Shown: positions 1-64,000 of the stretch, piece after piece | How the letters are laid out: every line of letters starts with the position of its first letter | Position numbering within the stretch: position 1 is the stretch's first letter | Virus record (IMG/VR): IMGVR_UViG_3300043418_000114 | Span: 186,001-250,000 of that record | Direction: 5' to 3' (one strand) | Length of the DNA: 64,000 bases | Program-made: the position numbers and the translations under genes | The notes under the pieces: generated by a model | Told to the model about the DNA's origin: nothing | The model's input: the letters and a program-made list of their open reading frames with translations, nothing else | Database searches by the model: none

Positions 1-1
1 T

Positions 2-403
2 ACACCAGAACAAGTCTACGATTTCTTCCGCAAGCTAAAACCACTACCAGGTGGACAACTAATTATCAATTGGTTGAAAGAAAACAAAATCCCCTTTACC
101 GTACTGAGTGCTCCTCTACGGGGCCCATACGCCGATGTTAGTAAGCAAGCCAAACGTGATTGGTTAGATGAACATAATCCAGGTACTAGCGAAGATGCTA
201 TCTTTACTAGCGGCAAGCAAAAGTACGCAGTGACAGATGGTGTTGCTAATGTACTAGTTGACGATTTTGGACCCTATATCCAAAAATGGACAGATGCTGG
301 CGGCATACCCGTCAAGCATGAGGATGAATCAGAAGTTGCAAGTGCCGCTGAGGACACTATTGAGAAACTAGAAAAGATTTATTCTCCTTATCTAAAACGA
401 TAA
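2..403 (+). CDS. HAD-family 5'(3')-nucleotidase-like protein (5' truncated by window)
   Basis: Open frame from window start; 'TVLSAP...K..WL...K.KYA...NVLVDD' HAD-like motifs. Confidence 0.6.
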   Translation, partial: TPEQVYDFFRKLKPLPGGQLIINWLKENKIPFTVLSAPLRGPYADVSKQAKRDWLDEHNPGTSEDAIFTSGKQKYAVTDGVANVLVDDFGPYIQKWTDAGGIPVKHEDESEVASAAEDTIEKLEKIYSPYLKR

Positions 404-410
404 GTAGTAG

Positions 411-596
411 ATGACTGCTCCAGGACAAAACCAAACACGTTACGAAGTTATAACACAAGAAGATCCAGAAACTGGTGATCTTCTTATGCCTATTCCACCT
501 GAACTATTGAAAAGTCTGGGATGGAAAGAAGGCGACGAAATAGAATTCGGCATCGACGACTCTGGTAATTATATTCTAAAACGAGTTGATAAATGA
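411..596 (+). CDS. AbrB/MazE-like swapped-hairpin DNA-binding protein
   Basis: 'LLMPIPPELLKSLGWKEGDEIEF' pattern. Confidence 0.65.
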   Translation: MTAPGQNQTRYEVITQEDPETGDLLMPIPPELLKSLGWKEGDEIEFGIDDSGNYILKRVDK

Positions 597-1000
597 GCGA
601 ATACGACATAGATTTATCGGACATGGCTTACACAACACTAACATCACCTAATTCAAGTTTAGTCCGGGGTGCAACTGGAACAACAGCAACAAACAACGTA
701 TACACAGTAGCAGGATCAAACGGGTCAAGTGCCATGTGGTCTGATACTGTTACTATATCTGCGGCACCCCACCCATCACTTGCAGTAAAAGGTGATGCCA
801 CGTTTGAAGGCGATGTTAAAATCAATGGCAAGTCAATCGGTGACTCACTTGAGCGTATTGAAGAACGACTAGCTATCTTACGTCCTAACGAAGAACTAGA
901 AGAAAAGTGGGAAAACTTACGTGGCTTACGTAAGATGTATATGGACCTCGAAGCTGAGATTATTGAGAAAGAAAAGATGTGGGGTATACTCAAAAAGTGA
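593..1000 (+). CDS. Hypothetical phage protein with C-terminal coiled coil
   Basis: ATGA overlap with previous gene; 135 aa. Confidence 0.6.
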   Translation: MSEYDIDLSDMAYTTLTSPNSSLVRGATGTTATNNVYTVAGSNGSSAMWSDTVTISAAPHPSLAVKGDATFEGDVKINGKSIGDSLERIEERLAILRPNEELEEKWENLRGLRKMYMDLEAEIIEKEKMWGILKK

Positions 1001-1061
1001 TACTTGACAATTAACTAAATTCCAATATAATAGCGCATATATCAACTATGTCCAAACAGCC

Positions 1062-1457
1062 ATGACAATGCATCTCGCACATCCCTCCCTTTCCATGGGT
1101 GGCAAGCGCAAAGGCAAAAAGAAATTTCGCAATGCAGACGAAGCACGTAAAGCACGTGAGCTTGATGCTGAGTGGGAACAAAAGCAAAAAGAGTGGGCTA
1201 AACTCAGTCCACTTGCTAACAAAAAAACAACATTCAAGCCTGCACCTTCCCTGAGTCCGCAGATTCCTGCAGGCCGTGATACAACTCGTCACATCAAGAG
1301 TCTAGACACTGGTCACACTGGTGCAATCGCTAGTAAACAAATCCCACAGTACACTGGCACTAAGATCATCGGCATTGGCACCCTGCACAAATCAAATGCT
1401 GTGCCTATTTTCAGTGATGAAGAAGCGGTTGAAATTTCAAGGATGCGCCGTGGCTAA
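1062..1457 (+). CDS. Hypothetical basic phage protein
   Basis: 131 aa ORF downstream of TTGACA-N17-TATAAT (1004-1032). Confidence 0.6.
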   Translation: MTMHLAHPSLSMGGKRKGKKKFRNADEARKARELDAEWEQKQKEWAKLSPLANKKTTFKPAPSLSPQIPAGRDTTRHIKSLDTGHTGAIASKQIPQYTGTKIIGIGTLHKSNAVPIFSDEEAVEISRMRRG

Positions 1458-1701
1458 TTTCTATTTTGAGATTGCTGACTGCATGATAGACAAAGTTGGC
1501 GGCAAGTATTACATGACCAGTAAGTCAATCACTAGTAATCTTGCCGGAAAATCTCAACGACTATTAGAGTATAGCGATAGGGCTTGGTGCGAAAAAGAAG
1601 GCGCAGTCTGGTTTATTAAACACCGCATGGATCCAACTGCCGAAGTTGACTTGAAGGAATTCATGTGGATCAAACTTAGTGCGGAGGATGTACGTGGTTA
1701 A
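1450..1701 (+). CDS. Hypothetical protein (paralog of 1694-1981)
   Basis: Probable GTG start; shared 'DRxW.E...LKEFMWIKL.A' motif. Confidence 0.55.
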   Translation: MANFYFEIADCMIDKVGGKYYMTSKSITSNLAGKSQRLLEYSDRAWCEKEGAVWFIKHRMDPTAEVDLKEFMWIKLSAEDVRG

Positions 1702-1981
1702 TCAAAAAACTCCAGCAATGGTCAATCAATACTATTGTGAGTTAGAGCATGGCTATCAGAGCATTGAAGCTGGCATCTATACTTTCAACAAAGGCCAAGG
1801 CACAAGACACCCTGCTAGTAAATTGCGATATATAGATATTGCTGATAGAGTTTGGAAAGAAAACGAAGTTGGCGTATTTGTAATAAAAAATACTCACAAG
1901 AGCGTAGGTATACCAAACAAACTCGCAGGTGACGAGTTGAAAGAGTTTATGTGGATTAAACTCAAAGCACAAGATATTTAA
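1694..1981 (+). CDS. Hypothetical protein (paralog of 1450-1701)
   Basis: GGAGG SD before GTG; shared C-terminal motif. Confidence 0.55.
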   Translation: MVNQKTPAMVNQYYCELEHGYQSIEAGIYTFNKGQGTRHPASKLRYIDIADRVWKENEVGVFVIKNTHKSVGIPNKLAGDELKEFMWIKLKAQDI

Positions 1982-2002
1982 GGAGCGTAAAGCAAAACAC
2001 AT

Positions 2003-2218
2003 ATGGCAAAAGAAGAAACTATCAATATGGAAGGTAGCGTCATTGAGGTACTACCCAATGCGACATTCCGTGTAACCCTAACATCTGGTCAGACCGTTAT
2101 GGGATTTATCTCAGGCAAGATGCGACAGCATAACATCAAGATTCTACTTGGCGACAGAGTAGAAATTGAGTTCAGTCCATACGACTTGAGTAAAGGACGC
2201 ATTACAAGGCGCAAGTAA
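2003..2218 (+). CDS. infA: Translation initiation factor IF-1
   Basis: [19 protein letters not shown]...ISGKMR...[17 protein letters not shown]. Confidence 0.95.
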
Positions 2219-2838
2219 TGCAATTCTATGACAAGTATATTGGTCATTCTCTCGGCAATGACTTTAACAGTCTTGGACATAGATGTAGAGAAATAGATGA
2301 CATAAATCATCGAAATTATATATTGTTTGTTGGTGACAATATAACGCTTGGGTTAGGTACCTCCATTGAGGAAACGTATCCGTATCTAGTCAGTAAACAA
2401 TTGAACATGGATTACTACAATCTTGCGGTGTTCAATGGTGGATTGGATGCATCCAAGTATAATATGATATCATGGCAAGCGAATCAACCTACGCCTAGAG
2501 CTATCGTAGTTGGACATGAGTTCTTAAATTCATTCCTTACAGCAGATCAGAATTTTCAAAACTGGAAAACATGTGATTTATCCGATGCTAGCGTTCAGGA
2601 TATTTTTGATGCTGGCAATACAAATGGCTTTTTTACCACGAGACAATTCTTAGCTGAAAAGATATTGAAGAATCTAATAAAGGTTCCTATCTATCAGATA
2701 GTGTTCAATGACAAAACACCACTGTTTACTAGTGGGATAGTCAATATAAAATATGATGGTGATCCATACAATCACACCGATATCACGACTGTGGTAGTGA
2801 ATGCAATGCGTACTAATACGAGAAAGATGCTACCATGA
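2218..2838 (+). CDS. SGNH-hydrolase-like hypothetical protein
   Basis: 'ILFVGDNITLG...YYNLAV.NG'; paralog of next ORF. Confidence 0.5.
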   Translation: MQFYDKYIGHSLGNDFNSLGHRCREIDDINHRNYILFVGDNITLGLGTSIEETYPYLVSKQLNMDYYNLAVFNGGLDASKYNMISWQANQPTPRAIVVGHEFLNSFLTADQNFQNWKTCDLSDASVQDIFDAGNTNGFFTTRQFLAEKILKNLIKVPIYQIVFNDKTPLFTSGIVNIKYDGDPYNHTDITTVVVNAMRTNTRKMLP

Positions 2839-3566
2839 AGTTTCATGGCGATTTCATAGGTTTAGACAATCAGAATCAAATAGAACAGTTCACTGGTGGT
2901 GATTCTAAGAATCAGTTCGAGCGTCATTTGATTACTCAGCCAGATGATTGGTATTATAGAAATACAGCTATCACATATCAATTTAACGACAATGGTCATC
3001 GTTGTAAGAACATAGAAGATGTAGACTTAGACAATTACATATTGTTCACTGGTTGCAGTCACACTATGGGAATTGGATTAGAGCTAGAAAAGACATATCC
3101 ATATCTTGTCAGTAAACGTTTAGGATATGATTACTACAATCTTGCAATTCCGGCAACTGGCATAGATGTAGTTGAATACAATTTGTTGACTTGGTGGGCA
3201 ACTATAGAGAAAAAGCCAAAATACGTATTCGTGCAGTTGCCAGATCATAGTAGATTTGTGTCATATTTTGCACAATATGATCACCTGGTAGAGCGGGGCA
3301 CGTGGTCGATTGACGATAGGGATTTACGTTTCATTGTGAATGGCGAAGACTCTGGATTCTTTCATGCCAGAAAGATTCTTCATCTAAATAACATTAAGAA
3401 TACAGTGAATGTGCCATTGTACACATTTAACTTTGGGGCACAAGTTTCATATGGATCAGAAGACTGGTGTATGAAACAGATAGATAAAGCAAGAGACTTA
3501 TCTCACAGTGGGATATTGTCCAATATTGAGTTTTCGAATCAAGTTTGTAATAGGATACCATTATGA
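2835..3566 (+). CDS. SGNH-hydrolase-like hypothetical protein
   Basis: 'GCSHTMG...YNLAIPATG...RDLSHSG' (GxS...DxxH). Confidence 0.55.
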   Translation: MKFHGDFIGLDNQNQIEQFTGGDSKNQFERHLITQPDDWYYRNTAITYQFNDNGHRCKNIEDVDLDNYILFTGCSHTMGIGLELEKTYPYLVSKRLGYDYYNLAIPATGIDVVEYNLLTWWATIEKKPKYVFVQLPDHSRFVSYFAQYDHLVERGTWSIDDRDLRFIVNGEDSGFFHARKILHLNNIKNTVNVPLYTFNFGAQVSYGSEDWCMKQIDKARDLSHSGILSNIEFSNQVCNRIPL

Positions 3567-3883
3567 TAACATTAACAGAATCGGCAATTGCCAAAATAGC
3601 AGAAGTATTAGAGGACGAGAGTCCAAGTTCCAGACTTAGAATGTATGTCCAGGGCGGTGGATGCGCTGGTTTCTCATATGGATTTACCATCGACGATCAA
3701 ACTAACGACGATGACTTTGAAATCCCAGCTGGCGCTACGACAGTTCTAGTTGATAGCATGAGCGCACAGTATTTGACTGGTAGCACAGTAGATTATGAGG
3801 AAAGTCTAATGGGTGCCAGCTTTAAAATCAAGAATCCACAAGCACAATCTACCTGCGGATGCGGAGCCAGTTTTAGCGCATAA
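3563..3883 (+). CDS. erpA: A-type Fe-S cluster carrier (ErpA/IscA)
   Basis: GGGCAGFSYGF and NPQAQSTCGCGASF motifs. Confidence 0.92.
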   Translation: MITLTESAIAKIAEVLEDESPSSRLRMYVQGGGCAGFSYGFTIDDQTNDDDFEIPAGATTVLVDSMSAQYLTGSTVDYEESLMGASFKIKNPQAQSTCGCGASFSA

Positions 3884-3937
3884 TCCAGAGTTGCCCGTTT
3901 CTCCTTTATTGATAAATACAATAATAAGGATGAAAAC

Positions 3938-5167
3938 ATGGCAATTCCAGGCATTCAAGTCATTAATGTTGGCTTACCTAATGAATCAGCAAACAGCGAT
4001 TCAATACGTAACGCATTTAACAAAACCGTAACTAATTTTAACACTCTATTCGATAACGCTAGTCCGTATAATACATACACTGGCAACACTGGCATTTCAG
4101 TAGCGGCAAATGCTACTAGCGGCACAGTAGACATAACGAATACAGGCGTCACTAACATCATAGCTGGTACTAACATTGTTGTTAGTCAAGCGAATGGTAA
4201 CGTAACAATCTCTGCTACTGGCGGAGGTGGTGGATCTGGAGGCACAGTCACCAGCGTTGGCATCGTGCCAGGAAGCACAAGTAGACTGACTGTTTCAAAC
4301 AGCCCAGTAGTGTCTGCTGGCAACATGACAATCGACTTGGCCACTAGTGGTGCGATTGCTGGCTCATATGTATATCCAGCAATCACAGTTGATAGCTATG
4401 GTCGTGTTACTAACATTGCAAATGGCGCTAGCGTTGGCACTGTCACTAGCGTTGGTATTACCCCTGGTGCAGGTATCCAAGTCACTGGAACTAACCCAAT
4501 AACGACTTCTGGCACACTTACAGTGGTGAACACTGGCGTAACTAGTTTGAGCGCTGGTACGGGCATTATGCTAAGTGGAAGTAACGGTAACGTCACTATC
4601 AGTACTAGCACATCAGGTGGTACCGTAACTAGTATTGTACTCAGTAGTTCAACATTAACAGTAACTGGTAGTCCAATTACCAGTGCTGGCACAATCACTG
4701 TAGATTTGCCAAGCACGATAACCTTGTCTGGTAACATCACAGGTGGTAACTTAAAGACTGCTGGTATAGTATCTGCTACTGGCAATATTAGTGGTGGCAA
4801 TCTATTGTCATCAGGCGGAATCCTCTCAAACAACAGTTCTGGCATTGGTTATGCAACAGGCTCAGGTGGCACAGTCACTCAACTAACATCACGCACAACT
4901 GGTGTAACAATCAACAAGATTTCTGGCGCAATCACTCTATTCTCTGCCGCTGGCACATCATCATATACAACGTTTACTGTCACGAACAGCACAGTAGCGG
5001 CAACTGACGTAATTATCGTCAATCAAAAATCTGGTACTGACAAGTATGAAGCATTCGTAACTAACGTTTCATCTGGTAGTTTTGACATTACTTTCTCAGA
5101 TACTTCAGGTACAACTACTGAGCAACCAGTATTCAATTTCGCTGTTATCAAGGCAGTGGCGGCATAA
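3938..5167 (+). CDS. Gly/Thr/Ser-rich virion fibre-like protein
   Basis: Repeated 'GTVTSV' and 'AGTGI' units; ATAAATA upstream. Confidence 0.6.
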   Translation: MAIPGIQVINVGLPNESANSDSIRNAFNKTVTNFNTLFDNASPYNTYTGNTGISVAANATSGTVDITNTGVTNIIAGTNIVVSQANGNVTISATGGGGGSGGTVTSVGIVPGSTSRLTVSNSPVVSAGNMTIDLATSGAIAGSYVYPAITVDSYGRVTNIANGASVGTVTSVGITPGAGIQVTGTNPITTSGTLTVVNTGVTSLSAGTGIMLSGSNGNVTISTSTSGGTVTSIVLSSSTLTVTGSPITSAGTITVDLPSTITLSGNITGGNLKTAGIVSATGNISGGNLLSSGGILSNNSSGIGYATGSGGTVTQLTSRTTGVTINKISGAITLFSAAGTSSYTTFTVTNSTVAATDVIIVNQKSGTDKYEAFVTNVSSGSFDITFSDTSGTTTEQPVFNFAVIKAVAA

Positions 5168-5176
5168 GGATAAGAA

Positions 5177-6856
5177 ATGATAATCGGATCAATAACAATA
5201 ACATCTTTAGACTCAATCGGCAACAATGTTGCTGGCGATACTCTAATACCGGTTGTAAACATGGATGGTGTCCCAACGACACAAAAGATGACAGTGGCCA
5301 ACTTAATGCAAGCTGGCATAGGAGCTAATCTAGGACCTGTTGCTAATGTGACAATCTCAGGTGGCACTAACGGATACGTACTACAAACAGATGGTACTGG
5401 TAATTTAAGTTGGACTGCTCAGACTGGTGGGGGCGGTAACGGATCAGTGGGCGGTGCGAACACACAAGTTCAATTCAATGATGCTGGTAATTTCGGCGGC
5501 GATACTGGATTTACATTTGATAAAACCACCGGTGCATTAGCAGTTACGAAACTAGATACAGCGACGGTGTATCACTTAAATGGTGTAGTTGTAGAAAACG
5601 CTGATTTAACACACGGTGCAACTTCTGCACTAATTATTCCAACAAATGGAAACACAACTAATCCAGCACAGTTAAACAACTTTTATGGAAACGTTATTGT
5701 CACTAGTGGTGTTGATGTTGACCATCTTAAGGTATGGACATTTAATGCTAATGGCGCAATCACTTTTCCTAATCAACCTACTAATCAGCGAACTGGTAGT
5801 GGCGAAGCACTAATGTTTGCCAAAACAGGCACTCAGAAAATAATTGGCACACAAACAGGAACAGCAAATATACCAGTCGTAGAACGATTAGTAGTTGCAG
5901 GTGGTGATGGATTTGATACTGGTGAAGGTGGTGATATCTATCTATGGGCCGGCTCAAGTGGAGCCAACGGTGGCGGCGGCGGTGATATCAAAGTAGATGG
6001 TGGCACTGGCTACAATGGTAGCGAGGGAGGTACTATTAAGATTCGCGGTGGACAGAGTAATGACACTGGTAATGGTGCTGGATATGGCGGTTTTGTTGAA
6101 ATCTATGCCGGTAGTGGCAAGTACGGTGCACCAGTTGACATTCGTTCCGGTCAAGGTGACAGTCAAGCTAATAGTGCTGATATCAGATTGAACACACCGT
6201 ACGGCGGACAGTGGACGTTTGATAATTATGGCAACTTAACACTACCAAGTGGCGGCAAACTAGGCTATGCTGGCATGGGATGGACAGGTCTGCATGGTGC
6301 TAATACTGGGACTCCGTTGGAAGTAACGGCATACACTAATACTGGAAATACTTCTTCACAACTATTCCTTAATAATAATGGAAGTCTAGCACTCTTTACT
6401 TCCGATGAAGCTAACGCAAACTCTTATTCATGGAATTATAACAGCAATGGTAGTTTGACATTACCTAATATTGGTGTAGGTGTCGGATTAGATGAACAAA
6501 CAGTAATTCAAAGTCAACGTAAGATTATACCACCAAATCGTTATAGCGCATTAATTGATGGTAATACACCAACTGTAGTTTATACTGCTAGTCAGGGTTC
6601 ATTATCACTAAAAACAACACTTGTTGTCCAACATGCTGGTTTTGGATTAGAGATGTTTGATGTGTCCGCAGTCAGTGCGGGCGCTAATGTTATCTATAGT
6701 GTAAGCAATAGATTGAATGCTACTGGTCAACCTGATACTACAGCAGTAGTTGATTGGGATAGTACTCAACTAGCAATAACATTGACTGTTAATTCAGGCG
6801 CAACTACAAGTTGGGTAACATACGATTCTACCGAATTCGGTATCGCAGTAGACTAA
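5177..6856 (+). CDS. Gly-rich tail-fibre-like protein
   Basis: 'VLQTDGTGNLSW', 'GANTQVQFND.G.FGG' and 'WTF...G.LTLP' fibre-type motifs. Confidence 0.6.
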   Translation: MIIGSITITSLDSIGNNVAGDTLIPVVNMDGVPTTQKMTVANLMQAGIGANLGPVANVTISGGTNGYVLQTDGTGNLSWTAQTGGGGNGSVGGANTQVQFNDAGNFGGDTGFTFDKTTGALAVTKLDTATVYHLNGVVVENADLTHGATSALIIPTNGNTTNPAQLNNFYGNVIVTSGVDVDHLKVWTFNANGAITFPNQPTNQRTGSGEALMFAKTGTQKIIGTQTGTANIPVVERLVVAGGDGFDTGEGGDIYLWAGSSGANGGGGGDIKVDGGTGYNGSEGGTIKIRGGQSNDTGNGAGYGGFVEIYAGSGKYGAPVDIRSGQGDSQANSADIRLNTPYGGQWTFDNYGNLTLPSGGKLGYAGMGWTGLHGANTGTPLEVTAYTNTGNTSSQLFLNNNGSLALFTSDEANANSYSWNYNSNGSLTLPNIGVGVGLDEQTVIQSQRKIIPPNRYSALIDGNTPTVVYTASQGSLSLKTTLVVQHAGFGLEMFDVSAVSAGANVIYSVSNRLNATGQPDTTAVVDWDSTQLAITLTVNSGATTSWVTYDSTEFGIAVD

Positions 6857-6909
6857 TAACAGTGGTACAACCCAAGTTGTAAATTGGGGCTATACAAAGC
6901 TATAAAATG

Positions 6910-6935
6910 AAAAAGCCCCTCACTTGGGGCTTTTT
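6910..6935. terminator. Bidirectional intrinsic terminator
   Basis: AAAAAGCCCC-tcactt-GGGGCTTTTT at the convergence of + and - gene blocks. Confidence 0.7.
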
Positions 6936-8458
6936 GCTTTCTTTGGGGTCTTCATCTGAGACAACATGTGTTCAGCGTACTTATGCATACACATCACTGG
7001 AATATTGTCCCAGTATTCTTCTAGATAAAATGGACAACTACCGATCCACTGATTTGTGTCAATGTAATGTTTCAGTTCACGTAAATCTTCATCCCGTGTA
7101 GGATCAAAAAGCCGACGATTACTGACCGCATTAAGTAGAGAATATCGCATGGTTAGCTATCCATTTCCATTGAGTTGTATTCTTTAACAACATCAAGTAC
7201 TTCTTCCTCTGTGTTACAGATAATTTTACAGTTCTTCCATTCACTGTCGTCATCGCGGCCGCCAACTTCGACCATCCAACCATTGTCGTAACGATTGATT
7301 GTAATTGATTCGTTTACTTTTGCTAGTTTGCCTAGTTTATTTGCCATTGTTACTTCTCCTTAAAACTTAATGATATCAAATAACTCAGAGTGAGTCAACT
7401 ATTTGTTTACCATTAACCTGGAATAGCACTCTCAGACATAAGAAGACGACCGTACTGTGCTTTTGCCATCTGCACAGCTTGATGGGGATTATCAGCACGA
7501 ATCATCACACGACCAAAGCCTGCACCAGGTTCGTCTTTGTATTTTACCATCACATAATATGTGTTCATTTTACAACTCCAGTTAAAGTGAATTTACCAAG
7601 TGCTTCTTTTGCGTCGAACAAGTTTTCAACATCATCTAAAATCTCGGCAGTCTGTTGAATGAGTTCAGTTCGTGCCATTCTGATCAATTCGATGGCATAC
7701 TGTGCATCATCATCGCTGATTGTAGCATACCAATTCTCAAATTGTTGAGGCGACAGTGACATGATAAACAAATAATTATCGCGGTCATGTTTGTTCATTA
7801 TACGACTCCAGCTTCCTTTGTGTAATCAAGATCGAGTTTGATGTGACCATATCCATTCTTTATCAGATTGGCAGTCACTCGTGAAGATGCCATTCGCTTC
7901 ATCCAAACAGTTGTATGGACACCTCATTTAGTTTCTCGACCAGTTACTCTAGTGCCGTTGATGTAAACAGCACCCAGATTGGTGACTTCTACGTTAACTC
8001 GTTTGGATCGCATTATGCAACCTCGTATGATTTGTTCCACTGGCCGATGTTCACATCAACATACCAGCCCACATCGAAGTAATCTGATTGAATGTCCGAG
8101 TTGTTGTGATTGCCGTTGTTCATAGCAGTCATGACTTCTTGCAAGAACGTCAATGCTTTGCCATCGAAGTGGTCGTGATACCAGTAAGGGTTAACTTGAA
8201 TAGAACCTTCTGCCTTACGGAAGTTTTGTGGCTCAGCCATGTAACGAGGAGTACGGCTTACAGTACTGTTAAAGTTATCGATAAAGTCGATAGAACCAGA
8301 CTTGATGTTCAACACCAGGGTAGAGTGATTACGAACAGCAAGAGTGCCTTTGACGTTGTACTTTTTCAAGATAGCCTTGACGACTGGTGCGATTTCTGCT
8401 TTGTGATCTTGAGACATGTAAGCCATTTTGTTTCTCCGGTTTGTTTGTTGATGAATGA

Positions 8459-8487
8459 ATTATATATCCAAATCCATTCGTCGTCAA
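8459..8487 (-). promoter_or_regulatory. sigma70-type early promoter (repeat family)
   Basis: TTGACG-N17-TATAAT, spacer containing AATGGATTTGG. Confidence 0.75.
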
Positions 8488-9365
8488 GTCAAAGTTAATT
8501 TAACTTCAACAACTTCCAGGTGGGCTGTTTTTTGAGTGTAAGTGTCACGAATGCCGTCAGCCATGTCAGGTCTGGTTGAATTAGCACATTGGTCAATATA
8601 TGCTTGAACATTGGGATGATATCGATCACCGTCAATAGTCCAAGCATTGTATTGCTGTCCGTTTTTCTCACCTTTGAACATGTTCTTGATAGCTTTTTCA
8701 GCATTGGCTCGTGAAACGAATTGTGCCGCACTTTGCATGTCCATGCTAAATGAACGGAAGTTTTGACCTGTACAAAATGCGCCAGTTTCTGTTTCACGAA
8801 TTACAAACATTTTTGTCCTTAGTTAAAAACTTGACCATCAGCACGAATTTGTGTGATGTTCTCAACATCGAACGTGCGAATCACAACTTTGTCAGACAAG
8901 CCACCTTGTTCGCCTTCGCTAGCTTCTTGGAGACCTTGAATGCTAGATGCAGGAACAACATTCCCGTCAAGAGTGAAGTAAGATGCGCCAGCTTTCAGGA
9001 AGATCACTTCAAGATAGTGCTTAGTATCGCCGTTCTTAGTATGTTCAACGATTGGCATGTTCTCAAGACGAGTACCCCATTGACGAGGACCCAGTGTGAA
9101 GTTTGCAGGGTCTTTGCCTTCTGCAATCAAGCGACGATTAACCATATTCTCGTAGCCGTTGGAGTTTTTGTTTTGAAACACCATGACGTTAGCACCAGTC
9201 ATGAACTTCTGAACACGACCTTGATGTGGGTTAGACTTACCGCCAGTAAGTTTAGGAACAGTAACAGTGTCGATAGTTACGAAAGAAGCGCCATTAACGT
9301 TTGCGATGGCGTTGAGAACTTGAGCGTATTTCATTTTTAACTCCGTTTTGTGTGTTGATGGATGA

Positions 9366-9394
9366 ATTATATGCCCAAACCCATTTAATGTCAA
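9366..9394 (-). promoter_or_regulatory. sigma70-type early promoter (repeat family)
   Basis: TTGACA-TTAAATGGGTTTGGGCA-TATAAT. Confidence 0.8.
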
Positions 9395-10478
9395 CCGTTT
9401 TTAGGAATTAATTGTATTAAATGGGTCAGTTTCGTCGTATTGTTGATCGTGAATACTTTCTACTACATCGTAGACAAAGGTAACAGGCACTCCCAATCTG
9501 ACCGCAATCATCTTGGGAGGCACATCCTCGTCCAGCAACATTTCGATTTCAAGTGCTAGTTCGGACATGTGGCTCATTTTGAGGAATTACTAGTAGTGTG
9601 AAACATAATGCCAGTCAGGATGTTCAAACCCCAGGCTTGCAACCAGGTAACTTCTTTGACACCAGTAACAGCGTCAACCAAGCAACCATTCCACAACATG
9701 TACACTGGCCAACTCAGCAAAAAACTGACGAAGACCAAGAGTGCGATGCCAAAAACTACAGTGATAAGTTTTGCTAGAAAATTCATGATGATTCCTTTAA
9801 TTGTATGGATTACTTACTATTGATTTCTTTAATCTTTTGCTCATACTCAAGTCGGTTGAGCGTGATTGCGTAGAACAAATAAATGAACCAAGCGACGAGG
9901 CCGCCCCCAATCGCATTGCCAATGATCTGAGCGGGCACATTTGCAACAATGAATGCAACGGCGAATGAACCTGCAATTACACTAACAATGATGCCTGCTG
10001 TAATAAGCATTGCTTTTTGTTTAAGGGAGAGAGTCATATTTTTCCTTTATAGAGGAGGGTTGAGAAATCTTACATTGTCTTTAACAAATGCATCGTTAGA
10101 TCAGGGCCGCCGATCAATACACATTGTTGTGTGTATTTTAAGTAGCCGGTATCTGAGCGATAACCTGTTAGCATGGGAACTACACGAACTTGTTTGGGCG
10201 TTACCTTAATTACTTTGCCCACATATAACATATTATGATGGCAGAATGCCACCGCGTCATCTTCTTTTACTTCACGACCTAACAGGTCTTTGTGCTGTTC
10301 TTCTGGTTGTTTAATAGTCATCTTTGTATCTATGTTTCGGGCGACGATTGTATTGCCCCTTCTTAGGCTTTTCAACCTTAGGCTGGAAGGGCAATTCATC
10401 ATCAAACAGTGCCTTGTGGACACGGCGTTTCATGGGCTCGATTCGGAAGGTGATAGTTTCTCGTTTCATAGTGAGAGT

Positions 10479-10507
10479 ATTATACTTCCAAATCGAGTTC
10501 TTGTCAA
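10479..10507 (-). promoter_or_regulatory. sigma70-type promoter
   Basis: TTGACA-N17-TATAAT. Confidence 0.7.
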
Positions 10508-11820
10508 ATCTCTTGTTTAATCTGGGTGATTACACTATCCCAGGTGGTATCTGTCTGTCTGAACAATTTTACACAAGAATAGAAGGGACTGTCACTTCTT
10601 TCGGTGAACCAGCGCCAATCGCATCCATATTGACTCAACATTACATACGTTGGTACTCCAAGAGCGCCAGCTAAATGAGCAGTCACGGTGTCAACTGTTA
10701 CGATCAAGTCACATTGAATCATCAACTTTGCAGTTTCATGAAAATTGCCTAGAGTGGGAACCAATACGTTGTATTCCTGCAACAAATGTTTTTCTTCATC
10801 TGTTAGATCGAAGTTCAAACATACAAGTTGAATATCATCACGTGAAATCTCAAGGAGCTTTGCAAGATCCATCTTTCTAAAGCGAGTGATAAATGCAACA
10901 CCATTACTTCCCCACTGAATACCAACACGTTTCTTTGTAGTTGGTTGCAAGAATCTCATGGAGTGTGGAGTTATCGTTGTAGATAGATACTGGTCTGGAT
11001 ATGGGATTGTGTCGATAGTAGTGCCGAAACATTTAGGCAATGAAAGCAAAGGCACATTATAATGATAAGAGGGAACTTCATCTATTTTTGAGGTTACAAT
11101 TACGTTTGGGAAATTTTCTTCGAACAAGCTAACTAGCGGCTGTCTTACAAGTAGCACAACTGTGGCATTAAGATTCGCTAGCATCTTTACATAGCGCACA
11201 AACTGAATACAATCACCAAAGCCTTGTTCTCCGTAAACAAGTACAGTTAAGCCATTGACATTTTGTGTGCCATCCCACTCTGGTCCATGGTACACTGGCT
11301 TAAAGCTAGTTGCACTTTCATAGTACCAACGTGCGTCATAGTTCTTCCAGCCTTCAATTAGATCACCCTTCATTAGGTGACACACACTTTCATTCAAGCG
11401 ATGCACTGGATCATTGCTGTAGGTTTGTGCTATCTTGCAGAAATTCGCACCAATCTCTGGCATGCCAAACTCGCGCAGGCTATTGCCATAGTTGCTGTAC
11501 GCCGATGCGTTCTTTGGATCAAGAATAAATGCTTGACCAAAGTCCATCATTGCTTGTTTGTAGTGTCCTAGAGTTCTGAGGACTGCACCTCTACTGATTA
11601 AACTTTCAGCATAGCCAGCGGCGATCGGTGCTTCGAAATACTTCAATGCCTGATCGAGTTGATTCAACTTTATACAGGTCAATCCACAATTATGTTGAAT
11701 AACGTAATTGTCAATGCCATCATTGAGAATTTTCTCATAGCATTCTTTTGCTAGTTCAAACTCTCCAATCGTGTAATGTGCATTACCTCGATTGAAAAGT
11801 TCAAGTTGTGCTTCATTCAA
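10504..11820 (-). CDS. TPR-repeat protein with C-terminal GT-B (GT9-like) glycosyltransferase domain
   Basis: TPRs; 'EQGFGDCIQF', 'DLIVTVDTVTAHLAGALG', 'DWRW'. Confidence 0.8.
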   Translation of the reverse strand: MNEAQLELFNRGNAHYTIGEFELAKECYEKILNDGIDNYVIQHNCGLTCIKLNQLDQALKYFEAPIAAGYAESLISRGAVLRTLGHYKQAMMDFGQAFILDPKNASAYSNYGNSLREFGMPEIGANFCKIAQTYSNDPVHRLNESVCHLMKGDLIEGWKNYDARWYYESATSFKPVYHGPEWDGTQNVNGLTVLVYGEQGFGDCIQFVRYVKMLANLNATVVLLVRQPLVSLFEENFPNVIVTSKIDEVPSYHYNVPLLSLPKCFGTTIDTIPYPDQYLSTTITPHSMRFLQPTTKKRVGIQWGSNGVAFITRFRKMDLAKLLEISRDDIQLVCLNFDLTDEEKHLLQEYNVLVPTLGNFHETAKLMIQCDLIVTVDTVTAHLAGALGVPTYVMLSQYGCDWRWFTERSDSPFYSCVKLFRQTDTTWDSVITQIKQEI

Positions 11821-12103
11821 TTGATATCTCCACGGACTTTACGCTTTTAACAGTAAAGCTACGCCACTCTTTTTTATCCGTGTCGAATACTCGCATGGAT
11901 TCAGTTGACTCTTTTCGAGGAGTTGCGCCCTCCTTGATTTCAACTTTAGGCAGTTGTGCTGGTTCAAGTGTGCAGTTCATGACACGCTCGGTGCCATCTT
12001 TTTTAGTAAAAGTTACCTTAGCAGGACCAGCTTGTAGCATACCATGAAGCCACTCACGAAACTTATTCCACTCTTGATCTGTAAATTCAGCTTTAATTTC
12101 CAT
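11813..12103 (-). CDS. SH3-fold/WYL_2-like phage protein
   Basis: 'VTFTKKDGTERVM.CTL...VFDTDKKEWRSF'. Confidence 0.65.
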   Translation of the reverse strand: MEIKAEFTDQEWNKFREWLHGMLQAGPAKVTFTKKDGTERVMNCTLEPAQLPKVEIKEGATPRKESTESMRVFDTDKKEWRSFTVKSVKSVEISIE

Positions 12104-12395
12104 CTGTTTCTTTCTCTGTTGGCAAACAACCAAATACGATGATAGGAATAATTGTTACAAACGTAACTAAACTAAACCATGGGTTAATTCCTGCGTCACG
12201 GCAACGTCTAGCTGATGTGGCAAACATCAAATAGAATGATAGTATCAACGATACAAATGCCACGATGCTACCGATTACTCCTAGCAACACCGATAGCAAA
12301 ACAATAAACGGCATTACAGCTAGGTAACAAATAAGCAACACACCCCAGAATTCACTGCGGGTTGATCGACCGCTAAAGCTAAAATATTTTTCCAT
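12093..12395 (-). CDS. DUF805-family membrane protein
   Basis: 'YFSFSGRSTRSEFW...ARRCRDAG'. Confidence 0.8.
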   Translation of the reverse strand: MEKYFSFSGRSTRSEFWGVLLICYLAVMPFIVLLSVLLGVIGSIVAFVSLILSFYLMFATSARRCRDAGINPWFSLVTFVTIIPIIVFGCLPTEKETDGN

Positions 12396-12685
12396 TACAG
12401 TACTGCCATTCTGAATAGTGCTACACTGTCGATAGATACCAGCAACAGGTAATTTGAAAGCATGCCTAGACTCTTACGTGTCCATGCGGCCCATGCAAAG
12501 ATCGCACATTGCGAGATAAAGATGGGATACAGAATAAGAAAAGGTGGTGTTGGCACAGTTAACATCATAGTGATTGAGCATCCAATGCTCATGAACCATG
12601 CCAAGATTTCTAAGAAACATCTAAGAGGATTGCTTTTCCAATCCTCTTTAATCCAGTTGATTACGCCGTAAAATAATTCATTCAT
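12395..12685 (-). CDS. Hypothetical membrane protein
   Basis: Three hydrophobic segments. Confidence 0.55.
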   Translation of the reverse strand: MNELFYGVINWIKEDWKSNPLRCFLEILAWFMSIGCSITMMLTVPTPPFLILYPIFISQCAIFAWAAWTRKSLGMLSNYLLLVSIDSVALFRMAVL

Positions 12686-12978
12686 TGAGTACATGTCCGT
12701 GTGCGAGTTACTGTACCATTGGGTTGCATTGTTTCTACCCAAGGTGTGCAGTTTTCTTTTGATTGATAGATGATTGGTGGTTGTTGCTGTTGCACAATCA
12801 CTGGCTGTTGTTCAACAATCACAGTTCGTGGATGACTGAGTTCGTAACCAATCACACCTCCAATGATTGCTGGACCTACCCAGCCTCCGCGATAACCACC
12901 ATAGTAATGATGATGGTAATGTTGAGCAAATGCTGGCGCTGATGCTAGTAATGCTACTGCTAATAGAACTTTTTTCAT
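12682..12978 (-). CDS. Hypothetical exported protein (glycine-zipper-like)
   Basis: Signal peptide MKKVLLAVALLASAPAFA. Confidence 0.55.
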   Translation of the reverse strand: MKKVLLAVALLASAPAFAQHYHHHYYGGYRGGWVGPAIIGGVIGYELSHPRTVIVEQQPVIVQQQQPPIIYQSKENCTPWVETMQPNGTVTRTRTCTQ

Positions 12979-13005
12979 GATAGTCTCCTATTCGTATTTA
13001 ACGTA

Positions 13006-14331
13006 TTAGGAGGTCACCTCGTTGACCTTAGTTTCATTGTGCTTGTCAATAGCCTCTTGCATGAGAATTTCGACCATCTTGTTTAATGTGATATCACGCT
13101 TGTGAGCTTCTAATGCCAGCTTCAATAACATATCATCTTCGAGTGTCAGTGGAACTTCAATACGCTCGTCGAATCCAGTACCAATAGAGATAGCTTCTGC
13201 TTTGTATAGCCAATCTTCCTCGGTCTCAAGATCGTACCACTTTACATCGTCCCATGCTTGATTAGGATCAACTTTACGTTCTTTGGCTTCTGTAATCATT
13301 GCTTCCTTGAATCGTGGATCTAACCAACGATATGGTTTGATTTCACTTGGAAACCATTCATCTGGTTTAACACTGACCTCTGCCTGATAGACTTCTTGCG
13401 TCTTGGAGTTGAATACGACACTAACGTGACAGTACTCAGTTTCATAATCTAAGTATCGTGCATTTGGCCAGCAATCCCATTGATACTCACTGCCATCAGT
13501 GATTTTATGAGCCATGATTTCATTTACTTGTGCTAGTTTCATTTGTTGTCCTCGAAATACATTTGTGCCAATCGCATCATTAGTGCGGCGTGTTCTTTGC
13601 TTTGTGGAACTTGAACACTACGTCCCTCTTTCAAATCGTTGAATTCTTTCAAGAGTGGTTCAATGTCGTTATTATATATTTGTTCCATCGTTTTGTAAAG
13701 CATAATGGCATCTTGTTCAGTCATGCCTGCTGTCCATGAAGGATCGCCTTGTTCTTTACGTAGACCATAGTCATGACGATAGGTCATGCACATGTTATAG
13801 ATGATTTCTTCTTTTGTCATTTTGGATATCCTTTATCATAATCCCAACCTTTACCACCGAGCTTTTCCCAGTTATCCCATTTCTGAGCTTCATCCTTACA
13901 ACGCTGTGGTTGACCCATGGAACCAATTACTGCATTGCATGTATCACATCTATGGGCGCATCCTGAACCAAAATCATAGTAAGCAGTACCACCACATGGC
14001 ATATAGATTGGATCTAACGCAGGATGCTTGTCATCAAAGTCGGTATAGTAGTTCATTTCATTATCAATTCTTTGAGTTTCTTGGCAGTGATAATTTCATG
14101 GACACCCTTGACTTCTTTGATGACCATCTCCAATTCAACTACTTCCCATTCACTCACACGATTGCGTCCACTGTCACTTCTGCTATCACTATTCATGACA
14201 CCAGTAACAAACGTTCTTAGTTGCCCCAGTGTCTGAAAGATTCTTCCAGATTTATCGTAACTCTGATAGTAAGGTGTACCCCTCACAAATAACTCAGGGT
14301 CATCCTTTTTTCTAATTTTATAGTATATCAT
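13006..14331 (-). other. Four coupled hypothetical genes (13006-13542, 13539-13820, 13817-14056, 14053-14331)
   Basis: ATGA-overlapping ORFs. Confidence 0.6.
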
Positions 14332-16607
14332 ATTATTCCCATCTTAATTTAAACCACATATACTCTTGCTCACACAAAAACTTAAATGTATATCGGCCAG
14401 AGTATATCCTGTTGCCATCGTCATTGTCGTAACCTTCACCCTCGGCACATATAAACTTATACCCACGCTCATCCTGCAACCATTTGTATGCCTGAACGTA
14501 TACCCGATAGTTGGGCACAGTATGTAACAACCAGTCATTACACTCACAATGATTCTCGTGGCGACAAATATCTGTCCACTCTAATTTAACTGTGTCTGTC
14601 ATAGCCATCTCAACACAAACCAGGTGCGTTGCTCCTCTGTTTTGAATCTAATGTAATCACCTGGTGGATTGATTGCGCCAAATTTAGCCAATTCTTGATT
14701 CGCAATTACTCGCAAATGCATTACCCGCCATGGATAAGTCAGCTTCTTTACATGATCGCAGAAGTTGTCCCACAGTGGTGTTACATTCATATCATCTGAA
14801 CATACCTGTAACTCATATGGATATGCCCTAAGTTGTTCCGTATCTTCTGTCATAGCCACCTCAATATAAACCAAGCATAATCTTTTTCATCACGAAATCT
14901 AATACGATCAATATGTATATCATACCAGCGTGTCCACGCATCCGGTCGTCTAGGGCGTGGACCAAAATGTTCAGTACACCATGCTATGACTTCATCATAA
15001 TCGTCATAATGATGGTCTGCATCGTACCATCGGGCACGGCTGAATTGATATTTTGGCTGTTGTTTGTAGCTGGCTTTCATAGTAAAGATTTCACCCACAG
15101 AATCTGTCATAGTTTGTACACCTAGAATAGATTGGGCTAACAGTTGAGGATATACTTGCCTAATCATGGGCATGAGTATCTGCTGGCCTGTGGCGGTCAC
15201 ACTGGCCGCTAGATTGGGATTATAGTGATGCGTCATGACCACCTCAACGTAAACCACTCGGCGTCTTTTTCATCACGAAATTCGAACCATTCGATATCCC
15301 ACGTGCCGTCAATCGTTTCACTGCCCAAGAATCCTGGATGATCTTTGCCATAAGTCCAACGCTTTTTATAATTATTGTGTGCTTCTGGGGGACCAAACAT
15401 ATCAGTCATCCATTTCCATATCTCGGTCATTTCCTGAATAGTGCGTTCAGTATTTCTAGTATAGACTTTCATGACCACCTCAACATAAACCACTCGTAGT
15501 CTTTGCTATCACGAAATCTAAATGTTCTGTTGACATTAAAGTACCAACGTGACCACGCATCAGGATACTTTGGGTCCGGACCAAACTGTTCAATGCACCA
15601 GTTATATGCGCCTGCACCGTCTTTAGGCAATTTAGCTTCATGCCACTTAGCACGGCTGAACTTGTATTTCGATTCACTCATAATAGTTGGAATATAGGGA
15701 GCATAGTATGCTCCATCAATCAATATTGAATCAAGTGTACTTTCTATTGTCTGTGCAGTAAGTAATATTTCCTTGCACAAGTTTGAATTATAAATTTGAG
15801 TTTTATTCATTGGAACTTCAAAATTAACATTGAATAGATTTTTTCAGGTACATCAAAGTATGAATCGAATGTCCATCCAGTGTTAGCCTCAACTGCACAA
15901 TCTTGTTCACGTAACCACTTGCCTGCATCGCTATCTCTGCGGGTTCTAATAGAATACCACTGTTCGCCATCAACAATAGCTTCATCAACTTTTTCAAATT
16001 GAAAATTCTTTGATGTTGGATAGTAGTATGAACTTTTGCCAGTTCGTCTAGCCTGCATAATCAGCATTTCTCCTGCTTTGAAACCACCTGATTCAATGTC
16101 GATAAATGTTTTCATGACCACCTCAATGTTATGTAAGTGTAAAGCGATTCGTGCACCAGATAGGGCATGCAATTCATTTGGCCCCAAGAAGGCGTTCCTT
16201 CACACCACATGTCGTCTGGTTGTTTCTCGATCCAACGTTGTAAGCTGGTAACGAATACATTGATTTCATACCACATCACACCGCTTGAATCAGGACTGGA
16301 CTCAACATACACAAATGGAGTTAAACCCGCTGTATTAACTACATGTGGGTACATTGAGTTTACATCTGAGTCTAAAAAGTTTATAGCCATTTTAATGCAA
16401 AGATGGTTGCATCTTTGTGTACTGCAAATTTAAATACTGCTTCATCCCATTCATCACTACAGACCCATGATCCTTTGCAATTCTTTTTGCACCATCTGGT
16501 AGCGGCACTAACTCGCTGGTCGTGTTCGTACCAGCGCTGATCTTCAATTGCACGTACAGTAATGACATGCGGATGTTCTCTTCGGGATTTCCTACGTTGT
16601 GCTGAGT

Positions 16608-17312
16608 TCATGATACTGAATATAGAATGTCAGAGGTTTGATATTGTGTGCCAGCGTTTTGATTATTTTCTACCCATTCCATGACTTTCTTATATCCGAA
16701 TGGTTCTATTAATTTGAAAGCATCGTGTTCGCAGTGCCCATAAAATTTATTAAGAAAATCATTTGATTCAATGACAATCACTGGTTTGTATTTCTCAATA
16801 GTAGCCAATGCGCCTTGAATGGCCGCTTGTTCATATCCTTCAATATCAAGATGAATTAAATCTGGACGTAGATTCAATGAATCTATCTTCAATTGAGGAA
16901 TATTTCCGCCACCGACTACTCGAATCGCACCAAGATTTTTGTTGCCGCCCCATGTGTCCGGTGGTGGTGAAATAGCTAGACCACCTGGGTCATTTCCCAA
17001 ACAGCATTGAAACTTGAAAATGTTATCAGCATTCGCATTATGAGTAAGACATTGGAACCATTTACTGTCTGGCTCAAACGTATACACATTTTCAAAATGA
17101 TTGGCATACAATTTAGCATATAGTCCAGAATTACCGCCAGCTTGAATAACTGTCGATCTACCATCAACATACTGCATGATCGTTTCTGGAAAAGTTGCGG
17201 CATCATGACGATTAAAGAAATCCCAACACATGGTATCCTGGGCCGGCCATAGCCAACCCGCACCAAATACGTCACTGTCTCTAATTTCTAACTCTTTGTT
17301 CATTCTTTCCAC
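16608..17312 (-). CDS. FkbM-family SAM methyltransferase
   Basis: 'IQAGGNSG...VYTFEP...IHLDIEGYE...GA..TI....PVIVIE'. Confidence 0.85.
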   Translation of the reverse strand: MERMNKELEIRDSDVFGAGWLWPAQDTMCWDFFNRHDAATFPETIMQYVDGRSTVIQAGGNSGLYAKLYANHFENVYTFEPDSKWFQCLTHNANADNIFKFQCCLGNDPGGLAISPPPDTWGGNKNLGAIRVVGGGNIPQLKIDSLNLRPDLIHLDIEGYEQAAIQGALATIEKYKPVIVIESNDFLNKFYGHCEHDAFKLIEPFGYKKVMEWVENNQNAGTQYQTSDILYSVS

Positions 17313-18535
17313 TTTTTCGATTCTACACTATTGCAATGAATGCAGTAGCGCACTTGTTTTGTAAATGACGAATAACTACTTGTAACAGGATCACTCCACT
17401 TAGTCCACGTGTGCCAATTGAATCGGCACCAGAAGCTAGTCACTGCCGGTGGCAAGTCTTGTAGTGAGCGCCATGTGTTGATCTTCTCGTTCATATCTTT
17501 AACAGAAACATCATTTGATCCTGTGTGTTATCAAACTTCAAGTAGTTACGACCTTCTTTCCAATTATACACCTGTTCAGCATTAAATTCTCTCTTTATAA
17601 AGCCCCATAAATCCATTGTATATCCATTAGGATCCATCAACATCATGTTAATGATGCTGTCTTTGTAGTCCGTAATTGGAACTAACTTTTTGCCTAACAG
17701 TTTATATAGAAAGAATTTCATTGCCACCTCAACATGAACCATAATTTATGGGATTCATCAGAGAATTCAAAATGCTCGTCAACATAATCCCAATCGTAAC
17801 CAATCGTATCATCTAACCAAGTTGATAACTGGTACCATTTCCCTTCATTATTATACCAATCACCAGTTCGTGGGAAATAAACACGATAGATATTTTTCTT
17901 CATGCAAACCTCAGTGAAAACATAAACGCATCTTGTTCACGTATGAACACAAAATTAGTGCAATTATTGAATCGTTCATATGTCCAACCACGTTTGTCAT
18001 ACAGACTATATCCATCATTGTCACATTCTACTACATTTAACTTGCACCATGCAAGTGCTTCTGCTACATCCTTTGATGCATATAGTTTTGTCATTACATG
18101 ATAGTCATCTGCCAGACTTCGTTTAATCATGTCCACCTCAAGCTAAACCACTCGGCTTGTTTTTCGTCGTCAAACTGAAAAGTATAATGAGTCTCAAGAT
18201 TGTAATAATCTGGTTTAAACCATCGCCATTCAACAAGATGCTTCCATCCCTGTTGTTGAATCCATTCAAACACATCAGGAAGAACTTCATCCTTTTTCAG
18301 ATTAACATGTATGTTATAACTCATGACATTAGAATTTTAAAAATCTCATGATACGTAGTTTGACATTGTTGCAAAGCCCAGTTCAACTGTTTCGCAGGCA
18401 TGTCATCAACAACGGTGTCAATGTCTTTATCTAAATCCAAATGACTGTACATACGCTTAAACACCATGCGATTCTTGTCCTCAAGCAAGTGCAAAATGCG
18501 TTTAATCTCAGTACGTTTTTGCTTCGGTGTCATGA

Positions 18536-18862
18536 TTAAATCTTGAATGTAGCCCAGAATGCAGTCTTCTCTAAGTCACTTTGAAACTCGGGATAGACTT
18601 CATCGAGTTGGTCTTTGTCAACTTCTTTATAGCCCTTGTTTGTTTTCTTTTCAAACATCAACATAGCGTCATAGCTTGATCCAGAAAACAATTTAGTTTG
18701 CAGTTTAGCACCACGACGGCCCCAAAACGAAACGTACTTGTTTGTGCGGAATGGCCATGCTGATGTATTTACTGGCACATCTTGTGCTAACAGAATGATG
18801 CCCCAAACTTTGTCTGCGTTTGTCTTTTCGTCTTTGCACCAACCGATATGCTCATATTTCAT
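18536..18862 (-). CDS. WGR-domain-like protein
   Basis: 'ADKVW...FWGRRG...K.NKGY'. Confidence 0.55.
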   Translation of the reverse strand: MKYEHIGWCKDEKTNADKVWGIILLAQDVPVNTSAWPFRTNKYVSFWGRRGAKLQTKLFSGSSYDAMLMFEKKTNKGYKEVDKDQLDEVYPEFQSDLEKTAFWATFKI

Positions 18863-19116
18863 ACTTTACTCCATTGACAATTGTTTTCGTTCAAACTGTT
18901 CTAACGTTAACACTTCTGGGAATTGTAGCACAAACCAGGTAGCAATTGCTTCGTTGTAGAAAACAAATTCAACAAAATCTTCTGTATCATCATGCCAATA
19001 CCATGTCCAAGTTGATTTGTCATATGAGCATTTGCCAAAGTTTTTCTCGACCCAGTTCCACTTTACCATCATGTCTTCAAAGTGTTTATGACCGTGTCGT
19101 GGGATAACAAACGTAG

Positions 19117-19506
19117 TCATACATTGAACCCTGCACTACGCAATTCAACGAGAGCCTTGTTTCGATTAGTAGGATCAACTTCGATTTTGATGACTTTGCC
19201 AGATGAAATCAAGTCACTCATGTCCTTGGCTTCTTTCAGCCCAGGGCCACGCCGGTCAACAGTACGAATAGCTTTAATCATCGCAACACGATTAGCATTC
19301 GGAGAATGACTAGCAATGGTGATGATATTGTTATATTCACCAGTCAGCATTGCAAAGAAAATCTGACCCTTAACGTCAGGGTCAAGAGTACTTGCAATAG
19401 TATCCCACAGTTTCATGCCTTCATCAGTACCGTAGGCTTCTGTGATACTACGCATGAAGTTCATGCCACTTTGGATAATGTCTTGTTTGTTTTCAGCAGG
19501 AATCAT
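19117..19506 (-). CDS. Protein with ribosomal L7/L12 C-terminal-like domain
   Basis: 'VAMIKAIRT....GLKEAKD'. Confidence 0.55.
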   Translation of the reverse strand: MIPAENKQDIIQSGMNFMRSITEAYGTDEGMKLWDTIASTLDPDVKGQIFFAMLTGEYNNIITIASHSPNANRVAMIKAIRTVDRRGPGLKEAKDMSDLISSGKVIKIEVDPTNRNKALVELRSAGFNV

Positions 19507-20829
19507 TTTTTAATACCAAGAACTTTCTTTTCTTCGGCAGTCAATTTAGACAATGCCTCTTTGCGAATACGTGCTTCGTGTGCTTTCTTTTCTTTTGCTT
19601 CACGTGCTTTACGGTCAGCTTCTTGGTGAAATTCCCACCACTCACGGACTTCATCATCACGTAGAATCAGGAAATCACCTTTGCCTTGTTCCATTAGTTC
19701 AGTTATTACTTTACAAGCAATACGAGCCAACTTGTCATTATTCGCTTTGAGTTCTTTGTACTGCCAACTTTCTGTTGGCGAACCGGTGCGATCATTGTCT
19801 TCATAACTCATGCATGGCATTTTATTGTCCCATCCTGTCAGGGTTGAGTTCCCAACCCATATCTGAATTTTCTTTTTTAAGTTTTTCAAATTGGTCAACG
19901 CACACTTCTACATCAACAAGGATACGCTTGAGTTCGTCAATGTTGATTTCAAGGAATTCCATTGTTACTGATAACGCTCTTGCTTCTCCTTGAGACAGAG
20001 TGTATTGTTTCTGCAACATTTCGGCCATCATCCGTTCCTTGCCGGCGATTGTGTTACGCAGATTCTCTGCTACGGTTTGGATGTTCATAGTTCAACCCAA
20101 AAATGTTCTGCCAATTTATTGCGAAGGGTAGCATTATACAGATTCCAATTGATTTTGGAGCCAGGTGTTTGAATGCTTTCATCTGCCTTTAGCTCATTAC
20201 AAGTTTCTTTGCTTATTTTATTACATTCTGCAACAATCAACTCGGCGAACTTTTCTTTGAACAATGTAGCCTGGCTTGGGTTATTTGCATTAGCCCAGTT
20301 CCAGGTTTTATCTACGAATTCCCAAGCCTGCTTCTCAAGTTCTTTAATTCGTTCGTTCATTTGACTTCTTTCAAAATTTTGTTGATAGCATCAGGCAGAA
20401 ACTTTTTCATTTCTTCTGCGTCAAGGAAGTCACCAAACGTTCCAGGCGCTTTACTGTATGTTTGTGCATCGAGCCATTTCTTCAATGCCTCAATTTGTGT
20501 CTCAGTCATTTTTCTTCCTCCGCTTTAAGTTCTGCCAGCATTTCAGCAATCAGTTTGTCAGCAAGTGCGTTGCGGCGCACGGATTCTTCACGGGTCCAAC
20601 CACGTGAAACAAAGTTTTTAAATGCACATGACCCATGACGATCCGAACCGTGAGTAGAACCAATTGGCATACATTCAGGAGCATCAAGGCATCCATCCAA
20701 GTCCAACCAGAAGCCAGTAGATGTGATTTCAGTTGTTTCACGATCTACCAAACAGTACAATGGAGTGCGACCGTATGTGTACTGGTAGCTAGGATGAATT
20801 CGGATGCTGTGTTCGTATGTCATGGTTGA

Positions 20830-20858
20830 ATTATACATCCAAATCCATTTAGTGTCAA
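20830..20858 (-). promoter_or_regulatory. sigma70-type early promoter (repeat family)
   Basis: TTGACA-CTAAATGGATTTGGATG-TATAAT; identical to 21634-21662. Confidence 0.85.
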
Positions 20859-21633
20859 CCGATTAACTGTAGAATCTTTTCTTTGCAGTCTTCTCGACTA
20901 CTCTTTGCATTAGGACTGTACTTGAGTCCCGGCTCAGGGTCGCACCTCGATGCACATTCATTGATAAGCAAATTGGCAAATGCCTTGATGAATTCAGCAG
21001 GAATCTCATACGTGATTTCGCCGTTGGAAGTTTGCAACATAAAATCCTGTGAATCGAATCCCATGTTGTATGTGGCTTCTTCTGCTAGTTTACTAATAAT
21101 ATCGTTCACTTCACCAACTCCATAACTTTAGTTGCATCAGCTTCGTCACCACGGATGCGAGTGAAAACATCACTGTTATCCATGCGATCATAATAAGTAC
21201 GATTTGCTTTGGCAGCCTCTACGATGACCAGTGGGTTTTGCAACCAACGACCATTATCACCAGCTGGCTTGAATTCAAAAGTACGATCAAACTCAAAGTC
21301 AAAGCCGCTGTCATCATAGATGTAGTTGCCAATAAAACTATTCATCTTTGAAACCCAACCTGGATTATAGTGATAGCTATTGCCAATGTTACTAAAATCC
21401 ATGCCAGAGATTTGCCAGATCATCTGAATAATCTCGCGGCCAATCTTAGCATCAGAGTCGCCGCCACAATAAGCCATCTGGTCACTGTATGCGAGAATGT
21501 AGCGCATCATTTCAGCAACGCCAGGGTCTCTATTGCATGTAGCTTTGAGTTCGTCAATTTGCAGTTGCAGATAGTCGTGTGATTTTTTAGATACGATATC
21601 AAACATTGTGGTCTTTCGTTAATGAATGACTGA

Positions 21634-21662
21634 ATTATACATCCAAATCCATTTAGTGTCAA
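21634..21662 (-). promoter_or_regulatory. sigma70-type early promoter (repeat family)
   Basis: Identical to 20830-20858. Confidence 0.85.
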
Positions 21663-22538
21663 CGACCTTCTGAATTCTTAATAAACTCGAACAAGTTTGC
21701 TTTATTGTATGCGTTCTTTACGATAGGAAGATTGTTTCGCCACGTTGCAAACTTTAATATTGAATTCTCAACAAAGTCCAATGTTCGTATGCGGAACATA
21801 GGAACAATAGAAATGATGCCAGCGATTATCAACATCAAAACAATAAACGGCACAATTGGCACCGTGATTGCCCAAAATATGATATTGAGCTTTGCGTCAG
21901 GACTGAGTTTCATTTGTATCGCTTCGCTTTCTTGTCGTAGCCGATCTTGTCGTAGAAGTCCCATACTCCCTTGCATACCGGCACAGTGTTGATATCAACT
22001 CCAAGATCATCAAGGTATTCTTTGATGGGGCGACCTGTAACTTGCTCACCACAGTACTTCACAGTGCGAGAATACTCCATCCAGTTCATACCCTTGTATA
22101 GTCCACCAGAGGTATCAGGATACGCACGTTTCAATTCACGGTCACGAAACCATTGAAACGAAATGCACTGAGGATAAAAGTTTGGTTCATTTGGTGTCGG
22201 CACTTCAACAATGAAGAATTTACCATAGTCACCAGAATGACGGTTAGGTTCGTGTAGTTCCATTAGATATTGTCGCATGATTATTTTCCTTCAGGCTTGT
22301 TGCATTCCCAGAACACTTCGTTGATGCCGCATTTAATGCAGTGTCCGCCTTCGTGTTCGTAGCCTTTGAGTGCAGATGCAAAGTCATGGTTACATTCAAA
22401 TCGATATGACTTGAGTTCCGCAATCATTGCATCTTGCTCCGCCAATCGTTTGGCAAGTTCGCGGCGCTGTTTTTCAGCGTGTTCGATTTGATCGAGTAGA
22501 GTCACAGACATTGCAGTTCCTTTTAAATGTATAGGCTT

Positions 22539-22567
22539 AGTATACATCCAAAATGGTTTAATGTCAA
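22539..22567 (-). promoter_or_regulatory. sigma70-type early promoter
   Basis: TTGACA-N17-TATACT. Confidence 0.7.
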
Positions 22568-22570
22568 CAA

Positions 22571-23005
22571 TTATGTGGCTAAAAATGCACGTAGATCTGG
22601 GAGAATTCTACGTTGTCGATTGATAACGTCTTGTTCCCAAGGTAGATTTTGATAGTATTGATAGTCGGCGTTCTTAGGAACAGGGTAGTTGTTACCGTTC
22701 CAGATATATTGGCCGTTTGATGTGTTAGACAGTTTGCCTGTCTTAATTTGACTTAAATGTAACAACTCATGTAAGAGAACTTGTGGTATCTCTCTGACTG
22801 TTAATTTAGAATTGACATTAACCCTATTCTTGAATCTAGGGTTAACAGGGGTGTTTCCGTATTCATGGTCTGCGAGTGCCGCAAATACAATTTCAATATC
22901 AACAGGCAGTTCAACTACTGTTGATAAGTATTCAACCACACGAGTTGCCAGTGCCTCTCGTTCTGCTATTTGCTCACCTGCTTGATAAATGAATCTGATT
23001 GCCAT
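22571..23005 (-). CDS. Putative zincin metallopeptidase-like protein
   Basis: HELLH motif plus downstream 'LPWE'. Confidence 0.6.
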   Translation of the reverse strand: MAIRFIYQAGEQIAEREALATRVVEYLSTVVELPVDIEIVFAALADHEYGNTPVNPRFKNRVNVNSKLTVREIPQVLLHELLHLSQIKTGKLSNTSNGQYIWNGNNYPVPKNADYQYYQNLPWEQDVINRQRRILPDLRAFLAT

Positions 23006-23298
23006 TAGTGGATTGTCTCGCCGAATGAACTATTGATCCAACGCTTTAGTTCTTTCTTTAGGTCTTTCTCGGTATAGCCCATTGCGCCTAAACGCATGAC
23101 CACCTCTGTAAATAGACCTAGTGTAGCTACGCCATATACGTATTCTGGATCTTCATTCTCGTGTTCGAATTCGTCTAGTTGTTCTAGTACGTTCTCGTTC
23201 AAGAATTCGCTTGCTATCTCGGCACTATGTTCAAATTGCCAGTCTTCGTATTCTTCTTCGGTTAATTCCCTTACTTCGATTCCTGACTTTTCGCTCAT
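23005..23298 (-). CDS. Acidic hypothetical protein
   Basis: Glu-rich, 97 aa. Confidence 0.55.
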   Translation of the reverse strand: MSEKSGIEVRELTEEEYEDWQFEHSAEIASEFLNENVLEQLDEFEHENEDPEYVYGVATLGLFTEVVMRLGAMGYTEKDLKKELKRWINSSFGETIH

Positions 23299-23302
23299 AG
23301 TG

Positions 23303-23761
23303 TTACTCCTGAATAGTATCTTTATTTATGACGTATTCGTAGTTGGTTGTCTCTAGATTTTCTCTAAAGATAATAGCACCATTTTTCAAATGAAAACGTC
23401 TTGCCATGTTAGTCTTAGGACTCAGAGTTACAAACCTAGTTACACTTGGGTATTTTTCTTGAATCCCTTTCACCGCCCTAAGCAATAATTCCTTGCCTTT
23501 GCCACTCTTATAAGACCAGATTGTGTAGAAGATTGCAGTCGTAGGGACTTGACTTGTGTTATTCAAGTCAGTTACATCTTCTGGTACAAAATCATGAAAA
23601 CTCACACAAACCATCGCCTCTGGATTCTGTTCCTCGTCTGTCAGGGCGGCAATTAAGCGACCGTTTGATACTCGGAAATCCGCAGGAATCTCAGGACGCA
23701 CTGGATCGTCCTTGATGAATTCCAATAATTTGTGTGTGAGGTCTTGAATGAAGTGAAGCAT
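23303..23761 (-). CDS. GNAT-like hypothetical protein
   Basis: 'FYTIWSY.SGKGKELL...VTLSP...ARRFHLKNGA'. Confidence 0.5.
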   Translation of the reverse strand: MLHFIQDLTHKLLEFIKDDPVRPEIPADFRVSNGRLIAALTDEEQNPEAMVCVSFHDFVPEDVTDLNNTSQVPTTAIFYTIWSYKSGKGKELLLRAVKGIQEKYPSVTRFVTLSPKTNMARRFHLKNGAIIFRENLETTNYEYVINKDTIQE

Positions 23762-25535
23762 AATGTTATTTATACGTATATTATAAAAATCCAAAAAATA
23801 GGGACTTTCGCCCCTAGTACTGGTTACGAGTTCCAGTGCCACTCAATCTTTGTGGTCGGTTACTATTATTTAATCAGATTTGTGTGACAGGCGTGTGACA
23901 ATCTCACGTAATCTTTCGATTTCAGTTGCCGCCTCGTCCAATAAGTTAGCAATTTTGTCCGGTTTGCCTTCTGTTACAGCGAGTCGTCCTGGAATCTGGC
24001 GTCTGATTTCAGCCCGTTTTCTCAGTCTGAATACTAGACTTTGCTCCGCAACTGGTAAATGTGATTCGTCTTTCATCGTTTGAGTTCCTCCCATACTTCC
24101 TGTCGCTCACTGTCGTAAATTCGGTGCAATACAACTAACCAGTTGTATAAGAAAAAGATTACAGGATTAGCAAGTAGGATGTAGAGCCAAAATTGATCCG
24201 GGCGTCCGCCTGATAGTCCAACTATTACTAATGCGCCGACAATAAACTGAGCAATGCCCAGTAAAAACGTGAGGACAATTGCCGCAAACATTTCATCTTC
24301 AATTATATCACGATAACCTTCAATCATGCCATAATTACTGTCGAATAATCGAAATTGAATTCTCTTTAAAATCCATACTATAAAATTCATATCAACTCCT
24401 TAAAATGGGATATCGTCATCCCAGCTAGCTGGATATTCAACTGGCTTAGGCTTAGGCGCTACGTAGTTTTCATCATGGAAGTTATCGAATACTTCTTGGT
24501 AACCACCACTCCAATCACTAACACTACGCAACCTGTCTTGATTATCACACAAGATTTCAACCTTGTCTAAGCTAGAGTAGTCACCGCTAGGGCAGTCATG
24601 AACCGTGACATACCCATCAATGTATGTACCGTTCCAACGACCATTGACCACATGAAAGTCAAAATGGGTGGGACTGTATTCTTGCTCGACATTAACAAGC
24701 AAACTTGGTTTATCTTTTGTACCTAACATTAGTCTCATTCTTCAACTCCGAAATGTTCTTTAATCCTGTGTTCAATCTTTACTGCTACATCGGCATTGAG
24801 TTCTGCCTTGTCCCACATGTCATACGGAACACGGATACATTCCCGAACAATCAACTCGGCGAACTTTTTAGAATTAAACCAAGGTGGACCATATTGTTTC
24901 GGCTCCCAGCATTGCGCTTCAAGTTCTTGAATTCGTTCGTTCATTCGTCATCCTCGTTATAGAAAACTTTGGTATGGTCAGTGATGTTGTAACCACTTAA
25001 ATTTAGTCGGCTTCTTGCAGGAATATCACCACGTACATATTCGTACTTGATAAACTTACCCAACTTGGCATCAATCTCAGCTACAGTACATCCATGCCAT
25101 CCTCTGCCAAGAATGTATTTTACTTTCACCCATTTGACATTGTTTTCAGGTGCACCGGTATAGCAACTTTGAAAACTGTAATAGTCACTATGTCCACCAT
25201 TCATGCTCATAAGAGACAGAGGACGACACCAATCTTCTGGATCAACTGTGTCATTGGCTTCAAGTAATTGCAGTGTTATCATTTAACTACCCTTAATGTT
25301 GTTGGGTCTTCCCTACGCTTGTGCATTTCACACATACCATGACCCTTTTCAAAGAACACGATTGCTGGCATATCTGGCACAGTACAGCCATATCCAATCA
25401 CAGTAGTGATGGATGATTTCGTAGCTAGACTTTTGTTCCAGGGATGACCTACGATGGCACGATGATACTTGCAGTTACAACAGCAACTGCCACTACTGTT
25501 GCCGTCTTCTTCTCGCCATCCCTCGAAGCATAATT

Positions 25536-26051
25536 CTAGCATACTTTACTTTCGTCAATCTTTTCGCACAACGATTCGTACTGTTTAAAACTTACTCCGA
25601 GTGCTTCTAGCCATTTGGTAAAATAACGATCCAGTTCATTGCTTCTGGCATGTTTTCCATAATGATATGTAGCGAAGTCCTTCAGGTTCTGTACCTTATC
25701 AGCAATCAGCATTTCATTGACTTCAAGAATAGGACTCAATTTCAATGGATAATCTGTATCAATCTTGTCGCTTAGATATGCATTGGCAATGTTACGATAT
25801 TCCATCGTTAGGAGCAATACATGTGGCTCAACAAAGGAAGCCATATAGTAGTTCTCTTGCAGGTCTTCATCTGCCTGAAACAATGGATGCAAACAGAATG
25901 CCTTCTTGGTTGTTTCTACTGCACCGATTTCTTTTAGAATAATCAAGCCTTCGTTGATGTGATTAATCAGAGGGACCTGACTGCGCTTGGCAACACGGTC
26001 GCCATAGTGCTTGGCAATCAACTTGTATTCGACAGAATTTTTGATACTCAT
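25536..26051 (-). CDS. HD-domain-like hypothetical protein
   Basis: 'PLINH...AFCLHP...LIADKVQN'. Confidence 0.4.
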   Translation of the reverse strand: MSIKNSVEYKLIAKHYGDRVAKRSQVPLINHINEGLIILKEIGAVETTKKAFCLHPLFQADEDLQENYYMASFVEPHVLLLTMEYRNIANAYLSDKIDTDYPLKLSPILEVNEMLIADKVQNLKDFATYHYGKHARSNELDRYFTKWLEALGVSFKQYESLCEKIDESKVC

Positions 26052-26200
26052 GTTACCACCCTATATCGTGAGTGCGGATACGTTTCAACAAGCCATTCTA
26101 ACAGGTCTTCGCTGTATGGCAATCTGATTGAATCATATTTGTTTGTGATGTACATAAAAGAAAAGGGCGAACAAGTCGCCCTCTCACATGGGAGCAACTG

Positions 26201-26626
26201 TTATGCAGTTTGTGTTTCGGCAGTGTCTGCTTCTTGAGTAGTGGCAGTAGCACGTGCTTTGATTGCGTCAAGAGAGAGTTCAACCTTGACTTCTTTTTGC
26301 TTTGCAGGCTTGGCGGTACGCTCAGAGAGAGCTTCTTGAATAGTTGCCTGATCTGCGGGAGATTGGAAATCTGCATGTTGAGCCAAGAAAGCAAGTGCTT
26401 GCTCTTTAGTCATTGCGTTAGGCAATTCGACCAGGTCAACACGTTTGCTGTCCAGGAAGCCATCACCACGACCACCCAGATCATAAGAGACACCGATCTT
26501 GCGATCAGAGGACAGAGTTTTCACAAGACGGATCATGTCGTTACCATAGCGAACTTTGGTAACAGTGACATTCTCGCGAGAGTGAGTAGTAATACCAGCA
26601 ACAGTAAAAAGTTTAGAAGTAGACAT
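26201..26626 (-). CDS. Hypothetical protein
   Basis: SD before MSTSKLF; promoter at 26707-26735. Confidence 0.6.
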   Translation of the reverse strand: MSTSKLFTVAGITTHSRENVTVTKVRYGNDMIRLVKTLSSDRKIGVSYDLGGRGDGFLDSKRVDLVELPNAMTKEQALAFLAQHADFQSPADQATIQEALSERTAKPAKQKEVKVELSLDAIKARATATTQEADTAETQTA

Positions 26627-26752
26627 ATATTTCTCTTTCAAGATAACACCTGAGATTAAAATATCGTAATTGCTGTCAGGCACCACAATCACGACTTGGA
26701 ATAATTAGTATAAGTGGAACGGTATCAAATGTCAACAGTATCTTACCAGAAA

Positions 26753-27823
26753 TTAAACCATTTTGTATCCAACGGAAAACTTCATTGCATTTTTGTAGCT
26801 TTCCAGCAACACAATGCGTTGATCTTCACTAGGAACTGTGTTAGATTTCAACGGAGACAAGTCAATATTAAAACTTTTGCTTACATCTTCGATATTGCAA
26901 TCTGGATGAATTAATGGCAAGCAATCATTATAGATTGATTCAATGAATCTGTAATTGGAGAAACAATGAGAATCGTAGCTAGGCAACATGAACGTAAACT
27001 TAGAACGTTTCACTTTGTCAAGGTACTCATTCCCTGGAATATGTGAGTTCTCGCCAGTGAATTCATTTTTGCAATACACGTTTGCGACCTTGAATTGACT
27101 AGCAATATTATTGACATATTCTGGATAATGTTCACGACCGCTATCATCTAGAATTGTATATCCAAACGTGAAGTCGTAGCACTTGTCTACTGCTTCCTCG
27201 AATAGTGGATTCTGCTTCGCTTCAAAATAATATTGCAGACTATCTAATCGATTCGCGTTGTACTTAGGAATGTCGTATCCGTGATACAGATAGAAGTTGT
27301 CGCCAACAGCAACGTCCGTATGAAATAAGTCACAACTCATTTCATTTGGATCATATGCCATTTCATGCAGAGGAATTCCATACTCACGATGTGCTTTCAA
27401 CATAGCAAGAATGTTGGTCAAGTGAGTGCCGAGAGATTCAAACTTGATCTGTCCACCATCATGTGGGAAAACACCCTTACGCTTTTGGTGACGACCGATA
27501 TTGCTATTGTGAAAATCTAGTCCACCAATGATATACAAGGCATCGTAGTCCTTCAAGAATGCTGGGTTAATATCGTTGTAGATATCAATCCACTTGTCAA
27601 ACTTTTTTGCCTCGTTATCGTAGTATAGACGATAGCTATCATTCATTTCATTGATGCGAATCATTGAATGCTGTTCGATCAACTTCTTTGATGCGGGTGA
27701 TTTCTTACTAGTGAGTAAATCGATTTGATCGTGGTGATGTTTCAGAATAGTGAAGTGGCGACAGATGTTCGGGCCTTCTCGACCATCAATCGCACGTGTT
27801 GTATAAAATAGACATTTTGACAT
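26753..27823 (-). CDS. Putative GT-B glycosyltransferase
   Basis: C-terminal 'YLDKVKRSKFT.MLPSY...SNYRFIESI...CLP'. Confidence 0.5.
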   Translation of the reverse strand: MSKCLFYTTRAIDGREGPNICRHFTILKHHHDQIDLLTSKKSPASKKLIEQHSMIRINEMNDSYRLYYDNEAKKFDKWIDIYNDINPAFLKDYDALYIIGGLDFHNSNIGRHQKRKGVFPHDGGQIKFESLGTHLTNILAMLKAHREYGIPLHEMAYDPNEMSCDLFHTDVAVGDNFYLYHGYDIPKYNANRLDSLQYYFEAKQNPLFEEAVDKCYDFTFGYTILDDSGREHYPEYVNNIASQFKVANVYCKNEFTGENSHIPGNEYLDKVKRSKFTFMLPSYDSHCFSNYRFIESIYNDCLPLIHPDCNIEDVSKSFNIDLSPLKSNTVPSEDQRIVLLESYKNAMKFSVGYKMV

Positions 27824-28157
27824 ACTGTTACTTATAGTGGTCGAACCACTGAAAACTAATTCTTCGCCAAGGCTGATACCATGTGAAATAGCCGCCAGTC
27901 AAGTGGACCATACGAACCCCAAACTTTCCAATCTGGAGTTCGTATGCAGTAGCGCCTTTAATACAGCCAATGTAAATCATGCCCACCTCAATTGATATAA
28001 GGTATATTGAATATCAGTTAGCCTCAACCCATACTTTCCAGTACTGGGTTGGTGGGTAGATTTATAGTCATCATTCCACACTGCCCTGCACCAAGCGTGT
28101 ATTTCTTGATATGCAGGTACACGAAGGTGTCTCAAATCAACATATGTTAGATGCACT

Positions 28158-29063
28158 TCAATTTCCTTCTACAAAGTTACGAACCCATGCTAAACGAGCT
28201 TGCTCGTCCATAGCAGTGTACTCAACAATGTTGGCACGAATAGCGTCAACAAGTGGATAATACTCCTCGTCTAGGTTTTGCTTGATATCTTTGTTCATAT
28301 CAACCAATTTATCTGTACGAGGATTACGTGCTACCCACTTAGAGGTCAAGTAGTAAGGACTCTTGATCTTGGAGCTAACTCCATCTTGTGTATAGAACAC
28401 ATAGCCTTCATGCTTACATTCCTTGACTAAGTTCTTTAGTTGAGCCAGATTAGTTGTTACACTTTCTGGTACAAAACAGTTGAACATTGCGCCAAGTTCT
28501 TTCAACATGAAAACATCATGACCTACCTTAGAACCCCATGCGTTCTCACGATGACCCAAGATGTACATACCTGGCTTTTCAATCACGATATGTGGATCGT
28601 TAGGATGTACGCACTCAAACATGAAAGTCATGTCACGGCAGTCGTCACCCATGAGTGCCATTTGCCAGTCTGTCCAAGGCATGTGCTTTAGCATCATTTC
28701 TTTTGCCATGGTAACAAAATCACTGTCAGTAGAACCAGTAGTAGATACCAATACATCGCCATTGTGCCAAGTCACTGAAACCATAAAGCCATTGACCTTA
28801 CGGAAAGCAGTCACTTGAGTATCATCGGACAACACAGGTGCTTCTTTTTCGATACCATAATTGTAGATTTTTGTGAATGGATATGCAACTAGGTTGAAAT
28901 CCTTGTCAACAATCGTACCACGGCATTCAGCAATGTAGTCGTTCCACAAGTTATCGTAGAACACTTTCTTCTTGTACTTTAACACATAGATGCCGTCGCC
29001 AGCCTCTTTCATGTTCACAAGGCCAGAAGTCTCTACGTAGTTTTTCAATTCATCTTTAAACAT
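28158..29063 (-). CDS. Rnl1-like RNA ligase
   Basis: 'ECRG.I.D...VAYPF.KIYN', motif I KVNG, 'TFMFE', 'HEGYV', 'KIKSPYY'. Confidence 0.8.
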   Translation of the reverse strand: MFKDELKNYVETSGLVNMKEAGDGIYVLKYKKKVFYDNLWNDYIAECRGTIVDKDFNLVAYPFTKIYNYGIEKEAPVLSDDTQVTAFRKVNGFMVSVTWHNGDVLVSTTGSTDSDFVTMAKEMMLKHMPWTDWQMALMGDDCRDMTFMFECVHPNDPHIVIEKPGMYILGHRENAWGSKVGHDVFMLKELGAMFNCFVPESVTTNLAQLKNLVKECKHEGYVFYTQDGVSSKIKSPYYLTSKWVARNPRTDKLVDMNKDIKQNLDEEYYPLVDAIRANIVEYTAMDEQARLAWVRNFVEGN

Positions 29064-31302
29064 CTTTAGTTCCATTTTGTTGAAGACTAGATACGTATTT
29101 TACATCATACCATCCAATTGAGCAATACTTTCTATCAAGTATTTCTGCTTGCAGACGTTTGCCGTTGTCATATTTGACAGAAAGCAACACATATCCATCT
29201 TCACCTTTTTTGCCATCAAGTAGCACAAATTCGCCAATGTCTTGTAGAGTAATTGCAGTCATTCCTCAACTCCGAAAATGTTCCTCTACACGATACGATA
29301 GTGTTCCAGTATCTTCTCCACGGTTGTTGCGAAGTATAGTCTGAAATTCTTCCACCATCAACTCGGCGAACTTTTCCAAGTACCACGCTGGAATATTCAT
29401 GGTATGAGTGGTTGAACCGTGATGTGTTGCCTGTTCAGCAAGTTGCTTAATTCGTTCGTTCATTTCACAATCTCCACTCGACCTTCGTCGATCATTTTAT
29501 CCCACGCTTGGCAACGATATCCGTTGCAAAAACTTTTGTACACTGTACCGTCTTTTTTGATTTTCTCAAAATTGTAGCTTTGACGGCGAGGGTCTTCTTT
29601 GTCTTTGCCGTAGCAGAATGGGGCCCAGATATGTTTCACACGATACAACCCAGTCTTCCAGTCATCACATTTGTGAATACCTGGAATAGTTTCATTCAGT
29701 TTTACAACATCACCGACTTTGAGTTTGAACATTACTTTGCTCCTAGTTTAGCTATCATACGTTGTTGTGCAATGAACAGTGCCTTGGCTTGGTCTTCGTT
29801 ATTGATTCTTTGTGCCTTGGCGGCATCACGATATTCAATAACTAGATCAGCACAGATTGTAACACATTCCCGAATAAGCAACTCGGCAAACTTCTCAAGA
29901 TGCGGCGCGATGCACAATTCAGTGCCGTATTCCAGATGATACTCTGGAATTTTAGCCTTTTCTGCAAGTTCTTTAAATTGTTTGTTCATTATTCAACTCC
30001 GAAATGTTCTTTGATTCTGTCTTTAACAACTTGGGAAATATTGCCATTTATACCATCTTCACGAGTATACCAAACCTGATCTATACATTCCCGAACAATC
30101 AGCTGGGCGTGTTTACCAGCGGCAATGGCATAGTAAATGTCATTGTATCTGCGTTCAGCAGGCACAACGCTGTCTGCATATTCAATAGCCTGCATGTACA
30201 GTTCTTGAATTCGTTCGCTCATAATATTACCGTTGAGTAAAAAGTCGGTCATCCACAAACAGCGTATACTCATGCTCTGCTATTCCGGGAATAGGATCGG
30301 AGACACTGATCATTACTTTGAGTTTCTTTCCTAGAAAGAAGTCAATCAATGTATGCAGGTCTTCTTCTACAACAGCATTATGCTGATATCCGTATTGCTC
30401 AAGTTTAACTGAGCCTGCCCAAGAGAAAATTAAAACTTTGTTCATTTTACAGTCCAAGTAGTTCACGTTCTTCGTCACTAAGCAGTTCATTTACCTTACG
30501 TTGAGCTTCACGCTTAACTTCTAGTCGGCGTTGTGCTTCTCGTTGTTCTTCTTCAAGTTGATCAAGTTTCCATTCCAGACTATCTAAAGTGTCTTGAGTG
30601 TCAACATTCCAACTATAGCTAAGTTCATATTCGGAGTCATATCGTTCACGACTATTCTTCACCACGAACAATCCATTTCGCACTTTAAGATCCATGTCGT
30701 ATTGATTGTTCAGGCGCTCGAATGCCGCCATCAATCGCGCAGGATACTCACGAGCCTGCTCTGCCAAACGATTTACTTCTGCTTGACGTTCACGCTCTTG
30801 GCGTTCAGCTTTTGTTTCTTTTGCCATATCTTTTGCCCAGTTACGTGCGTCACGTTGTTTTGTAGTTTCACGTACCATTTTAGGCTCCTAGTTACATATA
30901 TTTCAATTCGTCCAGTGCTTCTGCATATGCAGATGCTTCATATTGTTCCATCAGATTGGAAGTAGGACTAGTGCTTTGTGCAGGATAACGTGCTTTGCTC
31001 ATAACACGATCAAGCAATGTTTCACGTGCCTGTTCGATTGTGCAAACTTCTTCGCCTTCGCGTGGAGTAAATGAATACACCAACATGGTAGCTACTTTCA
31101 ATCGTGCCGCATTGTGAAATGCATCGAGGCCCCAGCTAAGTGCGTGTGCAGGATCTTTATCCAAGGCTTCTTTGAATTTGTCGATTTTTGCTTGAGCTTG
31201 CTCGGCGATTGCGGTGAACTTCTTGAGTGCTTTGGCTGACATTTTGGGCTCCAGTGTGTTAAACAATGACTGTATTATATGCCCAAAATGTTTTGTTGTC
31301 AA
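29056..31302 (-). other. Block of small hypothetical genes, including three MNERI/EKFAEL paralogs
   Basis: Tandem ORFs; promoter at 31274-31302. Confidence 0.55.
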
Positions 31303-31307
31303 CCGTT

Positions 31308-31772
31308 TTACTGAGCGTACCAGATTTCTTTGAAGCCTTCGTCTTCGGTAGGAGGATCGTAACTCTCAATCATGTTTTTCATCACATGCTCAGGAATGTT
31401 TTTGCCAACTCGTGAGTTCAATCGACGATCATGTTCTTCCTTCTCAGGAGTCTTAAAGACCACCGCGATAAACTCATAACCAGGCAACATATTGAACTTG
31501 CGTTCACGACTGCGAATGGTAGTAGAAGTCTGGTCCCAGATCACATCCAAGTTGTTTGCATGACAGACTGCCGCCTGATTAGCCATCAACTTAACAGCAA
31601 TAGGCATGTAGTCTTTGAACACTTCATTGTAAGTCTTGCCTTGGCGAACTGCCTCAGCTTCAACGAAATTGTCAGTAGAAACAACAGGCATGTCCTTGGT
31701 CCAATCTTGGTTCTTAATCCAAGTAGACTTGCCTGCGGCAGGCACACCAATCAACATATAACACTTAGGCAT
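31308..31772 (-). CDS. P-loop kinase, polynucleotide-kinase-like (AAA_33)
   Basis: GVPAAGKST, 'VSTD', 'VIWDQT', 'RR..SR...IPE'. Confidence 0.8.
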   Translation of the reverse strand: MPKCYMLIGVPAAGKSTWIKNQDWTKDMPVVSTDNFVEAEAVRQGKTYNEVFKDYMPIAVKLMANQAAVCHANNLDVIWDQTSTTIRSRERKFNMLPGYEFIAVVFKTPEKEEHDRRLNSRVGKNIPEHVMKNMIESYDPPTEDEGFKEIWYAQ

Positions 31773-31781
31773 ATTTTCTCC

Positions 31782-32189
31782 TTACTGAAACACTGTCTTT
31801 GCTACGGTTGATGCCAACTTGCCGTCATACTGACCGGCATATGCTTCTTTCAAATGTTTCATGAATGAAGGCATGCTCTCGTGATGGAGGGCAATTTCAC
31901 GAAGGGCGCCTTCTCCAAGTTGCTGAGGCAAAAACTGTTCCAAAACTTCGCGTTCGACCACGAATTCAACGAATAGTTGATTACGAGCTTGAAGGGCGGC
32001 AATGGTTTCATCGATATTCTTGATGAATTTCTTTACCACAGCAACAACTTCTTGGTCAGTAGTTTCTCGATTGGCATTCTTACCAACCATGCTAGCTTCG
32101 CCCAACAGCGTAGTCAACAGACTCGCTTGTGGATCACCGGACTTACGTGCGGCAACTTGTCTTGTTTTGATTTGTTCCATCAATGTCAT
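31782..32189 (-). CDS. GatB/YqeY-domain protein
   Basis: 'L.EQIK....AARK...DQEVVAVVKK.IK...LE.FLPQQL...YAGQYDGK'. Confidence 0.75.
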   Translation of the reverse strand: MTLMEQIKTRQVAARKSGDPQASLLTTLLGEASMVGKNANRETTDQEVVAVVKKFIKNIDETIAALQARNQLFVEFVVEREVLEQFLPQQLGEGALREIALHHESMPSFMKHLKEAYAGQYDGKLASTVAKTVFQ

Positions 32190-32199
32190 TTTGTTTTCC

Positions 32200-32742
32200 T
32201 TAGTGATGGGCGCGAATTTCGCCCTTTAATGCATCAGCAATCATATCATCTAAATTGCTAACTACTCGACCAGTTGCGTCAAATGCAACATCACGGGCAC
32301 GATATTTCTCCATGCCAGTTTTGTTACCATGAACATGTCCATAGAAATGAACACTGCCACGATGCATTTGGTCCCATTCCCAGATAGGGTAGTGCAACAT
32401 AATCACGATTTGTCCATTGTGATTATAACGCAAATATTGATGAACTTCTTTAAACTGAAGGCGAAACAATTCATCCTGCAACAATTTGCGGTCATGATTG
32501 CCTTCAATCAAAATCTTTTCACCATTTAATCTGCATAAGATATCAACTGCATCTTTTGCAGGCAAGAAAGCAAAGTCACCCAAGATGAATGTTTCATCTT
32601 CTGGAGCTACCTTACTGTTCCACTCTGCAATCATCTTCTCTCGCATATCTTCTACATCCTTAAAGCCTGCCCGAGTTACTGGACAGAACTTCATGATGTT
32701 TGCGTGACCGAAATGCAGGTCACTTGTAATCCATTTTGTCAT
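32200..32742 (-). CDS. Calcineurin-like metallophosphoesterase
   Basis: SDLHFGH, LGDF, GNHD, HYP and GHVH motifs. Confidence 0.9.
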   Translation of the reverse strand: MTKWITSDLHFGHANIMKFCPVTRAGFKDVEDMREKMIAEWNSKVAPEDETFILGDFAFLPAKDAVDILCRLNGEKILIEGNHDRKLLQDELFRLQFKEVHQYLRYNHNGQIVIMLHYPIWEWDQMHRGSVHFYGHVHGNKTGMEKYRARDVAFDATGRVVSNLDDMIADALKGEIRAHH

Positions 32743-33421
32743 TTTGTTGTCTTTCTTAAACTTTTCTCAAACCATTCAGTTAGGTATGAGTTTTGACTAG
32801 TAACATTGTCCTCGTAGAACTCTTGTTCTGCGGCAACACGAATCATAGTGTATAACTCAGTGATGCGTTGTGGATGATCGAATCCTTGACGCACTTGCTT
32901 ACGAAATACGCGAGTCAAGAACCAACGTTCAAATTTTGTCATACGTATTCCTTATTCAAACGTTCACGTGCGGCACTTGCGAATTCGCTGATGTTACCAC
33001 ACTTATCTTCCCAACGCAACAGATTTCGACAAGTGTAACCAATGTCACGCTTATTGTAGCAAACTGCTTCCTGATTTACTTCACCATTAACCAACACACG
33101 GCAGTGATAGTTGCCATTGATATTGCGAACAGTTACTTCATGTTCTACTGCACCAACGAGACAACGCTGGATGCGAATGAGTTGTTTATATCGTTCCATG
33201 TTATTCTCCAATGTACTCACGAACCCATTCAAACTTAGCTTCGCTAGCTTTGACCCATTTGAATTGTTCACGGCGTCTGTTAATCTTGTCAAAGTCGAAA
33301 CATATAAAGATCCAACCTTTGTCCTCTGAGAACATGACGGTATCTTGGACTTTGACAATCTGTACGATTTTGTCTTTCATCTTTGCTACAATCATCATTA
33401 TGTTCTCCGGTTAATGCATGT

Positions 33422-33450
33422 ATTATATAACCAATTCCATTTAATGTCAA
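33422..33450 (-). promoter_or_regulatory. sigma70-type early promoter (repeat family)
   Basis: TTGACA-TTAAATGGAATTGGTTA-TATAAT. Confidence 0.8.
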
Positions 33451-34224
33451 CCGAATCTTGCTTTGTCAGGAAAGAGTCGTCTTGCATCAATTCTAGCCTG
33501 TAGATAAGTTTCTACCACTTGAGTATCCATTTTCTTAAATCCAGATTTAAGCAAAAAGAATAATTCATCCTTCTCAGACTCTACAGTAACTGCGTGTACA
33601 TCACCTTCGCTGATTTTGGCAACTGAGTTGCAAATAAATGTTATCTGCACTCCCAGTTCTCGTGTTAACACATCAGGTCCAGTCATGTCACCTGGGACAT
33701 AATCATACTGATAGGTATTAGGAACGTCAACGTAGAATACGTAGCTCATGTGCGTTCTCGTTGTACTCGGCCTATACGTGCTGACTTGTTCCAGTCATAC
33801 TTTACACCGTCAGGAGTCTTACCGTCTACAACAGAGTCAACTCCAAACATACCCACGATTTCAAAGTCCGGACCTGTGATAGTCACAAACTCGTTCATCT
33901 TCTTTGCGTACTTCATAGCTTCGTCCAACGACAAAACTTCATGTTCTACACTCTTACCTTTTACTTTATACATTAAAGTCATTTAAACTTATCCTTTTCA
34001 ATCCATACTTGTTTGATATTTCTATGTGATCGGCAATTGCCTCTTTCTTTGTTTTATATCGTCCTAACACCGCACTCTCACCATTACCATAAAAGATACA
34101 ACTTTCATATGGGGCATACTTATACAAGTCGCCATCTAATTCAACTGTGCTTAGTGAGATATCAGCTGGGAACATCCAAACATGATCATCGCTTACAATT
34201 TGCCAACGCTTGCTATGCATACTA

Positions 34225-34731
34225 TTAAGTGTCACCAAGTTGTTGCGGACTACGCTTAGGGATGATAAGTCCGGATTCAAGTTCGATTCCATTAATTGTA
34301 TGAGGCTCGTTTTCGTCATAAGTCCATCCCAATGCTTTCATCATCTTGTGCTTTACTAGCAAGTTAGGACTGCGAAACACTTCTGTGTCTTGAAATCCCA
34401 TCATTACGCCAATCTCACAAACTGCGCCACTACGACACACACCGGCATGACAATGAACAATCACGTTCATGTGATTTTCTTGTGCATGTTGTAGCAATCG
34501 AACTAGTTCATCGGCTTGCTCTTGACTGCATCTCCATGCTTCGTCAAGTGAGTAATCATTTGCTTCAATATCAAGAAACTCAAACTGATGAACTTCTTTG
34601 AATTTGTACAAGGGAGTAGGAAATTCATAAGCAGGATCAACAATTTGAATCAGCATTGCATTGTCGCCAGGGTTGATATGAAACCCTTTCTTGATATCAC
34701 TGAGTGATACGTTTTGAATCCACATTGTCAA
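34225..34731 (-). CDS. Cys-based (PTP/DSP-type) phosphatase
   Basis: VHCHAGVCRS (CX5R). Confidence 0.85.
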   Translation of the reverse strand: MTMWIQNVSLSDIKKGFHINPGDNAMLIQIVDPAYEFPTPLYKFKEVHQFEFLDIEANDYSLDEAWRCSQEQADELVRLLQHAQENHMNVIVHCHAGVCRSGAVCEIGVMMGFQDTEVFRSPNLLVKHKMMKALGWTYDENEPHTINGIELESGLIIPKRSPQQLGDT

Positions 34732-35135
34732 TCCTCTCGAAACATTTTAATCATGGGTCCGTCAAGATAATCTCGACCTGGATCCATGTCACTGTAAACA
34801 GTCTTACTACCAAACTTCTTTTTCAATCGTTCATATTCAGCTAGTTCTTTGGCTTCTTTCGCCGCCTTGTCGGCTTTGTTTTTTGCTTTAGTTTTAGCTT
34901 CAACTGCGAGTCGTGCGTTATATTCTTTGTCAGTTTCTTCACGGCGTTCACGCAACTTTAATTCTTTGCCACCATCATAGCCGTAGTGTTCGATATCGAA
35001 ATACACATCACGATTGCCCATTTCTTCTCGGAGTGCCTTCATGCGTTCGATGATTTCCTCAGGAGTTCTACCGTCAAACTCACAGAAGTCAACATACTCA
35101 TTTGCTTCAACATCTAAAATTTTACGTTTGCTCAT
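34728..35135 (-). CDS. Hypothetical protein
   Basis: SD GGAG before MSKRK. Confidence 0.55.
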   Translation of the reverse strand: MSKRKILDVEANEYVDFCEFDGRTPEEIIERMKALREEMGNRDVYFDIEHYGYDGGKELKLRERREETDKEYNARLAVEAKTKAKNKADKAAKEAKELAEYERLKKKFGSKTVYSDMDPGRDYLDGPMIKMFRED

Positions 35136-35136
35136 A

Positions 35137-35808
35137 TTATCTCCAAAGTAAATCAAAGTTGCCAGCTAGTACTTTAGTAGCATTAGCAACTTTACCTGTT
35201 AAGTGATCTTGAACTTTATCATCTTGGAAACGATATGTGCGAATCTTGTCACCGCGCATGCCAGAACCAACCTGAGTCTTTCTATCACTAGCTATTTCGT
35301 TATTGTACATCATTTGGTTATTGCTGTCAACACGTTCTTGTATTGCACTCAATGCTTCGTTATAGCTATTCTCACGGCTACGACATTGAGCCGTTGCAAC
35401 TACGCCGCTTGGGATGTGCGTGATTCTGCAACTGTTTTGATGCTTGTTACGATGTTGACCACCTGCACCAGTGCCACTATACCATTCGATTCGTAAATCT
35501 TTTTGTTGTATAGTTGTTGTGATTTTAGCAGGATCGATAACGGCAACTGTCACTGTGCTTGTATGCACTCGACCTTTGCGTTCTGTTGGCGGTACACGTT
35601 GTATTCTGTGTCCACCTGGCTCGTTGTATAAGCCGGATAAATCAGTACCCTCTATCTCTAGATGGATCTCGCCTTGATGCTCATTTATCAGGCGGGTAGT
35701 TCAGCCGAGCTTGGAAGCCATGCGAATATAAGACTTCGCTAAATCTTTTACAAACAACTTACTGTCATCGCCACCTTCTGCGGCTCTAATCTCAATTACA
35801 CGTTTCAT
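35137..35808 (-). CDS. Class I release factor, RF1-type, lacking domain 1, with an in-frame UGA at codon 36
   Basis: AAGGAG SD; 'IEIRAAEGG', 'GGHRIQRVPPTE.KGRVHTST', GAGGQ and 'IRTY' all in one frame across TGA at 35701-35703. Confidence 0.85.
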
Positions 35809-36273
35809 GATATTCTCCTTTAATTGTGTTGAGTATTTATTATACACTATAAATCCGTATCTGGAAATAAGAATGGCCGGACACTTCCACCACAGAAGCC
35901 CCGGCCTTAGTTGTTTACACTGTCTCACGTTATAGTTTCTGGAAACTACTATTCGTCAACCTAGGGCTTTGTCCGTATCCTGAAATTGGATCGTGTAGTA
36001 GTCCCTATGCACTAAACTACGTTGTGGTTGTAGTCAATACCTCACACATCATAACGACTGTGTGACGCCGGGTTTTAGGTTTGATATGTCACTAAATGCT
36101 CAATCCTGAGAAAGATTTTACGGCATGCCAGCATTTTTTACTGTGAACAGAAGGTGTCTCGGATACTATTTTAAACTTCTTCATATCAAATTAGGGGTTG
36201 AATGATTAGGCTGACTCCTGGGCGTCCCCTGGCTTTATTTAAAGTGACTCACACTCACCTAATCAATCAGTAG

Positions 36274-37695
36274 TTACGACAAGTCGTAACGTGTCTTCAT
36301 CACTGTCTTCAACATGACGGCTTCTGGTGTGAAGTCTTCCAAGTCGTTAGACAATACAGAAGTTGCTAGTGCTGGGCTAAAGCCTGACACTAGTGCAGTA
36401 CCACTCTTATCGAATGACACTGGTGTGTTACCGTAACTTGCGTTCAAGTTCCAGAAGACAACTTTTGGAAGTGCGTAGCCTGCGGCTTCGTACTTACGTG
36501 CGATCATTTGCATCGCGGTGTCGTCATGCTTAACACATTGGTTAAATTGCATGTCTGAGAAGATAACAAGAGTTTCAGGCATTTCTGCTTGTGGAACACT
36601 GTTTTCTGTCGCAGTCTTCAGGATCTTTTCAAACGCCTTGTGAAGGTCTGTACTCATATCCCAGTTAGACTTGACCATTTGGTCAATCTTTTGGTTGATG
36701 TTACCCTTTAGGTGCATCAATTCTGGCTTGCTTGAGAAGGTCAAGAAGGTATCTTTGAACTTACCCTTGTTCTTATCAGCAAAGTACAAACCTAGGCTAA
36801 CAGCAACTTCCATGCAAGACAGGTTGCTCTTAGAGCCATGACCACCTGCTGGACAAGACATTGAACCAGAAACGTCAACCAGAGGAAGAACGTTTGCATC
36901 GCCAACGTAGTTAGGCATTGCTTCCCATTGCTTTTGGATCAAGTCAGTTTCAGTCTTGTTAAACTGCATCCAACCACCAATACGACCCTTCAGTACGTCA
37001 TATGGGAACACTGCGCCTGCGTTAACCTTAACACCAGCTTCGCCCTTAACGAGCTTAGTTACATATTCAGCGTATGTAGTACCATGACGGCCAAACGCTT
37101 TCTTGTAACGTGCATGTGCCACTGAAGGAACATGTGAGTAGTTGATGTTATCCCAATTTTGGGCACACATTTGTGTTTCAACAACATTAGTAAGGCCGAC
37201 TAGGCTCTTACGATATTGTTTAGGGGTCATTCCGAAGAATTGACGGATTTCACGTGCTACTTCACCTTTACGTGGAGTCCACTTAGCCGCAAGACCGTTA
37301 CCTGCACGTAGTGCATCGCCGAGCATAGTGTATGCCTTGGCCTTCACAGGCTGAGTCTTAAACACTAGCAAGTCGTCGTAACGACCCAATTCTGGAATCT
37401 TAGCCATCAAACGCATTGCGTCTTCTGGGTTAGTCTTTTCCAAGTGAACGAGGATGTCTCGGAAGACTTGACGTTCACCTGAACCACCACGTGCATCACG
37501 TGCCCATTGAGCGATACGCAATGCAAGATCAGAGTTCTCTACATAAGCCGCTGTGAAAGCCGGCACGATGTTTTTACCACGGCTTGCACCGATGTTGTAA
37601 AACAAATCAACACATGCGTTAGCACTTGATTTGCGAGCCTTCATACCATTGGTGGTACGAGTTGATTGATTCTTAACTGCTTCTGCGAATTGCAT
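36274..37695 (-). CDS. DUF2828-like TROVE/Ro-related protein with C-terminal vWA (MIDAS) domain
   Basis: 'ARD.RGG.GER', 'G.YDDL', 'AAKW.PR', DVSGS MIDAS, 'SDMQF', 'VFWNL', 'VSGFS'. Confidence 0.8.
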   Translation of the reverse strand: MQFAEAVKNQSTRTTNGMKARKSSANACVDLFYNIGASRGKNIVPAFTAAYVENSDLALRIAQWARDARGGSGERQVFRDILVHLEKTNPEDAMRLMAKIPELGRYDDLLVFKTQPVKAKAYTMLGDALRAGNGLAAKWTPRKGEVAREIRQFFGMTPKQYRKSLVGLTNVVETQMCAQNWDNINYSHVPSVAHARYKKAFGRHGTTYAEYVTKLVKGEAGVKVNAGAVFPYDVLKGRIGGWMQFNKTETDLIQKQWEAMPNYVGDANVLPLVDVSGSMSCPAGGHGSKSNLSCMEVAVSLGLYFADKNKGKFKDTFLTFSSKPELMHLKGNINQKIDQMVKSNWDMSTDLHKAFEKILKTATENSVPQAEMPETLVIFSDMQFNQCVKHDDTAMQMIARKYEAAGYALPKVVFWNLNASYGNTPVSFDKSGTALVSGFSPALATSVLSNDLEDFTPEAVMLKTVMKTRYDLS

Positions 37696-37722
37696 AGTAA
37701 CTCCTTTCTATGTGTGTTATGC

Positions 37723-37786
37723 AACAGGATGCGCTTTTAGTTTCATCTATGAATTGAAATTTTAAAGTTTGCTGAATGCATCCTAA
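37723..37786 (-). ncRNA. CAGCA-scaffold RNA copy 1
   Basis: TAGGATGC-ATT-CAGCA...hairpin...GCATCCTG; promoter at 37793-37821. Confidence 0.8.
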
Positions 37787-37792
37787 AACTTG

Positions 37793-37821
37793 ATTGTACT
37801 ACAGTAGTCATTGTATGTCAA
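37793..37821 (-). promoter_or_regulatory. sigma70 promoter for scaffold copy 1 and the TROVE-like gene
   Basis: TTGACA-N17-TACAAT. Confidence 0.7.
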
Positions 37822-37838
37822 CTGTAGTTCGAAAAATA

Positions 37839-37992
37839 AAACAGGATCGTTGTTGACTGCTTTTTGAATAGGGCCATCACTCCTATTGCGATAGATGCAT
37901 TTCAATAACTACCTTCAAAGTCCGTAGACTCCAGTAGTTACCATGCGATCCATCAGTTCCAATAAAGTAAATTATTGCTGTACCGATCCTAA
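37839..37992 (-). ncRNA. CAGCA-scaffold RNA copy 2 (multi-stem insert)
   Basis: TAGGATCG-GTA-CAGCA...CGATCCTG. Confidence 0.75.
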
Positions 37993-37997
37993 AAATA

Positions 37998-38250
37998 AAC
38001 GGGATGTTTGAACGTAGTTTATTTTATTGTCTGGTTGAGTCTAACTCACCTTTGCAGGACTTACGTTCCTCAACCATATCAACAATTCATGTTGACTATC
38101 TAGTAATTGAGTCTGCTACTAGCAACATAGAATGTCTTTCCATTCTGTCGTCTATTCCCTGAATGCTTAGTTGCCTAAGAGTATTGCTACTGTCTCCCGA
38201 CCACCTTCTATAGCTGATAGTTTGATTTTTAAATGCTGAACACATCCCAG
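37998..38250 (-). ncRNA. CAGCA-scaffold RNA copy 3 (about 250 nt)
   Basis: TGGGATGT-GTT-CAGCA...ACATCCCG. Confidence 0.7.
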
Positions 38251-38307
38251 TCATTCAATACAAGTATTGTATCATCAATACATGTGATTTTAAACTGTTT
38301 TGGGTAA

Positions 38308-39441
38308 CTATCGTAAATTAATTTTTACGTTAGGGTCTAATGTGATGCTAGACCAATTCTTGTTGAAATTGCCCCATATATCTTTCTCATTCTTGTAATC
38401 AGAAAGCAATGATAGCAATTGTGGATTGAATCGCTCAACTATCTTACGTTGAATAAGACCTGTTGTGGAATTCAGGGTGATATCCTCTACTGACATTCTA
38501 TGAATCGTTTGAGGGATTCGTATGTCTGCGAAAGGACTAAAAGTCATGTTGTTGTCAATGTGCCAATACTGATGATCATAAAAAATTGTTGAGTATAAAA
38601 ACTTCATCAACTGTTCTTGGTCGTAGTATTCTTCCATTGAATCTTTGTACTTGGCTACAACATTGGGACGCTTCAAAAACCAATAAAGATAATCAGTTTC
38701 TTTAGCTAGTTCGTCAATGTGTTTGCCTTGATAGTTTGCCAATGCGTTGATTGCTTCGCCGTCACGGTACTGATATGTCTCTGCATAGAAGCCAGTTGCA
38801 TACCAATTTAATTCCGTAAATGCACTTGATACATCATATCCCCAGTGTTTACTGGATACAAAGTCTACCAAGTCACTATCGTACTCTCTAACTCTGCCCA
38901 AAAACTTATGTAACGTATCGTCACCTTGTTTAGGCACATATGCTGTTAGAGTATAGTCTTTTGTGTAGCTGTCTAGTACAGCCCATGTTGTTAGGGTATC
39001 CAGTCCTGCTGAATACAACACATTCATGCGTTCAATATTATTGTACTTGTAGAAGTTTCGTGTGTTTTCTAACAATATATCGCCGATGATAATCGACGAC
39101 TCTTCCAATGACAGTAGGGTATCATTGGGAATTTTAGGTTCATTGTATGTAACAATGCCGTAGCCTTCAGTGGCTAGGTTTGTTTGTTCACCATTGCGTT
39201 CATATAATGGAAAACCTCTGAGAACTGGGTGATACACTTTTTCGTCATGTATCACGCACCATTTCCCAGCTGGCTGATAGCCATCAAGTATTTCTAGTAG
39301 CGTATCTGCTAGAGTACAATCTACGCTATAACCCTTATACCAGATGTTATCTTTTTGTTTCCAGCCGCCATCTAAAAACAGGCGATCTGAAACTTTGTTC
39401 ATCGCCTGTATTGGACAATTGGATCCGATGTAGAAAAACAT
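38308..39441 (-). CDS. Asparagine-synthase-like (PP-loop) protein
   Basis: 'VLYSAGLD' PP-loop-like motif and 'SPF.D'. Confidence 0.5.
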   Translation of the reverse strand: MFFYIGSNCPIQAMNKVSDRLFLDGGWKQKDNIWYKGYSVDCTLADTLLEILDGYQPAGKWCVIHDEKVYHPVLRGFPLYERNGEQTNLATEGYGIVTYNEPKIPNDTLLSLEESSIIIGDILLENTRNFYKYNNIERMNVLYSAGLDTLTTWAVLDSYTKDYTLTAYVPKQGDDTLHKFLGRVREYDSDLVDFVSSKHWGYDVSSAFTELNWYATGFYAETYQYRDGEAINALANYQGKHIDELAKETDYLYWFLKRPNVVAKYKDSMEEYYDQEQLMKFLYSTIFYDHQYWHIDNNMTFSPFADIRIPQTIHRMSVEDITLNSTTGLIQRKIVERFNPQLLSLLSDYKNEKDIWGNFNKNWSSITLDPNVKINLR

Positions 39442-39665
39442 TATCGCTTGTTGCCGATGCGCTTTAGATAATCACGGCCGACTAGGCCCTTTTCGATTTC
39501 TTGCAATGCAGTAACAAGATGGCCTGCTTTTGTTGCTAGTTTTGGTCGATGACCACGGGATAATTCACGAGTACGTTGACTTGCGATTAGAATCAAATCA
39601 TATCGATTGCCAACTGCATTAACTGCATCTTCGCTAGTATAGCGAACTCTACTTTCTGTCGTCAT
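39441..39665 (-). CDS. rpoZ: RNA polymerase omega subunit
   Basis: 'T.EDAV..VGNRYDLILIASQR.REL..G..P.......VTALQEI..G'. Confidence 0.88.
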   Translation of the reverse strand: MTTESRVRYTSEDAVNAVGNRYDLILIASQRTRELSRGHRPKLATKAGHLVTALQEIEKGLVGRDYLKRIGNKR

Positions 39666-39694
39666 TTTTTACCTTTTAAGGTTGTTAATAAACA

Positions 39695-39770
39695 TGGAGC
39701 GGGAAAAGGGGCTCGAACCCTCGACCTATACCTTGGCAAGGTATCGCTCTACCAACTGAGCTATTCCCGC
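39695..39770 (-). tRNA. tRNA-Gly(GCC)
   Basis: Cloverleaf; loop TTGCCAA; CCA. Confidence 0.92.
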
Positions 39771-39776
39771 ATGTTC

Positions 39777-39851
39777 TGGTACATCGACACGGTTTCGAAC
39801 CGCGGACCCTCTCCGTGTAAAGGAGACGCTCTACCCCTGAGCTATCGATGC
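39777..39851 (-). tRNA. tRNA-Val(TAC)
   Basis: Loop TTTACAC; CCA. Confidence 0.9.
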
Positions 39852-39862
39852 ATATATTCTAT

Positions 39863-40218
39863 TTAGCCACCCTGTTGGCTATCTTTAATTTCTGTTCCCC
39901 AGTCAATTTCCTTCTTGTCATCAGACATATCAGGTAATGGAGGTGGAACGTAACGTTCACGCTTTGGCTTTTCACCAAAGATTTTGTCCATGTTCTCACC
40001 GAATTCTGTAGGACTAATACTAAATGGACGAGGACGAGAACCCTTGCTCATTACTTAGATTCCTTACGTGAACCCTTCTGACGGGCATCGCTCTCTGCGA
40101 TTTGTGTAAAGCTACGCAAGAATGCGCCACGCTTGTGTGAATCTAGAATTGTTGCAGATGCTATCTTAACTAGCTTGCCTAGCTTCACTGCTTTTGGATC
40201 ATAACCTCTACATGTCAT
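39863..40218 (-). other. Two small hypothetical CDS (39863-40051; 40051-40218)
   Basis: SD sites; TAATG coupling. Confidence 0.55.
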
Positions 40219-40241
40219 ACTATTTTCCTTTTATGTTAAAT

Positions 40242-40319
40242 TGGTCTCGGTAGTAGGATTCGAACCTACGACCCTCTGCTCCCAAAGCAGATGCGCTAAC
40301 CAGACTGCGCTACACCGAG
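40242..40319 (-). tRNA. tRNA-Pro(TGG)
   Basis: Loop TTTGGGA; CCA. Confidence 0.92.
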
Positions 40320-40325
40320 ATTGTT

Positions 40326-40398
40326 TGGATGCGGGTGACAGATTCGAACTGCCGATGCTCCGAGCTTATGAGACTGGAGTGGTGACCACCCTACCCGC
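40326..40398 (-). tRNA. Atypical initiator-like tRNA-Met(CAT)
   Basis: C1:A72 mismatch; loop CTCATAA; shrunken D arm; CCA. Confidence 0.7.
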
Positions 40399-40410
40399 GT
40401 AAATCGTTTT

Positions 40411-40485
40411 TGGTGCGTGATAGAGGGATCGAACCTCTGACCTTCTCAATGTCACTGAGATATTCTACCGCTGAAATAATCACGC
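40411..40485 (-). tRNA. tRNA-Val(GAC)
   Basis: Loop GTGACAT; CCA. Confidence 0.85.
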
Positions 40486-40490
40486 ATTTT

Positions 40491-40610
40491 AACAGGTTCT
40501 CTTTTTTCGTGCTACCACTACACCAACGCGAAGACCAACTCGCGCCTGGGATTCGAACCCAGCCCCTCTTTTTTACAGAAAGATTATTAAGATTGCTGAA
40601 AAGAACCTAA
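40491..40610 (-). ncRNA. CAGCA-scaffold RNA copy 4, enclosing a circularly permuted tRNA-Tyr(GTA)-like domain
   Basis: TAGGTTCT-TTT-CAGCA, anticodon arm TCTTT-CTGTAAA-AAAGA, T arm, closed acceptor, D arm, AGAACCTG. Confidence 0.85.
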
Positions 40611-40620
40611 TGGTCAAACT

Positions 40621-40696
40621 TGGTGGAGGTGACAGGACTCGAACCCGCTACCTATTGCTTGCAAAGCAACCGCTCTCCCAGGTGAGCTACACCCCC
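40621..40696 (-). tRNA. tRNA-Ala(TGC)
   Basis: G3:U70; loop TTTGCAA; CCA. Confidence 0.92.
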
Positions 40697-40771
40697 GAAA
40701 TTTGTTACACACTACTTATCTCATTATACGCCATGTGTAAGGGCGAGGCTTCTAACTCTTTCGAGTTTTGT

Positions 40772-40848
40772 TGGTGCGGATGGTGGGACTCGAACCCACA
40801 AAATTTGGCTTCTAAGACCAACACGTATACCAATTCCATCACATCCGC
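40772..40848 (-). tRNA. tRNA-Leu(TAG), short variable loop
   Basis: Loop CTTAGAA; CCA. Confidence 0.88.
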
Positions 40849-40859
40849 GTAATTCTATT

Positions 40860-40937
40860 TATACTGAAACACACTAACCAAGTCTCCTAACCTGTATCAA
40901 CTGCCCCACTTGTGCAGTTATCAATGCGTTTTAGTAT
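40860..40937 (-). repeat. Long-stem element (family 2)
   Basis: TATACTAAAACGCATTG...TAGTGTGTTTCAGTATA. Confidence 0.65.
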
Positions 40938-41118
40938 AAAGGCTATCAGAGGCTTGCCATCGCCCTTAGGTTATACTGATATTACTCGTTGAAATATACC
41001 GAAGTATAGAGTTGGATTCAACAAGACCCTACTACTCACCTAAACTCATGTAGTCTGTAACGCATCATCATGAAGGGTCCAGCGACCTCTATCGTTACAG
41101 CATCTGGTTACATTCTTT

Positions 41119-41200
41119 CTATACTGAAACACACTGACTCTCCAGTATTTCTACTTTCGCCGAGTTTGACCGCGTAGTCGTGCAATGTGTTTTAGTATAG
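41119..41200 (-). repeat. Long-stem element (family 2)
   Basis: CTATACTAAAACACATTG...CAGTGTGTTTCAGTATAG. Confidence 0.65.
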
Positions 41201-42079
41201 TGGAGCACTGAGAATACATGCTTACCGAGTAACACCTCAGACATTATTACAATCCTTGCGAGACTGCTTTCTTCTGACTTCCACTGCAACCTCTTGCGAG
41301 TATCACAGTCTGTTACCAACATCGCCGTTTTAAGTCAGGCATTAGACTTGACGCTGTATGCTATTCTACGCTTTCTATCCCGTTGACCTTTAGAGCCATT
41401 CACTACCGCTAAGTAGTTACGAAACTTCCTGCATAAACAGATTTCACCTTGCGAGTTACGTCTGACTGGATTATCTTGCGACTCCAGTATTAGATGCTTT
41501 TCACATACAACCGAGACAGACTTTGCTTTTTTAATCGATAGAAGGGATCGAACCTTCAGCCGACTGCTTGAAAATGCAGTTGATCTACCATTGATCTATA
41601 TCAACCTACTGTGATGTGCTGTCTCAGTTGCTTCATAATCTTTTGGACTACAAAATACAACACGCCACGTACCTTTTGTCTCGCGGACTACTCAGTCGTC
41701 TTTCACGATTAATGTCGGGTCTCGGCTTTCGCGTACCTCCATCAACCATTCAAACTGCATTACAACTCTTAGATGCGACTCCTCGAATCATAACACTACC
41801 CTTTCTCATACCAATTAACTGGACTGGTTTTGTCGTGAGGTCAGCACCACCTGTTACTCTCTAATGACTTGCGTTACCCTCGATATTATCTCAGGCGCTT
41901 AAGCCACTAATTCTTTCCACAACTTCCAGCGTCATTGTTATCACCACCGGTCTTATCAGTGATGAAACCCTCGCGGGTTTGAGCAGGCTTGCTTAGATGA
42001 ACTATTTCTAGCGCGGGTCTGTAGGAGACTACCGCTTTGGGCCGATCACTCGGCTTATTCTAATGAGGCTAAGCCCCCA
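41201..42079 (-). ncRNA. GOLLD-like giant structured RNA with an embedded tRNA-Glu-like domain
   Basis: About 880 nt without a credible ORF; many GCAA/GNRA-capped stems; ends GCATGTATTCTCAGTGCTCCA; tRNA-cluster context; cloverleaf at 41533-41605. Confidence 0.65.
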
Positions 42080-42083
42080 TAAA

Positions 42084-42200
42084 TTCTTATACTCGCATAC
42101 ACTTGCAATATTGAAATTGCCTACCGGAAGGATATCTCACATCCAGCTGTGTCCGCTCACATCCGTATGGCCTATACGTTTATGTATGCGAGTATAAGAA
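42084..42200 (-). repeat. Long-stem element (family 2-like)
   Basis: 17-bp perfect stem TTCTTATACTCGCATAC / GTATGCGAGTATAAGAA. Confidence 0.6.
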
Positions 42201-42204
42201 CTAC

Positions 42205-42309
42205 TTTCTTAACATTGTTGAACATACTAGTGCATTTCCAAATTATGCTACTCCTCATCAGGGATGGAATCGAACCAACATCCCTAATACATTCAACAAT
42301 GCTAAGAAA
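42205..42309 (-). ncRNA. YrlA-topology tRNA-mimic RNA
   Basis: About 25-bp stem enclosing T loop TTCGATT, a short closed acceptor hairpin, then D arm TAGCATAATTTGGAAATGC. Confidence 0.6.
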
Positions 42310-42326
42310 ATTCTTAGCAATAATTT

Positions 42327-42394
42327 TTTAAAGAACATCACTGATTTCTCAGTGTCAATACAAGTATTGTATAAGGTTTTTAATTCACTGTCAA
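42327..42394 (-). promoter_or_regulatory. sigma70 promoter with boxB-like hairpin and boxA-like element
   Basis: TTGACA-N17-TACAAT; CACTGA-GAAA-TCAGTG; TGTTCTTTAAAA. Confidence 0.7.
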
Positions 42395-42424
42395 CAACTT
42401 TTTTAAGATTGTTAACCATTTTAT

Positions 42425-42500
42425 TGGAGCGGGAGGCGGGAGTCGAACCCGTCTATTTCAGTTTGGAAGACTAACGTGTAACCACAAACACTTCACCCGC
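42425..42500 (-). tRNA. tRNA-Gly(TCC)
   Basis: Loop CTTCCAA; U73; CCA. Confidence 0.88.
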
Positions 42501-42512
42501 ATAAATAACTTT

Positions 42513-42865
42513 ATGCATATCTATGACGCTATCACAAACTCTGGATTACACATCCACTTGTCCATGAGCGCCGATAATACATTTTACATTCTAGTATACG
42601 ACATTGATAACTTCATGTTAACTATGAAATTTTTCAACAATGTAGATACTGCAATGCAATTTATCCATTCACTATGAGTAGCCCAACAGATTACGAAATC
42701 TTATATAGATTAAACACTAGTCCATATGCAGAGACTAAGAGTTGGGTACTGCCTAATACATTCAAAGCAATGTTCTCAAATGAGAACTTACCTGAATTTG
42801 TTATTGATGAACTATTAAAGAAACAGACGTTTAAATTAGACGATCAGTTTCCTCAATACAAATAA
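42513..42865 (+). other. Two small coupled CDS (42513-42677, 42674-42865) antisense to the tRNA array
   Basis: ATAAATA upstream; ATGA overlap. Confidence 0.5.
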
Positions 42866-42867
42866 TC

Positions 42868-42943
42868 TGGCATCCCGGGAGGGATTTGAACCCCCAACTT
42901 ACGGTTTTGGAGACCGTTGCTCTGCCAATTGAACTACCGAGAT
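42868..42943 (-). tRNA. tRNA-Trp(CCA)
   Basis: Loop CTCCAAA; G73; CCA. Confidence 0.9.
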
Positions 42944-42949
42944 ATATAA

Positions 42950-43010
42950 AACAGGATGCTTATTTTTCAATTAAAAGTTGAATTATAAGATGTTGCTGGA
43001 CGCATCCTAA
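42950..43010 (-). ncRNA. CAGCA-scaffold RNA copy 5, with a bare Lys(TTT) anticodon stem-loop
   Basis: TAGGATGC-GTC-CAGCA...TTCAA-CTTTTAA-TTGAA...GCATCCTG. Confidence 0.85.
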
Positions 43011-43014
43011 AACT

Positions 43015-43104
43015 TGGCGGAAACGGTGAGATTCGAACTCACGGACCCTTTGAAAGATCGCCGGTTTTCAAGACCGGAGCCATAGACCACTCGACCACGT
43101 TTCC
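43015..43104 (-). tRNA. tRNA-Ser(TGA)
   Basis: Loop CTTGAAA; long V arm; G73; CCA. Confidence 0.92.
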
Positions 43105-43117
43105 ATTAAAATATTTA

Positions 43118-43202
43118 TACCATATGTAAACACACTAGCGTTTTTCACTAAACTACAACTTGACTGGACTTGACCAGTGACTCTATTGTGCTTGCATATG
43201 GT
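43118..43202 (-). repeat. Long-stem element (family 2)
   Basis: ACCATATGCAAGCACAATAG...CTAGTGTGTTTACATATGGT. Confidence 0.65.
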
Positions 43203-43315
43203 GACAGTTTAGTCCGATAACTGCCAAGAGTTGTGGTGATCCGGCACACCTTTTATGTATAAGTTGACTACAAGAGGCTTATACACTAGGGCCTTCACGT
43301 TGCCCTATTTTTTAA

Positions 43316-43442
43316 TACCATATAGAAACACACTGTCGTTTCTCTTTCCAGTCTAGACAACCTCGCTTACGAAGCACGATTATATCACAGGATTACGCAT
43401 CCTGCTCGTCACTGTACTCAAGCAATGTGTTTTTATATGGTA
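43316..43442 (-). repeat. Long-stem element (family 2)
   Basis: TACCATATAAAAACACATTG...CAGTGTGTTTCTATATGGTA; overlaps the CCA of tRNA-Lys. Confidence 0.65.
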
Positions 43443-43512
43443 GGGGCACAGGGAATCGAACCCTGATAGACCGGTTAAAAGCCGGATATTCTAGCCGTTG
43501 AATTATACCCCC
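43438..43512 (-). tRNA. tRNA-Lys(TTT)
   Basis: Loop CTTTTAA; CCA. Confidence 0.9.
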
Positions 43513-43515
43513 ATA

Positions 43516-43590
43516 TGGTCCCAGTGCTGAGATTCGAACTCAGTTCTCTCGGCTTAAGAGGCCGGACTTCACCTTCAAAGTTTCTCTGGG
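43516..43590 (-). tRNA. tRNA-Lys(CTT)
   Basis: Loop CTCTTAA; CCA; imperfect acceptor stem. Confidence 0.75.
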
Positions 43591-43689
43591 ATGGATCGTA
43601 AGAAATTTTCTTTTACGTGCCATCTGAGACCATACGGGGGTCAAAGATGACACTATCGTTTACCTGAACGTTTCATGTCATTTACCTTT

Positions 43690-44046
43690 TTAAGATTTAA
43701 GTGCTTTTAAAATATTATCCCAAGATTCAGTTGGATTATGACCTTGATCTAGCAAGGCAACATAAGTCTTAACTGCATCTTCTGGAATCTTGAAATAGAT
43801 GTTTGCGTAGGTGCAGTCGAATGAATCATCTTCATCACGAACGTACCATGGATGACTTGACATTTCATCAAATACATCTTCATAGTCTTCACGATTGCCA
43901 CCACCATTACGTGTGTGAACAACAATGTGACCATCTTCTACATAAACATCACGAAAGCGACCGAAGTCACCTTTTGTTTTATCTAACAGACTCAGGAGTT
44001 GATCCGAGTTAGGGTTAGTGCCAAACATCATGTTATACAAACTCAT
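43690..44046 (-). CDS. Hypothetical phage protein
   Basis: AAGGAG SD; 'GRFRD...HTRNGGGNREDY...DD.FDCTYA'. Confidence 0.65.
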   Translation of the reverse strand: MSLYNMMFGTNPNSDQLLSLLDKTKGDFGRFRDVYVEDGHIVVHTRNGGGNREDYEDVFDEMSSHPWYVRDEDDSFDCTYANIYFKIPEDAVKTYVALLDQGHNPTESWDNILKALKS

Positions 44047-44144
44047 TTCATTCTCCTTTGTTAATTTGTGGAAGTTCCGATAGCACCCATCGTCACTTAC
44101 AACCGTTGAGTAGCCTTGCATCAAAACAGTGCTACTATTTGCTC

Positions 44145-44219
44145 TGGAGGACAGGATAGGAATCAAACCTACCTAGAACGGATTTGCAATCCGCCACATA
44201 ATCGCTCTGTCACCTGTCC
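44145..44219 (-). tRNA. tRNA-Cys(GCA)
   Basis: Loop TTGCAAA; U73; CCA. Confidence 0.82.
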
Positions 44220-44228
44220 ATATTTTGT

Positions 44229-44316
44229 TGGCGGAGCATGTAGGAATCGAACCTACTCACCTCTTTCGAAATGATGGATTAGCAATCCATTGCCTTAACC
44301 GGTCGGCCAATGCTCC
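44229..44316 (-). tRNA. tRNA-Ser(GCT)
   Basis: Loop TTGCTAA; long V arm; CCA. Confidence 0.9.
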
Positions 44317-44331
44317 GTAAAATATCTGATT

Positions 44332-44500
44332 AAAAATCATAAAATAGTGTATTCAGCTGGCAGACTGCAACAAGATACTATCCTCTAATATATTAGTATC
44401 ACAGTGATATTAAGTTCCGGACCCTAATATCACCAAAGTCTGGCAAATAAGATATATAAATTCAAAGTTTATTAAATGAATACACTAATTTATGATTTTT
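44332..44500 (-). repeat. Long inverted-repeat-bounded element
   Basis: AAAAATCATAAATTAGTGTATTCA...TGAATACACTATTTTATGATTTTT. Confidence 0.6.
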
Positions 44501-44576
44501 GGTGGGCCCAACAGGACTCGAACCTGTGGCCAAGGAATTATGAGTTCCCTGCTCTAACCAACTGAGCTATAGGCCC
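44500..44576 (-). tRNA. tRNA(CAT), Ile2-like or Met
   Basis: GGGCCTA acceptor; loop CTCATAA; CCA. Confidence 0.85.
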
Positions 44577-44586
44577 ATAATCTAAA

Positions 44587-44766
44587 ACCATATTATAATA
44601 CACTCCCAATGCATGTCAAGCACTGTAACTTCATGGTACATCTTGAACCACAGTTTCGAACCTGTGAAATGTAGCACTATCTAGTATCAACTCTTTCGAA
44701 TTCAAAACATACTAGACCCGGCAAGCTGGGGCCTCTATATATGACAAGAGTATACTATAATATGGT
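44587..44766 (-). repeat. Long-stem element (family 2)
   Basis: ACCATATTATAGTATACTC...GAGTGTATTATAATATGGT; overlaps the CCA of tRNA-Leu. Confidence 0.6.
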
Positions 44767-44849
44767 GCGGGTGGCCGGAATCGAACCGGCACGGTGTCTC
44801 CACCGACGGATTTTAAGTCCGTTACGTCTACCTATTTCATCACACCCGC
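44763..44849 (-). tRNA. tRNA-Leu(TAA)
   Basis: Loop CTTAAAA; long V arm; CCA. Confidence 0.92.
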
Positions 44850-44856
44850 ATATTAC

Positions 44857-44933
44857 TGGCGCCTCGTAGGGGACTCGAACCCCTGGCCTCTTGCGTGACA
44901 GGCAAGCGATCTAACCAACTGAGCTAACGAAGC
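44857..44933 (-). tRNA. tRNA-Asp(GTC)
   Basis: Loop CTGTCAC; G73; CCA. Confidence 0.9.
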
Positions 44934-44938
44934 GTAAA

Positions 44939-45090
44939 TGGTGGGCTATCGCGGATTCAAACCACGCAACAACTCTATGTTGTAGAGTTAGGATTTCCAA
45001 TCACTCTAAAGCCTATAAATTCATCACCGTTGACGTTTTACCATTGAAAGACACGGTGCCATCTGTCTCAGTCGCATTACCTATCACCCC
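44939..45090 (-). ncRNA. About 150-nt RNA with a tRNA-like 3' end
   Basis: T-like arm CGTGG-TTTGAAT-CCGCG, then ATAGCCC-A-CCA; probable 5' partner GGGTGAT. Confidence 0.45.
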
Positions 45091-45139
45091 ATGCTCGGAT
45101 TCATAGATAGGCATTCTACTGATAATTCAATGTTTATCT

Positions 45140-45226
45140 TGGTGGATGCGGCTGGAGTTGAACCAGCAGTGCCTTTCGGGCGGCGGGTTTACAGCCCGCT
45201 GGGGTTACCAATTTTCCTACACATCC
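45140..45226 (-). tRNA. tRNA-Tyr(GTA)
   Basis: Loop CTGTAAA; V arm; CCA. Confidence 0.9.
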
Positions 45227-45227
45227 A

Positions 45228-45656
45228 TTATTTGTTTTTGCCACACCAAGTGTCAGTCTGTGAATGACAATTGGGACAGAGTAATCTTAAGTTTTTAAAC
45301 TTGTGATTGTGATTATCGCCGTCTATGTGATCTAAATGTAGAGAAATTTCTTTTCCCATCCATTCTTCTAATCCACACGACGAGCATTTGTTATCTAATA
45401 TTTTTTCTTTTAACAAACGCTTTTTCAGTTTTAGTGTTTGATATGTAGGATGCAATCCTTCTAGAATTTCATTCAACTCTATCTTCTTTGCACCACCACC
45501 TATCTTAAAATCTAAACCTAATCTTTTTGCTCTACGCCAAACTGTAACATCTGGCACATTAAAATAATGTGCTAACTTGCTCAAGACTGGCGTAATGTTA
45601 TACTGTTCTATCAATTCAGTATCTGTAAACTTTTCTGTACTATGTTTTTGTTTCAT
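45228..45656 (-). CDS. HNH endonuclease
   Basis: CxxC...LHLDHIDGD..N....NLRLLCPNCH. Confidence 0.88.
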   Translation of the reverse strand: MKQKHSTEKFTDTELIEQYNITPVLSKLAHYFNVPDVTVWRRAKRLGLDFKIGGGAKKIELNEILEGLHPTYQTLKLKKRLLKEKILDNKCSSCGLEEWMGKEISLHLDHIDGDNHNHKFKNLRLLCPNCHSQTDTWCGKNK

Positions 45657-45699
45657 ACAGTATTTATGAAAAGTTAGATATGAAATCTAAAAATAAACT

Positions 45700-45776
45700 T
45701 GGTGCCCCCAGCGGGACTCGAACCCGCAGAATCTTGATTTTGAGTCAAGCACGTATACCAATTCCATCACAAGGGC
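45700..45776 (-). tRNA. tRNA-Leu(CAA), short variable loop
   Basis: Loop CTCAAAA; CCA. Confidence 0.85.
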
Positions 45777-45904
45777 AAAAAGAAACATACTAGCGATCTA
45801 CTGTTGTTGTGATTGAACACAGGACTTAGTATAAGTCGTCCCAACTCCGCATCTTTTTAACACAAGTCCTGCGGTTGCTTGTGAGCTAATATATTTCAAA
45901 AACT

Positions 45905-45980
45905 TGGTACTCCGTATGGGAATCGAACCCATCTTACCAACGTGAAAGGCTGGTGTCCTAAACCGATAGACGAACGGAGC
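45905..45980 (-). tRNA. tRNA-Glu(TTC)
   Basis: Loop CTTTCAC; CCA. Confidence 0.9.
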
Positions 45981-45988
45981 ATAGTTAT

Positions 45989-46091
45989 TCACTATATGTA
46001 AACACAAAAGCAATACTAACCGGGCGGTCGATATCGGCGTTAGCCAAGTCACTTACCCAGACTTTCAAACTAATGTGCTTACATATAGTGA
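45989..46091 (-). repeat. Long-stem element (family 2)
   Basis: TCACTATATGTAAGCACA...TGTGTTTACATATAGTGA. Confidence 0.65.
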
Positions 46092-46123
46092 CTGCTTCAC
46101 AGCAGTGTATATGTTGGTTGTTT

Positions 46124-46192
46124 TTTTAAAGAACAGTGCTGATTTCTCAGCGTCAATACATGTATTGTATAACATGTTTGAATCATTGTCAA
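46124..46192 (-). promoter_or_regulatory. sigma70 promoter with boxB-like and boxA-like element
   Basis: TTGACA-N17-TACAAT; GCTGA-GAAA-TCAGC; TGTTCTTTAAAA. Confidence 0.7.
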
Positions 46193-46331
46193 ACTATTTT
46201 TAAGTATTTTAGATGGATTCGAACCATCGTTTCACTGGCGATTCCCACCATACAGTTACTATGACTTCACTGTGTGGGCCCTTGCGTCCTAAGCCCCTAG
46301 ACGATAAGACACTTAGAAATAGTCTGACAAA
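46185..46331 (-). ncRNA. tRNA-like RNA with extended acceptor stem and expanded anticodon domain
   Basis: About 25-bp terminal stem, D arm, T arm GATGG-TTCGAAT-CCATC; no CCA. Confidence 0.55.
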
Positions 46332-46400
46332 TTGTTAAAGAACAGTGATTGATTTCTCAATCGATACACGTATTGTATGCGAGTTTTTATTTAGTGTCAA
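46332..46400 (-). promoter_or_regulatory. sigma70 promoter with boxB-like and boxA-like element
   Basis: TTGACA-N17-TACAAT; GATTGA-GAAA-TCAATC; TGTTCTTTAACAA. Confidence 0.72.
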
Positions 46401-46445
46401 GCGTTTCCTAAAATATTTTGATAAATAGTTAAAAGGAACCCCAAA

Positions 46446-46943
46446 ATGAAAAAGTACGCAACATTAAGCATTGATAGCTCAACTCTAGCAACTGAAATCA
46501 TGACATATTTGAAATCTTCAATCGATGTTGAGGATAACGATCATCATATCCATGCATTTCACGTGTTAAATTTGACTGATCTTGCCAACACTACACTCAA
46601 CACTACGTTTACCGGATTAACCGCAAAATTCGTGGGGCATTTGACAATCAATGGCAGTCAAATGTTTAATCATTGCTATGATTCTGCATTTATGCTTATT
46701 CCATTGGAAGATTGTGAATCAACAGTGGTTAAGATTTTTGACGTTGCTCCTGGCGCAGTATTTAATCCAACTGACTCTTGCTACATGGACCAAGACTGCA
46801 CACTAGCAAATGCATTGCCACTTACATCACCTATTGTGATTAGTGCGAATACAACTCACACCATTGAAACAACCAACTTCACAAAACTAGCAGATGTGTT
46901 AATGATCATCTTCAATGAAGATGTATCAACGTTACTAGCTTAA
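46446..46943 (+). CDS. Hypothetical (possibly cupin-fold) protein
   Basis: ATAAATA and AAGGA upstream. Confidence 0.6.
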   Translation: MKKYATLSIDSSTLATEIMTYLKSSIDVEDNDHHIHAFHVLNLTDLANTTLNTTFTGLTAKFVGHLTINGSQMFNHCYDSAFMLIPLEDCESTVVKIFDVAPGAVFNPTDSCYMDQDCTLANALPLTSPIVISANTTHTIETTNFTKLADVLMIIFNEDVSTLLA

Positions 46944-46944
46944 G

Positions 46945-47019
46945 TGGTCCGGCGTAGTGGAATCGAACCACTATAATCACTTTAGAAGAATGATGTCCTA
47001 TCCGTTGAACGAACGCCAG
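46945..47019 (-). tRNA. tRNA-Arg(TCT)
   Basis: Loop CTTCTAA; CCA. Confidence 0.88.
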
Positions 47020-47086
47020 ATAACTGATAGCATATCACAATAAAAAGAAAAAGTCAAGAGATTTTTAGTTTCTTGACTTTTTTGTT

Positions 47087-47162
47087 TGGCTCCCCTACGT
47101 GGGCTCGAACCACGGACATTTTGATTAACAGTCAAACGCTCTACCAACTGAGCTATAGGAGA
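47087..47162 (-). tRNA. tRNA-Asn(GTT)
   Basis: Loop CTGTTAA; G73; CCA. Confidence 0.92.
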
Positions 47163-47169
47163 ATAAATG

Positions 47170-47244
47170 TGGTGCCCTCGAGGTGAATCGAACACCTGAT
47201 CCTCCGCTTACAAGGCGGATGCATTACCACTCTGCTACAAGGGC
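47170..47244 (-). tRNA. tRNA-Thr(TGT)
   Basis: Loop CTTGTAA; CCA. Confidence 0.9.
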
Positions 47245-47310
47245 ATAATTTTATTTATAGTGAGTATATCACAGCAAAACTTTTTTGTCAAGTCTTGCCA
47301 TGATATCTTC

Positions 47311-47871
47311 CTACGAAAGCAAGATTCTAGAATGCTTTGGCACACCTGCCATCAAGTATTCCATTTGGTCTGCAAGAATTGTTCGTTGTTGCAGAATCAT
47401 GTTTTCATAGTGGTTAGGTTCATAAGGAACATAAAGTAGTTCCATACGTGCTTCTTTCAAAGACTTATGACCCTTCTTAGAGTTACATTCCTTACATGCA
47501 GTAACTACGTTCATCCAAGTGTTGTCGCCGCCATGGTACCGAGGTACAATGTGGTCACGGCTTAGATTGTGATAGTTAGGGAAATGTCCACCACAGTATG
47601 CACAAACATACCGGTCACGACCAAACAATGTCTTGTTAGTCAATGCAACATGTGCGTGACGATGTGGGTTATAACCATGACCCTTGATAGCAATAATAGA
47701 AGGAGATTCTAGGTAGCTTAGTGATCCGTCACGTTGTACGCCACCACGATACTTCGCAACAATTTCACCCATAGACCATGCTACGGAGTCAGTTGCGTGA
47801 TATGCAATTGCGTCATCGTTTGAGATCCATTGCCGGGGAACTCCTGAAATATCTAGTGCTAGAACAGCCAT
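47311..47871 (-). CDS. HNH endonuclease (McrA-like)
   Basis: RD..VCAYCG...DHIVP...GG..TW.NVVTACKECN. Confidence 0.88.
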   Translation of the reverse strand: MAVLALDISGVPRQWISNDDAIAYHATDSVAWSMGEIVAKYRGGVQRDGSLSYLESPSIIAIKGHGYNPHRHAHVALTNKTLFGRDRYVCAYCGGHFPNYHNLSRDHIVPRYHGGDNTWMNVVTACKECNSKKGHKSLKEARMELLYVPYEPNHYENMILQQRTILADQMEYLMAGVPKHSRILLS

Positions 47872-47916
47872 GCTTTTCTCCTTTGTGTTACTGTCTACAT
47901 TTATTTAATGTTCCTT

Positions 47917-47991
47917 TGGAGGGTCGTACAAGATTCGAACTTGTGACTGCTGGTTTCGAAGACCAGAACTCTTCCACTGAGCTAACGACCC
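47917..47991 (-). tRNA. tRNA-Arg(TCG)
   Basis: Loop CTTCGAA; CCA. Confidence 0.88.
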
Positions 47992-48032
47992 ATGTTAATG
48001 ATTATATGACAAACACCATTATTTGTCAAACT

Positions 48033-48108
48033 TGGTGGCCTCGGGCGGGATCGAACCACCGACACATGGATTTTCAATCCACTGCTCTACCATCTGAGCT
48101 ACGAGGCC
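48033..48108 (-). tRNA. tRNA-Phe(GAA)
   Basis: Loop TTGAAAA; CCA. Confidence 0.92.
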
Positions 48109-48109
48109 A

Positions 48110-48283
48110 TTATTTTTGTTCTGGTATCTTACGCAAGCTATCTAGCTTCACTAGACAATCACGTTGAGTACCCATTCTGAATACGCGCAGATAATCTACG
48201 CCATCAATCTTTTGAATGTCCTTCATGTTTTTACAGAAGAACTTTTCCTTGTTTCTGACATTTTCGAAATAAGTTGTTTTCAT
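48110..48283 (-). CDS. Small hypothetical protein
   Basis: AAGGAG SD; 57 aa. Confidence 0.55.
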   Translation of the reverse strand: MKTTYFENVRNKEKFFCKNMKDIQKIDGVDYLRVFRMGTQRDCLVKLDSLRKIPEQK

Positions 48284-48297
48284 ATCATTCTCCTTCT

Positions 48298-48374
48298 TGG
48301 TACCCCAGATGGGACTCGAACCCACAGATACAACGACCTCAACGTTGCGTGTCTACCAATTCCACCACCGGGGC
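48298..48374 (-). tRNA. tRNA-Leu(GAG), short variable loop
   Basis: Loop TTGAGGT; CCA. Confidence 0.85.
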
Positions 48375-48482
48375 ATATATTAGTGCCAGGTTGTCCTTGT
48401 CCCTAGCGTTGCGGCAAGTTGTTTTAGGTTTTGCTTTTACTATGGATCCGCTTTACCTTAAACCACAAAAGGATTTAAACAC

Positions 48483-48572
48483 TGGCAGAGAGTAAGGGAT
48501 TCGAACCCTTGTGCCGCGCTAGCGACCATCACCTTTCCAAGATGCGCCCTTAAGCCTCTCGGGCAACTCTCT
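48483..48572 (-). tRNA. tRNA-Ser(GGA)
   Basis: Loop TTGGAAA; long V arm; CCA. Confidence 0.85.
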
Positions 48573-48577
48573 ATATT

Positions 48578-48676
48578 TGGTGCCTCTGGCAGGACTCGAA
48601 CCTGCACACTGTGGCTTATCTAGCCACTGCTTTGGGGAGGTATAAGCTCCCTTCTTTACCATTAAGCTACAGAGGC
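48578..48676 (-). tRNA. tRNA with TAT anticodon (Ile AUA) and about 29-nt variable region
   Basis: GGGAG-CTTATAC-CTCCC; V hairpin GTGGCT-AGATA-AGCCAC; A73; CCA. Confidence 0.75.
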
Positions 48677-48683
48677 ATTATCT

Positions 48684-48775
48684 TGGCGGAAAGCAGAGGA
48701 GTCGAACCCCATCCCCGTTAGGAGAACCCAGTTTTCAAGGCTGGTCGGCACACCAACGCGCCTGCATTACTTTCC
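48684..48775 (-). tRNA. 8/4-type tRNA-Ser(TGA)
   Basis: 8-bp acceptor GGAAAGTA/TGCTTTCC; 4-bp T stem; long V arm; G73; CCA. Confidence 0.7.
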
Positions 48776-48776
48776 T

Positions 48777-49781
48777 TTATTTTTTGACGCCACGGGATGG
48801 ATTGAGCAATTCATGTAGATGCTCAATATATCGGTGGACTTCTTGATACACTAATTTTAGGTATCGTCTACGAACCTGCACTTCTTGTGGGTTGCGCGGT
48901 TCGGCGAATCTATTGCTGATTCTATTGTTTATGTAAGAAATGATATCTTCACTTTCAATGCGAGGAATATCTTGTAGTCTTTCAACTTTATCTAAGCCAT
49001 TTGCTTTAATAACGTCTAATGCCATTTGATGTGCAAATGCGGCAATTTCTTGTGGACTAGCATAATACAAGTCGTAGTAACGATCTTTGTTCTTAGACTT
49101 TACAGCCTTTTGTGCGGCGCTGTAGAACTCACCCTTAGTTTTATCTAAGTAGCTACGATATTCAGTCTTGCCTAGTGGTCTATGTGCCTGTTGCTTGTGT
49201 TGAACTAAGTGTACTGCCTCGTGAACTACAATTGATACAATCTTGTCGATTGCACTGTCCATGTCTTTCAAAAGTACATTAAGAATTTCTCTGTCATTAG
49301 ATTTCAACATCTTGAACAAGAAACTCATGCCCTTTGTTCTATCGCCTGCCTCATAATTGTCATACAAATAAATGCTAAAACGATTCATGATTGTACGAGC
49401 AATTGCTGGCAAGTAAGCACGATTAATAACCATGTTAGAACCCTGTGCGTAACCGCCCATGCCCTTCATGGTACCAAATCTGAACTTAGATATTGCGTCT
49501 TTACCAAGGATCTTTTCCAAGGTAAGTTTCATTTGTTTGGTAATACCTTTTTCAATCTTTTCATTACCTTCACGTTGCATGAACTCACGTACATAACGAT
49601 CACTTAGGTTATCGTCGTTTAAGATTTCTTGCAAGTTTGGATTGTTCATGAATGACTTTTCCAATGCAGACACGCCATTAATAATGCCGTCTTTAACAGC
49701 CCTTGACAAGTCTTCTTCATACTTGGTCATACTTATGGCTTCATCGACCACTTCTTCATTAACAAATTCAAATATACGCAT
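48777..49781 (-). CDS. Hypothetical protein with HExxH motif
   Basis: HEAVH..Q...Y.ASPQEIAAFA; ATAAATA upstream. Confidence 0.65.
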   Translation of the reverse strand: MRIFEFVNEEVVDEAISMTKYEEDLSRAVKDGIINGVSALEKSFMNNPNLQEILNDDNLSDRYVREFMQREGNEKIEKGITKQMKLTLEKILGKDAISKFRFGTMKGMGGYAQGSNMVINRAYLPAIARTIMNRFSIYLYDNYEAGDRTKGMSFLFKMLKSNDREILNVLLKDMDSAIDKIVSIVVHEAVHLVQHKQQAHRPLGKTEYRSYLDKTKGEFYSAAQKAVKSKNKDRYYDLYYASPQEIAAFAHQMALDVIKANGLDKVERLQDIPRIESEDIISYINNRISNRFAEPRNPQEVQVRRRYLKLVYQEVHRYIEHLHELLNPSRGVKK

Positions 49782-49802
49782 AGTACATATATTTATCTTA
49801 TT

Positions 49803-49880
49803 TGGTGTGTCCTGTTGGAATCGAACCAACTTCTCCGATTTTTCAGACCGGCGCTGAATGACCACACTAGCTCAGGACAC
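49803..49880 (-). tRNA. tRNA-Phe(GAA), second copy
   Basis: Loop CTGAAAA; CCA. Confidence 0.85.
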
Positions 49881-49881
49881 A

Positions 49882-50244
49882 TTAAATTGTTTTATATCTT
49901 TTATCTTTTTGCTTGTGTTCTACGTCCCACTTGATTGCGGCGCCAGAACAAAACTTTTCATCTTTCCAGAATCTTGCTCCATTCAATATGAATGGCTTCA
50001 ATACTCTATCACCGTTCCACCAACCACGTTGGCATTTAATGAAGCCTTTTGCTTCTAATTCGTTTCGTAGTTCTTTGAACTCTGGATGATCATCATGTGA
50101 CAATGACTTACATCGATCCTCGCCCTTGATAATCTTAATCAATTGATCTGGTGTTAGTTCGTTTACTGGAATGTGATCATACATTCCCCACTCTTTTTCA
50201 ATCTTAACATCACATAATGAATTCATGTCGATTTCAAACTTCAT
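49882..50244 (-). CDS. Hypothetical protein
   Basis: GGAGG SD before MKFEID. Confidence 0.6.
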   Translation of the reverse strand: MKFEIDMNSLCDVKIEKEWGMYDHIPVNELTPDQLIKIIKGEDRCKSLSHDDHPEFKELRNELEAKGFIKCQRGWWNGDRVLKPFILNGARFWKDEKFCSGAAIKWDVEHKQKDKRYKTI

Positions 50245-50410
50245 GCTTCCTCCATTGTAGGTTTTTGAGCGCCCAACTATCTTTCTCAAGGACTCACTGG
50301 ATTGTCTCGTATGAAGGAGTTTAGCAACCTTGTACTGCTACTGGCGTGTCAGTCACAAGAATAGGGACCTAGCGCACAAGGGACTCTACTTCTACGTCTA
50401 TCTCAAAAAT

Positions 50411-50464
50411 TGGTGGTAGGCTTTCCTGGCACATGTAACCAGTAAGGCCCGGGCGCCGCCTACC
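50411..50464 (-). ncRNA. 54-nt T-armless mini-tRNA-like RNA
   Basis: GGTAGGC/GCCTACC-A-CCA acceptor; two small hairpins. Confidence 0.55.
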
Positions 50465-50474
50465 ATAACTCGAA

Positions 50475-50557
50475 TGTGTGTTGTAGGATTCGAACCTACA
50501 TCAGGAGGTTTTTAGGCCTCTTGTAATGATGCCCTAAACATTTATACGAAACACACA
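50475..50557 (-). pseudogene. Degenerate tRNA-like element
   Basis: T arm GTAGG-TTCGAAT-CCTAC; 8-nt loop CCTAAAAA; no CCA. Confidence 0.5.
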
Positions 50558-50561
50558 AAAC

Positions 50562-50819
50562 TGGCTTCGTTAGCAAGACTCGAACTTGCGATAGTGGCTT
50601 CAAATCGCGTATGCTGGGTGCCACCGTGTTTCCCAAAGTTACCCTCGTATCCCCTCTGCTAGTTTATCTCACTTTTCTCACATTTCGACCTGTTCCGCAC
50701 TTCCCGGACTCACAGTGTTTGGTTTTAAAGCCTACGCGATTGTTATCTACTTTGTTTTACTAGTTGCCTTATTAATAGCATACTCAATACTACTCTACCT
50801 TCCTCTACACTATAACGAA
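50562..50819 (-). ncRNA. About 258-nt RNA with tRNA acceptor, T arm and a large internal domain
   Basis: TTCGTTA/TAACGAA-G-CCA; T arm GCAAG-TTCGAGT-CTTGC; internal AATCGCGTA/TACGCGATT. Confidence 0.6.
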
Positions 50820-50826
50820 ATAAAAT

Positions 50827-50902
50827 TGGCACCGTAGACGGGAATCGAACCCGCCGCGTCTTCATAGACAGTGAAGTATCACCCCTAGGTGAACTCTACG
50901 GT
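50827..50902 (-). tRNA. tRNA-Asp(GTC), unusual U37
   Basis: Loop CTGTCTA; G73; CCA. Confidence 0.8.
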
Positions 50903-50907
50903 ATAAA

Positions 50908-51447
50908 TCATTTTACAACATCTTGCCAACGAATGACTAGTGATTTGTCGTAATTTTGAGTTTTGTTCTTTCTGCGATTTTCCAATGCAGGAAGATACTG
51001 AAAGTTATCAGGATGATGTAGACCTCCGCATGCCAATGGCACAATATGGTCGACTTCGTATCCAGTTGGACAACTCTCGTAAATTTTTCGAATTAACTGA
51101 CTATCAACGTAATCAGGTGTTGCGTTGTACTTTCTCGCTCTATAGTTTTGTACATTCAACACATTTAATTTTGCAGATTCGTCTTTCGTTTTTCTTCCAA
51201 CTTTATCCCAATAAGCTATTCTAGCCTCTGATATTTTGGCAGAATGTTCTGCTGTTCTCGGCTTAAGTTTCTTTCCTTTGGTACTGGTTTGCTTAATTGA
51301 ACCAGAAGCAATTCCTTCTTTAACCGAGTTGGCTATTTTTCGTTTCGTTTCATCGGATCTAACTCTAGAGTTAGCACACGGTCTACAACAATACTTTCCT
51401 GATCCATATGATCCATCATGTTCACTATTACATTTGAGGCAAAACAT
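50908..51447 (-). CDS. HNH homing-endonuclease-like protein
   Basis: N-terminal Cys motifs; NUMOD-like basic helices; 'EVDHIVPL..GGLH...N.QYL...ENRRK'. Confidence 0.82.
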   Translation of the reverse strand: MFCLKCNSEHDGSYGSGKYCCRPCANSRVRSDETKRKIANSVKEGIASGSIKQTSTKGKKLKPRTAEHSAKISEARIAYWDKVGRKTKDESAKLNVLNVQNYRARKYNATPDYVDSQLIRKIYESCPTGYEVDHIVPLACGGLHHPDNFQYLPALENRRKNKTQNYDKSLVIRWQDVVK

Positions 51448-51496
51448 ATTAAATTCCTTTAATATATTTATCGAACCTCGCTCATTCTTTAGTTTT

Positions 51497-51572
51497 TGGC
51501 TCCCCAGGATGGGATCGAACCACCGACATCCTGATTAACAGTCAGGCGCAACTACCGCTGTGCTACTGGGGA
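51497..51572 (-). tRNA. tRNA-Asn(GTT), second copy
   Basis: Loop CTGTTAA; CCA. Confidence 0.92.
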
Positions 51573-51580
51573 ATAATTCT

Positions 51581-51655
51581 TGGTGCCTCCACCTGGGCTC
51601 GAACCAGGGACTCCCACCTTATCAAGATGATACTCTACCACTGAGTTATAGAGGC
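51581..51655 (-). tRNA. tRNA-Ile(GAT)
   Basis: Loop TTGATAA; CCA. Confidence 0.88.
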
Positions 51656-51665
51656 AATTAATTGT

Positions 51666-51739
51666 TGGTACCCAGTGCAAGAATTGAACTTGCGTCTATC
51701 GATTATCAGTCGATTGCTCTTCCGTTGAGCTAACCGGGC
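51666..51739 (-). tRNA. tRNA-Ile(GAT), second copy
   Basis: Loop CTGATAA; CCA. Confidence 0.88.
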
Positions 51740-51745
51740 ATTGTT

Positions 51746-51821
51746 TGGTAGATGTGAGTGGATTCGAACCACCGACCTGCTCCGTATGAAGGAGATGCAC
51801 TAGCCGCTGTGCTACACATCC
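51746..51821 (-). tRNA. tRNA-Met(CAT)
   Basis: Loop TTCATAC; CCA. Confidence 0.85.
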
Positions 51822-51827
51822 ATTGTA

Positions 51828-51902
51828 TGGTGCTCCTTGACAGAATCGAACTGCCACCCCTAGATTACAAAACTAGTCCACTACCATTATGATTAAAAGA
51901 GC
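51828..51902 (-). tRNA. tRNA-Thr(TGT), second copy
   Basis: Loop TTTGTAA; CCA. Confidence 0.85.
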
Positions 51903-51908
51903 AAATAA

Positions 51909-52022
51909 AACAGGATACATTCTTGACGAATGCTCTACCAATTGAGCTAATCTCGCATGAAGCGAAATGTTGGAATCGAACCAACGACACATCGTTTGAT
52001 GTAGTTTGCTGTATGTATCCTA
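51909..52022 (-). ncRNA. CAGCA-scaffold RNA copy 6, with a permuted T-acceptor-D tRNA mimic
   Basis: TAGGATAC-ATA-CAGCA, tetraloop hairpin, GTTGG-TTCGATT-CCAAC, closed acceptor, TAGCTCAATTGGTAGAGC, GTATCCTG. Confidence 0.85.
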
Positions 52023-52026
52023 AAAT

Positions 52027-52146
52027 TGGCGCCGCCGGAGGGATTCGAACCCCCATCTCTTCCTTGACATGGAATTTTTATATGCTGAACGTACTCTGTA
52101 CAGAGTCACTTTTTATAAGTGTCCTGATCCATTAGACGACAGCGGC
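52027..52146 (-). tRNA. tRNA-Asp(GTC)-like gene with a permuted CAGCA scaffold inserted between the D and anticodon arms
   Basis: GCCGCTG/CGGCGGC-G-CCA; insert ...ACTCTGT-AC-AGAGTAC-GTT-CAGCA-TATAAAAA; TTCC-ATGTCAA-GGAA. Confidence 0.75.
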
Positions 52147-52153
52147 GATAAAT

Positions 52154-52227
52154 TGGTGCGGGGTAAGGGAGTTGAACCCTTGACTAAACGTTGGCAACGT
52201 TTGATTTTACCGTTAAACTAACCACGC
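52154..52227 (-). tRNA. tRNA-Gly(GCC), second copy (A73)
   Basis: Loop TTGCCAA; CCA. Confidence 0.82.
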
Positions 52228-52235
52228 ATAAAAAC

Positions 52236-52312
52236 TGGAATACGGAGTGAGATTTGAACTCACGAATAACTGGTTTGCAATCAGTCCCCTTAGGCCGCTC
52301 GGGCATCCGTAC
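52236..52312 (-). tRNA. tRNA-Cys(GCA), second copy
   Basis: Loop TTGCAAA; U73; CCA. Confidence 0.85.
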
Positions 52313-52322
52313 ATAAATTGAT

Positions 52323-52398
<76 letters not shown>

Positions 52399-52409
52399 AA
52401 ATTCACTTA

Positions 52410-52486
52410 GGGGTGACCGGTGGGACTTGAACCCACAAAAACCTGAGTCACAGTCAGGGTCGTCTACCAATTCCGACACGGCCACA
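52410..52486 (-). tRNA. tRNA-His(GTG), no encoded CCA, extended flanking stem
   Basis: Loop CTGTGAC; C73; flanks TTTACTTAGG/CCTAAGTGAA pair. Confidence 0.8.
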
Positions 52487-52510
52487 CCTAAGTAAACTTA
52501 GGAGAAATAA

Positions 52511-52571
52511 AACAGGATGCGTTTTTGCTTTTTACCAATAAAAGTTTTTTTAATTGCTGAATGCATCCTAA
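52511..52571 (-). ncRNA. CAGCA-scaffold RNA copy 7
   Basis: TAGGATGC-ATT-CAGCA...CTTTT-ATTGGTA-AAAAG...GCATCCTG. Confidence 0.8.
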
Positions 52572-52575
52572 AAAC

Positions 52576-52601
52576 AAAAAACCCTGAGAGGATCAGGGTT
52601 T
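52576..52601 (-). terminator. Intrinsic terminator
   Basis: AAACCCTGA-TCCTC-TCAGGGTTT followed by T-run. Confidence 0.7.
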
Positions 52602-52621
52602 GTAATGTGTTGCAAGTATGT

Positions 52622-53275
52622 TTACTTTTTAGGATAAACATACAGTTTTTGCAAGTCTGGTCTTTCAGGTTCTAACCACTCGCCTTTCTTGCACATAGCA
52701 ATGATGCTTTTTGGGCATCCTGCTAACTCTAATTGTGTATAAGAACTAAGTCCTCTACCTTGAATTTTAGGTTGCATATGACATGGCTGAGGAACTTCTC
52801 TCCAATAACCGGTGCCATTGTCTACACCTGATGCAATGTAGTTAGTGTATTCTGCTTTGATACCAGGACGAAAATAAATTGTCAAGCCACGATCAGGTGT
52901 TTCATACACTCTAGGACCATCAACAAATATTTCTGCCATGTCTAAGCATGTCATTACAGCAGTAGGTCGCTGTAGATGATCTAACCTTGTGCCATCAGGG
53001 CATGCACCGTTGTCTAACTCAGTTTTATCGCCGTTAGGCAACTCCATGAACTCGCCATGCTGAGTTTTGAATTCACCGAACAAGTCTTGGTAATTCTCAC
53101 TGATCCAGTATTTCTCGCGTGTCCAATCTTCATCCCTATCGATGGTAGTAGTCACACCTTTAAACACTTTAATATAGCCACTATCGCCGCCATCAAGTGC
53201 TTCATAAGATAATTCTTTATTGACTGTTAATGTCAATTTCTTTGTATTGTAATCATAAATCCATGGTAAAATCAT
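52622..53275 (-). CDS. Hypothetical protein
   Basis: 217 aa; ATAAATA and GGAG upstream. Confidence 0.65.
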   Translation of the reverse strand: MILPWIYDYNTKKLTLTVNKELSYEALDGGDSGYIKVFKGVTTTIDRDEDWTREKYWISENYQDLFGEFKTQHGEFMELPNGDKTELDNGACPDGTRLDHLQRPTAVMTCLDMAEIFVDGPRVYETPDRGLTIYFRPGIKAEYTNYIASGVDNGTGYWREVPQPCHMQPKIQGRGLSSYTQLELAGCPKSIIAMCKKGEWLEPERPDLQKLYVYPKK

Positions 53276-53315
53276 AGTTCGTCTCCGATACTAGTATTTA
53301 TAGATTAATGAATAA

Positions 53316-53392
53316 TGGCGCCACCGAAGAGATTCGAACTCCTGACTCCTTCGTTCGTAGCGAAGTACTCTAATCCACTGAGTTACGGCGGC
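53316..53392 (-). tRNA. tRNA-Arg(ACG)
   Basis: Loop CTACGAA; CCA. Confidence 0.9.
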
Positions 53393-53399
53393 ATAATAT

Positions 53400-53501
53400 A
53401 ACAGGATAGTTGTTTTGCAGGGGGAATTGAACCCCCAAGGTTTGATTAGAAGTCAAATTGTGAACCGTTCACATGCGTATTGTTTGCTGTAACTATCCTA
53501 A
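53400..53501 (-). ncRNA. CAGCA-scaffold RNA copy 8, enclosing D-like, Arg(TCT) anticodon and T arms
   Basis: TAGGATAG-TTA-CAGCA...TTTGA-CTTCTAA-TCAAA, GGGGG-TTCAATT-CCCCC...CTATCCTG. Confidence 0.85.
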
Positions 53502-53504
53502 AAC

Positions 53505-53579
53505 TGGCATCCTGTACGGGAATCGAACCCGTCTTTATGACTTGAAAGGCCATCGTTCTTACCGATAAACTAACAGGAT
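53505..53579 (-). tRNA. tRNA-Glu(TTC), second copy
   Basis: Loop CTTTCAA; G73; CCA. Confidence 0.88.
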
Positions 53580-53689
53580 ATTAATTCGTTCCCGTGCTAC
53601 GACTTTTACGCAACGACCGTAGTGCCCGATCTCGCAAGTTGCTCCGGACGGGAGTAGAGCAACGTTGTCTTCTTTCTGGCCAGAAATAC

Positions 53690-53765
53690 TGGCACCCCGT
53701 GATGGACTCGAACCACCGCATGTCGGAATCAAAATCCGATGCCTTACCAACTTGGCGAACAGGGT
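53690..53765 (-). tRNA. tRNA-Gln(TTG)
   Basis: Loop TTTTGAT; CCA. Confidence 0.9.
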
Positions 53766-53771
53766 ATAATT

Positions 53772-53846
53772 TGGTGGAAGCCGAGGGAGTTGAACCCTTC
53801 TAGACAGCGATCTTGCAAGGATCACCCGTAGCCCGCTACTGCCCCC
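53772..53846 (-). tRNA. Atypical tRNA-Ala(TGC)
   Basis: G3:U70; loop CTTGCAA; short D arm; CCA. Confidence 0.7.
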
Positions 53847-53853
53847 AATTGTA

Positions 53854-53931
53854 TGGCGTCCACCGTCGGTATCACACCGCACTCCAAGTCAGCTGGTAAG
53901 TGCTGACCTACGTATCTCACGTTGAGTGGAC
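53854..53931 (-). ncRNA. Aberrant cloverleaf RNA ending in CCA
   Basis: GTCCACT/GGTGGAC-G-CCA; 8-bp central arm with 8-nt loop; non-canonical T loop. Confidence 0.5.
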
Positions 53932-54050
53932 TGTCTTATACTTCCATCGTTGCCACCACAGCATTGACTACTCATATAAGCACTAACTTGAATAGACGCT
54001 ACCGGGCATTAATATCCGCCCGTATCACAGTTAGTTGGTCTACATAAACT

Positions 54051-54137
54051 TGGTGGAACCCTAAGGAATCGAACCTCTTGCCACCACCCACCTTATTATG
54101 GCTACGATTTTACAGACCGCAAGCGGGAAAGGGCTCC
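54051..54137 (-). tRNA. D-armless tRNA-Tyr(GTA)-like RNA
   Basis: GGAGCCC/GGGTTCC-A-CCA; loop CTGTAAA; T arm; D arm replaced by TTTCCCGCTT. Confidence 0.65.
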
Positions 54138-54148
54138 ATTAAATTGTT

Positions 54149-54222
54149 TGGTCTGGGTGGCAAGAATCGAACTTGCTCCTCGAGTATCCAAGACTCGCCG
54201 ACTTCCATTATCCTACACCCAG
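54149..54222 (-). tRNA. tRNA-Pro(TGG), second copy (A37)
   Basis: Loop CTTGGAT; CCA. Confidence 0.82.
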
Positions 54223-54238
54223 ATTGATAAATACTATT

Positions 54239-54802
54239 ATGAATACACAAAAACTACGCCAACTAATGAATCTATGCGAGGGTCGTAACCCTGATCTAGA
54301 ATATCAAGACGCAGAAGATAAAGTCATTGCTAGACTTCAAAGTTATAAGAGTCAATCTTATACTAAACTTGCTCAAAAAGTCAACCGCATCAAAGAATTA
54401 AAAGATGAGGTCAAGGCCTTAGAGGAAGAAGTCAAACAAGAAACTCGTGAAAACATCAATGATTTGTTTGATGCCGAAGATGCTGTAAAAACACGCATCG
54501 TTGAAACTATGAGTTTTATTCTTACTCTAAGCAAGAATCCAAAAGCTACAGAAACTCCTAAGTACAAGGACATTCTGAATGAACTTACTAATCACTTGAC
54601 TCCAGAGTTGATTAACGTCCTAGAAGGTCTTAAGAAACAAATGGTTACTGTTACTCAGAAAGAACCATCATTGAAAATTGAACCACTTAAGGAAGGTTTC
54701 TTAGGCTCATACTTTGCACGTTTGAAAAACGCTGTTATGAGTTGGGGTCAACGTTATGACCAGAAACTCGATAACTTAAAGCGTTTAGCTTACTCAAAAT
54801 AA
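54239..54802 (+). CDS. Hypothetical coiled-coil protein
   Basis: ATAAATA immediately upstream; 187 aa. Confidence 0.65.
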   Translation: MNTQKLRQLMNLCEGRNPDLEYQDAEDKVIARLQSYKSQSYTKLAQKVNRIKELKDEVKALEEEVKQETRENINDLFDAEDAVKTRIVETMSFILTLSKNPKATETPKYKDILNELTNHLTPELINVLEGLKKQMVTVTQKEPSLKIEPLKEGFLGSYFARLKNAVMSWGQRYDQKLDNLKRLAYSK

Positions 54803-54804
54803 GT

Positions 54805-54882
54805 TGGCAGAGGTAACTGGATTCGAACCAGTGTTCACGATTTCAAAGACCGTAGCTTTAGGCCAGACTAAGCTATACCCCA
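54805..54882 (-). tRNA. tRNA-Gln(TTG), second copy
   Basis: U1; loop CTTTGAA; G73; CCA. Confidence 0.85.
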
Positions 54883-55342
54883 ACAAAAAACGCTATTCAT
54901 TAGTATACAGGACATAAGGCCGTCAGGAGGCGAAATGCAGTGTTCATCCTATGATACTAGTGAATAGCATCTTGCGATGCTATGCTAGAGTCAATGCTCT
55001 AGCCAGTTATTTGTACTCCCGGGTTCTCGCCCACGGTTTCATCCAACTGTCCGCCCGTTCAAAGTTTATTATAGTGTTCTTTCAGGACCTCGTTTCCTGG
55101 GCTTACGCTCTTATTCAACACTGTTAATCAGCATAGTTTACTAGCTTTTTCAAACTAGCTAACTTTTCCTGATCCTTTTTCGCTCTCTCATACTTGTTTC
55201 GCATGAGAATTCTAACTTGTTCTTTTGACAGAGTATGGTTCTTTAACCAGTTATCTTTGTCAGAAGAACTTAATCTTATTTCATCCTTCAATTTTTATCA
55301 ATCTTTCTTTTTGTTCTGTTGTATTTTTGCTACATTCAAAAC

Positions 55343-55378
55343 AAAAAACCTCTGGGTTTTTAATCCAGAGGTTTCATA
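55343..55378 (-). terminator. Intrinsic terminator of the putative attenuator
   Basis: AAACCTCTGG-ATTAAAAAC-CCAGAGGTTT followed by TTTG. Confidence 0.8.
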
Positions 55379-55397
55379 ATCTTTTTGGAGTGTTACT

Positions 55398-55571
55398 TTA
55401 AGCGTAACCGTCTCCTTCTATGAAACTCTCTGGTGTTCTCGCATCATAATTGCTCTCTGATCCGCGAATACTAGATAAGCCTGATGTACCAAACGTAGCC
55501 CATACCGGCTGTTGCAATGCGAAAGCATTTAGCCCTGTATGTTTAGCGGTTTGACACATTATGTTTTTCAT
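55398..55571 (-). CDS. Putative 57-aa leader peptide containing an antiterminator strand
   Basis: MKNIMCQTAKHTGLNAFALQQPVWATFGTSGLSSIRGSESNYDARTPESFIEGDGYA; CCAGAGAGTTTCATA (55419-55433) complements the terminator 5' arm. Confidence 0.6.
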   Translation of the reverse strand: MKNIMCQTAKHTGLNAFALQQPVWATFGTSGLSSIRGSESNYDARTPESFIEGDGYA

Positions 55572-55648
55572 AGTAAGTTTATTTATCTCTGATTAAAAAT
55601 TTAGTCATTTAAGACTGGTTTTTTGTTGTTTTTGCAACGTATGAGTGA

Positions 55649-55775
55649 AGTATAACTTGTTTTCGATTAGTTGTCAACAACTTTTTTCGTTAACTTGTCC
55701 AAAACTTCAAAATTCTTTTTTGCTCGATTTCTCAAGCAATGTGTGTAGTATATATCTGTTTTGAGTTGTTGTCAA
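55649..55775 (-). promoter_or_regulatory. Tandem sigma70 promoters heading the tRNA array
   Basis: TTGACA-N17-TATACT at 55747-55775 and 55649-55677. Confidence 0.7.
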
Positions 55776-55791
55776 ACTTTTTTGGACATCT

Positions 55792-56820
55792 TCACAACAA
55801 CCATCGTTGATTCTTCATTGTCCACTCTACAACATCACGAAGTTTATCTTGAAATGTGTACTTTGGTTTCCAACCCAACGATGCCAGATACTCTCCTGAC
55901 AAACTGTAGCGAAAATCATGACCAGGTCGTTGACTATCATTTCCAGTGATTTGATATTGTAGCGTCTTGTTCATCACTGTAGCAATCATTTTGGCAACTG
56001 CTAGATTACTAAATTCCTCATTTGCTGTGATGTTGAATTTAGGACAGGTGATGCCTTCTGTGTTGGATGGCAATGAAAACTGCTTGTGTGGCAGATTCAT
56101 AATGAACAATGTGGCTAGAGCCACGTCTTCTACATAGATCCAATGACGTAGTCCACTCACTGTGCCAGTACTATCGCCATGAATTGTAACAACTTCATCG
56201 TTCGATAACTTATTCATCACTAAACCAATGAACTTTTCTGGATTCTGTCTCTCGCCGAACGTGTTCATAACGTGTAGGCAGTATATTGGCATGCCATACG
56301 TATTCTCATATGCTACGCACAGTTCTTCTGCCGCGGCCTTACTTGCACTATATGGACTACGACTGTTATATCTGTCGTATTCGTTGAAATTTACACCAGC
56401 TGGAGCACTTCCAAAAATCTCATCCGTCCCAAAATAGATGAACTTTTCTAGATTAGGAAGATGATGCCTTGCATATTCCAATAGGTTACATGTGCCTACC
56501 ACGTTGTCTTGAATGAATTGAACTGGATTTTGTATGCTTCTGTCAACGTGACTACCCGCGGCTAGGTGAATAATATAGTCAACGTTGCCTAGTTGTTTGG
56601 CTAGCTGAGGATTAATTTCTGCACGAAGATCATGGTAGATTACTCTAAGATTATGATTTACTGGATCTAACTCATCGCGTATTTCGACTAATCTATTCAG
56701 ATTGCCAGAAAAATCCAGTCTATCCAGACTAGTCACCTGGTAGCCTCTCGACAATAGTTGTTTTATTAGATGATGACCAATGAATCCTGCTCCACCTGTC
56801 ACTAGTACATTTTTACCCAT
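55792..56820 (-). CDS. NDP-sugar 4,6-dehydratase (RmlB/RfbB-like)
   Basis: GGAGFIG, HLAAGSHVDRSI, TDE, YSASK, RPGHD.RY. Confidence 0.9.
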   Translation of the reverse strand: MGKNVLVTGGAGFIGHHLIKQLLSRGYQVTSLDRLDFSGNLNRLVEIRDELDPVNHNLRVIYHDLRAEINPQLAKQLGNVDYIIHLAAGSHVDRSIQNPVQFIQDNVVGTCNLLEYARHHLPNLEKFIYFGTDEIFGSAPAGVNFNEYDRYNSRSPYSASKAAAEELCVAYENTYGMPIYCLHVMNTFGERQNPEKFIGLVMNKLSNDEVVTIHGDSTGTVSGLRHWIYVEDVALATLFIMNLPHKQFSLPSNTEGITCPKFNITANEEFSNLAVAKMIATVMNKTLQYQITGNDSQRPGHDFRYSLSGEYLASLGWKPKYTFQDKLRDVVEWTMKNQRWLL

Positions 56821-56861
56821 CCAGTATTTATAGACAAGGTTCCTTCAGAATAAATATCAAC

Positions 56862-57764
56862 ATGGACATACTGACTATTACATGCGACCGCGACTTCGAT
56901 ATCATGGAGTCTCACGCCAAAAGCATTCAACGTTTTTTGGCACCATGTAAGCATTGGGTTTTCGTAAATCAGTCAAAACGCTCACGCCAAGACTGGATGG
57001 AAATGCTAGAGCCATATTACACAAGGCATGAACTAGAAATTGTCTTCACCGATGACATAGAATCATTTGGTGACTTGAATGGTTGGATCGTTCAACAGAT
57101 ATGGAAGATACGTGCAGTAGATTGGATCAAAAAGGATTACGTTGTTTTTGATTCTAAAAACATATTTGTGCGTGACACTGACGTTGGCACATGGACTCAT
57201 GAAGGACCTGGTGTGTTTGGATACTTACCCGACACTGAGCAGAAGCCAGATGATCCTGACTTTGATTTAACTATCAACTACATTCTGTCTGCCAGAGATT
57301 GCTATGTAAAGTACTATAATTTACCAGCAATTAAAAAGACTATGAACATTATCACGCCATTCGTAGTGCGTGAAAAAGTAATGTCTGAGTTGTCAGCTAT
57401 GATCAAAAAGAATAACGTGTTTGTAGACGTACCAATCGACGACAAGGTTATATGGCATGGTGACTTTTTGCTATACAGTATGGTAGCAGAAAAATATGGA
57501 CTACTAGACACTGAACCTGACTTCCATCTTCCAGGCGATGTTACTAGTAAATCTGTATTCTATCATCATTCAGAATGGGAACAAGATGCATACAAGAGTG
57601 GGTTTGATAGATTACGCAACAATGAAAACTATGCGTGTTTGAGTCTACATCATACCTGGTTAGCGAATGCTTCAATGAATGAGCGTGTGGAAATGGCAGA
57701 GTTCTTAGAGCAATTGGATGTGCTACCAGAACGATTAAAAAAACAAATATTGAGAATAAAATGA
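56862..57764 (+). CDS. Glycosyltransferase-like protein (DUF6492-like)
   Basis: 'GW..QQ.WK...Y.V.DSKN.F'. Confidence 0.55.
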   Translation: MDILTITCDRDFDIMESHAKSIQRFLAPCKHWVFVNQSKRSRQDWMEMLEPYYTRHELEIVFTDDIESFGDLNGWIVQQIWKIRAVDWIKKDYVVFDSKNIFVRDTDVGTWTHEGPGVFGYLPDTEQKPDDPDFDLTINYILSARDCYVKYYNLPAIKKTMNIITPFVVREKVMSELSAMIKKNNVFVDVPIDDKVIWHGDFLLYSMVAEKYGLLDTEPDFHLPGDVTSKSVFYHHSEWEQDAYKSGFDRLRNNENYACLSLHHTWLANASMNERVEMAEFLEQLDVLPERLKKQILRIK

Positions 57765-58537
57765 GACATGAACAAACTAAATTAGACAATCATATTCTTT
57801 TTGCAATTCAGTTACTGAGTTATGCCTCCATTCCATTGATGTTCATGTATGCTACTATTGGACAATGGATTATTGCCAGTATCATGTGTTTCTTGTTATA
57901 TCACGTTGGTGTTGCAGTTACATTCCATCGTTTGTTAACTCATAATTCGTTCAGCACAGGTCCAATCACTAAAGTGGTGATGACAATCTTAGGCACATTA
58001 GCTACTAATGGCAGTTCATTGTACTGGGTTGCACTGCACACAACACATCACAAGTATTCAGATAGTGATAAAGACGTTCACAGTCCACGCTTTGGCTTCT
58101 GGAAGACTTGGTTCATGCCTATGTATCCACATAGCCCAGTTGACTCTACTAAGCTAGCTATCCGTTTAGCTAAAGAGCCATTGCAATTGTTCTTACACAA
58201 GTACTATTGGTTCGTTATTGCCGCATATGTTCTAATGTTGTATGTCATTAGTCCATTCGCTATCGTATATGCTTACTTGTTCCCTGTAATGTTCTCATGG
58301 GCAATGTCAGCAGGCATCGTCAACACACTATGCCATGTTCGTGGATATCGCAATCACGAGACTAAAGACAATTCAACAAACATTCGTTGGTTCTCTTGGA
58401 TCACAAACGGTGAAAGCTATCATAACAATCATCACGCTAGACCAAGCAGTGCTAATTTTGGTAGCGATACCGAGTACGACCCAGGCTACTCGTTTATCAA
58501 GTTGTTAGCAAAGTTGAAACTGGCAACCTTAAAATGA
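57761..58537 (+). CDS. Delta-9-type membrane fatty acid desaturase
   Basis: His boxes HRLLTH, HTTHH and HNNHH; TM segments. Confidence 0.92.
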   Translation: MRHEQTKLDNHILFAIQLLSYASIPLMFMYATIGQWIIASIMCFLLYHVGVAVTFHRLLTHNSFSTGPITKVVMTILGTLATNGSSLYWVALHTTHHKYSDSDKDVHSPRFGFWKTWFMPMYPHSPVDSTKLAIRLAKEPLQLFLHKYYWFVIAAYVLMLYVISPFAIVYAYLFPVMFSWAMSAGIVNTLCHVRGYRNHETKDNSTNIRWFSWITNGESYHNNHHARPSSANFGSDTEYDPGYSFIKLLAKLKLATLK

Positions 58538-58851
58538 TAATTGGCAAACCTAAAGGCAAAGACCACTATACTTGTTCCTTGAGTGATAAGTATTATGAGA
58601 ATCAATGTAAGAATCCACCAGATTATTACAGTTTGTTTGACTTCCATCAAGTGCCAGATAGCTATACCTTCGTTCCTGACATAAAGAACTATGATAAATT
58701 AGAGAAAGTATGTTATCTATTTCATCACAGGCTAGTTCAGTATTATATTGATCACAATTTAGATCCTGATACCCCGTGGTGGTGGTATGATGACAAAGAG
58801 TTACATGCATTAGCAGATAGGCTAGCACAAAGAATAAAGGACACACTATGA
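58534..58851 (+). CDS. Hypothetical protein
   Basis: Coupled ORF in operon. Confidence 0.55.
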   Translation: MIIGKPKGKDHYTCSLSDKYYENQCKNPPDYYSLFDFHQVPDSYTFVPDIKNYDKLEKVCYLFHHRLVQYYIDHNLDPDTPWWWYDDKELHALADRLAQRIKDTL

Positions 58852-59672
58852 GTACTAAACGAATTTCACACAAAAACACGCCAATGGTCATGCGTATTCC
58901 ATTGCCAGCATCACTAGCACAATTGCAAAAAGAAACACTAGATTTGATTGCTAAACCAAAAGAAGAACGCCGTAGAGTTGACAATGATTCAACATTCGCC
59001 GCACTTGACGCAGGCGAAGAAGGCAAGTACTCAGTCTATTCGAATGATGGCATCGATATGCAAGGCACGACTGGTGAAAAGTTTGAGTACAACGTTGCAT
59101 CGTTCTTTGAAATGAATGACAAAGCCAAGCAATGGGTAGCTGACAATGGCGGCCATCGTCGTGTTATCAGTCCACTAAATCGCTATCGTGGCTACATGAA
59201 TCCTTGGGTCAGTGAGTACTGGGATCCAGGACTAGACGAGCGTGTGTTTGACAAGCCAACTGAGTTGAACGTTGGTATCTTTAAAGAACTAAACGATTGG
59301 TTCAGTAACAAAGGCTATAGTGTTCGTCGTAGTGCTTTAGTCAGAGTTATGCCGCACCAATTCTTGAGTCCCCACGTTGACACTGGTCCTGATTTTATCG
59401 TTCGATTCCAAATCCCAGTTATTCACAATGACAAAGCGGTAATGGGTTTCAGAAAGTCTAAGACTGATCCATGGACAGTATTCAACTTCGAACCAGGTTA
59501 CATCTATGCTGTTAACTCAGGACTAGAACATTTTGCACGTAACGATGGCGACGATGACCGAGTTCAATTCCGTATCTGTGTTGAAGAATACAATGTATTA
59601 GAAGAACTAGGTTTCGAAGAATGGAATCAAGCCATGACTTGGGAAGATTGGGAAACACCCAAGTATGACTGA
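58848..59672 (+). CDS. 2OG-Fe(II) oxygenase (Asp/Asn beta-hydroxylase-like)
   Basis: 'PHVD...RFQIP...N.GLEH.A.N.G..DR'. Confidence 0.7.
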   Translation: MSTKRISHKNTPMVMRIPLPASLAQLQKETLDLIAKPKEERRRVDNDSTFAALDAGEEGKYSVYSNDGIDMQGTTGEKFEYNVASFFEMNDKAKQWVADNGGHRRVISPLNRYRGYMNPWVSEYWDPGLDERVFDKPTELNVGIFKELNDWFSNKGYSVRRSALVRVMPHQFLSPHVDTGPDFIVRFQIPVIHNDKAVMGFRKSKTDPWTVFNFEPGYIYAVNSGLEHFARNDGDDDRVQFRICVEEYNVLEELGFEEWNQAMTWEDWETPKYD

Positions 59673-60303
59673 TTGCTATCAAAGTCATGGTAGCGTTGAC
59701 GAACAAATTGTACTTGAGTTGCACAAATATCTAGACAGTATTTTTCCTCAAGAGATTCGTAATAGTTATCCATTGTCTGAGAATGTGTATTACACATTCC
59801 ACATGAAATACTTGTTTGACAAAAGCGTACCATTGGACATGGACGCATTGTCGTGGTATGGCGATGGTGAACGCACAGTTGACTTGATATATGATATGCA
59901 TCCCTTGAAGATTTACAAGGTCATTGAATCAGTTAGACGAGGGGTAATTGATATCATCGCTGTGGTAGATGATGCGCCTGGTAATGAGACCTTCAAAGAA
60001 TTCATCGGGGCCATGGAAGAAAAAATGGGTCGCAAAGTCCTGAAGGTTGCATTCAGTGTGTGTGGCGAAGGCCATAGAATTAAAATACACAAAGACTTTT
60101 CTGTTAAATACGACAACAAACTTCACTTAGTTATTAAGAACGGTGGAGTTAGTTCGCTTGTATGGTACGACGACAATTTCAAAGAACTTGCTAGATGTAA
60201 TGGGCAAAGTGGTGAATTGTTCTATTTTGAGGGTGACAAATACTTTCACCGTTTTGATAGACCAAAGAGCGAACGCATACATCTAATTATGTGCTTTGAA
60301 TGA
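59665..60303 (+). CDS. Putative 2OG-Fe(II) oxygenase
   Basis: 'IHKD...LHL...FH...RIHLI'. Confidence 0.55.
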   Translation: MTDCYQSHGSVDEQIVLELHKYLDSIFPQEIRNSYPLSENVYYTFHMKYLFDKSVPLDMDALSWYGDGERTVDLIYDMHPLKIYKVIESVRRGVIDIIAVVDDAPGNETFKEFIGAMEEKMGRKVLKVAFSVCGEGHRIKIHKDFSVKYDNKLHLVIKNGGVSSLVWYDDNFKELARCNGQSGELFYFEGDKYFHRFDRPKSERIHLIMCFE

Positions 60304-61718
60304 AACAGGTTGACTTTCTAATAATTGGCGCAGGCCTTGCTGGAATTGGTGCGGCAGTTCACTTCCAAAAACAATACCCAAACAAAACTTTTGCTATCGT
60401 AGAGAAACGTGGTAGTATTGGTGGCACATGGGATGTGTTCAAGTACCCAGGTGTTCGTTCAGATAGCGACATGTTTACACTGGGTTACAGTTTCAAACCG
60501 TGGACTGGTAGTTACTATGCCACAGGACAAGAGATTAACAACTACATCAAAGAAACTGCCCAAGAATACAACATTACACAACACATCCATTTCAACACTA
60601 CAGCTAGTGGCTTAGAATGGCAAGACAATCAATGGACTCTATATACTAACAACGATATGTTCGTTGCCAAATTCGTATTGTTTGCTACCGGTTACATCAA
60701 CCACGAACGTTCACACTTCCCATTCATCAAGAACCACAATAGTTTTAAAGGCAAAATCATTCATACTCAGTACTGGGATAGTGACATAGACTATACAGAC
60801 AAGAAAATAGTCGTGATTGGCAGTGGGGCTACTGCATACACATTAGTGCCAGAACTTGCAAAGACAGCAAAACACGTGACTATGATACAGCGTAGTCCTA
60901 GCTATGTACGCAGTGAAGAACGTAACCCTGAATGGTTAAAAGACATTCGTAAAGAACTATCAGACCCACAAGAGATTCATGACAAGGTTAGATTGTACAG
61001 CACTCATATACAGCACAATCAATTTCACAATAGCAGACAAAGACCTGAAGTAATGAAACGGTTGCTTATTAACGATGTTAAGAAACAACTGGATCCAACT
61101 GTTGATATTAAACACTTCACTCCAAACTACATGCCATGGGACCAGCGTATCTGCAAGATTATTGACAATGATTTCATTCAGACTGTCAATAGTGGCACAG
61201 TTTCAATCGAGACTGACACGATTGAATCGTTTACGGTGAACACCGTTGTATTATCATCTGGCAAAGAAGTTGAAGCTGACATTATTGTTATGGCAACTGG
61301 ATTCAAGACTCGCATGATGGGAGATATCTCTATCAAAGTCGATGACGTTGACAAAGATTATACCAAACTAAAAGCATACAAAGGAACAATGATTGAAGAC
61401 TTGCCTAACTTAGGCTATATATTTGGGTATGCCAGCATGTCATGGACGTTGAAGTTAGAACTAGCACTGTCATTCTATTCACGTGTATTTGATTACATGG
61501 ATAAAAACAACTATTCAGTGTTTGTACCATTTGATGAAAACACAGTTGAGTCTGGCACAGGCTTTATTGATTTGAGTGCAAACTTCTATACACGCAGTGA
61601 AGATAAATTCCCTAGACAAGGTGTTGAGTTACCTTGGCAAAACACAAACAATATCGTAGTCGATAAGACTATGTTATTAGAAGACCCAATAGATGATGGA
61701 GTATTGAAATTCAAATGA
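60300..61718 (+). CDS. Flavin monooxygenase (Baeyer-Villiger/EthA-like)
   Basis: GAGLAG, GGTWD.FKYPG.RSD, FKGKIIHTQYW, GSGATA, ATG. Confidence 0.92.
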   Translation: MKQVDFLIIGAGLAGIGAAVHFQKQYPNKTFAIVEKRGSIGGTWDVFKYPGVRSDSDMFTLGYSFKPWTGSYYATGQEINNYIKETAQEYNITQHIHFNTTASGLEWQDNQWTLYTNNDMFVAKFVLFATGYINHERSHFPFIKNHNSFKGKIIHTQYWDSDIDYTDKKIVVIGSGATAYTLVPELAKTAKHVTMIQRSPSYVRSEERNPEWLKDIRKELSDPQEIHDKVRLYSTHIQHNQFHNSRQRPEVMKRLLINDVKKQLDPTVDIKHFTPNYMPWDQRICKIIDNDFIQTVNSGTVSIETDTIESFTVNTVVLSSGKEVEADIIVMATGFKTRMMGDISIKVDDVDKDYTKLKAYKGTMIEDLPNLGYIFGYASMSWTLKLELALSFYSRVFDYMDKNNYSVFVPFDENTVESGTGFIDLSANFYTRSEDKFPRQGVELPWQNTNNIVVDKTMLLEDPIDDGVLKFK

Positions 61719-62362
61719 GAGCTTGGACTAAATTCGAACACGGTAATGAAGTACACGAACACATGCTAGATGAGTTTTTAAAGACTCCTGGCATGCCTGA
61801 ACACATGTCAAGTAGAGAAGGCATTAAGATTGCAAAGTTCCAAGAGCATCCTGCTAGTGAGTTCTATATGCTAGTTGTTAGTGGCAAGATGGTAGGATGC
61901 TGTGGCTTCTATGTGTTGCATGATGACAATGGCATATTGTACTGCAAGAGCCCATATCGTTTATACATTTTACCTGAAGGCAATGGTGCATACACTGCTA
62001 ATCGTACCAGTTGGGAAAACATCAGTAGAGATTGGCTAAGTCGTTGGCCTGATATTCCATTCTTGGCAACAGTAAATGTAGGCAATGAAAAGATATTGTA
62101 TTATGAGATTCTTGGCATGCAACGATATACTGACAGATTGCCACTAGATGATCCATTCAGACAAAATCAAAAGTCATTCTACTTGCATCCCAAATTAGTC
62201 AAAGAAATGTACACGTGGCAATATGCATGGTATACCACTAACTATGTTGGATTTCAACGTGAAGAAATGGACATGGATGTTGAAGTCAAGAAACAAATTG
62301 AAGACTACTGGGCTAAAGGATATTGGCTTGGCAAGGGCAACACTGACAGGACAACAGTATGA
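61715..62362 (+). CDS. Hypothetical protein (possibly GNAT-like)
   Basis: Coupled ORF; 'G.MVGC.G...RLYILPE'. Confidence 0.45.
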   Translation: MRAWTKFEHGNEVHEHMLDEFLKTPGMPEHMSSREGIKIAKFQEHPASEFYMLVVSGKMVGCCGFYVLHDDNGILYCKSPYRLYILPEGNGAYTANRTSWENISRDWLSRWPDIPFLATVNVGNEKILYYEILGMQRYTDRLPLDDPFRQNQKSFYLHPKLVKEMYTWQYAWYTTNYVGFQREEMDMDVEVKKQIEDYWAKGYWLGKGNTDRTTV

Positions 62363-63561
62363 CAGACATAGCCATTATTGGAGTAGGTATTGTTGACAGT
62401 TTAGGTTTCAACAAAGACGAATGCTGGAACAACATGCTCAACGGTGTTGTTGGACTAAGCCCTAATGTTCTATTCAATAGAGAACAATATCCTATATCAA
62501 AAATCAATAGTGTTCATAGCGTAGACTTGAACAAGATAACACTTGCCGAGTTCACTGACAAAGAAAGACAGAATATGGATCGCATCTTTTTGCTTTCCAT
62601 GCATTCAATATTAGACTGTATCAAAGACAGTAATGTTACATCCACTGATGTTTCAATGATTGTAGGCATGACTAGTTCTATGAAGAATTTAGAACTAGAA
62701 TCTTGGAACAGATTACTCAATAATAAACGCACTGCGCCTAGACAAATGTACTTTGCAATGCGTGATACTATCACATCGACAATCACTCGAATGTTTGGGT
62801 ATACGGGTGCAACAAGTACCATGAGTAACATGTGTACTACATCTATAAGTTCGTTAGATTATGCTGTGCGTTTGTTAAACGACAACGACTGTGCATATTC
62901 ATTAGTCACTGGAGTAGATTCGTTCGTACACCCTCTTGACATGTATGTTATGCAATCAATGGGTGCAACATGCATTGACGAAAATCCATTAACCAAACCA
63001 TTTGACGAGAATCGTAATGGTATCACATTAGGTGAAGGCAGTTGTTCATTCATGCTAACCACCTTAGCTAATGCTAAAAATAACAATCATAAAATCTATG
63101 GCATTATTAAGGGAATAGGTCACGGTACTGAATCTGTGCATGAAACTGACATGAGTACAGATGGTATTGGTTCACGCAATGCTATCAACATGGCACTAAG
63201 AAAAGCAAACTTGTCCAGTGCCGATATTGGATACGTTAATTGTCATGCAACAGGAACACCTCAAGGAGATACTGTCGAATATGATATTGTCAGTAGCATG
63301 TTCCCAAACGTAACAGTAGGTGCAAACAAATCAAATATCGGACACACCATGGGTGCGTGTGGTATGCTTGAGTTGTTCTACACGATCATGGCGTTGAATC
63401 GTCAGGTAGCACCACCTATCGCTAATTTAATTACCCCTATAGGTCATTCAATAAATATCCCAATGACCATGCAAACAATTGACACTATGTATGCCCTAAA
63501 GAATTCTTTTGGCTTTGGTGGCAAAAGTAGTTGCGTTGTCATTGAACGGGGAACATTATGA
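62359..63561 (+). CDS. Beta-ketoacyl-ACP synthase (FabF/FabB-like)
   Basis: Active-site Cys 'NMCTT', KPFDE.R.G..LGEG, HATGT..GD, KSNIGHT.GA, NSFGFGG. Confidence 0.9.
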   Translation: MTDIAIIGVGIVDSLGFNKDECWNNMLNGVVGLSPNVLFNREQYPISKINSVHSVDLNKITLAEFTDKERQNMDRIFLLSMHSILDCIKDSNVTSTDVSMIVGMTSSMKNLELESWNRLLNNKRTAPRQMYFAMRDTITSTITRMFGYTGATSTMSNMCTTSISSLDYAVRLLNDNDCAYSLVTGVDSFVHPLDMYVMQSMGATCIDENPLTKPFDENRNGITLGEGSCSFMLTTLANAKNNNHKIYGIIKGIGHGTESVHETDMSTDGIGSRNAINMALRKANLSSADIGYVNCHATGTPQGDTVEYDIVSSMFPNVTVGANKSNIGHTMGACGMLELFYTIMALNRQVAPPIANLITPIGHSINIPMTMQTIDTMYALKNSFGFGGKSSCVVIERGTL

Positions 63562-64000
63562 AGTTAGCAATGGTTTCAGCACATACAGTTGACTTTTACC
63601 ATTTTTTCAAAATTCAATATGCAATGATGCAGATGTATGACCCATTGGTTAAAATCACTGTAGCAAAGAGTGATACATTCGAGCAGTTCAATGAGAAGGT
63701 TGATTGGGTAGATTTAGGATATCCTGATTTCTTGCATCCAATGCATCGTAACTATACAACCAAATTCAACTTTGCACGTGCTCCGTTGGCACAATCAGTA
63801 GATGCAGACCGAGTAGCATGGGTAGATGCAGATATATTGCCTCTAGTTCCAACCGCTATTAGCAACTTCATGACTGTAAGTGACAAGCCCACAGTAGCAC
63901 ACAATGTATACATGAGCGATGAACAATATGATGGGTGGAATAGTCTTACTGAATGGTATGGAGTTGGTAAGTTACCATGTTATAATTGCGGATTGGTTGC
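63558..64000 (+). CDS. GT-A glycosyltransferase-like protein (3' truncated by window)
   Basis: 'K......VAWVDAD' DxD motif and 'YNCG'. Confidence 0.55.
   Translation, partial: MKLAMVSAHTVDFYHFFKIQYAMMQMYDPLVKITVAKSDTFEQFNEKVDWVDLGYPDFLHPMHRNYTTKFNFARAPLAQSVDADRVAWVDADILPLVPTAISNFMTVSDKPTVAHNVYMSDEQYDGWNSLTEWYGVGKLPCYNCGLV

Follow-up and report, generated by a model that had tools for sequence, protein, structure and literature searches.

How can a release-factor gene be expressed when a stop codon stands where RF1 has a conserved tryptophan? The question is raised by a 64,000-nucleotide window (~41% G+C; positions 186,001 to 250,000 of the IMG/VR virus record IMGVR_UViG_3300043418_000114), which is part of a 364-kb IMG/VR contig (L001); "the window" denotes this whole stretch, and all coordinates are counted from its first letter. 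An earlier note made from the letters alone had described an RF1-type gene interrupted by an in-frame UGA, and had proposed that programmed read-through makes the factor only when RF2 activity is low, in analogy to the autoregulatory frameshift of prfB.

An RF1-type gene split by a single in-frame TGA

The release-factor gene lies on the minus strand at 35137-35808 and consists of a 222-codon frame whose single interruption is a TGA. The following elements can be distinguished:

35839..35867 (-): promoter-like site upstream of the gene, TTTCCA, 17-nt spacer, TATAAT; 10/12 matches in a consensus scan, a pattern match only
35815..35820 (-): Shine-Dalgarno element AAGGAG, 6 nt before the ATG, read off the sequence
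35808-35806 (-): ATG start codon
35704..35808 (-): first part of the ORF, ATG plus 34 codons, for the first β-strand and helix α5 of RF1 domain 2, including the codon-reading tip GG(D/E)D
35701..35703 (-): in-frame TGA, codon 36, at the position of Trp144 in E. coli RF1
35137..35700 (-): second part of the ORF, 187 codons plus TAA, for the remaining domain 2 (with the PPT motif), domain 3 (GGQ) and domain 4
35139-35137 (-): TAA terminator, in the same frame as the ATG

The codon preceding the TGA is GGC and the nucleotide following it is A. Profile searches place the 35-residue piece on positions 103-132 of the Pfam PCRF domain and the 187-residue piece on PCRF positions 152-194 and the RF-1 domain, while the corresponding stretches of the NCBIfam prfA model are 115-144 and 164-341; overall the two pieces occupy RF1 profile positions of about 107-136 and 156-333. 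Given that the two ORFs fall on successive stretches of the RF1 profile, they constitute one release-factor gene split by a single codon, and when a 79%-identical homolog is aligned with E. coli RF1 by HMMER, the interrupted codon proves to be that of Trp144. The split reading frame is thus confirmed as a real feature of the sequence, and all sequence-level statements about it hold: a Shine-Dalgarno element and an ATG at 35808 open a single frame with a TGA at a conserved tryptophan position, as had been claimed. The start ATG is kept in 75 of 76 homologs and the terminator TAA in 74 of 76. As a search for TGA-interrupted same-frame ORF pairs showed, no other gene of the window runs on for long in frame past a TGA without a nearby start codon. 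Gene callers currently split such genes or mistranslate them under genetic code 4.

A domain-1-less release factor derived from RF1

The predicted product is clearly a class-I release factor of 222 amino acids derived from RF1, which lacks domain 1 and is distinct from PrfH. Pfam detects the PCRF and RF-1 domains, and among the equivalog models those for prfA (TIGR00019 and NF001859) score highest with 163-197 bits, as against 96-117 bits for prfB and 43 bits for PrfH (TIGR03072); the prfA scores do not reach the equivalog cutoffs of 400-423 bits, and the full-length RF1 architecture is absent. A sequence search of the PDB likewise recovered RF1 with 142 bits and RF2 with 92 bits, with PrfH far below. 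The alignment spans only residues 112-340 of RF1 and the protein starts at about RF1 residue 109, so domain 1 is missing, as the earlier note had recognized; no ORF for domain 1 was found upstream of the gene. An AlphaFold (AF2) model of one homolog (P0002; pLDDT 91) superimposes on ribosome-bound RF1 with a TM-score of 0.92 and 2.0 Å rmsd, and the AF2 model of the 79%-identical homolog has a strand at residues 2-9 and a helix at 14-33.

Comparison with E. coli RF1 reveals PPT at the position of PAT (the PxT motif that had been noticed from the letters), the glutamine of HRIQRV, the threonine of VHTS and the GGQ motif, all of which vary little or not at all across the family alignment. The glutamine and threonine are residues that we take, from RF1-ribosome structures (e.g. 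4v63), to be the third-base readers of RF1. Given that these RF1 decoding residues are kept, the protein is predicted to recognize UAA, including the gene's own TAA, and UAG, and not UGA. Residues 1-35, on the other hand, supply the first strand and the helix α5 that carries the codon-reading tip, so that a product without them would be crippled.

The protein had also been likened to PrfH, the partner of RtcB2. The likeness holds to the extent that both are class-I paralogs with a GGQ domain and without domain 1. It does not extend to family membership: PrfH was rejected, with 43 bits against a cutoff of 166.65 and no adjacent RtcB gene. In the structural comparison of P0002, PrfH ranks only 50th with a TM-score of 0.70 as against 0.92 for RF1, and the phage protein retains the RF1 PxT-type decoding loop.

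Conservation of the TGA among relatives

Whether relatives keep the TGA at this codon had been named as a check on the interruption, an error or a recent pseudogene being expected if all homologs had TGG. That refuting condition clearly fails. Pooling sequences of jumbo phages in IMG/VR with those of metagenomes and of three cultured Alphaproteobacteria gives 151 unique family members, of which 142 have TGA at the aligned codon; a further relative (L092) has it displaced by a 2-residue insertion. The base that follows is A in 94 members of the pooled set, G in 35, C in 13 and T in none. All 78 IMG/VR loci that cover the position have the TGA at 67-100% protein identity, many of them on contigs of 140-425 kb, and it is found in 71 of 71 unique IMG/VR genes, which form the main clade. 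In an independent set of 80 metagenome loci it occurs in 73 of the 73 that could be classified, plus five partial ones.

The TGA is also seen in six bacterial genome contigs, including those of the isolates Jiella sp. LLJ827 (L104), Gemmobacter caeni DSM 21823 (L105) and Thalassospira xianhensis (L106). In Jiella the gene is surrounded by cellular-looking neighbors, namely RNase H, a peroxiredoxin and DsbD_N; the presence of the interrupted gene amid such genes in Alphaproteobacteria indicates that the family is not confined to phages. In Gemmobacter a Thg1-like tRNA-repair enzyme is encoded nearby.

Database proteins of 222-225 amino acids that show 'GW' at this site were considered as TGG homologs and rejected, the DNA having TGA in all seven loci checked and the proteins being gene calls under code 4. 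A DNA search of GenBank phages with the locus gave no match, and the protein matches to GenBank phages are at most 44% identical and mostly full-length RF1 of the bacterial type. The most divergent IMG/VR member, used as a single-protein query, brought in just one new relative.

Spread and recurrence of in-frame UGA

Beyond the main clade, four cluster representatives with 47-58% identity (L092-L095) have TGA-A at the same codon in 4/4 cases. Three others (L096, L098 and L099) have a true TGG, and more remote members have Phe, Leu, Ile or Ala at the Trp position. In a maximum-likelihood tree the main clade and L092 are uniformly TGA, and deeper in the tree TGA and sense-codon lineages interleave. 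Judged from these sequences, the in-frame TGA is derived and recurrent in the family: sister lineages carry TGG at this codon, and TGAs arose independently at other codons. One additional relative (L097:551-1222) retains TGG at the Trp codon; four codons further on, at a site occupied by Leu or Ile in relatives, its frame is interrupted by TGA-A.

A second domain-1-less clade is encoded by huge phages; it comprises LR745206.1 (L090:1300-2055), a 635-kb uncultured phage, along with L198-L203 and L207. Members of this clade have Phe at the Trp position, and all eight contain an in-frame TGA within the sequence '…SI(stop)LTG', which in four of the eight is accompanied by a second TGA 8 codons upstream. 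In the 40 kb surrounding the LR745206 gene the longest ORFs have many TGG and zero TGA codons, which indicates that this phage too uses TGA as a stop. The repeated appearance of UGA, and never of a same-frame UAG or UAA, in one gene family suggests that selection acts to keep the stop codon as such.

Two further observations concern other homologs. In one from a Hahella sp. metagenome-assembled genome (L103:1865-2528; JANQMN010000065.1), the Trp codon is TGG, and the frame closes at CTT TAG C and continues in +1. This resembles the prfB shift site with UAG replacing UGA; there is no obvious upstream SD-like element, the case is a single contig with no relatives nearer than 59%, and the shift may be an assembly indel. 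Separately, a short RF1-like subfamily (L204-L206, L208, L211; proteins P0159, P0162 and P0192) starts with '…GGVF.F…' and seemingly lacks the helix α5 region.

Selection on the TGA and alternative readings of the codon

In a set of 71 homologs, codons 1-35 have a pN/pS of 0.23 and those from codon 37 onward one of 0.27, and such low values before and after the TGA indicate that both parts are translated in this frame. The 71 unique main-clade genes contain 17 columns of conserved Lys, Glu or Gln, all 17 of which are A/G polymorphic at the third position with a minor allele at 6-48%; the TGA column is invariant, and the other two Trp columns are TGG in 71/71. The invariance of the TGA where comparable A/G third positions vary argues that a change from TGA to TGG is selected against. 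A stop codon kept among diverged homologs, with in-frame downstream sequence under purifying selection, is the pattern by which programmed read-through is recognized, and it is the pattern seen here.

These data bear directly on the simplest alternatives, namely that the TGA is a sequencing error, the mark of a recent pseudogene or a selenocysteine codon. A single transition from TGG would suffice to produce it, and a UGA followed by a hairpin recalls the bacterial SECIS element. However, the interruption is neither an error nor a pseudogene, because the identical codon recurs in the 142 unique sequences from independent assemblies and pN/pS is ~0.25 on either side; the TGA thus stands as a conserved and selected feature, as had been suspected. 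As for a selenoprotein, this was rejected: the corresponding residue in homologs is Trp, Phe, Leu, Ile or Ala and never Cys, the hairpin is not conserved, and no tRNA-Sec was found among the tRNAs of the window. From these comparisons this group of explanations appears effectively refuted, and it is the least credible of those considered.

A second alternative is that UGA is efficiently read as sense, either under genetic code 4 or through a dedicated suppressor tRNA whose gene lies outside the window in the phage genome. It would agree with the Trp that gene callers assigned to many homologs under code 4, and with an odd tRNA-like gene in the window whose 8-nt anticodon loop contains UCA; moreover, the window covers 64 kb of the 364-kb contig. 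Against this, TGA serves as a true stop in other genes here, in line with the earlier reading: it terminates 50 of the 118 window ORFs of at least 60 amino acids (~40%), and 29 of the 38 TGA-ending ORFs of at least 80 amino acids sit in ATGA stop/start overlaps. ORFs of at least 80 amino acids in the window contain 278 TGG codons, and reading TGA as sense raises coverage less than reading TAG or TAA as sense. None of the 45 tRNA genes that ARAGORN detects in the window (64 kb of the 364-kb contig) has the anticodon UCA. The same TGA occurs in the Jiella, Gemmobacter and Thalassospira isolates, which we take to use the standard genetic code, and the examined huge-phage region has no TGA in its longest ORFs. 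Given that TGA is a normal terminator, that the other Trp codons of the gene are always TGG and that only one gene in the window is TGA-interrupted, code 4 was rejected, and we regard efficient sense decoding in general as very improbable.

A third possibility is a split gene that yields two separate products, the 35-residue peptide and a C-terminal fragment from re-initiation, which would work either as an assembly or each by itself. Gene callers do annotate products of 183-186 amino acids that start shortly past the TGA in some clades. Yet in 60 of 71 genes the first 15 codons past the TGA include neither ATG nor GTG nor TTG, which argues against re-initiation, and in the remainder the positions of such codons vary. 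In the window gene the first start codon is 44 codons downstream, and starting there would remove the PPT motif. Furthermore, the N-terminal piece constitutes the first strand of domain 2 and the helix α5 with the codon-reading tip. We consider separate fragments even a shade less credible than efficient sense decoding, though not as thoroughly discounted as an error or a selenocysteine codon.

Programmed read-through of the UGA, as originally put forward, accounts best for these observations: the TGA is conserved and selected, it is a normal stop in this genome, and there is no suppressor among the 45 tRNA genes of the window.

Sequence context downstream of the TGA

Two features past the TGA could be relevant to its reading:

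35683..35700 (-): nucleotide-conserved stretch directly 3' of the TGA, consensus RCT ACC CGC CTG ATA AAT, a candidate read-through context
35670..35694 (-): possible hairpin CGCC-TGAT / ATC-A-GGCG, 6 nt after the TGA, in the MFE fold

The third positions of the six codons past the TGA are 72-93% conserved, as against ~40-65% upstream. Synonymous divergence is saturated across most of the gene (pS ~0.72), and codons 34-45, at 0.44 of the mean, form its deepest trough; in the main clade the synonymous constraint is strong from +3 to +20. Together these values suggest that a clade-specific nucleotide element exists past the TGA. In most sequences it is within the conserved stretch that the other two frames are shut by stops, which occur within 13-22 nt.

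The earlier note had further pointed to a hairpin shortly after the TGA. In the window sequence CGCCTGAT pairs with ATCA(A)GGCG (35694-35670) in the minimum-energy fold, and in the main clade the hairpin is pairable in 90% of cells. Codon choice there favors it, the region having a mean z of -1.5 relative to synonymous resampling and a control region -0.2. However, the region in the window sequence is no more stable than dinucleotide shuffles (z = -0.21), and RNAalifold on 71 sequences yields a consensus structure of only 3 pairs, with essentially no compensatory changes in the hairpin. Distant TGA-bearing homologs have neither the conserved stretch nor a hairpin at a fixed distance. The hairpin was accordingly rejected as a family-wide feature, given the 3-bp consensus and the lack of an equivalent in these distant members; within the main clade it stays a weak candidate.

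The description of UGA-A as a leaky context was not borne out, since true TGA stops in the window are likewise most often followed by A, so that UGA-A by itself is no mark of leakiness. The base at +4 (A, G or C, never T) is in addition constrained by the next amino acid.

A proposed mechanism of read-through and its dependence on RF2

Termination at UGA is carried out by RF2 only. Ribosomes initiating at the ATG would meet the UGA at codon 36, and a full-length factor would need read-through. A likely reader is encoded in the window:

42868..42943 (-): phage tRNA-Trp with anticodon CCA, detected by ARAGORN; likely near-cognate UGA reader, ordinary

This tRNA has A9, a U11-G24 pair and a 5-bp anticodon stem, and none of the UGA-suppressor features looked for (a Hirsh-type 11-24 pair, position 9 and a 4-bp anticodon stem) is present in it; the 4-bp stem is among the features of UGA-reading tRNA-Trp (PMC13092985). 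Read-through of TGA in E. coli inserts mainly Trp (PMC11126739). We propose that an ordinary Trp-tRNA(CCA), of the host or the phage, decodes the UGA as a near-cognate and thereby puts back the ancestral Trp that corresponds to Trp144 of RF1. Insertion of Trp would explain the choice of a Trp codon for the stop, TGA being a single transition from TGG. The conserved ~18 nt downstream, perhaps with a weak hairpin in the main clade, may tune the process, and the efficiency of read-through could be very low.

Because RF2 alone terminates at UGA, competition between RF2 and Trp-tRNA would set the yield of the factor, and it is reasonable to expect read-through to depend on RF2. In sum, we consider it probable that the full-length factor requires read-through of the UGA, most likely by Trp-tRNA(CCA), at a yield governed by RF2 competition. 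As to the use of such a dependence, we speculate that a shortage of RF2 would lead to more of an auxiliary UAA/UAG terminator, which in turn would free RF2 for UGA. Such a rationale would fit the stop codon usage of the window, where 49% of stops are UAA, a codon open to both factors, and 42% are UGA: an additional reader of UAA and UAG might leave RF2 to the genes of this second group. The benefit of a coupling to RF2 shortage would be indirect, as an RF1-type product cannot replace RF2 at UGA, and is speculative.

The chief rival to an RF2-responsive switch is a constitutive attenuator, in which a fixed low level of UGA read-through holds a potentially harmful extra factor at a few percent of the translational capacity of its mRNA without any sensing. 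The conserved TGA and the purifying selection on both sides fit it equally well, no stimulatory element is conserved family-wide and the tRNA-Trp is ordinary. However, a weak ribosome-binding site would suffice for low expression, and yet the strong AAGGAG is kept. The in-frame UGA also arose at least twice at different codons, which points to the stop as a useful property, and any UGA read-through mechanistically depends on RF2. For these reasons a fixed attenuator seems unlikely, although it is a more serious contender than the alternatives discussed above, and we favor the reading of the UGA as a putative RF2 sensor.

Comparison with known systems

The most obvious parallel is prfB, to which the gene had been compared from the start. 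Both have an early in-frame UGA, at codon 26 in E. coli prfB and codon 36 here, and in both the efficiency of RF2 termination decides on the full-length product, as reviewed for prfB (PMC5009743) and as proposed for the phage gene. In contrast, prfB uses a +1 frameshift, whereas the phage gene continues in the same frame and has neither the CUU-U slippery site nor an internal SD; the prfB-type +1 signature is absent at the TGA, with GGC preceding it, frame 0 continuing and the +1 and +2 frames closed. The products differ as well, in that the phage protein is of the RF1 type and predicted not to read UGA. Given that the predicted specificity is for UAA and UAG, the loop would be one of cross-regulation by RF2 and not of autoregulation. 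The analogy therefore stands as regards a release-factor gene with an early UGA, and fails as regards frameshifting and autoregulation.

In the RNA phage Qbeta, the UGA of the coat gene is read by tRNA-Trp to give the A1 protein. A phage UGA read by a near-cognate Trp-tRNA would likewise yield a longer, required protein in the present case. In Qbeta, however, the short and long products are both functional and the stop is the natural end of the gene, whereas in the phage gene studied here the short product is a 35-residue fragment without evident function, and the UGA stands in place of a conserved Trp inside the protein.

Eukaryotic eRF1 recognizes all three stop codons. The eRF1 gene of a giant amoeba virus is the only one said to use read-through, in addition to frameshifting, in a 2016 review by Atkins and colleagues (PMC5009743), and plants regulate eRF1 by an autoregulatory loop of read-through and NMD (PMC5397192). 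In these systems too the expression of a release-factor gene depends on read-through of a stop; they differ in being truly autoregulatory, while the phage gene encodes a bacterial-type RF1 paralog and its stop is read by RF2. The same review reports no RF2 gene in which an early in-frame UGA is followed by same-frame continuation, and an RF1 counterpart was unknown (PMC5009743). Literature searches found no published description of the present family or of its UGA.

We therefore advance a broader proposal, tentatively and as one that falls somewhat short of probable: widespread, hitherto undescribed domain-1-less RF1 paralogs of jumbo and huge phages and of some Alphaproteobacteria may be under obligatory same-frame read-through of an early UGA, which would form an RF2-sensing circuit that tunes termination at UAA and UAG and that evolved at least twice at different codons. 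If true, this would be a case of release-factor control of the read-through type, which was predicted before prfB was sequenced and is not known to have been found in bacteria. The recoding of the release-factor gene prfB is a classic of translational feedback, and the family would fill this gap with well over a hundred variants. It would also offer a natural test bed for the determinants of bacterial UGA read-through, namely context, tRNA-Trp and RF2, and it points to an uncharacterized third class-I release factor carried by large phages beside their tRNA arrays. Given that three cultured bacteria, all non-pathogenic, carry the gene, the idea is directly testable.

Genomic neighborhood

The gene sits in a module of RNA- and translation-related genes beside a tRNA array:

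31308-34731 and 39441-39665 (-): neighbors, comprising an AAA_33 kinase, a YqeY-like protein, a dual-specificity phosphatase and an RNA polymerase omega/Rpb6-like protein
35929-36273: non-coding gap of 345 nt between the phrog_850 gene and the side of the release-factor gene
36274-37695 (-): phrog_850 'RNA-binding protein' of 473 aa, DUF2828/DUF7788, with a weak match to the Ro60 vWA domain, upstream of the release-factor gene
39695-54882 (-): array of 45 tRNA genes for nearly all amino acids, detected by ARAGORN

No RtcB is encoded among the neighbors, which include the phosphatase, a protein of unknown function, the RNA-binding protein and the omega-like protein. A scan of 33.0-39.7 kb, including the surroundings of the Ro60-like gene, yielded neither Y RNA nor any other relevant Rfam family at permissive thresholds. 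In one relative (L083) a phosphatase and an AAA_33 kinase likewise follow the release-factor gene.

The tRNA array has some peculiarities of its own. Two of its members are oversized, a tRNA-Pro of 90 nt at 48483-48572 and a tRNA-Glu of 99 nt at 48578-48676, and may be intron-bearing or mis-calls. The tRNA-like gene at 41532-41606 (-) combines a perfect 5-bp anticodon stem with an 8-nt anticodon loop, AUUUUCAA, in which ARAGORN assigns the 4-base anticodon UUUC and in which UCA occurs in an atypical register; a tRNA of the quadruplet-reading or frameshift type is conceivable, as is a pseudo-tRNA.

What the first reader, a model, noticed from the sequence alone, without database searches (positions are those of the whole stretch)
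40491..40610. Complete circularly permuted tRNA-Tyr inside a CAGCA scaffold
The order on the minus strand is: scaffold 5' strand, anticodon arm (TCTTT-CTGTAAA-AAAGA), GGGG, T arm (CTGGG-TTCGAAT-CCCAG), acceptor stem closed by a loop (GCGCGA...TCGCGT), D arm (TGGTGTAGTGGTAGCAC), scaffold 3' strand. The tRNA is opened at the D/anticodon junction and has no free CCA, so it could not be charged. It differs from described YrlA RNAs in keeping an intact anticodon arm. Copy 51909-52022 has the same topology with a tetraloop in place of the anticodon loop.
Basis: seen in the sequence. Interest (0 to 1): 0.8.

Follow-up and report, generated by a model that had tools for sequence, protein, structure and literature searches.

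The report
Phage Y-like RNA displaying tRNA mimic
This is a small structured RNA gene of a giant phage: a conserved clamp-like stem carries an almost complete but closed-off tRNA look-alike, one of seven such RNAs next to a phage Ro60-like protein gene. That makes it a phage relative of the known bacterial 'Y RNA' tRNA mimics, not a real tyrosine tRNA.

Summary
Covariation in 58 distinct relatives supports all six helices.

It is one of seven RNAs in the window built on the same scaffold (AGG-stem-YCAGCAA ... stem-CCU-GUU). All lie on the minus strand, inside or beside a 45-tRNA array. Two sit directly upstream of a 473-aa DUF2828/DUF7788 protein whose predicted fold matches Ro60.

In 47 of 49 related phage loci a scaffold RNA lies within 700 nt upstream of that gene. 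The same family occurs in cultured phages: E. coli phage SUSP2, a mycobacteriophage and a cyanophage.

I read these as phage Y-RNA-like (YrlA-like) partners of a Ro-like protein. Their variable module is a tRNA or anticodon-arm mimic.

"tRNA-Tyr" is not supported. Among 11 near-identical orthologs the triplet varies (GUA, GAA, GGA, ACG, UAG) while its flanks are invariant.

Described YrlA RNAs often have a stem-loop ("V") at the same position. The novelty is therefore the anticodon-arm-like hairpin, the CAGCAA scaffold, and the short forms that carry only an anticodon arm.

Verdict: partly supported; a new variant of a known kind.

The parts
40491..40608 (-). The finding: a 118-nt scaffold RNA with a permuted or closed tRNA-like module ('class I')
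   Evidence: Sequence; fold z = -3.1; best hit of covariance model R1, 140.9 bits; lies inside a metatranscriptome contig covering 40353-40606 at depth 77.
40599..40608 (-). 5' strand of the terminal scaffold stem (AGGTTCTTTT). It pairs with 40494-40503.
   Evidence: Helices 1 and 2: 99% and 72% of cells paired, and 9 of 10 pairs show changes on both sides.
40593..40598 (-). Invariant single-stranded CAGCAA motif directly after the 5' stem strand. Proposed protein-recognition site.
   Evidence: Invariant in alignments A1, A3 and A4. Entropy 0 in the orthologs. Predicted unpaired.
40567..40583 (-). Anticodon-arm-like hairpin TCTTT-CTGTAAA-AAAGA. It occupies the position of the YrlA 'V' arm.
   Evidence: Helix 3: 5 of 5 pairs change on both sides and 85% of cells are paired. 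The loop is identical to that of the window's real tRNA-Tyr, but the stem differs. The triplet is hypervariable.
40546..40562 (-). T arm CTGGG-TTCGAAT-CCCAG
   Evidence: Helix 4: 98% paired. The loop is invariant.
40526..40545 (-). 7-bp acceptor-like stem closed by the conserved loop TTGGTC
   Evidence: Helix 5: 7 of 7 pairs change on both sides. The loop is invariant in the orthologs while the stem varies with compensation.
40509..40523 (-). D arm GTGT-AGTGGTA-GCAC, preceded by TG at the positions of nucleotides 8-9
   Evidence: Helix 6: 98% paired. The GG of the D loop is conserved.
40491..40503 (-). 3' strand of the scaffold stem plus the invariant 3' GTT
   Evidence: GTT follows the stem in nearly all of the 318 elements.
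51909..52021 (-). Copy 2 ('class II'): same order of modules, with a tetraloop hairpin upstream of the T arm
   Evidence: Fold z = -4.7. Rfam YrlA 31.3 bits, E = 4e-5. Relatives carry 7-nt CTNNNAA loops at this position.
53400..53499 (-). Scaffold RNA with a tRNA-like module in normal order: 3-bp acceptor remnant, D-like arm, anticodon-like arm with loop CTTCTAA, and T arm
   Evidence: fold z = -3.1.
52511..52569 (-). Short scaffold RNA (59 nt)
   Evidence: weak R1 hit.
42950..43008 (-). Short scaffold RNA carrying only an anticodon-arm mimic, TTCAA-CTTTTAA-TTGAA. The loop equals that of the window's tRNA-Lys(UUU).
37840..37990 (-). 151-nt scaffold RNA with a non-tRNA insert. Its position about 150 nt upstream of the Ro-like gene is conserved.
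   Evidence: fold z = -4.4; metatranscriptome contig covering 37887-38057 at depth 1488.
37723..37784 (-). Short scaffold RNA ending about 30 nt before the start codon of the Ro-like gene
   Evidence: Hits Rfam Dicty_Class_I_RNA at 26.1 bits.
36274..37695 (-). Gene for a 473-aa DUF2828 + DUF7788 protein with a Ro60-like fold (helical-repeat ring plus vWA domain). Proposed protein partner.
   Evidence: Pfam; PHROG 850 'RNA-binding protein'; AlphaFold2 model pLDDT 91.6; Foldseek PDB top hits are Ro60 entries 2i91, 1yvr and 9nep, then Rsr 2nvo, with E = 4e-8 and TM 0.63 for the best.

Best explanation
The element is a non-coding RNA gene. It belongs to a modular, phage-borne family of Y-RNA-like RNAs.

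Proposed working:
1. The paired 5' and 3' ends (AGG...CCU), together with the unpaired CAGCAA after the 5' strand and the GUU tail, form a constant platform.
2. This platform is bound by the phage's Ro60-like protein (DUF2828 ring plus vWA domain), encoded at the downstream end of the same array.
3. The variable insert is a tRNA mimic. In this copy it is a nearly complete tRNA body with a closed acceptor end plus an anticodon-arm-like hairpin. In sibling copies it is only an anticodon stem-loop.
4. By analogy with Ro60/Y RNA, where the Y RNA tethers Ro60 to another factor and gates its cavity, the mimic brings tRNA-recognising proteins to the Ro-like ring.
5. The most likely such proteins are host tRNA-directed nucleases or other tRNA-targeting defence factors. 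The mimic either baits them away from the phage's 45 real tRNAs or couples them to RNA surveillance.

What is shown: the structure, its covariation, the multi-copy family, the conserved synteny with the Ro-fold gene, presence in metatranscriptome contigs, and the hypervariable 'anticodon' between invariant flanks.

What is inferred: binding to the Ro-like protein, and the platform role of CAGCAA.

What is speculative: the decoy or tether target.
For: Structure:
- All six helices covary.
- The folds are more stable than shuffled sequence.

Family:
- 7 copies in the window.
- 318 elements (288 unique) in related viral loci, in size classes of about 60, 90-125, 150-170 and 200-280 nt.

Link to the protein:
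- In 47 of 49 loci that hold the gene, an element lies within 700 nt upstream on the same strand.
- The protein has the Ro60 fold.
- Mycobacteriophage homologs are annotated 'Ro-like RNA binding protein'.
- Chen 2014 found YrlA RNAs next to Ro60 orthologs in 22 phages.

tRNA mimicry:
- 46 of 132 short elements carry a hairpin with a canonical 7-nt anticodon loop, against 0.39 in shuffles.
- Those loops are identical to loops of real tRNAs in the window.
- The Rfam tRNA model aligns the hairpin, variable region and T arm of the SUSP2 homolog to model positions 9-63 at 31.3 bits.

Arms-race signature:
- Among 11 orthologs only the triplet, the acceptor-stem sequence, the linker and the variable region vary.

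Expression:
- Depth in an RNA library is very uneven (0 to 4559) where the DNA library is largely flat, mostly 64-125 with peaks where tRNA genes lie. The finding lies inside an RNA contig.

Function of the protein in a cultured phage:
- A Ro60-like gp130 directly upstream of the tRNA genes of phage Bas63 counters the Ppl defence system, and its authors guessed that some neighbouring 'tRNA genes' are Y RNAs (PMC11482910).

The same RNAs exist in E. coli phage SUSP2, directly after its homolog of the protein.
Against: - No binding data exist.
- The scaffold lacks the GNCGAAN0-1G motif that Chen 2014 proposed as the Ro/Rsr contact in YrlA.
- The RNAs do not reach Rfam's YrlA gathering score.
- The finding lies 2.8 kb from the protein gene and other copies lie up to 16 kb away, so synteny is tight only for the two proximal copies.
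- The metatranscriptome evidence comes from assembler contigs. These have no strand information and do not resolve RNA ends.
- Variation of the triplet could simply reflect lack of constraint.
- Ppl is not known to target tRNA.
- I did not verify that Bas63 gp130 is a DUF2828 homolog.
Confidence: 0.6

Rival explanations
1. The RNA and its Ro-like partner are the same as in the best explanation, but the job is housekeeping. The tRNA-like module tethers the ring to an exoribonuclease or to an RNA-repair enzyme, as in the bacterial Rsr / Y RNA / PNPase machine. The complex then degrades or repairs misfolded or cleaved phage tRNAs and other structured RNAs. It does not act as bait for host nucleases.
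For: - It follows the known function of D. radiodurans and Salmonella Ro/Y RNPs.
- In Serratia phage BF an RNA ligase gene lies directly upstream of the homologous protein gene, and a CCA-adding enzyme gene lies nearby.
- An RF-1-domain (ArfB-like) ORF lies just downstream of the gene in the window.
- The locus is embedded in a 45-tRNA array.
Against: - It does not explain why short members display only an anticodon stem-loop with canonical loop flanks.
- It does not explain why the triplet is the most variable part of otherwise invariant orthologs.
- No RNA ligase or PNPase gene was seen in the window among the ORFs scanned.
Confidence: 0.25
2. It is a real circularly permuted tRNA gene. The transcript is cut and re-joined, or cut in the acceptor loop, to yield a functional or two-piece tRNA-Tyr.
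For: - All tRNA parts are present, with a 7-bp acceptor stem, U8, G18-G19 and the T-loop consensus.
- M. smegmatis YrlA, which has a 7-bp acceptor, is cut by RNase P and receives CCA in vivo.
Against: - The anticodon is not conserved among orthologs.
- The acceptor ends are joined by a conserved 6-nt loop with no discriminator-CCA pattern.
- The terminal helix is a plain 10-bp stem, not a bulge-helix-bulge.
- The same scaffold carries inserts with no T or D arm at all.
- A normal tRNA-Tyr gene exists in the array.
Confidence: 0.03
3. The elements are not independent RNAs. They would be cis-acting punctuation of the long tRNA-array transcript (processing or termination signals), or decaying tRNA pseudogenes, or a repeat spread at the DNA level.
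For: - They lie between tRNAs with gaps of 5-12 nt, in the same orientation.
- HNH endonuclease genes are scattered through the array.
- The family is multi-copy.
Against: - Orthologous copies keep an invariant single-stranded motif and invariant loops, while stems change by compensation. That is not the pattern of pseudogenes.
- Many G-U pairs are strand-specific. For example, the fourth D-stem pair is U-G in 30 sequences. This argues for RNA rather than a DNA hairpin.
- The association with the Ro-fold gene holds in 47 of 49 loci.
- A scan of bacterial genomes with the same pattern gave complete elements in only 5 of 119 loci, against 83 of 119 in viral contigs.
Confidence: 0.07

Closest known systems
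YrlA (Y RNA-like A; Rfam RF02553; Chen et al. 2014, PMC4201824; structure preprint 10.1101/312249)
   Same: - The 5' and 3' ends pair into a stem.
- The interior holds a T arm, an acceptor-like stem closed by a loop and a D arm, in that order, often preceded by a further stem-loop ('V').
- There is no free CCA.
- It is encoded on the same strand near a Ro60-type gene, and phages are among the carriers.
- Copy 2 even keeps the YUAY (CUAC) that begins the V loop.
   Different: - It scores below the gathering score: no hit for the finding, 31.3 bits for copy 2, and 39.3 bits for a mycobacteriophage member, against 69.
- The 5' motif is YCAGCAA, not GNCGAAN0-1G.
- The hairpin upstream of the T arm has anticodon-arm dimensions and loop signature, with a hypervariable triplet.
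- There are up to 7 copies per genome, scattered in a tRNA array.
- The partner protein is the DUF2828/DUF7788 branch, which the Pfam TROVE model did not match in my scan.
Metazoan and Deinococcus Y RNAs with Ro60/Rsr
   Same: Both are small RNAs with a terminal stem and a variable effector-binding interior, encoded (in bacteria) next to the gene of a ring-plus-vWA protein. The Y RNA tethers Ro to other proteins.
   Different: There is no GGUCCGA-type bulged helix. The interior is an explicit tRNA or anticodon-arm mimic. Protein binding is untested here.
Dictyostelid Class I RNAs (Rfam RF01414; Kjellin et al. 2021, PMC7919456)
   Same: - About 60 nt long.
- A 5' (A)AG and a short covarying terminal stem.
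- A conserved unpaired motif ending in ACAGCAA directly after the 5' strand.
- A variable interior.
- A 3' end of CUGU.
- Short phage members from four lineages hit this model at 23.6-26.9 bits, and the 118-nt finding itself at 20.3 bits. It is the only family, apart from YrlA and tRNA-related models, that matches the scaffold RNAs repeatedly.
   Different: - All hits are below the gathering score of 41.5.
- The family is reported as unique to Dictyostelia, is transcribed from its own promoters (DUSE), and is known to bind an RRM protein (Rnp1A).
- No link to a DUF2828 protein is known, and I could not test for one.
- The resemblance may be convergent or due to chance.
Circularly permuted tRNA genes of red and green algae (recalled from knowledge of Cyanidioschyzon merolae; not tested against sequences here)
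   Same: The 3' part of a tRNA lies upstream of the 5' part, and the acceptor ends are joined by a short intervening sequence.
   Different: The algal genes are processed through a circular intermediate, using a bulge-helix-bulge motif, into normal decoding tRNAs with conserved anticodons. Here there is no such motif, the anticodon is not conserved, and sibling RNAs lack most tRNA parts.
Phage-encoded tRNAs that counter tRNA-targeting defence (e.g. T5 tRNA-Lys versus PARIS, PMC11464382)
   Same: Both are phage RNA genes in tRNA clusters whose anticodon loops matter in conflicts with host anticodon nucleases.
   Different: Those are functional, chargeable tRNAs that replace cleaved host tRNAs. 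The RNAs here cannot decode and would act, if at all, as baits or tethers.

Membership tests
YrlA (RF02553) | Reaches the curated Rfam gathering score (69 bits) | tested here: not met
   No YrlA hit for 40491-40608 even at E <= 10. Copy 2 scores 31.3 bits. Relatives score 30.8 and 39.3 bits.
YrlA (RF02553) | T stem-loop, closed acceptor-like stem-loop and D stem-loop in that order, inside a stem formed by the RNA's two ends | tested here: met
   Folds. Covariation of all helices.
YrlA (RF02553) | Encoded near, and on the same strand as, a Ro60 ortholog | tested here: met
   A Ro60-fold gene lies at 36274-37695 on the same strand, 2.8 kb downstream. 47 of 49 related loci keep a scaffold RNA within 700 nt of the gene. 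The protein belongs to the DUF2828 branch; the Pfam TROVE model gave no hit.
YrlA (RF02553) | GNCGAAN0-1G motif near the 5' end (proposed Ro/Rsr contact) | tested here: not met
   The conserved 5' motif is YCAGCAA. The YrlA motif is as described in PMC4201824.
YrlA (RF02553) and Y RNAs in general | Physically bound by the Ro60/Rsr protein; carries tRNA-type modifications | not testable with these tools
   Needs immunoprecipitation or EMSA, and modification mapping.
Functional tRNA (tRNA-Tyr) | Recognised by tRNA detectors; free 5' and 3' acceptor ends; anticodon conserved among orthologs; for bacterial tRNA-Tyr, a long variable arm | tested here: not met
   Not called by ARAGORN or by Rfam tRNA at full length. 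The acceptor is closed. The triplet varies among orthologs. The variable region is 4 nt, whereas the real tRNA-Tyr gene is 87 nt.
Circularly permuted tRNA genes (algal type) | Termini form a bulge-helix-bulge processing motif, and the product is a normal decoding tRNA | tested here: not met
   The terminal helix is a continuous 10-bp stem followed by an unpaired CAGCAA. The same scaffold carries non-tRNA inserts. The processing itself is not testable here.
Dictyostelid Class I RNA (RF01414) | Reaches the gathering score (41.5 bits); terminal stem plus 11-nt motif plus CUGU end | tested here: inconclusive
   Scores are 20.3 bits (the finding), 26.1 (window 37725-37783) and 23.6-26.9 in three other phages. 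All are below the gathering score. The stem, the CAGCAA and the CUG(U) features are shared.
Ro60 / TROVE proteins (for the partner gene) | Helical-repeat ring plus vWA domain, as in solved Ro60 structures | tested here: met
   AlphaFold2 pLDDT 91.6. The top five PDB matches are Ro60/Rsr over the full length: E = 4e-8 to 6e-6 and TM 0.56-0.63 for the Ro60 entries, 0.35 for Rsr 2nvo. Sequence level: Pfam gives DUF2828 + DUF7788 and only a weak vWA_Ro60 match, E = 0.009. phmmer against PDB sequences finds nothing.

The most novel reading that the evidence does not exclude
The CAGCAA-scaffold RNAs and the DUF2828-type Ro paralog would form a previously unrecognised ribonucleoprotein system with two properties.

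(a) It would be a programmable display of anticodon stem-loops. The scaffold presents interchangeable tRNA identities, and the triplet and the acceptor stem are the fast-evolving parts. The display would bait or sense anticodon-specific host nucleases, making it an RNA-based counter-defence of tRNA-rich phages.

(b) It would be ancient and shared with eukaryotes. The abundant Class I RNAs of dictyostelid amoebae, so far considered unique to that group and of unknown mechanism, would be the eukaryotic counterparts of the short phage form.
Probability: 0.12. Interest if true: 0.9.

Novelty: new variant of a known kind. Interest (0 to 1): 0.68.

Why it matters
Y RNAs and Ro60 are conserved from bacteria to humans, yet what the tRNA-like module of bacterial Y RNAs is for remains open.

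This phage family supplies many natural variants of that module on a constant scaffold. They range from a bare anticodon arm to an almost whole tRNA. It also places them inside tRNA arrays of phages, where conflicts over tRNA cleavage are now known to be common.

Members occur in easily handled phages: Felix-O1-like coliphages such as SUSP2, and mycobacteriophages. This makes several questions directly testable:
- what the Ro-like protein binds;
- what the tRNA mimic recruits;
- why a Ro60-like phage protein counters a defence system.

It also means that annotation pipelines overlook several RNA genes in each genome of many tRNA-rich phages.

Tried and rejected
- Rfam at gathering score finds only tRNAs and GOLLD in the window. 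A 12-locus gathering scan was uninformative for weak families because only the best 150 rows, all but one of them tRNA, are listed.
- megablast of the region against cultured phages finds only tRNA-sized matches, so the genome itself has no close cultured relative.
- phmmer of the protein against PDB sequences finds nothing useful. Foldseek against AlphaFold Swiss-Prot gave no informative hit. AlphaFold DB cluster hits are all DUF2828/DUF7788 with masked organisms, so they could not show whether Dictyostelium has the protein. The Atlas search likewise showed viral and some eukaryotic (Mucoromycota, Haptophyta) clusters only.
- MAFFT alone could not register the hairpin and acceptor helices across classes. 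I built a covariance model from class-I sequences instead.
- That model missed the window's own copy 2 at E <= 0.01 with default filters, although it found that copy's close relatives.
- The full-text search 'DUF2828' returned five papers, none of them about phage RNAs. The 2011 paper listing the proteins pulled down with a Class I RNA is not in the library.
- The scan of bacterial genomes with the scaffold pattern returned mostly chance matches: 5 of 119 loci with a complete element.
- I considered and rejected a DNA-level repeat or terminator, a tRNA pseudogene, and a true permuted tRNA. See the rival explanations.
Full report
**Setting**

The window is part of a 364-kb viral contig (IMGVR_UViG_3300043418_000114; locus L120 is identical). 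It has no close cultured relative.

Its minus strand between 54.9 and 39.7 kb carries 45 tRNA genes and a GOLLD RNA (41205-41668, 203 bits).

The finding lies between tRNA-Ala (40621-40696) and tRNA-Val (40411-40485), in the same orientation.

**Observation**

- a terminal stem (AGGTTCTTTT with AAAAGAGAACCT);
- an unpaired CAGCAA and a 9-nt linker;
- a 5-bp hairpin with the 7-nt loop CTGTAAA;
- GGGG;
- a canonical T arm;
- an acceptor-like stem closed by TTGGTC, which is 7 bp rather than 6 bp;
- TG;
- a D arm with the GG dinucleotide;
- the 3' strand of the terminal stem, followed by GTT.

The thermodynamic fold gives the same picture (z = -3.1). Copy 2 (52021-51909) has the same order, with a tetraloop hairpin (z = -4.7). 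ARAGORN and Rfam do not call either one a tRNA.

**It is one of a family**

The 5' signature TAGG-N5-8-CAGCA occurs seven times in the window. All seven are on the minus strand between 37.7 and 53.5 kb, against 1.35 expected. Each has a matching 3' strand ending in CCTGTT.

The inserts differ:
- two permuted or closed tRNA-like bodies (the finding and copy 2);
- one tRNA-like body in normal order with a 3-bp acceptor remnant (53499-53400);
- three short RNAs of about 60 nt;
- one 151-nt RNA with a non-tRNA insert.

A scan of IMG/VR with the scaffold pattern, plus a search with the neighbouring protein, brought in 174 related viral loci. A simple stem-matching script found 318 elements there and in the window (288 unique), with GTT after the stem almost universally.

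As a control, the same pattern scanned over bacterial and archaeal genomes gave complete elements in only 5 of 119 loci. The figure for viral loci is 83 of 119.

**Covariation**

I built a covariance model from 12 close relatives of the finding, using the structure above. It found 62 full-length matches at E < 1e-4.

On that alignment (58 distinct rows):
- 92.6% of pair cells are standard pairs, against 62% after column shuffling and 37-47% when partners are slid by 1-3 columns;
- 29 of 31 pairs show changes on both sides;
- each of the six helices covaries, including the hairpin upstream of the T arm (5 of 5 pairs, 85% paired) and the acceptor stem (7 of 7 pairs).

The alignment is fitted to the model, which inflates the percentage paired. 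An explicit parse of 39 elements shows the same compensations without a model. Many pairs are G-U, which argues for an RNA read from this strand.

By eye in alignment A4, the nucleotides at positions 15 and 48 also co-vary: A with T in 5 of 6 cases and G with G in 5 of 6. This is what a tRNA-like Levitt pair would predict. The sequences are not independent, so it is only a hint.

**The partner gene**

Two scaffold RNAs lie in the 611-nt gap directly upstream of ORF 37695-36274. Its 473-aa product matches Pfam DUF2828 and DUF7788, with a faint match to the Ro60 vWA domain. It also matches PHROG 850, 'RNA-binding protein'.

An AlphaFold2 model built on 64 diverse homologs is confident (pLDDT 91.6). 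Its five best PDB matches, over the full length, are Xenopus and human Ro60 and Deinococcus Rsr (E = 4e-8 to 6e-6; TM 0.56-0.63 for the Ro60 entries, 0.35 for Rsr).

In 47 of 49 related loci with a complete gene, a scaffold RNA lies within 700 nt upstream on the same strand, often ending about 30 nt before the start codon.

Homologs of the protein occur in 709 cultured phage records. These include Felix-O1-like coliphages and Salmonella phages, Listeria P100-like phages, Vibrio and Campylobacter phages, and mycobacteriophages, where the protein is annotated 'Ro-like RNA binding protein'.

**The same RNAs in cultured phages**

- In E. coli phage SUSP2 the protein gene is followed by the tRNA array. 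The first gaps of that array hold three short scaffold RNAs and one 122-nt RNA with the same architecture as the finding. There the scaffold reads AGACC...ACAGCAA...GGTCTGG and the hairpin loop is CTGGTAA.
- In mycobacteriophage Clautastrophe three such RNAs follow the gene. One is a YrlA-type RNA that scores 39.3 bits with Rfam YrlA. Another carries only an anticodon-like arm.
- In Synechococcus phage BUCT-ZZ01 three RNAs precede the gene.

Across lineages the terminal stem sequence changes, while CAGCAA and the (C)UG after the stem persist.

**What the hairpin is**

Among 132 short elements, 61 have a best hairpin with a 7-nt loop. Of these, 46 fit the anticodon-loop rule (pyrimidine-U-NNN-purine-N), against 0.39 in shuffles. 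The loop positions are C32 in 49 of 61, U33 in 53, A37 in 51 and A38 in 53. The middle triplet is diverse: UUU, UGU, UGA, UCU, GUA, GGA, GAA, GCA and others.

In the window, the loops of the finding and of 43008-42950 are letter-for-letter those of the real tRNA-Tyr and tRNA-Lys(UUU) genes. Their stems, however, are A+U-rich and unrelated to those tRNAs.

Among 11 close orthologs of the finding:
- invariant parts: the hairpin stem, positions 32-33 and 37-38, the T loop, the D arm, the acceptor loop, CAGCAA and GTT;
- variable parts: the triplet (GTA 4, GAA 3, GGA 2, ACG 1, TAG 1), the acceptor stem (with compensation), the linker and the 4-nt variable region.

So 'Tyr' is not a conserved identity. 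The parts that vary include the two that normally define tRNA identity, the triplet and the acceptor stem.

**Relation to YrlA**

Chen et al. 2014 describe YrlA as a Y RNA whose interior holds T, closed acceptor ('AS') and D stem-loops. [quoted passage not shown] In their reading the RNA's terminal stem takes the place of the anticodon stem. They found such RNAs next to Ro60 orthologs in 254 bacteria and 22 phages.

The finding therefore has YrlA topology, and its hairpin sits where V sits. There are two readings:
- the YrlA reading: a four-way junction in which the scaffold stem stands in for the anticodon stem and the hairpin is an extra arm.

Sequence cannot separate these. Either way the hairpin is an anticodon-arm look-alike. 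In the normal-order class (53499-53400) such an arm sits between the D and T arms, as in a real tRNA.

Differences from YrlA:
- the Rfam gathering score is not reached;
- the proposed Ro contact GNCGAAN0-1G is replaced by YCAGCAA;
- the copy number is higher, and the copies are scattered in a tRNA array;
- short forms carrying only an anticodon arm exist.

**Expression**

A freshwater metatranscriptome holds 72% of the sampled words of 37700-43100. Its contig depths over the stretch range from 0 to 4559, while a DNA library is largely flat, mostly 64-125 with peaks where tRNA genes lie:
- 1488 over 37887-38057, the 5' part of the 151-nt scaffold RNA;
- 651 over the upstream 377-aa ORF;
- 77 over 40353-40606, which contains the finding;
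- 1834-4559 over GOLLD.

These are assembler contigs without strand information or true ends. They show presence in RNA libraries, not mature RNA boundaries.

**Mechanism**

I commit to the following. The RNA is a Y-RNA-like partner of the phage Ro-like protein. The constant stem with CAGCAA and GUU is the protein platform. The tRNA or anticodon-arm mimic engages tRNA-recognising factors.

The conflict-related version, bait or tether for host tRNA-directed nucleases, is favoured for three reasons:
- the anticodon-loop mimicry;
- the fast-changing triplet;
- the report that a Ro60-like protein encoded directly upstream of the tRNA genes of coliphage Bas63 counters the Ppl defence system.

The housekeeping version, surveillance or repair of tRNAs as in the Rsr / Y RNA / PNPase machine, remains a serious rival. 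An RNA ligase gene next to the homolog in Serratia phage BF and an RF-1-domain ORF next to the gene here speak for it.

Listeria phage workers have also guessed that abundant RNAs upstream of an Rsr-like gene are Y RNAs.

A true permuted tRNA, and a cis-acting or DNA-level repeat, are unlikely for the reasons given under the rival explanations.

**Novelty**

Phage Y RNAs with a tRNA-like domain next to Ro-like genes have been known since 2014, so the kind is known.

In the literature I could search, I found no description of the following:
- the CAGCAA scaffold shared across phage lineages;
- the modular series from a bare anticodon arm to a whole tRNA body;
- the hypervariable triplet;
- the presence of several such genes inside tRNA arrays of Felix-O1-like coliphages.

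I therefore rate it a new variant of a known kind.

**A lead noticed on the way**

The short form resembles dictyostelid Class I RNAs in four features: a 5' (A)AG, a short covarying stem, an unpaired ...ACAGCAA, and a 3' CUGU. Both are about 60 nt long.

The Rfam Class I model hits short scaffold RNAs of four phage lineages at 23.6-26.9 bits and the 118-nt finding itself at 20.3 bits. These hits coincide with scaffold RNAs. All are below the gathering score of 41.5.

DUF2828 proteins exist in eukaryotes, but I could not establish whether dictyostelids have one. This could be convergence or chance.

Noticed in passing
window 37725-37783 (-), 40493-40607 (-); L175 7877-7933; L030 3427-3483; L177 7829-7889: Short scaffold RNAs hit Rfam Dicty_Class_I_RNA (RF01414) at 23.6-26.9 bits and the 118-nt finding at 20.3 bits, all below the gathering score of 41.5. 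They share its architecture: 5' AG, terminal stem, unpaired ACAGCAA, variable interior and a 3' CUGU. Class I RNAs are reported as unique to Dictyostelia.
   Followed up: partly
window 41205-41668 (-), with 41532-41606 inside it: A GOLLD RNA (203 bits) sits in the tRNA array with an embedded tRNA-like unit. ARAGORN calls that unit with a 4-base anticodon (tttc). It is the most deeply covered stretch in three metatranscriptomes, with depth up to 4559.
   Followed up: partly
window 52027-52146 (-): A tRNA-like gene that ARAGORN misses. It has a 7-bp acceptor stem, a D arm, a T arm and an encoded CCA. About 45 extra bases sit between the D arm and an anticodon-like arm with loop ATGTCAA. The insert contains TTCAGCA. 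Rfam tRNA matches only positions 10-63, at 18.5 bits.
   Followed up: no
window 37840-37990 (-) and the same position in L121-L132: A 150-170-nt scaffold RNA with a non-tRNA insert (long hairpin, z = -4.4) is conserved about 150 nt upstream of the Ro-like gene. It has high depth (1488) in a metatranscriptome. It may be the main partner RNA.
   Followed up: partly
window 35137-35568 (-): A 143-aa ORF just downstream of the Ro-like gene matches PHROG families named 'RF-1 domain peptide chain release factor' (ArfB- or PrfH-like). This fits a theme of translation or RNA damage.
   Followed up: no
window 47311-47871 (-), 45228-45656 (-), 50908-51447 (-): Three ORFs lie scattered between the tRNA genes: two that match Pfam HNH endonuclease models, and one (50908-51447) that matches PHROG endonuclease VII and HNH families only.
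   Followed up: no
window 48483-48572 (-) and 48578-48676 (-): Two unusually long tRNA calls (Pro, 90 nt; Glu, 99 nt) with low Rfam scores (40.5 and 58.1 bits). They may carry inserts or be tRNA-like RNAs of another kind.
   Followed up: no
L161 17820-18170; L177 3771-4067: Related phages, including Synechococcus phage BUCT-ZZ01, carry a permuted tmRNA gene (about 112 bits) near the same tRNA and Ro-like region.
   Followed up: no
L176 (Serratia phage BF) 6277-9485 and 12832-13944: In this jumbo phage the Ro-like gene follows an RNA ligase gene, with one small hypothetical ORF between them, and lies near a tRNA nucleotidyltransferase gene. My CAGCA-based scan found no scaffold RNA there, so its partner RNA, if any, has a different signature.
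   Followed up: partly
alignment A4, columns 48 and 94 (window 40563 and 40518): In 12 class-I sequences the last base before the T stem and the second base of the D loop co-vary: A with T in 5 of 6, and G with G in 5 of 6. A tRNA-like 15:48 tertiary pair would behave this way. The count was made by eye, and the sequences are related.
   Followed up: partly
L056 10527-10643 (-); L114 2285-2402: A further arrangement on the same scaffold: a small hairpin, T arm, closed acceptor and D arm, followed by an anticodon-like arm after the D arm (loops CTTCATG and TTACACG). In these copies the opening of the tRNA body therefore lies at a different junction.
   Followed up: no

What the first reader, a model, noticed from the sequence alone, without database searches (positions are those of the whole stretch)
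40860..46091. Second repeat family: 17-24 bp terminal stems enclosing unrelated 45-140 nt cargo
Elements at 40860, 41119, 43118, 43316, 44587 and 45989 share (ACC)ATAT..AA(A/G)CACA...TGTGTTT..ATAT(GGT) stems; related stems occur at 42084, 44332 and 54892. The interiors differ. Several begin within or right after the CCA of the upstream RNA. They may be RNase III-type processing stems that release small RNAs, or a second protein-binding scaffold (inference).
Basis: partly seen in the sequence, partly recalled or inferred. Interest (0 to 1): 0.6.

Follow-up and report, generated by a model that had tools for sequence, protein, structure and literature searches.

The report
Invariant hairpins punctuating phage tRNA arrays
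A jumbo phage from fresh water, and hundreds of uncultured relatives, place a hairpin RNA with an almost invariant 17-18 bp stem and a freely replaceable loop directly after certain tRNA genes and after the giant GOLLD RNA; no RNA library or paper I could search describes it, and it most likely marks where the long tRNA transcript is cut.

Summary
All six lie in the tRNA array on the tRNA (-) strand. The stems at 42084, 44332 and 54892 share the architecture but are not members.

The family is large. More than 230 distinct copies occur on IMG/VR phage contigs, in phages whose terminases are only 31-36% identical. Outside the unpaired position, 96% of non-Watson-Crick stem cells are G.U on the tRNA strand, so selection acts on RNA. 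An A opposite C is kept unpaired.

The stem starts inside the CCA of the upstream tRNA in one fixed register:
- tRNA-Lys(UUU): 63% are followed by a hairpin.
- tRNA-Gln(UUG): 22%.
- tRNA-Glu(UUC): 9%.
- All other tRNAs: 1.2%.

It often ends at base +1 of the next tRNA, and it follows GOLLD by 4-6 nt in 5 of 5 jumbo relatives.

Loops run from 4 to about 180 nt, are mostly unrelated, and show no excess folding.

My best reading is a cis-acting processing hairpin whose stem is the functional unit. Cleavage itself is untested. The nearby Ro60-like DUF2828 protein does not co-occur, so it is an unlikely partner.

The parts
43318..43440 (-). Family member E6, with the canonical stem CCAUAUAAAAACACAUU...AGUGUGUUUCUAUAUGG. 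Its first three bases are the CCA of tRNA-Lys(UUU). The loop is 87 nt.
   Evidence: R1 56.4 bits; tRNA-Lys(UUU) at 43438-43512; sequence.
41119..41200 (-). Family member E2, the hairpin that trails GOLLD. It starts 4 nt after the 3' end of the GOLLD model. The stem is CUAUACUAAAACACAUU...AGUGUGUUUCAGUAUAG.
   Evidence: R1 54.6 bits. The same arrangement occurs in L007, L008, L009 and L029, with compensatory changes in the proximal helix.
43120..43201 (-). Family member E5. It is preceded by ...GUCACCA and ends 15 nt upstream of tRNA-Ser(UGA). It has a C.A mismatch at the position that is usually unpaired.
   Evidence: R1 47.5 bits; sequence.
40859..40939 (-). Family member E1. It ends 10 nt upstream of tRNA-Leu(UAG).
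   Evidence: R1 46.9 bits. The - strand fold is -29.2 kcal/mol against -17.2 for the + strand.
45992..46088 (-). Family member E9. It is the first large element after a sigma70-like promoter and ends 11 nt upstream of tRNA-Glu(UUC). The position that is usually unpaired is a U-A pair here.
   Evidence: R1 35.0 bits; promoter at 46192-46164; fold -46.5 kcal/mol, z -8.8.
44588..44765 (-). Divergent family member E8. It starts in the CCA of tRNA-Leu(UAA) and ends 11 nt before tRNA-Met. The loop is 142 nt. A perfect TTGACA-16-TATAAT promoter lies in its 3' part.
   Evidence: R1 24.3 bits, E 2.5e-4, with filters off only; promoter at 44619-44592. The closest relative, L001, has no hairpin at this junction.
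43438..43512 (-). tRNA-Lys(UUU), whose 3' CCA forms the base of E6. This is the tRNA type most often followed by the hairpin across phages.
   Evidence: Of distinct tRNA-Lys(UUU) contexts, 70 of 111 are followed by a hairpin.
41205..41668 (-). GOLLD RNA (conserved 3' domain) with an embedded tRNA-like gene at 41532-41606. It is context for the family, because its 3' end abuts E2.
   Evidence: Rfam RF02032, 203.5 bits, full-length model match; ARAGORN.
42082..42202 (-). E3, an 18-20 bp perfect stem with an unrelated sequence. It shares the architecture but is not a family member. It lies between the YrlA-like RNA and the GOLLD 5' region.
   Evidence: z -7.1; no R1 match at E up to 10.
42203..42311 (-). 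E4, a 26-bp stem that encloses a T-arm followed by a D-arm (a YrlA-like, permuted tRNA-like module).
   Evidence: Rfam YrlA 32.3 bits (gathering score 69), E 7.9e-6 in a local search. The same module sits on the canonical stem in L068.
44330..44502 (-). E7, a 24-bp stem that starts at A76 of tRNA-Met and ends 16 nt before tRNA-Ser(GCU). The stem sequence is unrelated, so it is not a family member.
   Evidence: no R1 match. It is absent from the same junction in L001.
54885..54975 (-). E10, a 20-bp stem just upstream of tRNA-Gln(UUG). The stem sequence is unrelated, so it is not a family member.
   Evidence: no R1 match.

Best explanation
The six elements belong to a phage-specific family of inter-gene RNA hairpins in the polycistronic tRNA transcript. 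I read them as a cis-acting processing or 'punctuation' signal.

Shown:
- The helix has 17-18 bp: a 7-bp proximal part (CCAUAUA/UAUAUGG) that can covary, one unpaired position (usually A opposite C), and a 10-bp distal part (AAAC(A/G)CAUU-N / N-AGUGUGUUU). The first nine distal pairs are close to invariant and the tenth covaries freely.
- Selection acts on the transcribed tRNA strand.
- The helix begins in the CCA of the preceding stable RNA. In about a third of copies it ends at base +1 of the next tRNA.
- The loop is dispensable and freely replaced.

Inferred:
- After transcription the hairpin is removed by endonucleolytic cuts. RNase P at the next tRNA defines its 3' side.
- A cut at or near the CCA defines its 5' side. 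The most likely route is a staggered cut by a double-strand-specific enzyme of the RNase III type near the unpaired position, 4-5 nt after the CCA.
- That cut would leave a short trailer on the upstream tRNA or on GOLLD, which exonucleases can then trim.
- The excised top of the stem plus loop is a by-product that is occasionally co-opted, for example when it carries a tRNA-like or YrlA-like module.
- The near-invariance of the distal helix implies recognition by one conserved factor. That factor is probably a host enzyme, because no phage protein I tested co-occurs with the hairpin.
For: Family and significance: R1 hits only these six in the window, and none elsewhere in the 364-kb genome.

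Breadth:
- The exact 16-mer of the 3' arm occurs in at least 120 IMG/VR stretches, and 136 of 141 matches have the complementary arm upstream.
- The 5' arm scan gives a further 124 of 156.
- There are 230 distinct hairpins, 36-215 nt long.
- All 18 large records tested carry them.
- The terminase of the ~160-175 kb carriers is only 31-36% identical to this phage's.
- Among 596 Gb of prokaryote genomes only about 8 real copies occur, all on MAG or bin contigs of 1.5-14 kb.

RNA-level selection on the tRNA strand:
- With the 3' arm fixed, the other 15 positions give 1669 Watson-Crick, 155 G.U and only 6 mismatched cells.
- With the 5' arm fixed, the G/U-rich 3' arm changes at only 1-2% per position.
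- Pair 18 covaries freely (AU 23, CG 9, GC 9, GU 6, UG 4, UA 3).
- The proximal helix of the GOLLD-trailing copies shows compensatory changes.
- Only 1 of 139 copies has an antisense tRNA nearby.

Position:
- 100 of 139 copies start in the CCA of a tRNA in one fixed register, and 45 of 139 end within 1 nt of the next tRNA's first base.
- GOLLD 3' ends are followed at 4-6 nt in 5 of 5 phages.

The stem is the functional unit:
- Copies with 4-9 nt loops exist.
- There are 94 loop classes among 139 copies.
- Loop folding gives z -0.63 against -0.45 for control pieces, p 0.29.
- The window's loops have no homologues.

Transcription: the region is present in a freshwater metatranscriptome. The contig over E7/E8 has depth 206, against 28-48 over the neighbouring ORFs.
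Against: - No cleavage has been seen. The one read-mapping call returned assembled contigs only, which show neither ends nor strand. E5/E6 had almost no coverage in the best RNA run.
- RNase III is not known (my own knowledge) to need 10 bp of fixed sequence, so invariance across very distant phages is not explained by that enzyme alone.
- Most tRNA junctions in the same arrays are 2-10 nt long with no hairpin. The hairpin is therefore not needed for tRNA processing in general.
- The strong preference for tRNA-Lys(UUU), Gln(UUG) and Glu(UUC) has no explanation under a generic processing model.
- Identical loops occur behind different tRNAs. This suggests that at least some loops are under selection, or that the hairpins move as units.
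Confidence: 0.42

Rival explanations
1. The hairpins are stable trans-acting RNAs. tRNA-processing enzymes cut them out (RNase P on one side, a CCA-proximal cut on the other). The invariant stem is the binding site of a protein that is sequestered, recruited or inhibited, and the loop is a variable display module. The animal-virus analogue is the tRNA-linked pre-miRNA hairpins of MHV68, and the bacterial analogue is the Y RNAs.
For: - Sequence invariance of a helix with a conserved unpaired base is typical of a protein-binding site.
- Both ends often coincide with tRNA processing sites.
- Some loops carry T-arm or YrlA-like modules.
- Some loop classes are identical in different tRNA contexts.
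- The contig over E7/E8 is deeper than those over the neighbouring ORFs in an RNA library.
Against: - No partner was found: DUF2828 is in 2 of 18 records, the array ORF in 6 of 18, and the genome has no TROVE protein.
- Loops as a class are not more structured than controls.
- Loop-less copies exist.
- The window's loops have no homologues.
- The loops have no complementarity to the phage genome.
Confidence: 0.25
2. The hairpin is a dedicated 3' cap for the three tRNAs that carry 2-thiolated U34 (Lys UUU, Gln UUG, Glu UUC). It would control their maturation or supply, or protect or decoy them against host nucleases that attack these tRNAs.
For: Hairpins follow 102 of 323 distinct Lys(UUU), Gln(UUG) and Glu(UUC) contexts, against 25 of 2173 for all other tRNAs (odds ratio about 40). 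None of 39 Lys(CUU) contexts is followed. In the window E6 follows Lys(UUU), E9 precedes Glu(UUC) and E10 precedes Gln(UUG). That these tRNAs are frequent targets of anticodon nucleases is my own knowledge.
Against: - The copies are related by descent, so the counts are not independent events.
- The hairpin also follows GOLLD and other tRNAs.
- The base at the unpaired position does not track the upstream tRNA.
- No defence or counter-defence gene is linked to it.
Confidence: 0.12
3. The conserved arms act at DNA level. They would be recombination sites or the ends of a small mobile cassette that shuffles tRNA genes and loops between co-infecting phages. Analogues are integron attC sites and Correia or other MITE-type elements.
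For: - The same tRNA-Lys and the same stem occur with unrelated loops, and the same loop occurs behind different tRNAs or behind GOLLD.
- Filled and empty junctions differ between close relatives.
- Homing endonuclease genes sit inside the array.
- CC-ATAT...ATAT-GG could be read as a 4-bp target duplication.
Against: - The A/C-rich arm lies 5' on the tRNA strand in the copies examined; only 1 of 139 has an antisense tRNA nearby, and the model scores the tRNA strand 10-27 bits higher for all six window copies.
- Non-Watson-Crick cells are G.U on the transcribed strand, and the two arms evolve asymmetrically.
- The outer helix is kept by compensatory change rather than as a fixed duplication.
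- Interiors are not shared between copies within a genome, unlike MITEs.
- The empty junction in L001 shows no clean excision footprint.
- Single-stranded DNA hairpins are not excluded.
Confidence: 0.08
4. They are Y RNA-like partners of the Ro60-like DUF2828/vWA protein encoded at 36274-37695.
For: A DUF2828+DUF7788 protein with a weak vWA_Ro60 hit lies 2 kb beyond the array. Two YrlA-like RNAs lie inside the array. The architecture, a long stem plus a variable module, resembles Y RNAs (PMC4201824).
Against: - DUF2828 is found in only 2 of 18 hairpin-bearing records, and in 1 of 8 complete ones.
- It occurs in 709 cultured phages. None of the 14 records matched in a permissive search with a loop-less hairpin holds a full copy, though this is a weak test.
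- None of the six elements matches the Rfam YrlA model.
- The genome has no TROVE protein.
Confidence: 0.04

Closest known systems
RNase III processing hairpins between cistrons of phage T7 early RNA, and the rRNA processing stalks (own knowledge)
   Same: They are local or flanking helices of about two turns with an internal imperfection, placed between stable or functional RNAs in a polycistronic transcript. The T7 sites also resemble one another in sequence.
   Different: Here the helix starts inside a tRNA CCA, closes a loop of any size, and has a 10-bp part that is near-invariant across very distant phages. Cleavage by RNase III has not been shown.
Phage T4 stable RNAs rnaC and rnaD (species 1 and 2)
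   Same: They are small RNAs of unknown function inside the tRNA cluster. rnaD starts 1 nt after tRNA-Arg, and rnaC carries a T-arm near its 3' end, as some loops here do (PMC9697503).
   Different: They have no match to model R1, no shared invariant terminal stem, and occur as single copies.
tRNA-linked pre-miRNA hairpins of murine gammaherpesvirus 68, and tRNA external or internal spacers that act as RNAs in E. coli, such as 3'ETS-leuZ (own knowledge)
   Same: A hairpin or spacer RNA directly abuts a tRNA and is released by tRNA-processing enzymes.
   Different: The hosts, sequences and downstream machinery differ. No function has been shown here.
Bacterial Y RNAs (YrlA, Rfam RF02553) bound by Ro60/Rsr
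   Same: They have a long terminal stem with a conserved protein-binding segment plus a variable or tRNA-like module. One neighbouring hairpin (42203-42311) and one metagenomic family member (L068) carry the YrlA-type T-arm plus D-arm module.
   Different: The six elements do not match the model and lack the Ro-binding motif. The phage has no TROVE protein, and the Ro-like DUF2828 protein does not co-occur.
Correia (NEMIS) and ERIC miniature inverted-repeat elements (own knowledge)
   Same: They have terminal inverted repeats that fold into RNA hairpins within transcripts and are cut by RNase III or RNase E.
   Different: Those elements share their interiors, insert in both orientations and lie in bacterial chromosomes. 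Here the interiors are unrelated, the orientation is fixed, and the elements are confined to phage tRNA arrays.

Membership tests
This hairpin family (model R1, built here) | A significant match to a covariance model of the 17-bp stem with one unpaired position. | tested here: met
   The six window elements score 24-56 bits, with E from 2.5e-4 down to 1.7e-12. 42082-42202, 44330-44502 and 54885-54975 give no match, and 42212-42302 gives 7.7 bits (E 4.1).
This hairpin family (model R1, built here) | Lies on the tRNA strand and starts at or in an NCCA. | tested here: met
   All six are on the - strand. E6 and E8 start in a tRNA CCA. E5 follows ...CACCA and E2 follows ...UCCA one base upstream. 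E1 and E9 have only partial CCA mimics.
Y RNA / YrlA (RF02553) | A match to the Rfam model, including the Ro-binding helix. | tested here: not met
   None of the six matches at E <= 1 over 17 kb, nor at E <= 10 over 346 nt. Only 42206-42305 and 51909-52021 give sub-threshold hits of 32 and 31 bits against a gathering score of 69, and these come from the tRNA-like module.
Y RNA / YrlA (RF02553) | Encoded next to, and co-occurring with, a Ro60/Rsr (TROVE) protein. | tested here: not met
   The genome has no TROVE match. The remote relative DUF2828 is present here but in only 2 of 18 hairpin-bearing records.
RNase III processing site | A double helix of roughly 18-22 bp, often with an internal imperfection, between functional RNAs. 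| tested here: met
   There are 17-18 pairs with one unpaired position, placed between tRNAs or after GOLLD.
RNase III processing site | Staggered cleavage by RNase III in vivo or in vitro. | not testable with these tools
   Only assembled contigs of RNA libraries could be laid on the region. The phage has no RNase III gene and the host is unknown.
MITE / Correia-type mobile element | Copies share their interior, insert in either orientation and are flanked by a target duplication. | tested here: not met
   The interiors are unrelated. The A/C-rich arm lies 5' on the tRNA strand, and only 1 of 139 copies has an antisense tRNA nearby. The outer 'ATAT' is replaced by other complementary bases in E1, E2 and the GOLLD-trailing copies.
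Integron attC site | R and L boxes (RYYYAAC / GTTRRRY), extrahelical bases, and an IntI integrase. | tested here: inconclusive
   By inspection the arms lack the GTTRRRY core, although one unpaired base is conserved. I did not search for an integrase.
Phage promoter (DNA-level reading of TATAAAAA) | The motif is enriched upstream of genes. | tested here: not met
   TATAAAAA lies upstream of an ORF in 1 of 21 genome occurrences. The phage's own upstream motif is GATAAATA, at 30 of 43.

The most novel reading that the evidence does not exclude
The invariant hairpin is a recognition tag that a conserved, still unknown factor reads. It would give the three 2-thio-U34 tRNAs (Lys, Gln, Glu) and the GOLLD RNA a separate maturation, storage or protection route during infection. 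One example would be keeping a reserve of precursor that host anticodon nucleases cannot attack. The loop would be a free docking site that phages swap between themselves.
Probability: 0.15. Interest if true: 0.85.

Novelty: new variant of a known kind. Interest (0 to 1): 0.68.

Why it matters
Phage tRNA arrays are usually annotated as bare lists of tRNAs. This work shows that they carry a widespread, strongly selected RNA element with a clear grammar: it starts in a CCA, it has an invariant distal helix and one unpaired base, and its loop can be anything.

The element is absent from Rfam 15, and I found it in no paper the library could reach. It gives three things:
- A concrete handle on how giant polycistronic tRNA and GOLLD transcripts are cut up.
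- A marker that finds tRNA islands of a large group of uncultured phages, seen here in freshwater samples.
- A natural, insertion-tolerant RNA scaffold.

Its preference for the tRNAs that anticodon nucleases attack, and its fixed position after GOLLD, tie it to two open questions: why phages carry tRNAs, and what GOLLD does.

Tried and rejected
- **Ro60-like DUF2828 partner:** rejected for lack of co-occurrence (2 of 18 records).
- **Array ORF 43690-44166 as partner:** present only in the jumbo clade (6 of 18).
- **Obligatory link to GOLLD:** GOLLD is in only 5 of 18 carriers.
- **Phage-encoded RNase III, TROVE protein or CCA-adding enzyme:** none found in the genome.
- **Guide or antisense loops:** the best matches of the loops to the phage's own genome are 11-16 nt, no better than shuffles. 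The host is unknown, so host targets were not tested.
- **Loops as structured RNAs in general:** z -0.63 against -0.45 for control pieces, p 0.29.
- **The unpaired base spells the codon of the upstream tRNA:** rejected, since it is A after Lys and after Gln, and A or G after Glu.
- **Promoter reading of TATAAAAA:** not enriched upstream of genes.
- **Terminator reading:** no U-run follows the stems.
- **Homology to T4 rnaC and rnaD:** no R1 match.
- **Cultured phages:** no nucleotide relative of the region exists in the phage collection beyond tRNAs. A permissive search with a loop-less hairpin found only chance matches, though this is a weak test.
- **Read evidence:** Two fragment ends joined to adapter sequence were seen, at 41100 and 41209.
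- **Alignment A2:** it mixes both strands of the same loci, so I did not use it for pair counts.
- **One script timed out** and was replaced.

Full report
**Setting**

The window is bases 186001-250000 of a complete virus record of 364,247 bp with direct terminal repeats, that is, a jumbo phage. The best DNA and RNA holders of the region are freshwater metagenomes. Window 39695-54882 holds 45 tRNA genes, all on the - strand.

The same stretch holds several other features:
- A full-length GOLLD RNA (41205-41668, -, 203.5 bits) with an embedded tRNA-like gene.
- Two sub-threshold YrlA-like hits.
- Consensus sigma70-type promoters pointing along the - strand.
- Two HNH endonuclease genes.

No cultured phage in the collection resembles the region beyond single tRNAs.

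Yes.

I aligned 67 copies, five from the window and 62 from metagenomic phages. The two arms fell into columns 1-17 and 115-131, and I built a covariance model, R1, from that alignment.

- Over the whole genome R1 finds five elements and nothing else.
- With filters off over the array it adds 44588-44765 at 24.3 bits, E 2.5e-4.
- Each scores 10-27 bits higher on the - strand than on the + strand.
- The - strand folds are also the more stable for most of them.

The other long stems (42082-42202, 44330-44502, 54885-54975) are real. They have 18-24 pairs, with z from -4.7 to -7.1 on the - strand. They do not match R1.

The hairpin at 42203-42311 is different again. Its 26-bp stem encloses a T-arm followed by a D-arm and matches the Rfam YrlA model at 32 bits, E 7.9e-6 in a local search.

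**The family outside this genome**

A protein inside the array (43690-44166) led to 33 related IMG/VR loci. Several of them carry the same stem.

Of 141 matches, 136 have the complementary arm 20-280 nt upstream.
- A scan with the 5' arm gave 124 of 156.
- A core-based search of all loci held finds 230 distinct hairpins of 36-215 nt.
- All 18 large records tested contain R1 hits clustered in one place.
- The records fall into two groups. In the jumbo group the terminase is 55-67% identical to this phage's. In the group of about 157-176 kb it is only 31-36% identical. The stem is nevertheless almost letter-perfect in both.
- The same 16-mer scanned over 596 Gb of prokaryote genomes gave 80 hits, which is no more than I estimate chance would give. 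Only about eight are real hairpins, all on MAG or bin contigs of 1.5-14 kb.

The element is therefore specific to phages. No Rfam 15 family matches it, even at E 10 in a 346-nt search. My literature searches found no description of it.

**Anatomy**

On the tRNA strand the consensus is N-CCAUAUA-A-AAACACAUU-N ... N-AGUGUGUUU-C-UAUAUGG.

- Seventeen to eighteen pairs are supported.
- Position 8 is unpaired in 57 of 67 aligned copies. With the 3' arm fixed it is unpaired in 109 of 122 distinct copies, with A in 100 of them. With the 5' arm fixed it is C in 90 copies and U in 34.
- Pair 18 covaries freely.
- The proximal helix is replaced by other complementary sequences in E1, E2 and the GOLLD-trailing copies: UAUACU/AGUAUA, UAUUCU/AGAAUA and UAUAUG/CAUAUA.
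- The invariant core is therefore the distal helix plus the unpaired base.

**RNA or DNA?**

Three results point to RNA on the tRNA strand.

1. With the 3' arm held fixed, the other 15 positions of 122 distinct copies give 1669 Watson-Crick cells, 155 G.U cells and only 6 mismatches. On the opposite strand those 155 cells would be A.C mismatches.
2. The two arms evolve asymmetrically, as expected for an A/C-rich strand paired to a G/U-rich strand in RNA. The 5' arm tolerates A-to-G and C-to-U changes at 3-23% per position. The 3' arm changes at 1-2% per position.
3. Orientation relative to the tRNAs is constant. Only 1 of 139 copies has an antisense tRNA nearby.

A hairpin in single-stranded DNA of that same strand is not formally excluded.

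**Position**

- In 100 of 139 copies the stem starts in the CCA of a tRNA on the same strand, always in one register. In 45 of 139 the stem ends within one base of the first base of the next tRNA, so the GG that pairs with the upstream CC is G1G2 of that tRNA.
- Over 2496 distinct tRNA contexts, the hairpin follows tRNA-Lys(UUU) in 70 of 111, tRNA-Gln(UUG) in 22 of 102 and tRNA-Glu(UUC) in 10 of 110. It follows all other tRNAs in 25 of 2173, tRNA-Lys(CUU) in 0 of 39 and tRNA-Met in 1 of 208. These counts include relatives by descent, so they are not independent events.
- In the window, E6 follows tRNA-Lys(UUU) and E8 follows tRNA-Leu(UAA). E9 precedes tRNA-Glu(UUC), E1 precedes tRNA-Leu(UAG) and E5 precedes tRNA-Ser(UGA).
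- E2 follows the GOLLD 3' end by 4 nt. The same GOLLD-hairpin-tRNA order, with 4-6 nt between GOLLD and the hairpin, holds in L007, L008, L009 and L029.
- In one RNA library a fragment joined to adapter sequence ends at 41209, close to that GOLLD end.

**The loops**

- Among 139 copies there are 94 loop classes, ranging from a 4-nt GUGA loop to about 180 nt.
- The same tRNA-Lys and the same stem carry unrelated loops in different phages. Conversely, identical loops sit behind tRNA-Lys, tRNA-Gln, tRNA-Ala or tRNA-Arg.
- The GOLLD-trailing hairpin of L009 carries the loop found behind tRNA-Lys in L070, L071 and L149.
- In the closest relative, L001, the two hairpins after tRNA-Lys have the E5-type and E6-type stems in the opposite order, with other loops. 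The junctions that hold E7 and E8 here are only 24 and 12 nt long there.
- As a class, loops fold no better than control pieces (z -0.63 against -0.45, p 0.29).
- The loops of five of the six members (and of E3, E7 and E10) have no homologues in about 270 loci; E5 gives only weak 37-nt, 84% matches running into its 3' arm. None has complementarity to the phage genome beyond chance.
- A minority carry T-arm-like GGUUCGAAUCC hairpins or the YrlA-type module.

**What it most likely does**

The stem is the unit under selection. It sits exactly at the 3' boundary of stable RNAs and often at the 5' boundary of the next tRNA, and the loop is optional. The simplest reading is a cis-acting processing element.

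- RNase P at the next tRNA frees one side.
- A cut at or near the CCA frees the other side.
- A staggered double-strand cut next to the unpaired position would leave a 4-5 nt trailer on the upstream tRNA and a short leader on the downstream tRNA. Both are suitable for final trimming. This step is inference by analogy with phage T7 sites and rRNA stalks, from my own knowledge.

Several things remain unexplained:
- The near-invariance of 10 bp across distant phages.
- The choice of Lys, Gln and Glu tRNAs.
- The fact that most junctions do without a hairpin.

A specific reader of the stem is therefore likely, and it has not been found. DUF2828 (2 of 18 records), the array ORF (6 of 18) and GOLLD (5 of 18) do not track the hairpin. 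The phage has no RNase III, TROVE protein or CCA-adding enzyme.

**Rivals**

- A stable trans-acting hairpin that binds or titrates a protein is the main rival.
- A role tied specifically to the 2-thio-U34 tRNAs is the most novel reading that is still open.
- A DNA-level cassette or mobile element would account for the shuffling. It does not account for the strand-specific wobble pattern, the fixed orientation or the compensatory outer helix.
- The Y RNA/DUF2828 idea and the promoter idea fail their tests.

**Comparison with what is known**

- The closest analogues in function are the RNase III sites of phage T7 and the rRNA stalks.
- The closest in context are T4 rnaC and rnaD. rnaD starts 1 nt after tRNA-Arg, and rnaC has a T-arm. 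Their function is unknown (PMC9697503). Neither matches R1.
- The closest in logic are the tRNA-linked hairpins of MHV68 and the E. coli tRNA spacer RNAs.
- The closest in shape are the Y RNAs (PMC4201824).
- GOLLD's association with tRNA islands and embedded tRNAs is known (PMC12286853). The hairpin that trails it was not mentioned there.

**Verdict**

The element is real, widespread and under strong RNA-level selection, and as far as I could check it has not been described. Its mechanism is inferred, not shown.

Noticed in passing
window 41205-41668 (-), probably extending to about 42081: A full-length match to the GOLLD RNA 3' domain (203.5 bits), with an embedded tRNA-like gene at 41532-41606 that ARAGORN reads with a 4-base anticodon. 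The region has depths in the hundreds to tens of thousands in four freshwater RNA libraries.
   Followed up: partly
window 42394-40772 (-): An apparent single transcription unit. In order: a sigma70-like promoter (42394-42366), a small hairpin (42354-42339), the YrlA-like RNA (42311-42203), hairpin E3, GOLLD, E2, a 179-nt unknown stretch, E1, then tRNA-Leu(UAG). An RNA fragment end joined to adapter sequence lies at 41100, inside the unknown stretch.
   Followed up: partly
window 51909-52021 (-): A second YrlA-like, permuted tRNA-like RNA (T-arm first, then D-arm; 31 bits against a gathering score of 69). It matches 32 of the loci held; the best eight hits are 75-93% identical over about 120 nt.
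   Followed up: partly
window 44619-44592 (-): A perfect TTGACA-16-TATAAT promoter lies inside hairpin E8. Its -10 box is part of E8's 3' arm. It would start transcription just upstream of tRNA-Met (44576).
   Followed up: no
window 36274-37695 (-): A 473-aa protein with DUF2828 and DUF7788 domains and a weak Ro60 vWA hit (PHROG name 'RNA-binding protein'). Relatives occur in 709 cultured phages. It does not co-occur with the hairpin family.
   Followed up: yes
window 45228-45656 (-) and 47311-47871 (-): Two HNH endonuclease genes lie inside the tRNA array. They are possible drivers of the shuffling seen between related phages.
   Followed up: no
window 46138-46200, 46330-46400 and 42339-42394 (-): A repeated module of a TTGACA-17-TACAAT promoter followed by a small hairpin (CACUGAGAAAUCAGUG type) and a U-rich run.
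   Followed up: no
whole genome G000: The 8-mer GATAAATA lies upstream of ORFs in 30 of its 43 genome occurrences, a 24-fold enrichment. It is probably the phage's own (late-type) promoter motif.
   Followed up: no
window 43202-43317 (-): The 116-nt spacer between E6 and E5 ends in ...GUCACCA and has a 74%-identical counterpart in locus L276. It may be another small RNA with a CCA-like end.
   Followed up: no

Follow-up and report, generated by a model that had tools for sequence, protein, structure and literature searches.

A full-length GOLLD RNA gene with an embedded CCA-less tRNA-like module in the tRNA array of an uncultured phage

Positions 41201–42079 of the window (the whole stretch of 64,000 nucleotides analysed here) constitute a single structured RNA of 879 nt that is almost certainly a bona fide full-length GOLLD RNA gene. 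It is encoded on the minus strand, as are the tRNA-like module within it and all of the related features described below, and it lies within a 44-gene tRNA array on the 364,247 bp viral contig of an uncultured phage (IMGVR_UViG_3300043418_000114). The linker of this RNA holds a complete cloverleaf with no encoded CCA and an 8-nt anticodon loop, and is closed by a covarying 7-bp helix. The best overall explanation, and in our judgement a probable one, is a GOLLD cage carrying a tethered tRNA mimic that would not take part in decoding. To our knowledge, GOLLD is among the largest and best-structured RNAs of no known function.

Identity, fold and genomic setting of the RNA

An initial annotation had labelled this region a GOLLD-like RNA of about 880 nt, and had proposed the Rfam GOLLD and ROOL covariance models as the check. 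When this check was run (cmscan, Rfam 15), GOLLD (RF02032) matched 41205–41668 along the entire model (positions 1–416 of 416), with a score of 203.5 bits (E 5.5e-56; gathering score 150); no ROOL match was found in the window at the gathering score, nor in 40840–42430 at E ≤ 1. The label is therefore confirmed. RF02032 includes the solved env-38 14-mer (PDB 9MEE) and Streptococcus agalactiae 12-mer (PDB 9L0R), and the window shares with the published GOLLDs a 3′ domain pseudoknot, a 5′ domain of about 400 nt, a variable linker, a phage origin and tRNA neighbours (PMC12286853, PMC12990946). ROOL, likewise a large phage RNA located close to tRNA islands, builds a cage whose linker is internal (PMC12286853), but it is unrelated to the window RNA in sequence and fold.

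The Rfam model covers only the 3′ half and the hairpin that precedes the linker, here the 3′ 464 nt, and the upstream part was assessed from relatives. A scan of IMG/VR with a conserved motif gave 13 loci, every one of them a GOLLD at 164–226 bits and one of them (L008) the window itself (38507–46308); a clade-motif scan gave 98 further stretches. From these, full-length alignments of 11 and then 69 relatives were made, with 82 sequences used for pair counts, 73 unique linkers and 64 unique 3′ ends. Homology to full-length GOLLDs extends from about 42079 (UGGGGGCUUAGCC) as far as 41201 (...CAGUGCUCCA), exactly the bounds of the initial annotation, and the RNA measures 806 nt without its insert. 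Searches of 50,697 phage records with the region 41100–42300 (blastn) and with a neighbouring 559-aa protein (tblastn) returned no match, indicating that the phage has no close cultured relative in that set. A separate scan of 185,579 genomes with the clade motif found a genuine GOLLD on one MAG contig; three other matches, including one in Mucilaginibacter glaciei, were chance 19-mers without a GOLLD.

The 5′ domain (41669–42079; 411 nt), the variable half outside the Rfam model, has an RNAalifold consensus of 100 pairs among the 69 relatives, with 97.8% of cells paired and 87 pairs changed on both sides. It is followed by a long hairpin (41610–41668; model positions 1–61) with two helices that are 97.9% and 98.5% paired, 15 of their pairs having changed on both sides, and with an internal loop that contains an invariant AGCAC motif. 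Beyond the linker is the conserved 3′ domain (41205–41531; model positions about 140–416). Over the 59 pairs tested, 94.3% of cells were paired, compared with 80.1% in shuffled and 31–47% in slid controls, and 47 pairs had changed on both sides. The long-range Rfam pseudoknot between GGUUGUAUGU (41503–41512) and GCAUACAGCG (41352–41361) was 89% paired, with nine of its ten pairs changed on both sides. The impression of many GNRA-capped stems also held up, with seven such stems of at least 3 bp against 2.3 ± 1.5 in 500 dinucleotide shuffles; the MFE z-score of the 879-nt RNA is −2.7.

With the Rfam model limited to the 3′ 464 nt, the region might still be something other than one RNA, namely a free-standing odd tRNA beside unrelated structured spacers or a short protein gene. 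This is hardly conceivable, and is refuted by a single Rfam alignment that spans the tRNA, from the hairpin through the 3′ domain, by a helix and pseudoknot that pair across the insert, and by a 5′ domain that covaries and is collinear in 69 relatives. Further, no ORF of at least 100 aa overlaps 41201–42079, and all ORFs in the 1.6-kb stretch around the gene are of 82 aa or less.

ARAGORN predicts 45 tRNA-type genes between 39.7 and 54.9 kb, all on the one strand, of which 44 are distinct from the GOLLD insert and cover all 20 amino acids without it; among these are two tRNA-Glu-UUC, one tRNA-Lys-UUU and two tRNA-Asn-GUU genes. CCA is encoded by 43 of the 44, the exception being tRNA-His, which ends in CCU. 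Two HNH endonuclease ORFs (45228–45656 and 47311–47871) lie within the array, and a consensus scan placed the nearest upstream promoter candidate on the GOLLD strand at 42366–42394 (sigma-70-like, TTGACA-17-TACAAT, 11/12). Similar settings are described for Mycobacterium and Mycolicibacterium GOLLDs (PMC6582537; Morgado 2020, cited in PMC12990946), which lie inside large, horizontally transferred, HNH-bearing tRNA arrays and also contain a nested linker tRNA-like gene. The window differs in its host clade, its GC content of 41%, an anticodon that is not Phe and the 8-nt loop, and its array is on a 364-kb phage contig where the Mycobacterium arrays are on the bacterial chromosome.

Other features were observed nearby. 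A YrlA (Y RNA-like) match at 42202–42309, immediately upstream of GOLLD, is weak, its 33.5 bits falling short of the gathering score of 69. The protein encoded at 36274–37695 (DUF2828 and DUF7788; phrog_850) has a Ro60-like fold: each of its 13 best PDB matches in a fold search was a Ro60/TROVE protein (E 6e-8 to 1e-4), with a Thermus phage protein among them, and the fold search alone was positive, NCBIfam and PDB sequence searches giving no match. Three copies of an RNA element with a conserved stem flank GOLLD and tRNA-Lys, and the same element follows the GOLLD CCA in most relatives; the regex census of these elements is noisy and supports only their presence in most loci.

The predicted 3′ end in CCA was found as described, at 41203–41201. 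It is preceded by U and by a terminal hairpin, GCAU-GUAUUCUCA-GUGC (the whole at 41201–41221), and 46 of 64 unique relatives share this arrangement of hairpin, one nucleotide and CCA, the single nucleotide being U in 32, G in 12 and A in two. The stem covaries (GCAU/GUGC, GGAU/GUCC), and the hairpin loop, L27, has a central tertiary role in the published structure (PMC12286853). In five loci the GOLLD CCA is followed by AUAU and directly by a tRNA, which is the spacing of tandem tRNAs in the window. The ending characterises the clade of the window, whereas the distant GOLLDs L002, L004, L006, L007, L010 and L013 have no 3′ CCA, and L004 has a T-run. In these alignments, GOLLD of this clade takes a tRNA slot in the array, with a tRNA-style 3′ end; neither CCA nor RNase P is mentioned anywhere in the GOLLD cryo-EM paper (PMC12286853).

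The tRNA-like module and its enclosing helix

The cloverleaf that the initial annotation had placed at 41533–41605 is recognised by the Rfam tRNA model (54.7 bits, E 5e-9) and by ARAGORN. This 73-nt module occupies the linker, between the pre-linker hairpin and a AAAGCAAAGUCU tract, and has U8, G18G19, a UUCGAUC T-loop and a 7-bp acceptor that includes two G·U pairs. ARAGORN calls it ‘tRNA-???’ with the 4-base anticodon uuuc, equivalent to an 8-nt loop; this loop, AUUUUCAA (41568–41575), is closed by a perfect ACUGC/GCAGU stem. As had been noted, the module lacks CCA, with U and AAAAAAGCAAAG coming after its acceptor, whereas all but one of the other tRNAs in the window encode a CCA. Its description as tRNA-Glu-like was not sustained, as the sole basis for this is the UUC of the loop, and the module body is 63–66% identical to the tRNAs of the window (both tRNA-Glu-UUC included) compared with 73–100% to the tRNAs in other GOLLD linkers. 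The body therefore represents a GOLLD-specific tRNA lineage and not a tRNA-Glu.

Related phage GOLLDs, about 80 in number and comprising nearly every member of the clade, have at this site a homologous insert that likewise lacks CCA, and the site is also filled in the distant GOLLDs L004, L006, L010 and L013; the number of linker inserts ending in CCA was 0 of 82. Its flanks, GUAGGUU and the A-rich GCAAAGUCU, are among the most conserved positions of GOLLD. Across the 82 relatives, covariation was seen in the D, anticodon and T stems and in the inner four acceptor pairs, with the D stem 98.5% paired and the inner acceptor pairs 90.4% paired; the anticodon stem is of 5 bp in all 73 unique linkers. 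The D-loop GG and the GUUCRA T-loop are both kept in 70 of the 82 inserts and lost together in seven. The outer three acceptor pairs are 76.5% paired, with compensatory change at one pair in 2 of 82 sequences, figures qualified by the search motif, which set the 5′ side in 77 of the 82 sequences; in the window itself the acceptor can form 7 of 7 pairs, the two G·U pairs included.

These data bear on whether the insert is a decaying tRNA pseudogene, neutral in a permissive and variable linker, with the 8-nt loop as a sign of its decay. Such a reading would draw on the drift of the anticodon, the occurrence of 8-nt loops in two lineages (that of the window and L063), the seven relatives in which the D-loop and T-loop consensus has been lost jointly, and a linker that is less conserved than any other part of GOLLD (PMC12286853). 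Set against it are compensatory changes that keep all four stems across the 82 sequences, the high pairing of the D stem and inner acceptor together with the invariant length of the anticodon stem, the retention of the insert at one site in the clade and in distant GOLLDs, and the conservation of its flanks. Stem maintenance by compensation, same-site retention and conserved flanks point to purifying selection instead of decay, and with compensatory changes in every stem we regard neutral decay of the insert as quite unlikely.

The initial annotation had also enclosed the module in a 12-bp helix, CAACUGAGACAG/CUGUCUCGGUUG. This complementarity is present in the window, with one G·U pair, but only its inner part was retained by the comparison of relatives. 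The inner 7 bp, formed by GAGACAG (41619–41625) and CUGUCUC (41513–41519, right after a conserved AAAAAAGCAAAGU tract), are paired in 99.8% of cells across 82 sequences, and four of the seven pairs have changed on both sides; one position is UA in 50 sequences, GC in 16 and AU in 12. The outer 5 bp (CAACU/GGUUG) are 69% paired, the same as shuffled controls, and show no covariation; the bases concerned are instead part of two Rfam elements, the hairpin (GUUGU/GCAAC) and the pseudoknot. As the GAGACAG strand falls within the internal loop of the pre-linker hairpin, the 7-bp helix is a pseudoknot, and it clamps the linker shut around the module. It is absent from the structure line annotation of Rfam and probably corresponds to P14 in the published nomenclature, which places the tRNA in ‘J13/15’ (PMC12990946). 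A proposed link between the neighbouring CAGCA and the scaffold family was not borne out, since these letters are part of the invariant AGCAC motif of GOLLD and have no tie to the flanking elements.

Anticodon variation and the 8-nt loop

The anticodon loop combines a conserved architecture with a changing triplet. It is of 7 nt in 71 of the 73 unique linkers and of 8 nt in two, and U33 and A37–A38 are also conserved; the triplet is GUU in 37, UUU in 14, CUU in four, UCU in four and UUC in two, with the remainder singletons. One tRNA body bears GUU, UUU, CUU, UCU or UUC depending on the phage, and two near-identical GOLLD loci have UGG and UGA, respectively. No complementary partner for the three anticodon columns was found among all other columns of the 69 full-length GOLLDs (best MI about 0.4), leaving a cis kissing-loop account of the anticodon variation unsupported. 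The idea that the insert fills a gap in the array was rejected: the window array is complete without it, and in 10 of the 13 arrays having at least 25 tRNAs the linker anticodon is duplicated by a free-standing tRNA. Two large arrays with an embedded GUU (L001 and L078) have no other tRNA-Asn in the DNA examined.

To follow the arm ACUGC-AUUUUCAA-GCAGU, metagenomes were scanned with a pattern that permitted ATTTCAA or ATTTNCAA, and the four other contigs recovered all have ATTTTCAA. Two of these (L105 and L107) have the tRNA body of the window on scaffolds that are 90–91% identical to it. In the other two (L104 and L106) the tRNA body is not that of the window: it is 86% identical to it, and the acceptor, D and T stems differ by compensatory changes. 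These two sit on a scaffold of 77% identity to that of the window, in a different part of the GOLLD tree. The scaffolds closest to the window (L094 and L005; 91–92%) have different arms with 7-nt loops, and the second 8-nt loop among the 73 unique linkers is that of L063, CCUGUUAA. An assembly error was discarded as the source of the 8-nt loop, as four independent contigs have the same loop; on this comparison it appears to be inherited. An arm that is unchanged across two tRNA bodies and common to distant scaffolds is either old or has been exchanged between GOLLD genes; the scan required the arm itself and is thus uninformative on the frequency of arm loss. Among the 1330 tRNAs called by ARAGORN in these arrays, about 1% have odd-length anticodon loops, free-standing genes included, so an 8-nt loop is not by itself a sign of function.

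Anticodon loops of 8 nt are known from the frameshift suppressors sufD and sufB2 and from yeast mitochondrial tRNA-Thr1, all of which are free, CCA-ended and aminoacylated tRNAs. The window module has the same extra loop base, but it is embedded and CCA-less and the anticodon is not conserved in its lineage. If the linker tRNA were nonetheless a stored gene, it would be excised by RNase P and a 3′ nuclease, completed by the host CCA-adding enzyme and used in decoding; UUUC, or UUC plus one base, would then read a four-base codon (e.g. GAAA) or promote +1 frameshifting, and the 7-bp helix immediately beside the insert would hold the two halves of GOLLD together after the excision. The good cloverleaf score and canonical tertiary positions are in keeping with this, as are a loop architecture that is canonical throughout the family, an 8-nt arm kept in five contigs on two bodies and distant scaffolds, the two arrays in which the embedded GUU is the sole tRNA-Asn seen, and the seven possible acceptor pairs of the window, which count for possible cleavage by RNase P. 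An ‘inhibited storage’ has indeed been proposed (PMC12990946). We nevertheless consider a stored tRNA unlikely, given a CCA in none of 82 inserts against 43 of 44 tRNAs in the array of this phage, outer acceptor pairs that appear unmaintained in the family (their 5′ side being motif-fixed for 77 of 82), an anticodon that changes while the body does not and is redundant in most large arrays and in the window, and odd-length loops that carry no functional meaning alone. Moreover, Northern analysis detected no separate RNA from the GOLLD pseudo-tRNA of Mycobacterium (PMC6582537).

Proposed working of the RNA and its place among known RNAs

Under the tethered-mimic reading that we prefer, GOLLD would be co-transcribed with the tRNA array, and a tRNA-like route, cleavage at the next RNA and then trimming to CCA, would produce its 3′ end. 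By analogy with the env-38 14-mer and the S. agalactiae 12-mer, it would self-assemble into a hollow homo-oligomeric shell in which the 5′ domains form the cap, the 3′ domains form rings and the linker points to the lumen, such that 12–14 tRNA-like modules would hang inside. A dihedral homo-oligomeric nanocage is established for those two GOLLDs only (PMC12286853, PMC12990946), and the linker is described as lying inside the cage and sometimes holding tRNAs (PMC12286853). We consider assembly of a cage by the window GOLLD likely, with both the cage and the orientation of the linker drawn from homologues that were solved with a disordered, tRNA-less linker in place of the 73-nt module seen here.

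The module itself would stay covalently embedded, as a tethered mimic that may engage tRNA-recognising factors without decoding, and its 8-nt loop would be tolerated and inherited, a variation on a loop in which decoding exerts no selection on the triplet. That it is not released as a working tRNA seems probable from the comparative data, namely the missing CCA, an outer acceptor that appears unmaintained and an unconstrained and redundant anticodon, together with the negative Northern result in Mycobacterium. A 7-bp acceptor stem is a major determinant for RNase P, and it is only thanks to such a stem that YrlA of M. smegmatis is cleaved by RNase P and gains a CCA (PMC4201824). Counting against the tethered mimic is the conservation of the loop architecture (7 nt in 71 of 73, with U33 and A37–A38) and of the D-loop/T-loop elbow (70 of 82), cloverleaf features that exceed what a mere spacer would need; the identical 8-nt arm in two bodies on scaffolds of 77% identity also hints at selection on the loop itself.

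A specific role for the module as a decoy or in sequestration is a tentative suggestion that we would at present doubt. The linker anticodons of the clade are mostly GUU, UUU/CUU, UCU and UUC, those of tRNAs for Asn, Lys, Arg and Glu, which anticodon nucleases (colicin E5 type, PrrC, colicin D and zymocin type) classically attack. This match makes a counter-defence device conceivable. If this were true, 12–14 tethered anticodon arms would act as decoys or traps for host tRNA-cleaving nucleases, and the loop would vary through an arms race. That the 8-nt module is active, either in such an anti-nuclease cage or as a store that releases a tRNA for four-base decoding late in infection, is in our view very improbable.

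Modules resembling tRNAs occur in other large RNAs, including tmRNA and the mascRNA end of MALAT1. Bacterial YrlA Y RNAs similarly hold a tRNA-shaped domain within a larger RNA and are recognised by tRNA enzymes (PMC4201824). The GOLLD module differs from all three in that its cloverleaf is complete, is not permuted and includes an anticodon arm, that it lies internally and that a pseudoknot helix clamps it. Much of what the locus displays has been published already, this being the case for GOLLD, for its placement among the tRNAs and HNH genes of phage arrays and for the presence of tRNAs in its linker (PMC12286853, PMC12990946, PMC6582537), with a tRNA-Phe placed in J13/15 (PMC12990946). The recurrence of the 8-nt loop in four contigs and two bodies, and the hairpin-N-CCA end in 46 of 64 relatives, appear to be new details; with the covariation of the clamp helix and the freely varying anticodon they are modest additions that were not found in the accessible GOLLD literature.

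The locus thus provides a clean example of a full-length GOLLD from a jumbo phage, and the classification of the RNA is unchanged. Four facts about the family emerge from its approximately 80 relatives: the tRNA module of the linker is old and kept by purifying selection, without CCA and with a free anticodon; a covarying 7-bp pseudoknot helix clamps it; the variant with the 8-nt loop is inherited or exchanged; and GOLLD of this clade ends like a tRNA, in hairpin-N-CCA, and fills a tRNA slot. Together these bear on whether the cage is a store for tRNAs, a hiding place or a means of displaying them.

Unusual tRNAs and HNH genes in the arrays

The tRNA array of the window contains a 92–99 nt class of tRNA with a long variable arm (48578-48676, minus strand), which is also present in three related GOLLD loci (L001, 1853-1944; L002, 358-451; L005, 1191-1282). 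ARAGORN labels this tRNA Glu-ctc in the window and Ile-tat in the three relatives; the anticodon arm reads GGGAG-CUUAUAC-CUCCC, giving the anticodon UAU. An AUA-reading anticodon on a class II (long-arm) tRNA body is unusual. The tRNA-His gene (52410-52485, minus strand) ends in CCU and is the only free-standing tRNA of the array without an encoded CCA. In the array of a related GOLLD-bearing phage (IMGVR_UViG_3300048809_000064; L010, 12292-12769), a tRNA with the anticodon CUA, called 'Pyl', adjoins two tRNAs with irregular loops (uuua and ua). This combination suggests that the phage uses stop-codon suppression or recoding.

Two HNH endonuclease ORFs (45228-45656 and 47311-47871, both minus strand) lie within the window array, an association shared with the GOLLD-carrying tRNA arrays of Mycobacterium, which likewise hold HNH endonuclease genes (PMC6582537).

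Variants of the embedded tRNA-like module

In a sub-lineage of seven loci (L016, L029, L035, L042, L064, L068 and L086) all stems of the tRNA-like module in the GOLLD linker are retained; its D-loop has lost GG and, together with this, its T-loop has lost GUUCRA, a concerted loss of the tRNA's elbow contact. A second 8-nt anticodon loop, CCUGUUAA, was found in the linker tRNA of a further relative (L063, 4846-5242), where it corresponds to the common CUGUUAA loop with one extra C; it is independent of the 8-nt loop of the window copy.

RNA elements flanking GOLLD and tRNA-Lys

A repeated RNA-like element occurs in three minus-strand copies (41119-41200, 40859-40939 and 43318-43440). In most related loci, L003, L014, L026 and L105 among them, it also follows directly on the CCA of GOLLD. 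Its conserved closing stem of 15–19 bp (CUAUNCUAAAACACAUU ... AGUGUGUUUCAGNAUAG) shows covariation in the outer part, and an A.C (or C.A) mismatch is a fixed feature of the element; the branched interior of 40–90 nt is hypervariable, and MFE z-scores range from -4.0 to -6.0. Each element begins immediately 3' of the CCA that ends the RNA before it (GOLLD or tRNA-Lys), stops a few nucleotides short of the next tRNA, and therefore fills a tRNA slot. Rfam searches of 40840-42430 at E<=1 returned nothing for the copies at 41119-41200 and 40859-40939. The element may be the 'scaffold family' to which the initial annotation had referred.

Upstream of GOLLD, a 113-nt hairpin (42085-42197, minus strand; z = -6.6) whose 19-bp closing stem (UUCUUAUACUCGCAUACAU/...) is perfect and whose interior has four branches sits between the first base of GOLLD and a weak match to the Y RNA-like Rfam family YrlA (42202-42309, minus strand). 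This match scores 33.5 bits, below the gathering score of 69 (E 5e-5 when 1.6 kb was searched). A T-arm (GUUGG-UUCGAUU-CCAUC) and a D-arm-like hairpin accompany its long terminal stem, and it could represent the remnants of two tRNAs instead of a Y RNA, an artefact against which Chen et al. have cautioned (PMC4201824).

A Ro60-like protein

A 473-aa protein with DUF2828 and DUF7788 (36274-37695, minus strand; phrog_850, 'RNA-binding protein') is encoded about 4.5 kb away from the YrlA-like RNA and contains a DxSxS MIDAS motif. The best matches of its AlphaFold model (pLDDT 66) are Ro60/TROVE proteins along their full length; all of the top 13 PDB matches belong to this group (E 6e-8 to 1e-4), among them Ro60 of Thermus phage phiLo and Rsr of D. 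radiodurans. By its modelled fold the protein is Ro60-like. Homologues are present in 709 phage records; L003/L012 and L106, the last a member of the other GOLLD lineage with the 8-nt loop, also carry a copy close to GOLLD. Speculatively, the repeated element may be a Y-RNA-like ligand of this Ro60-like protein.
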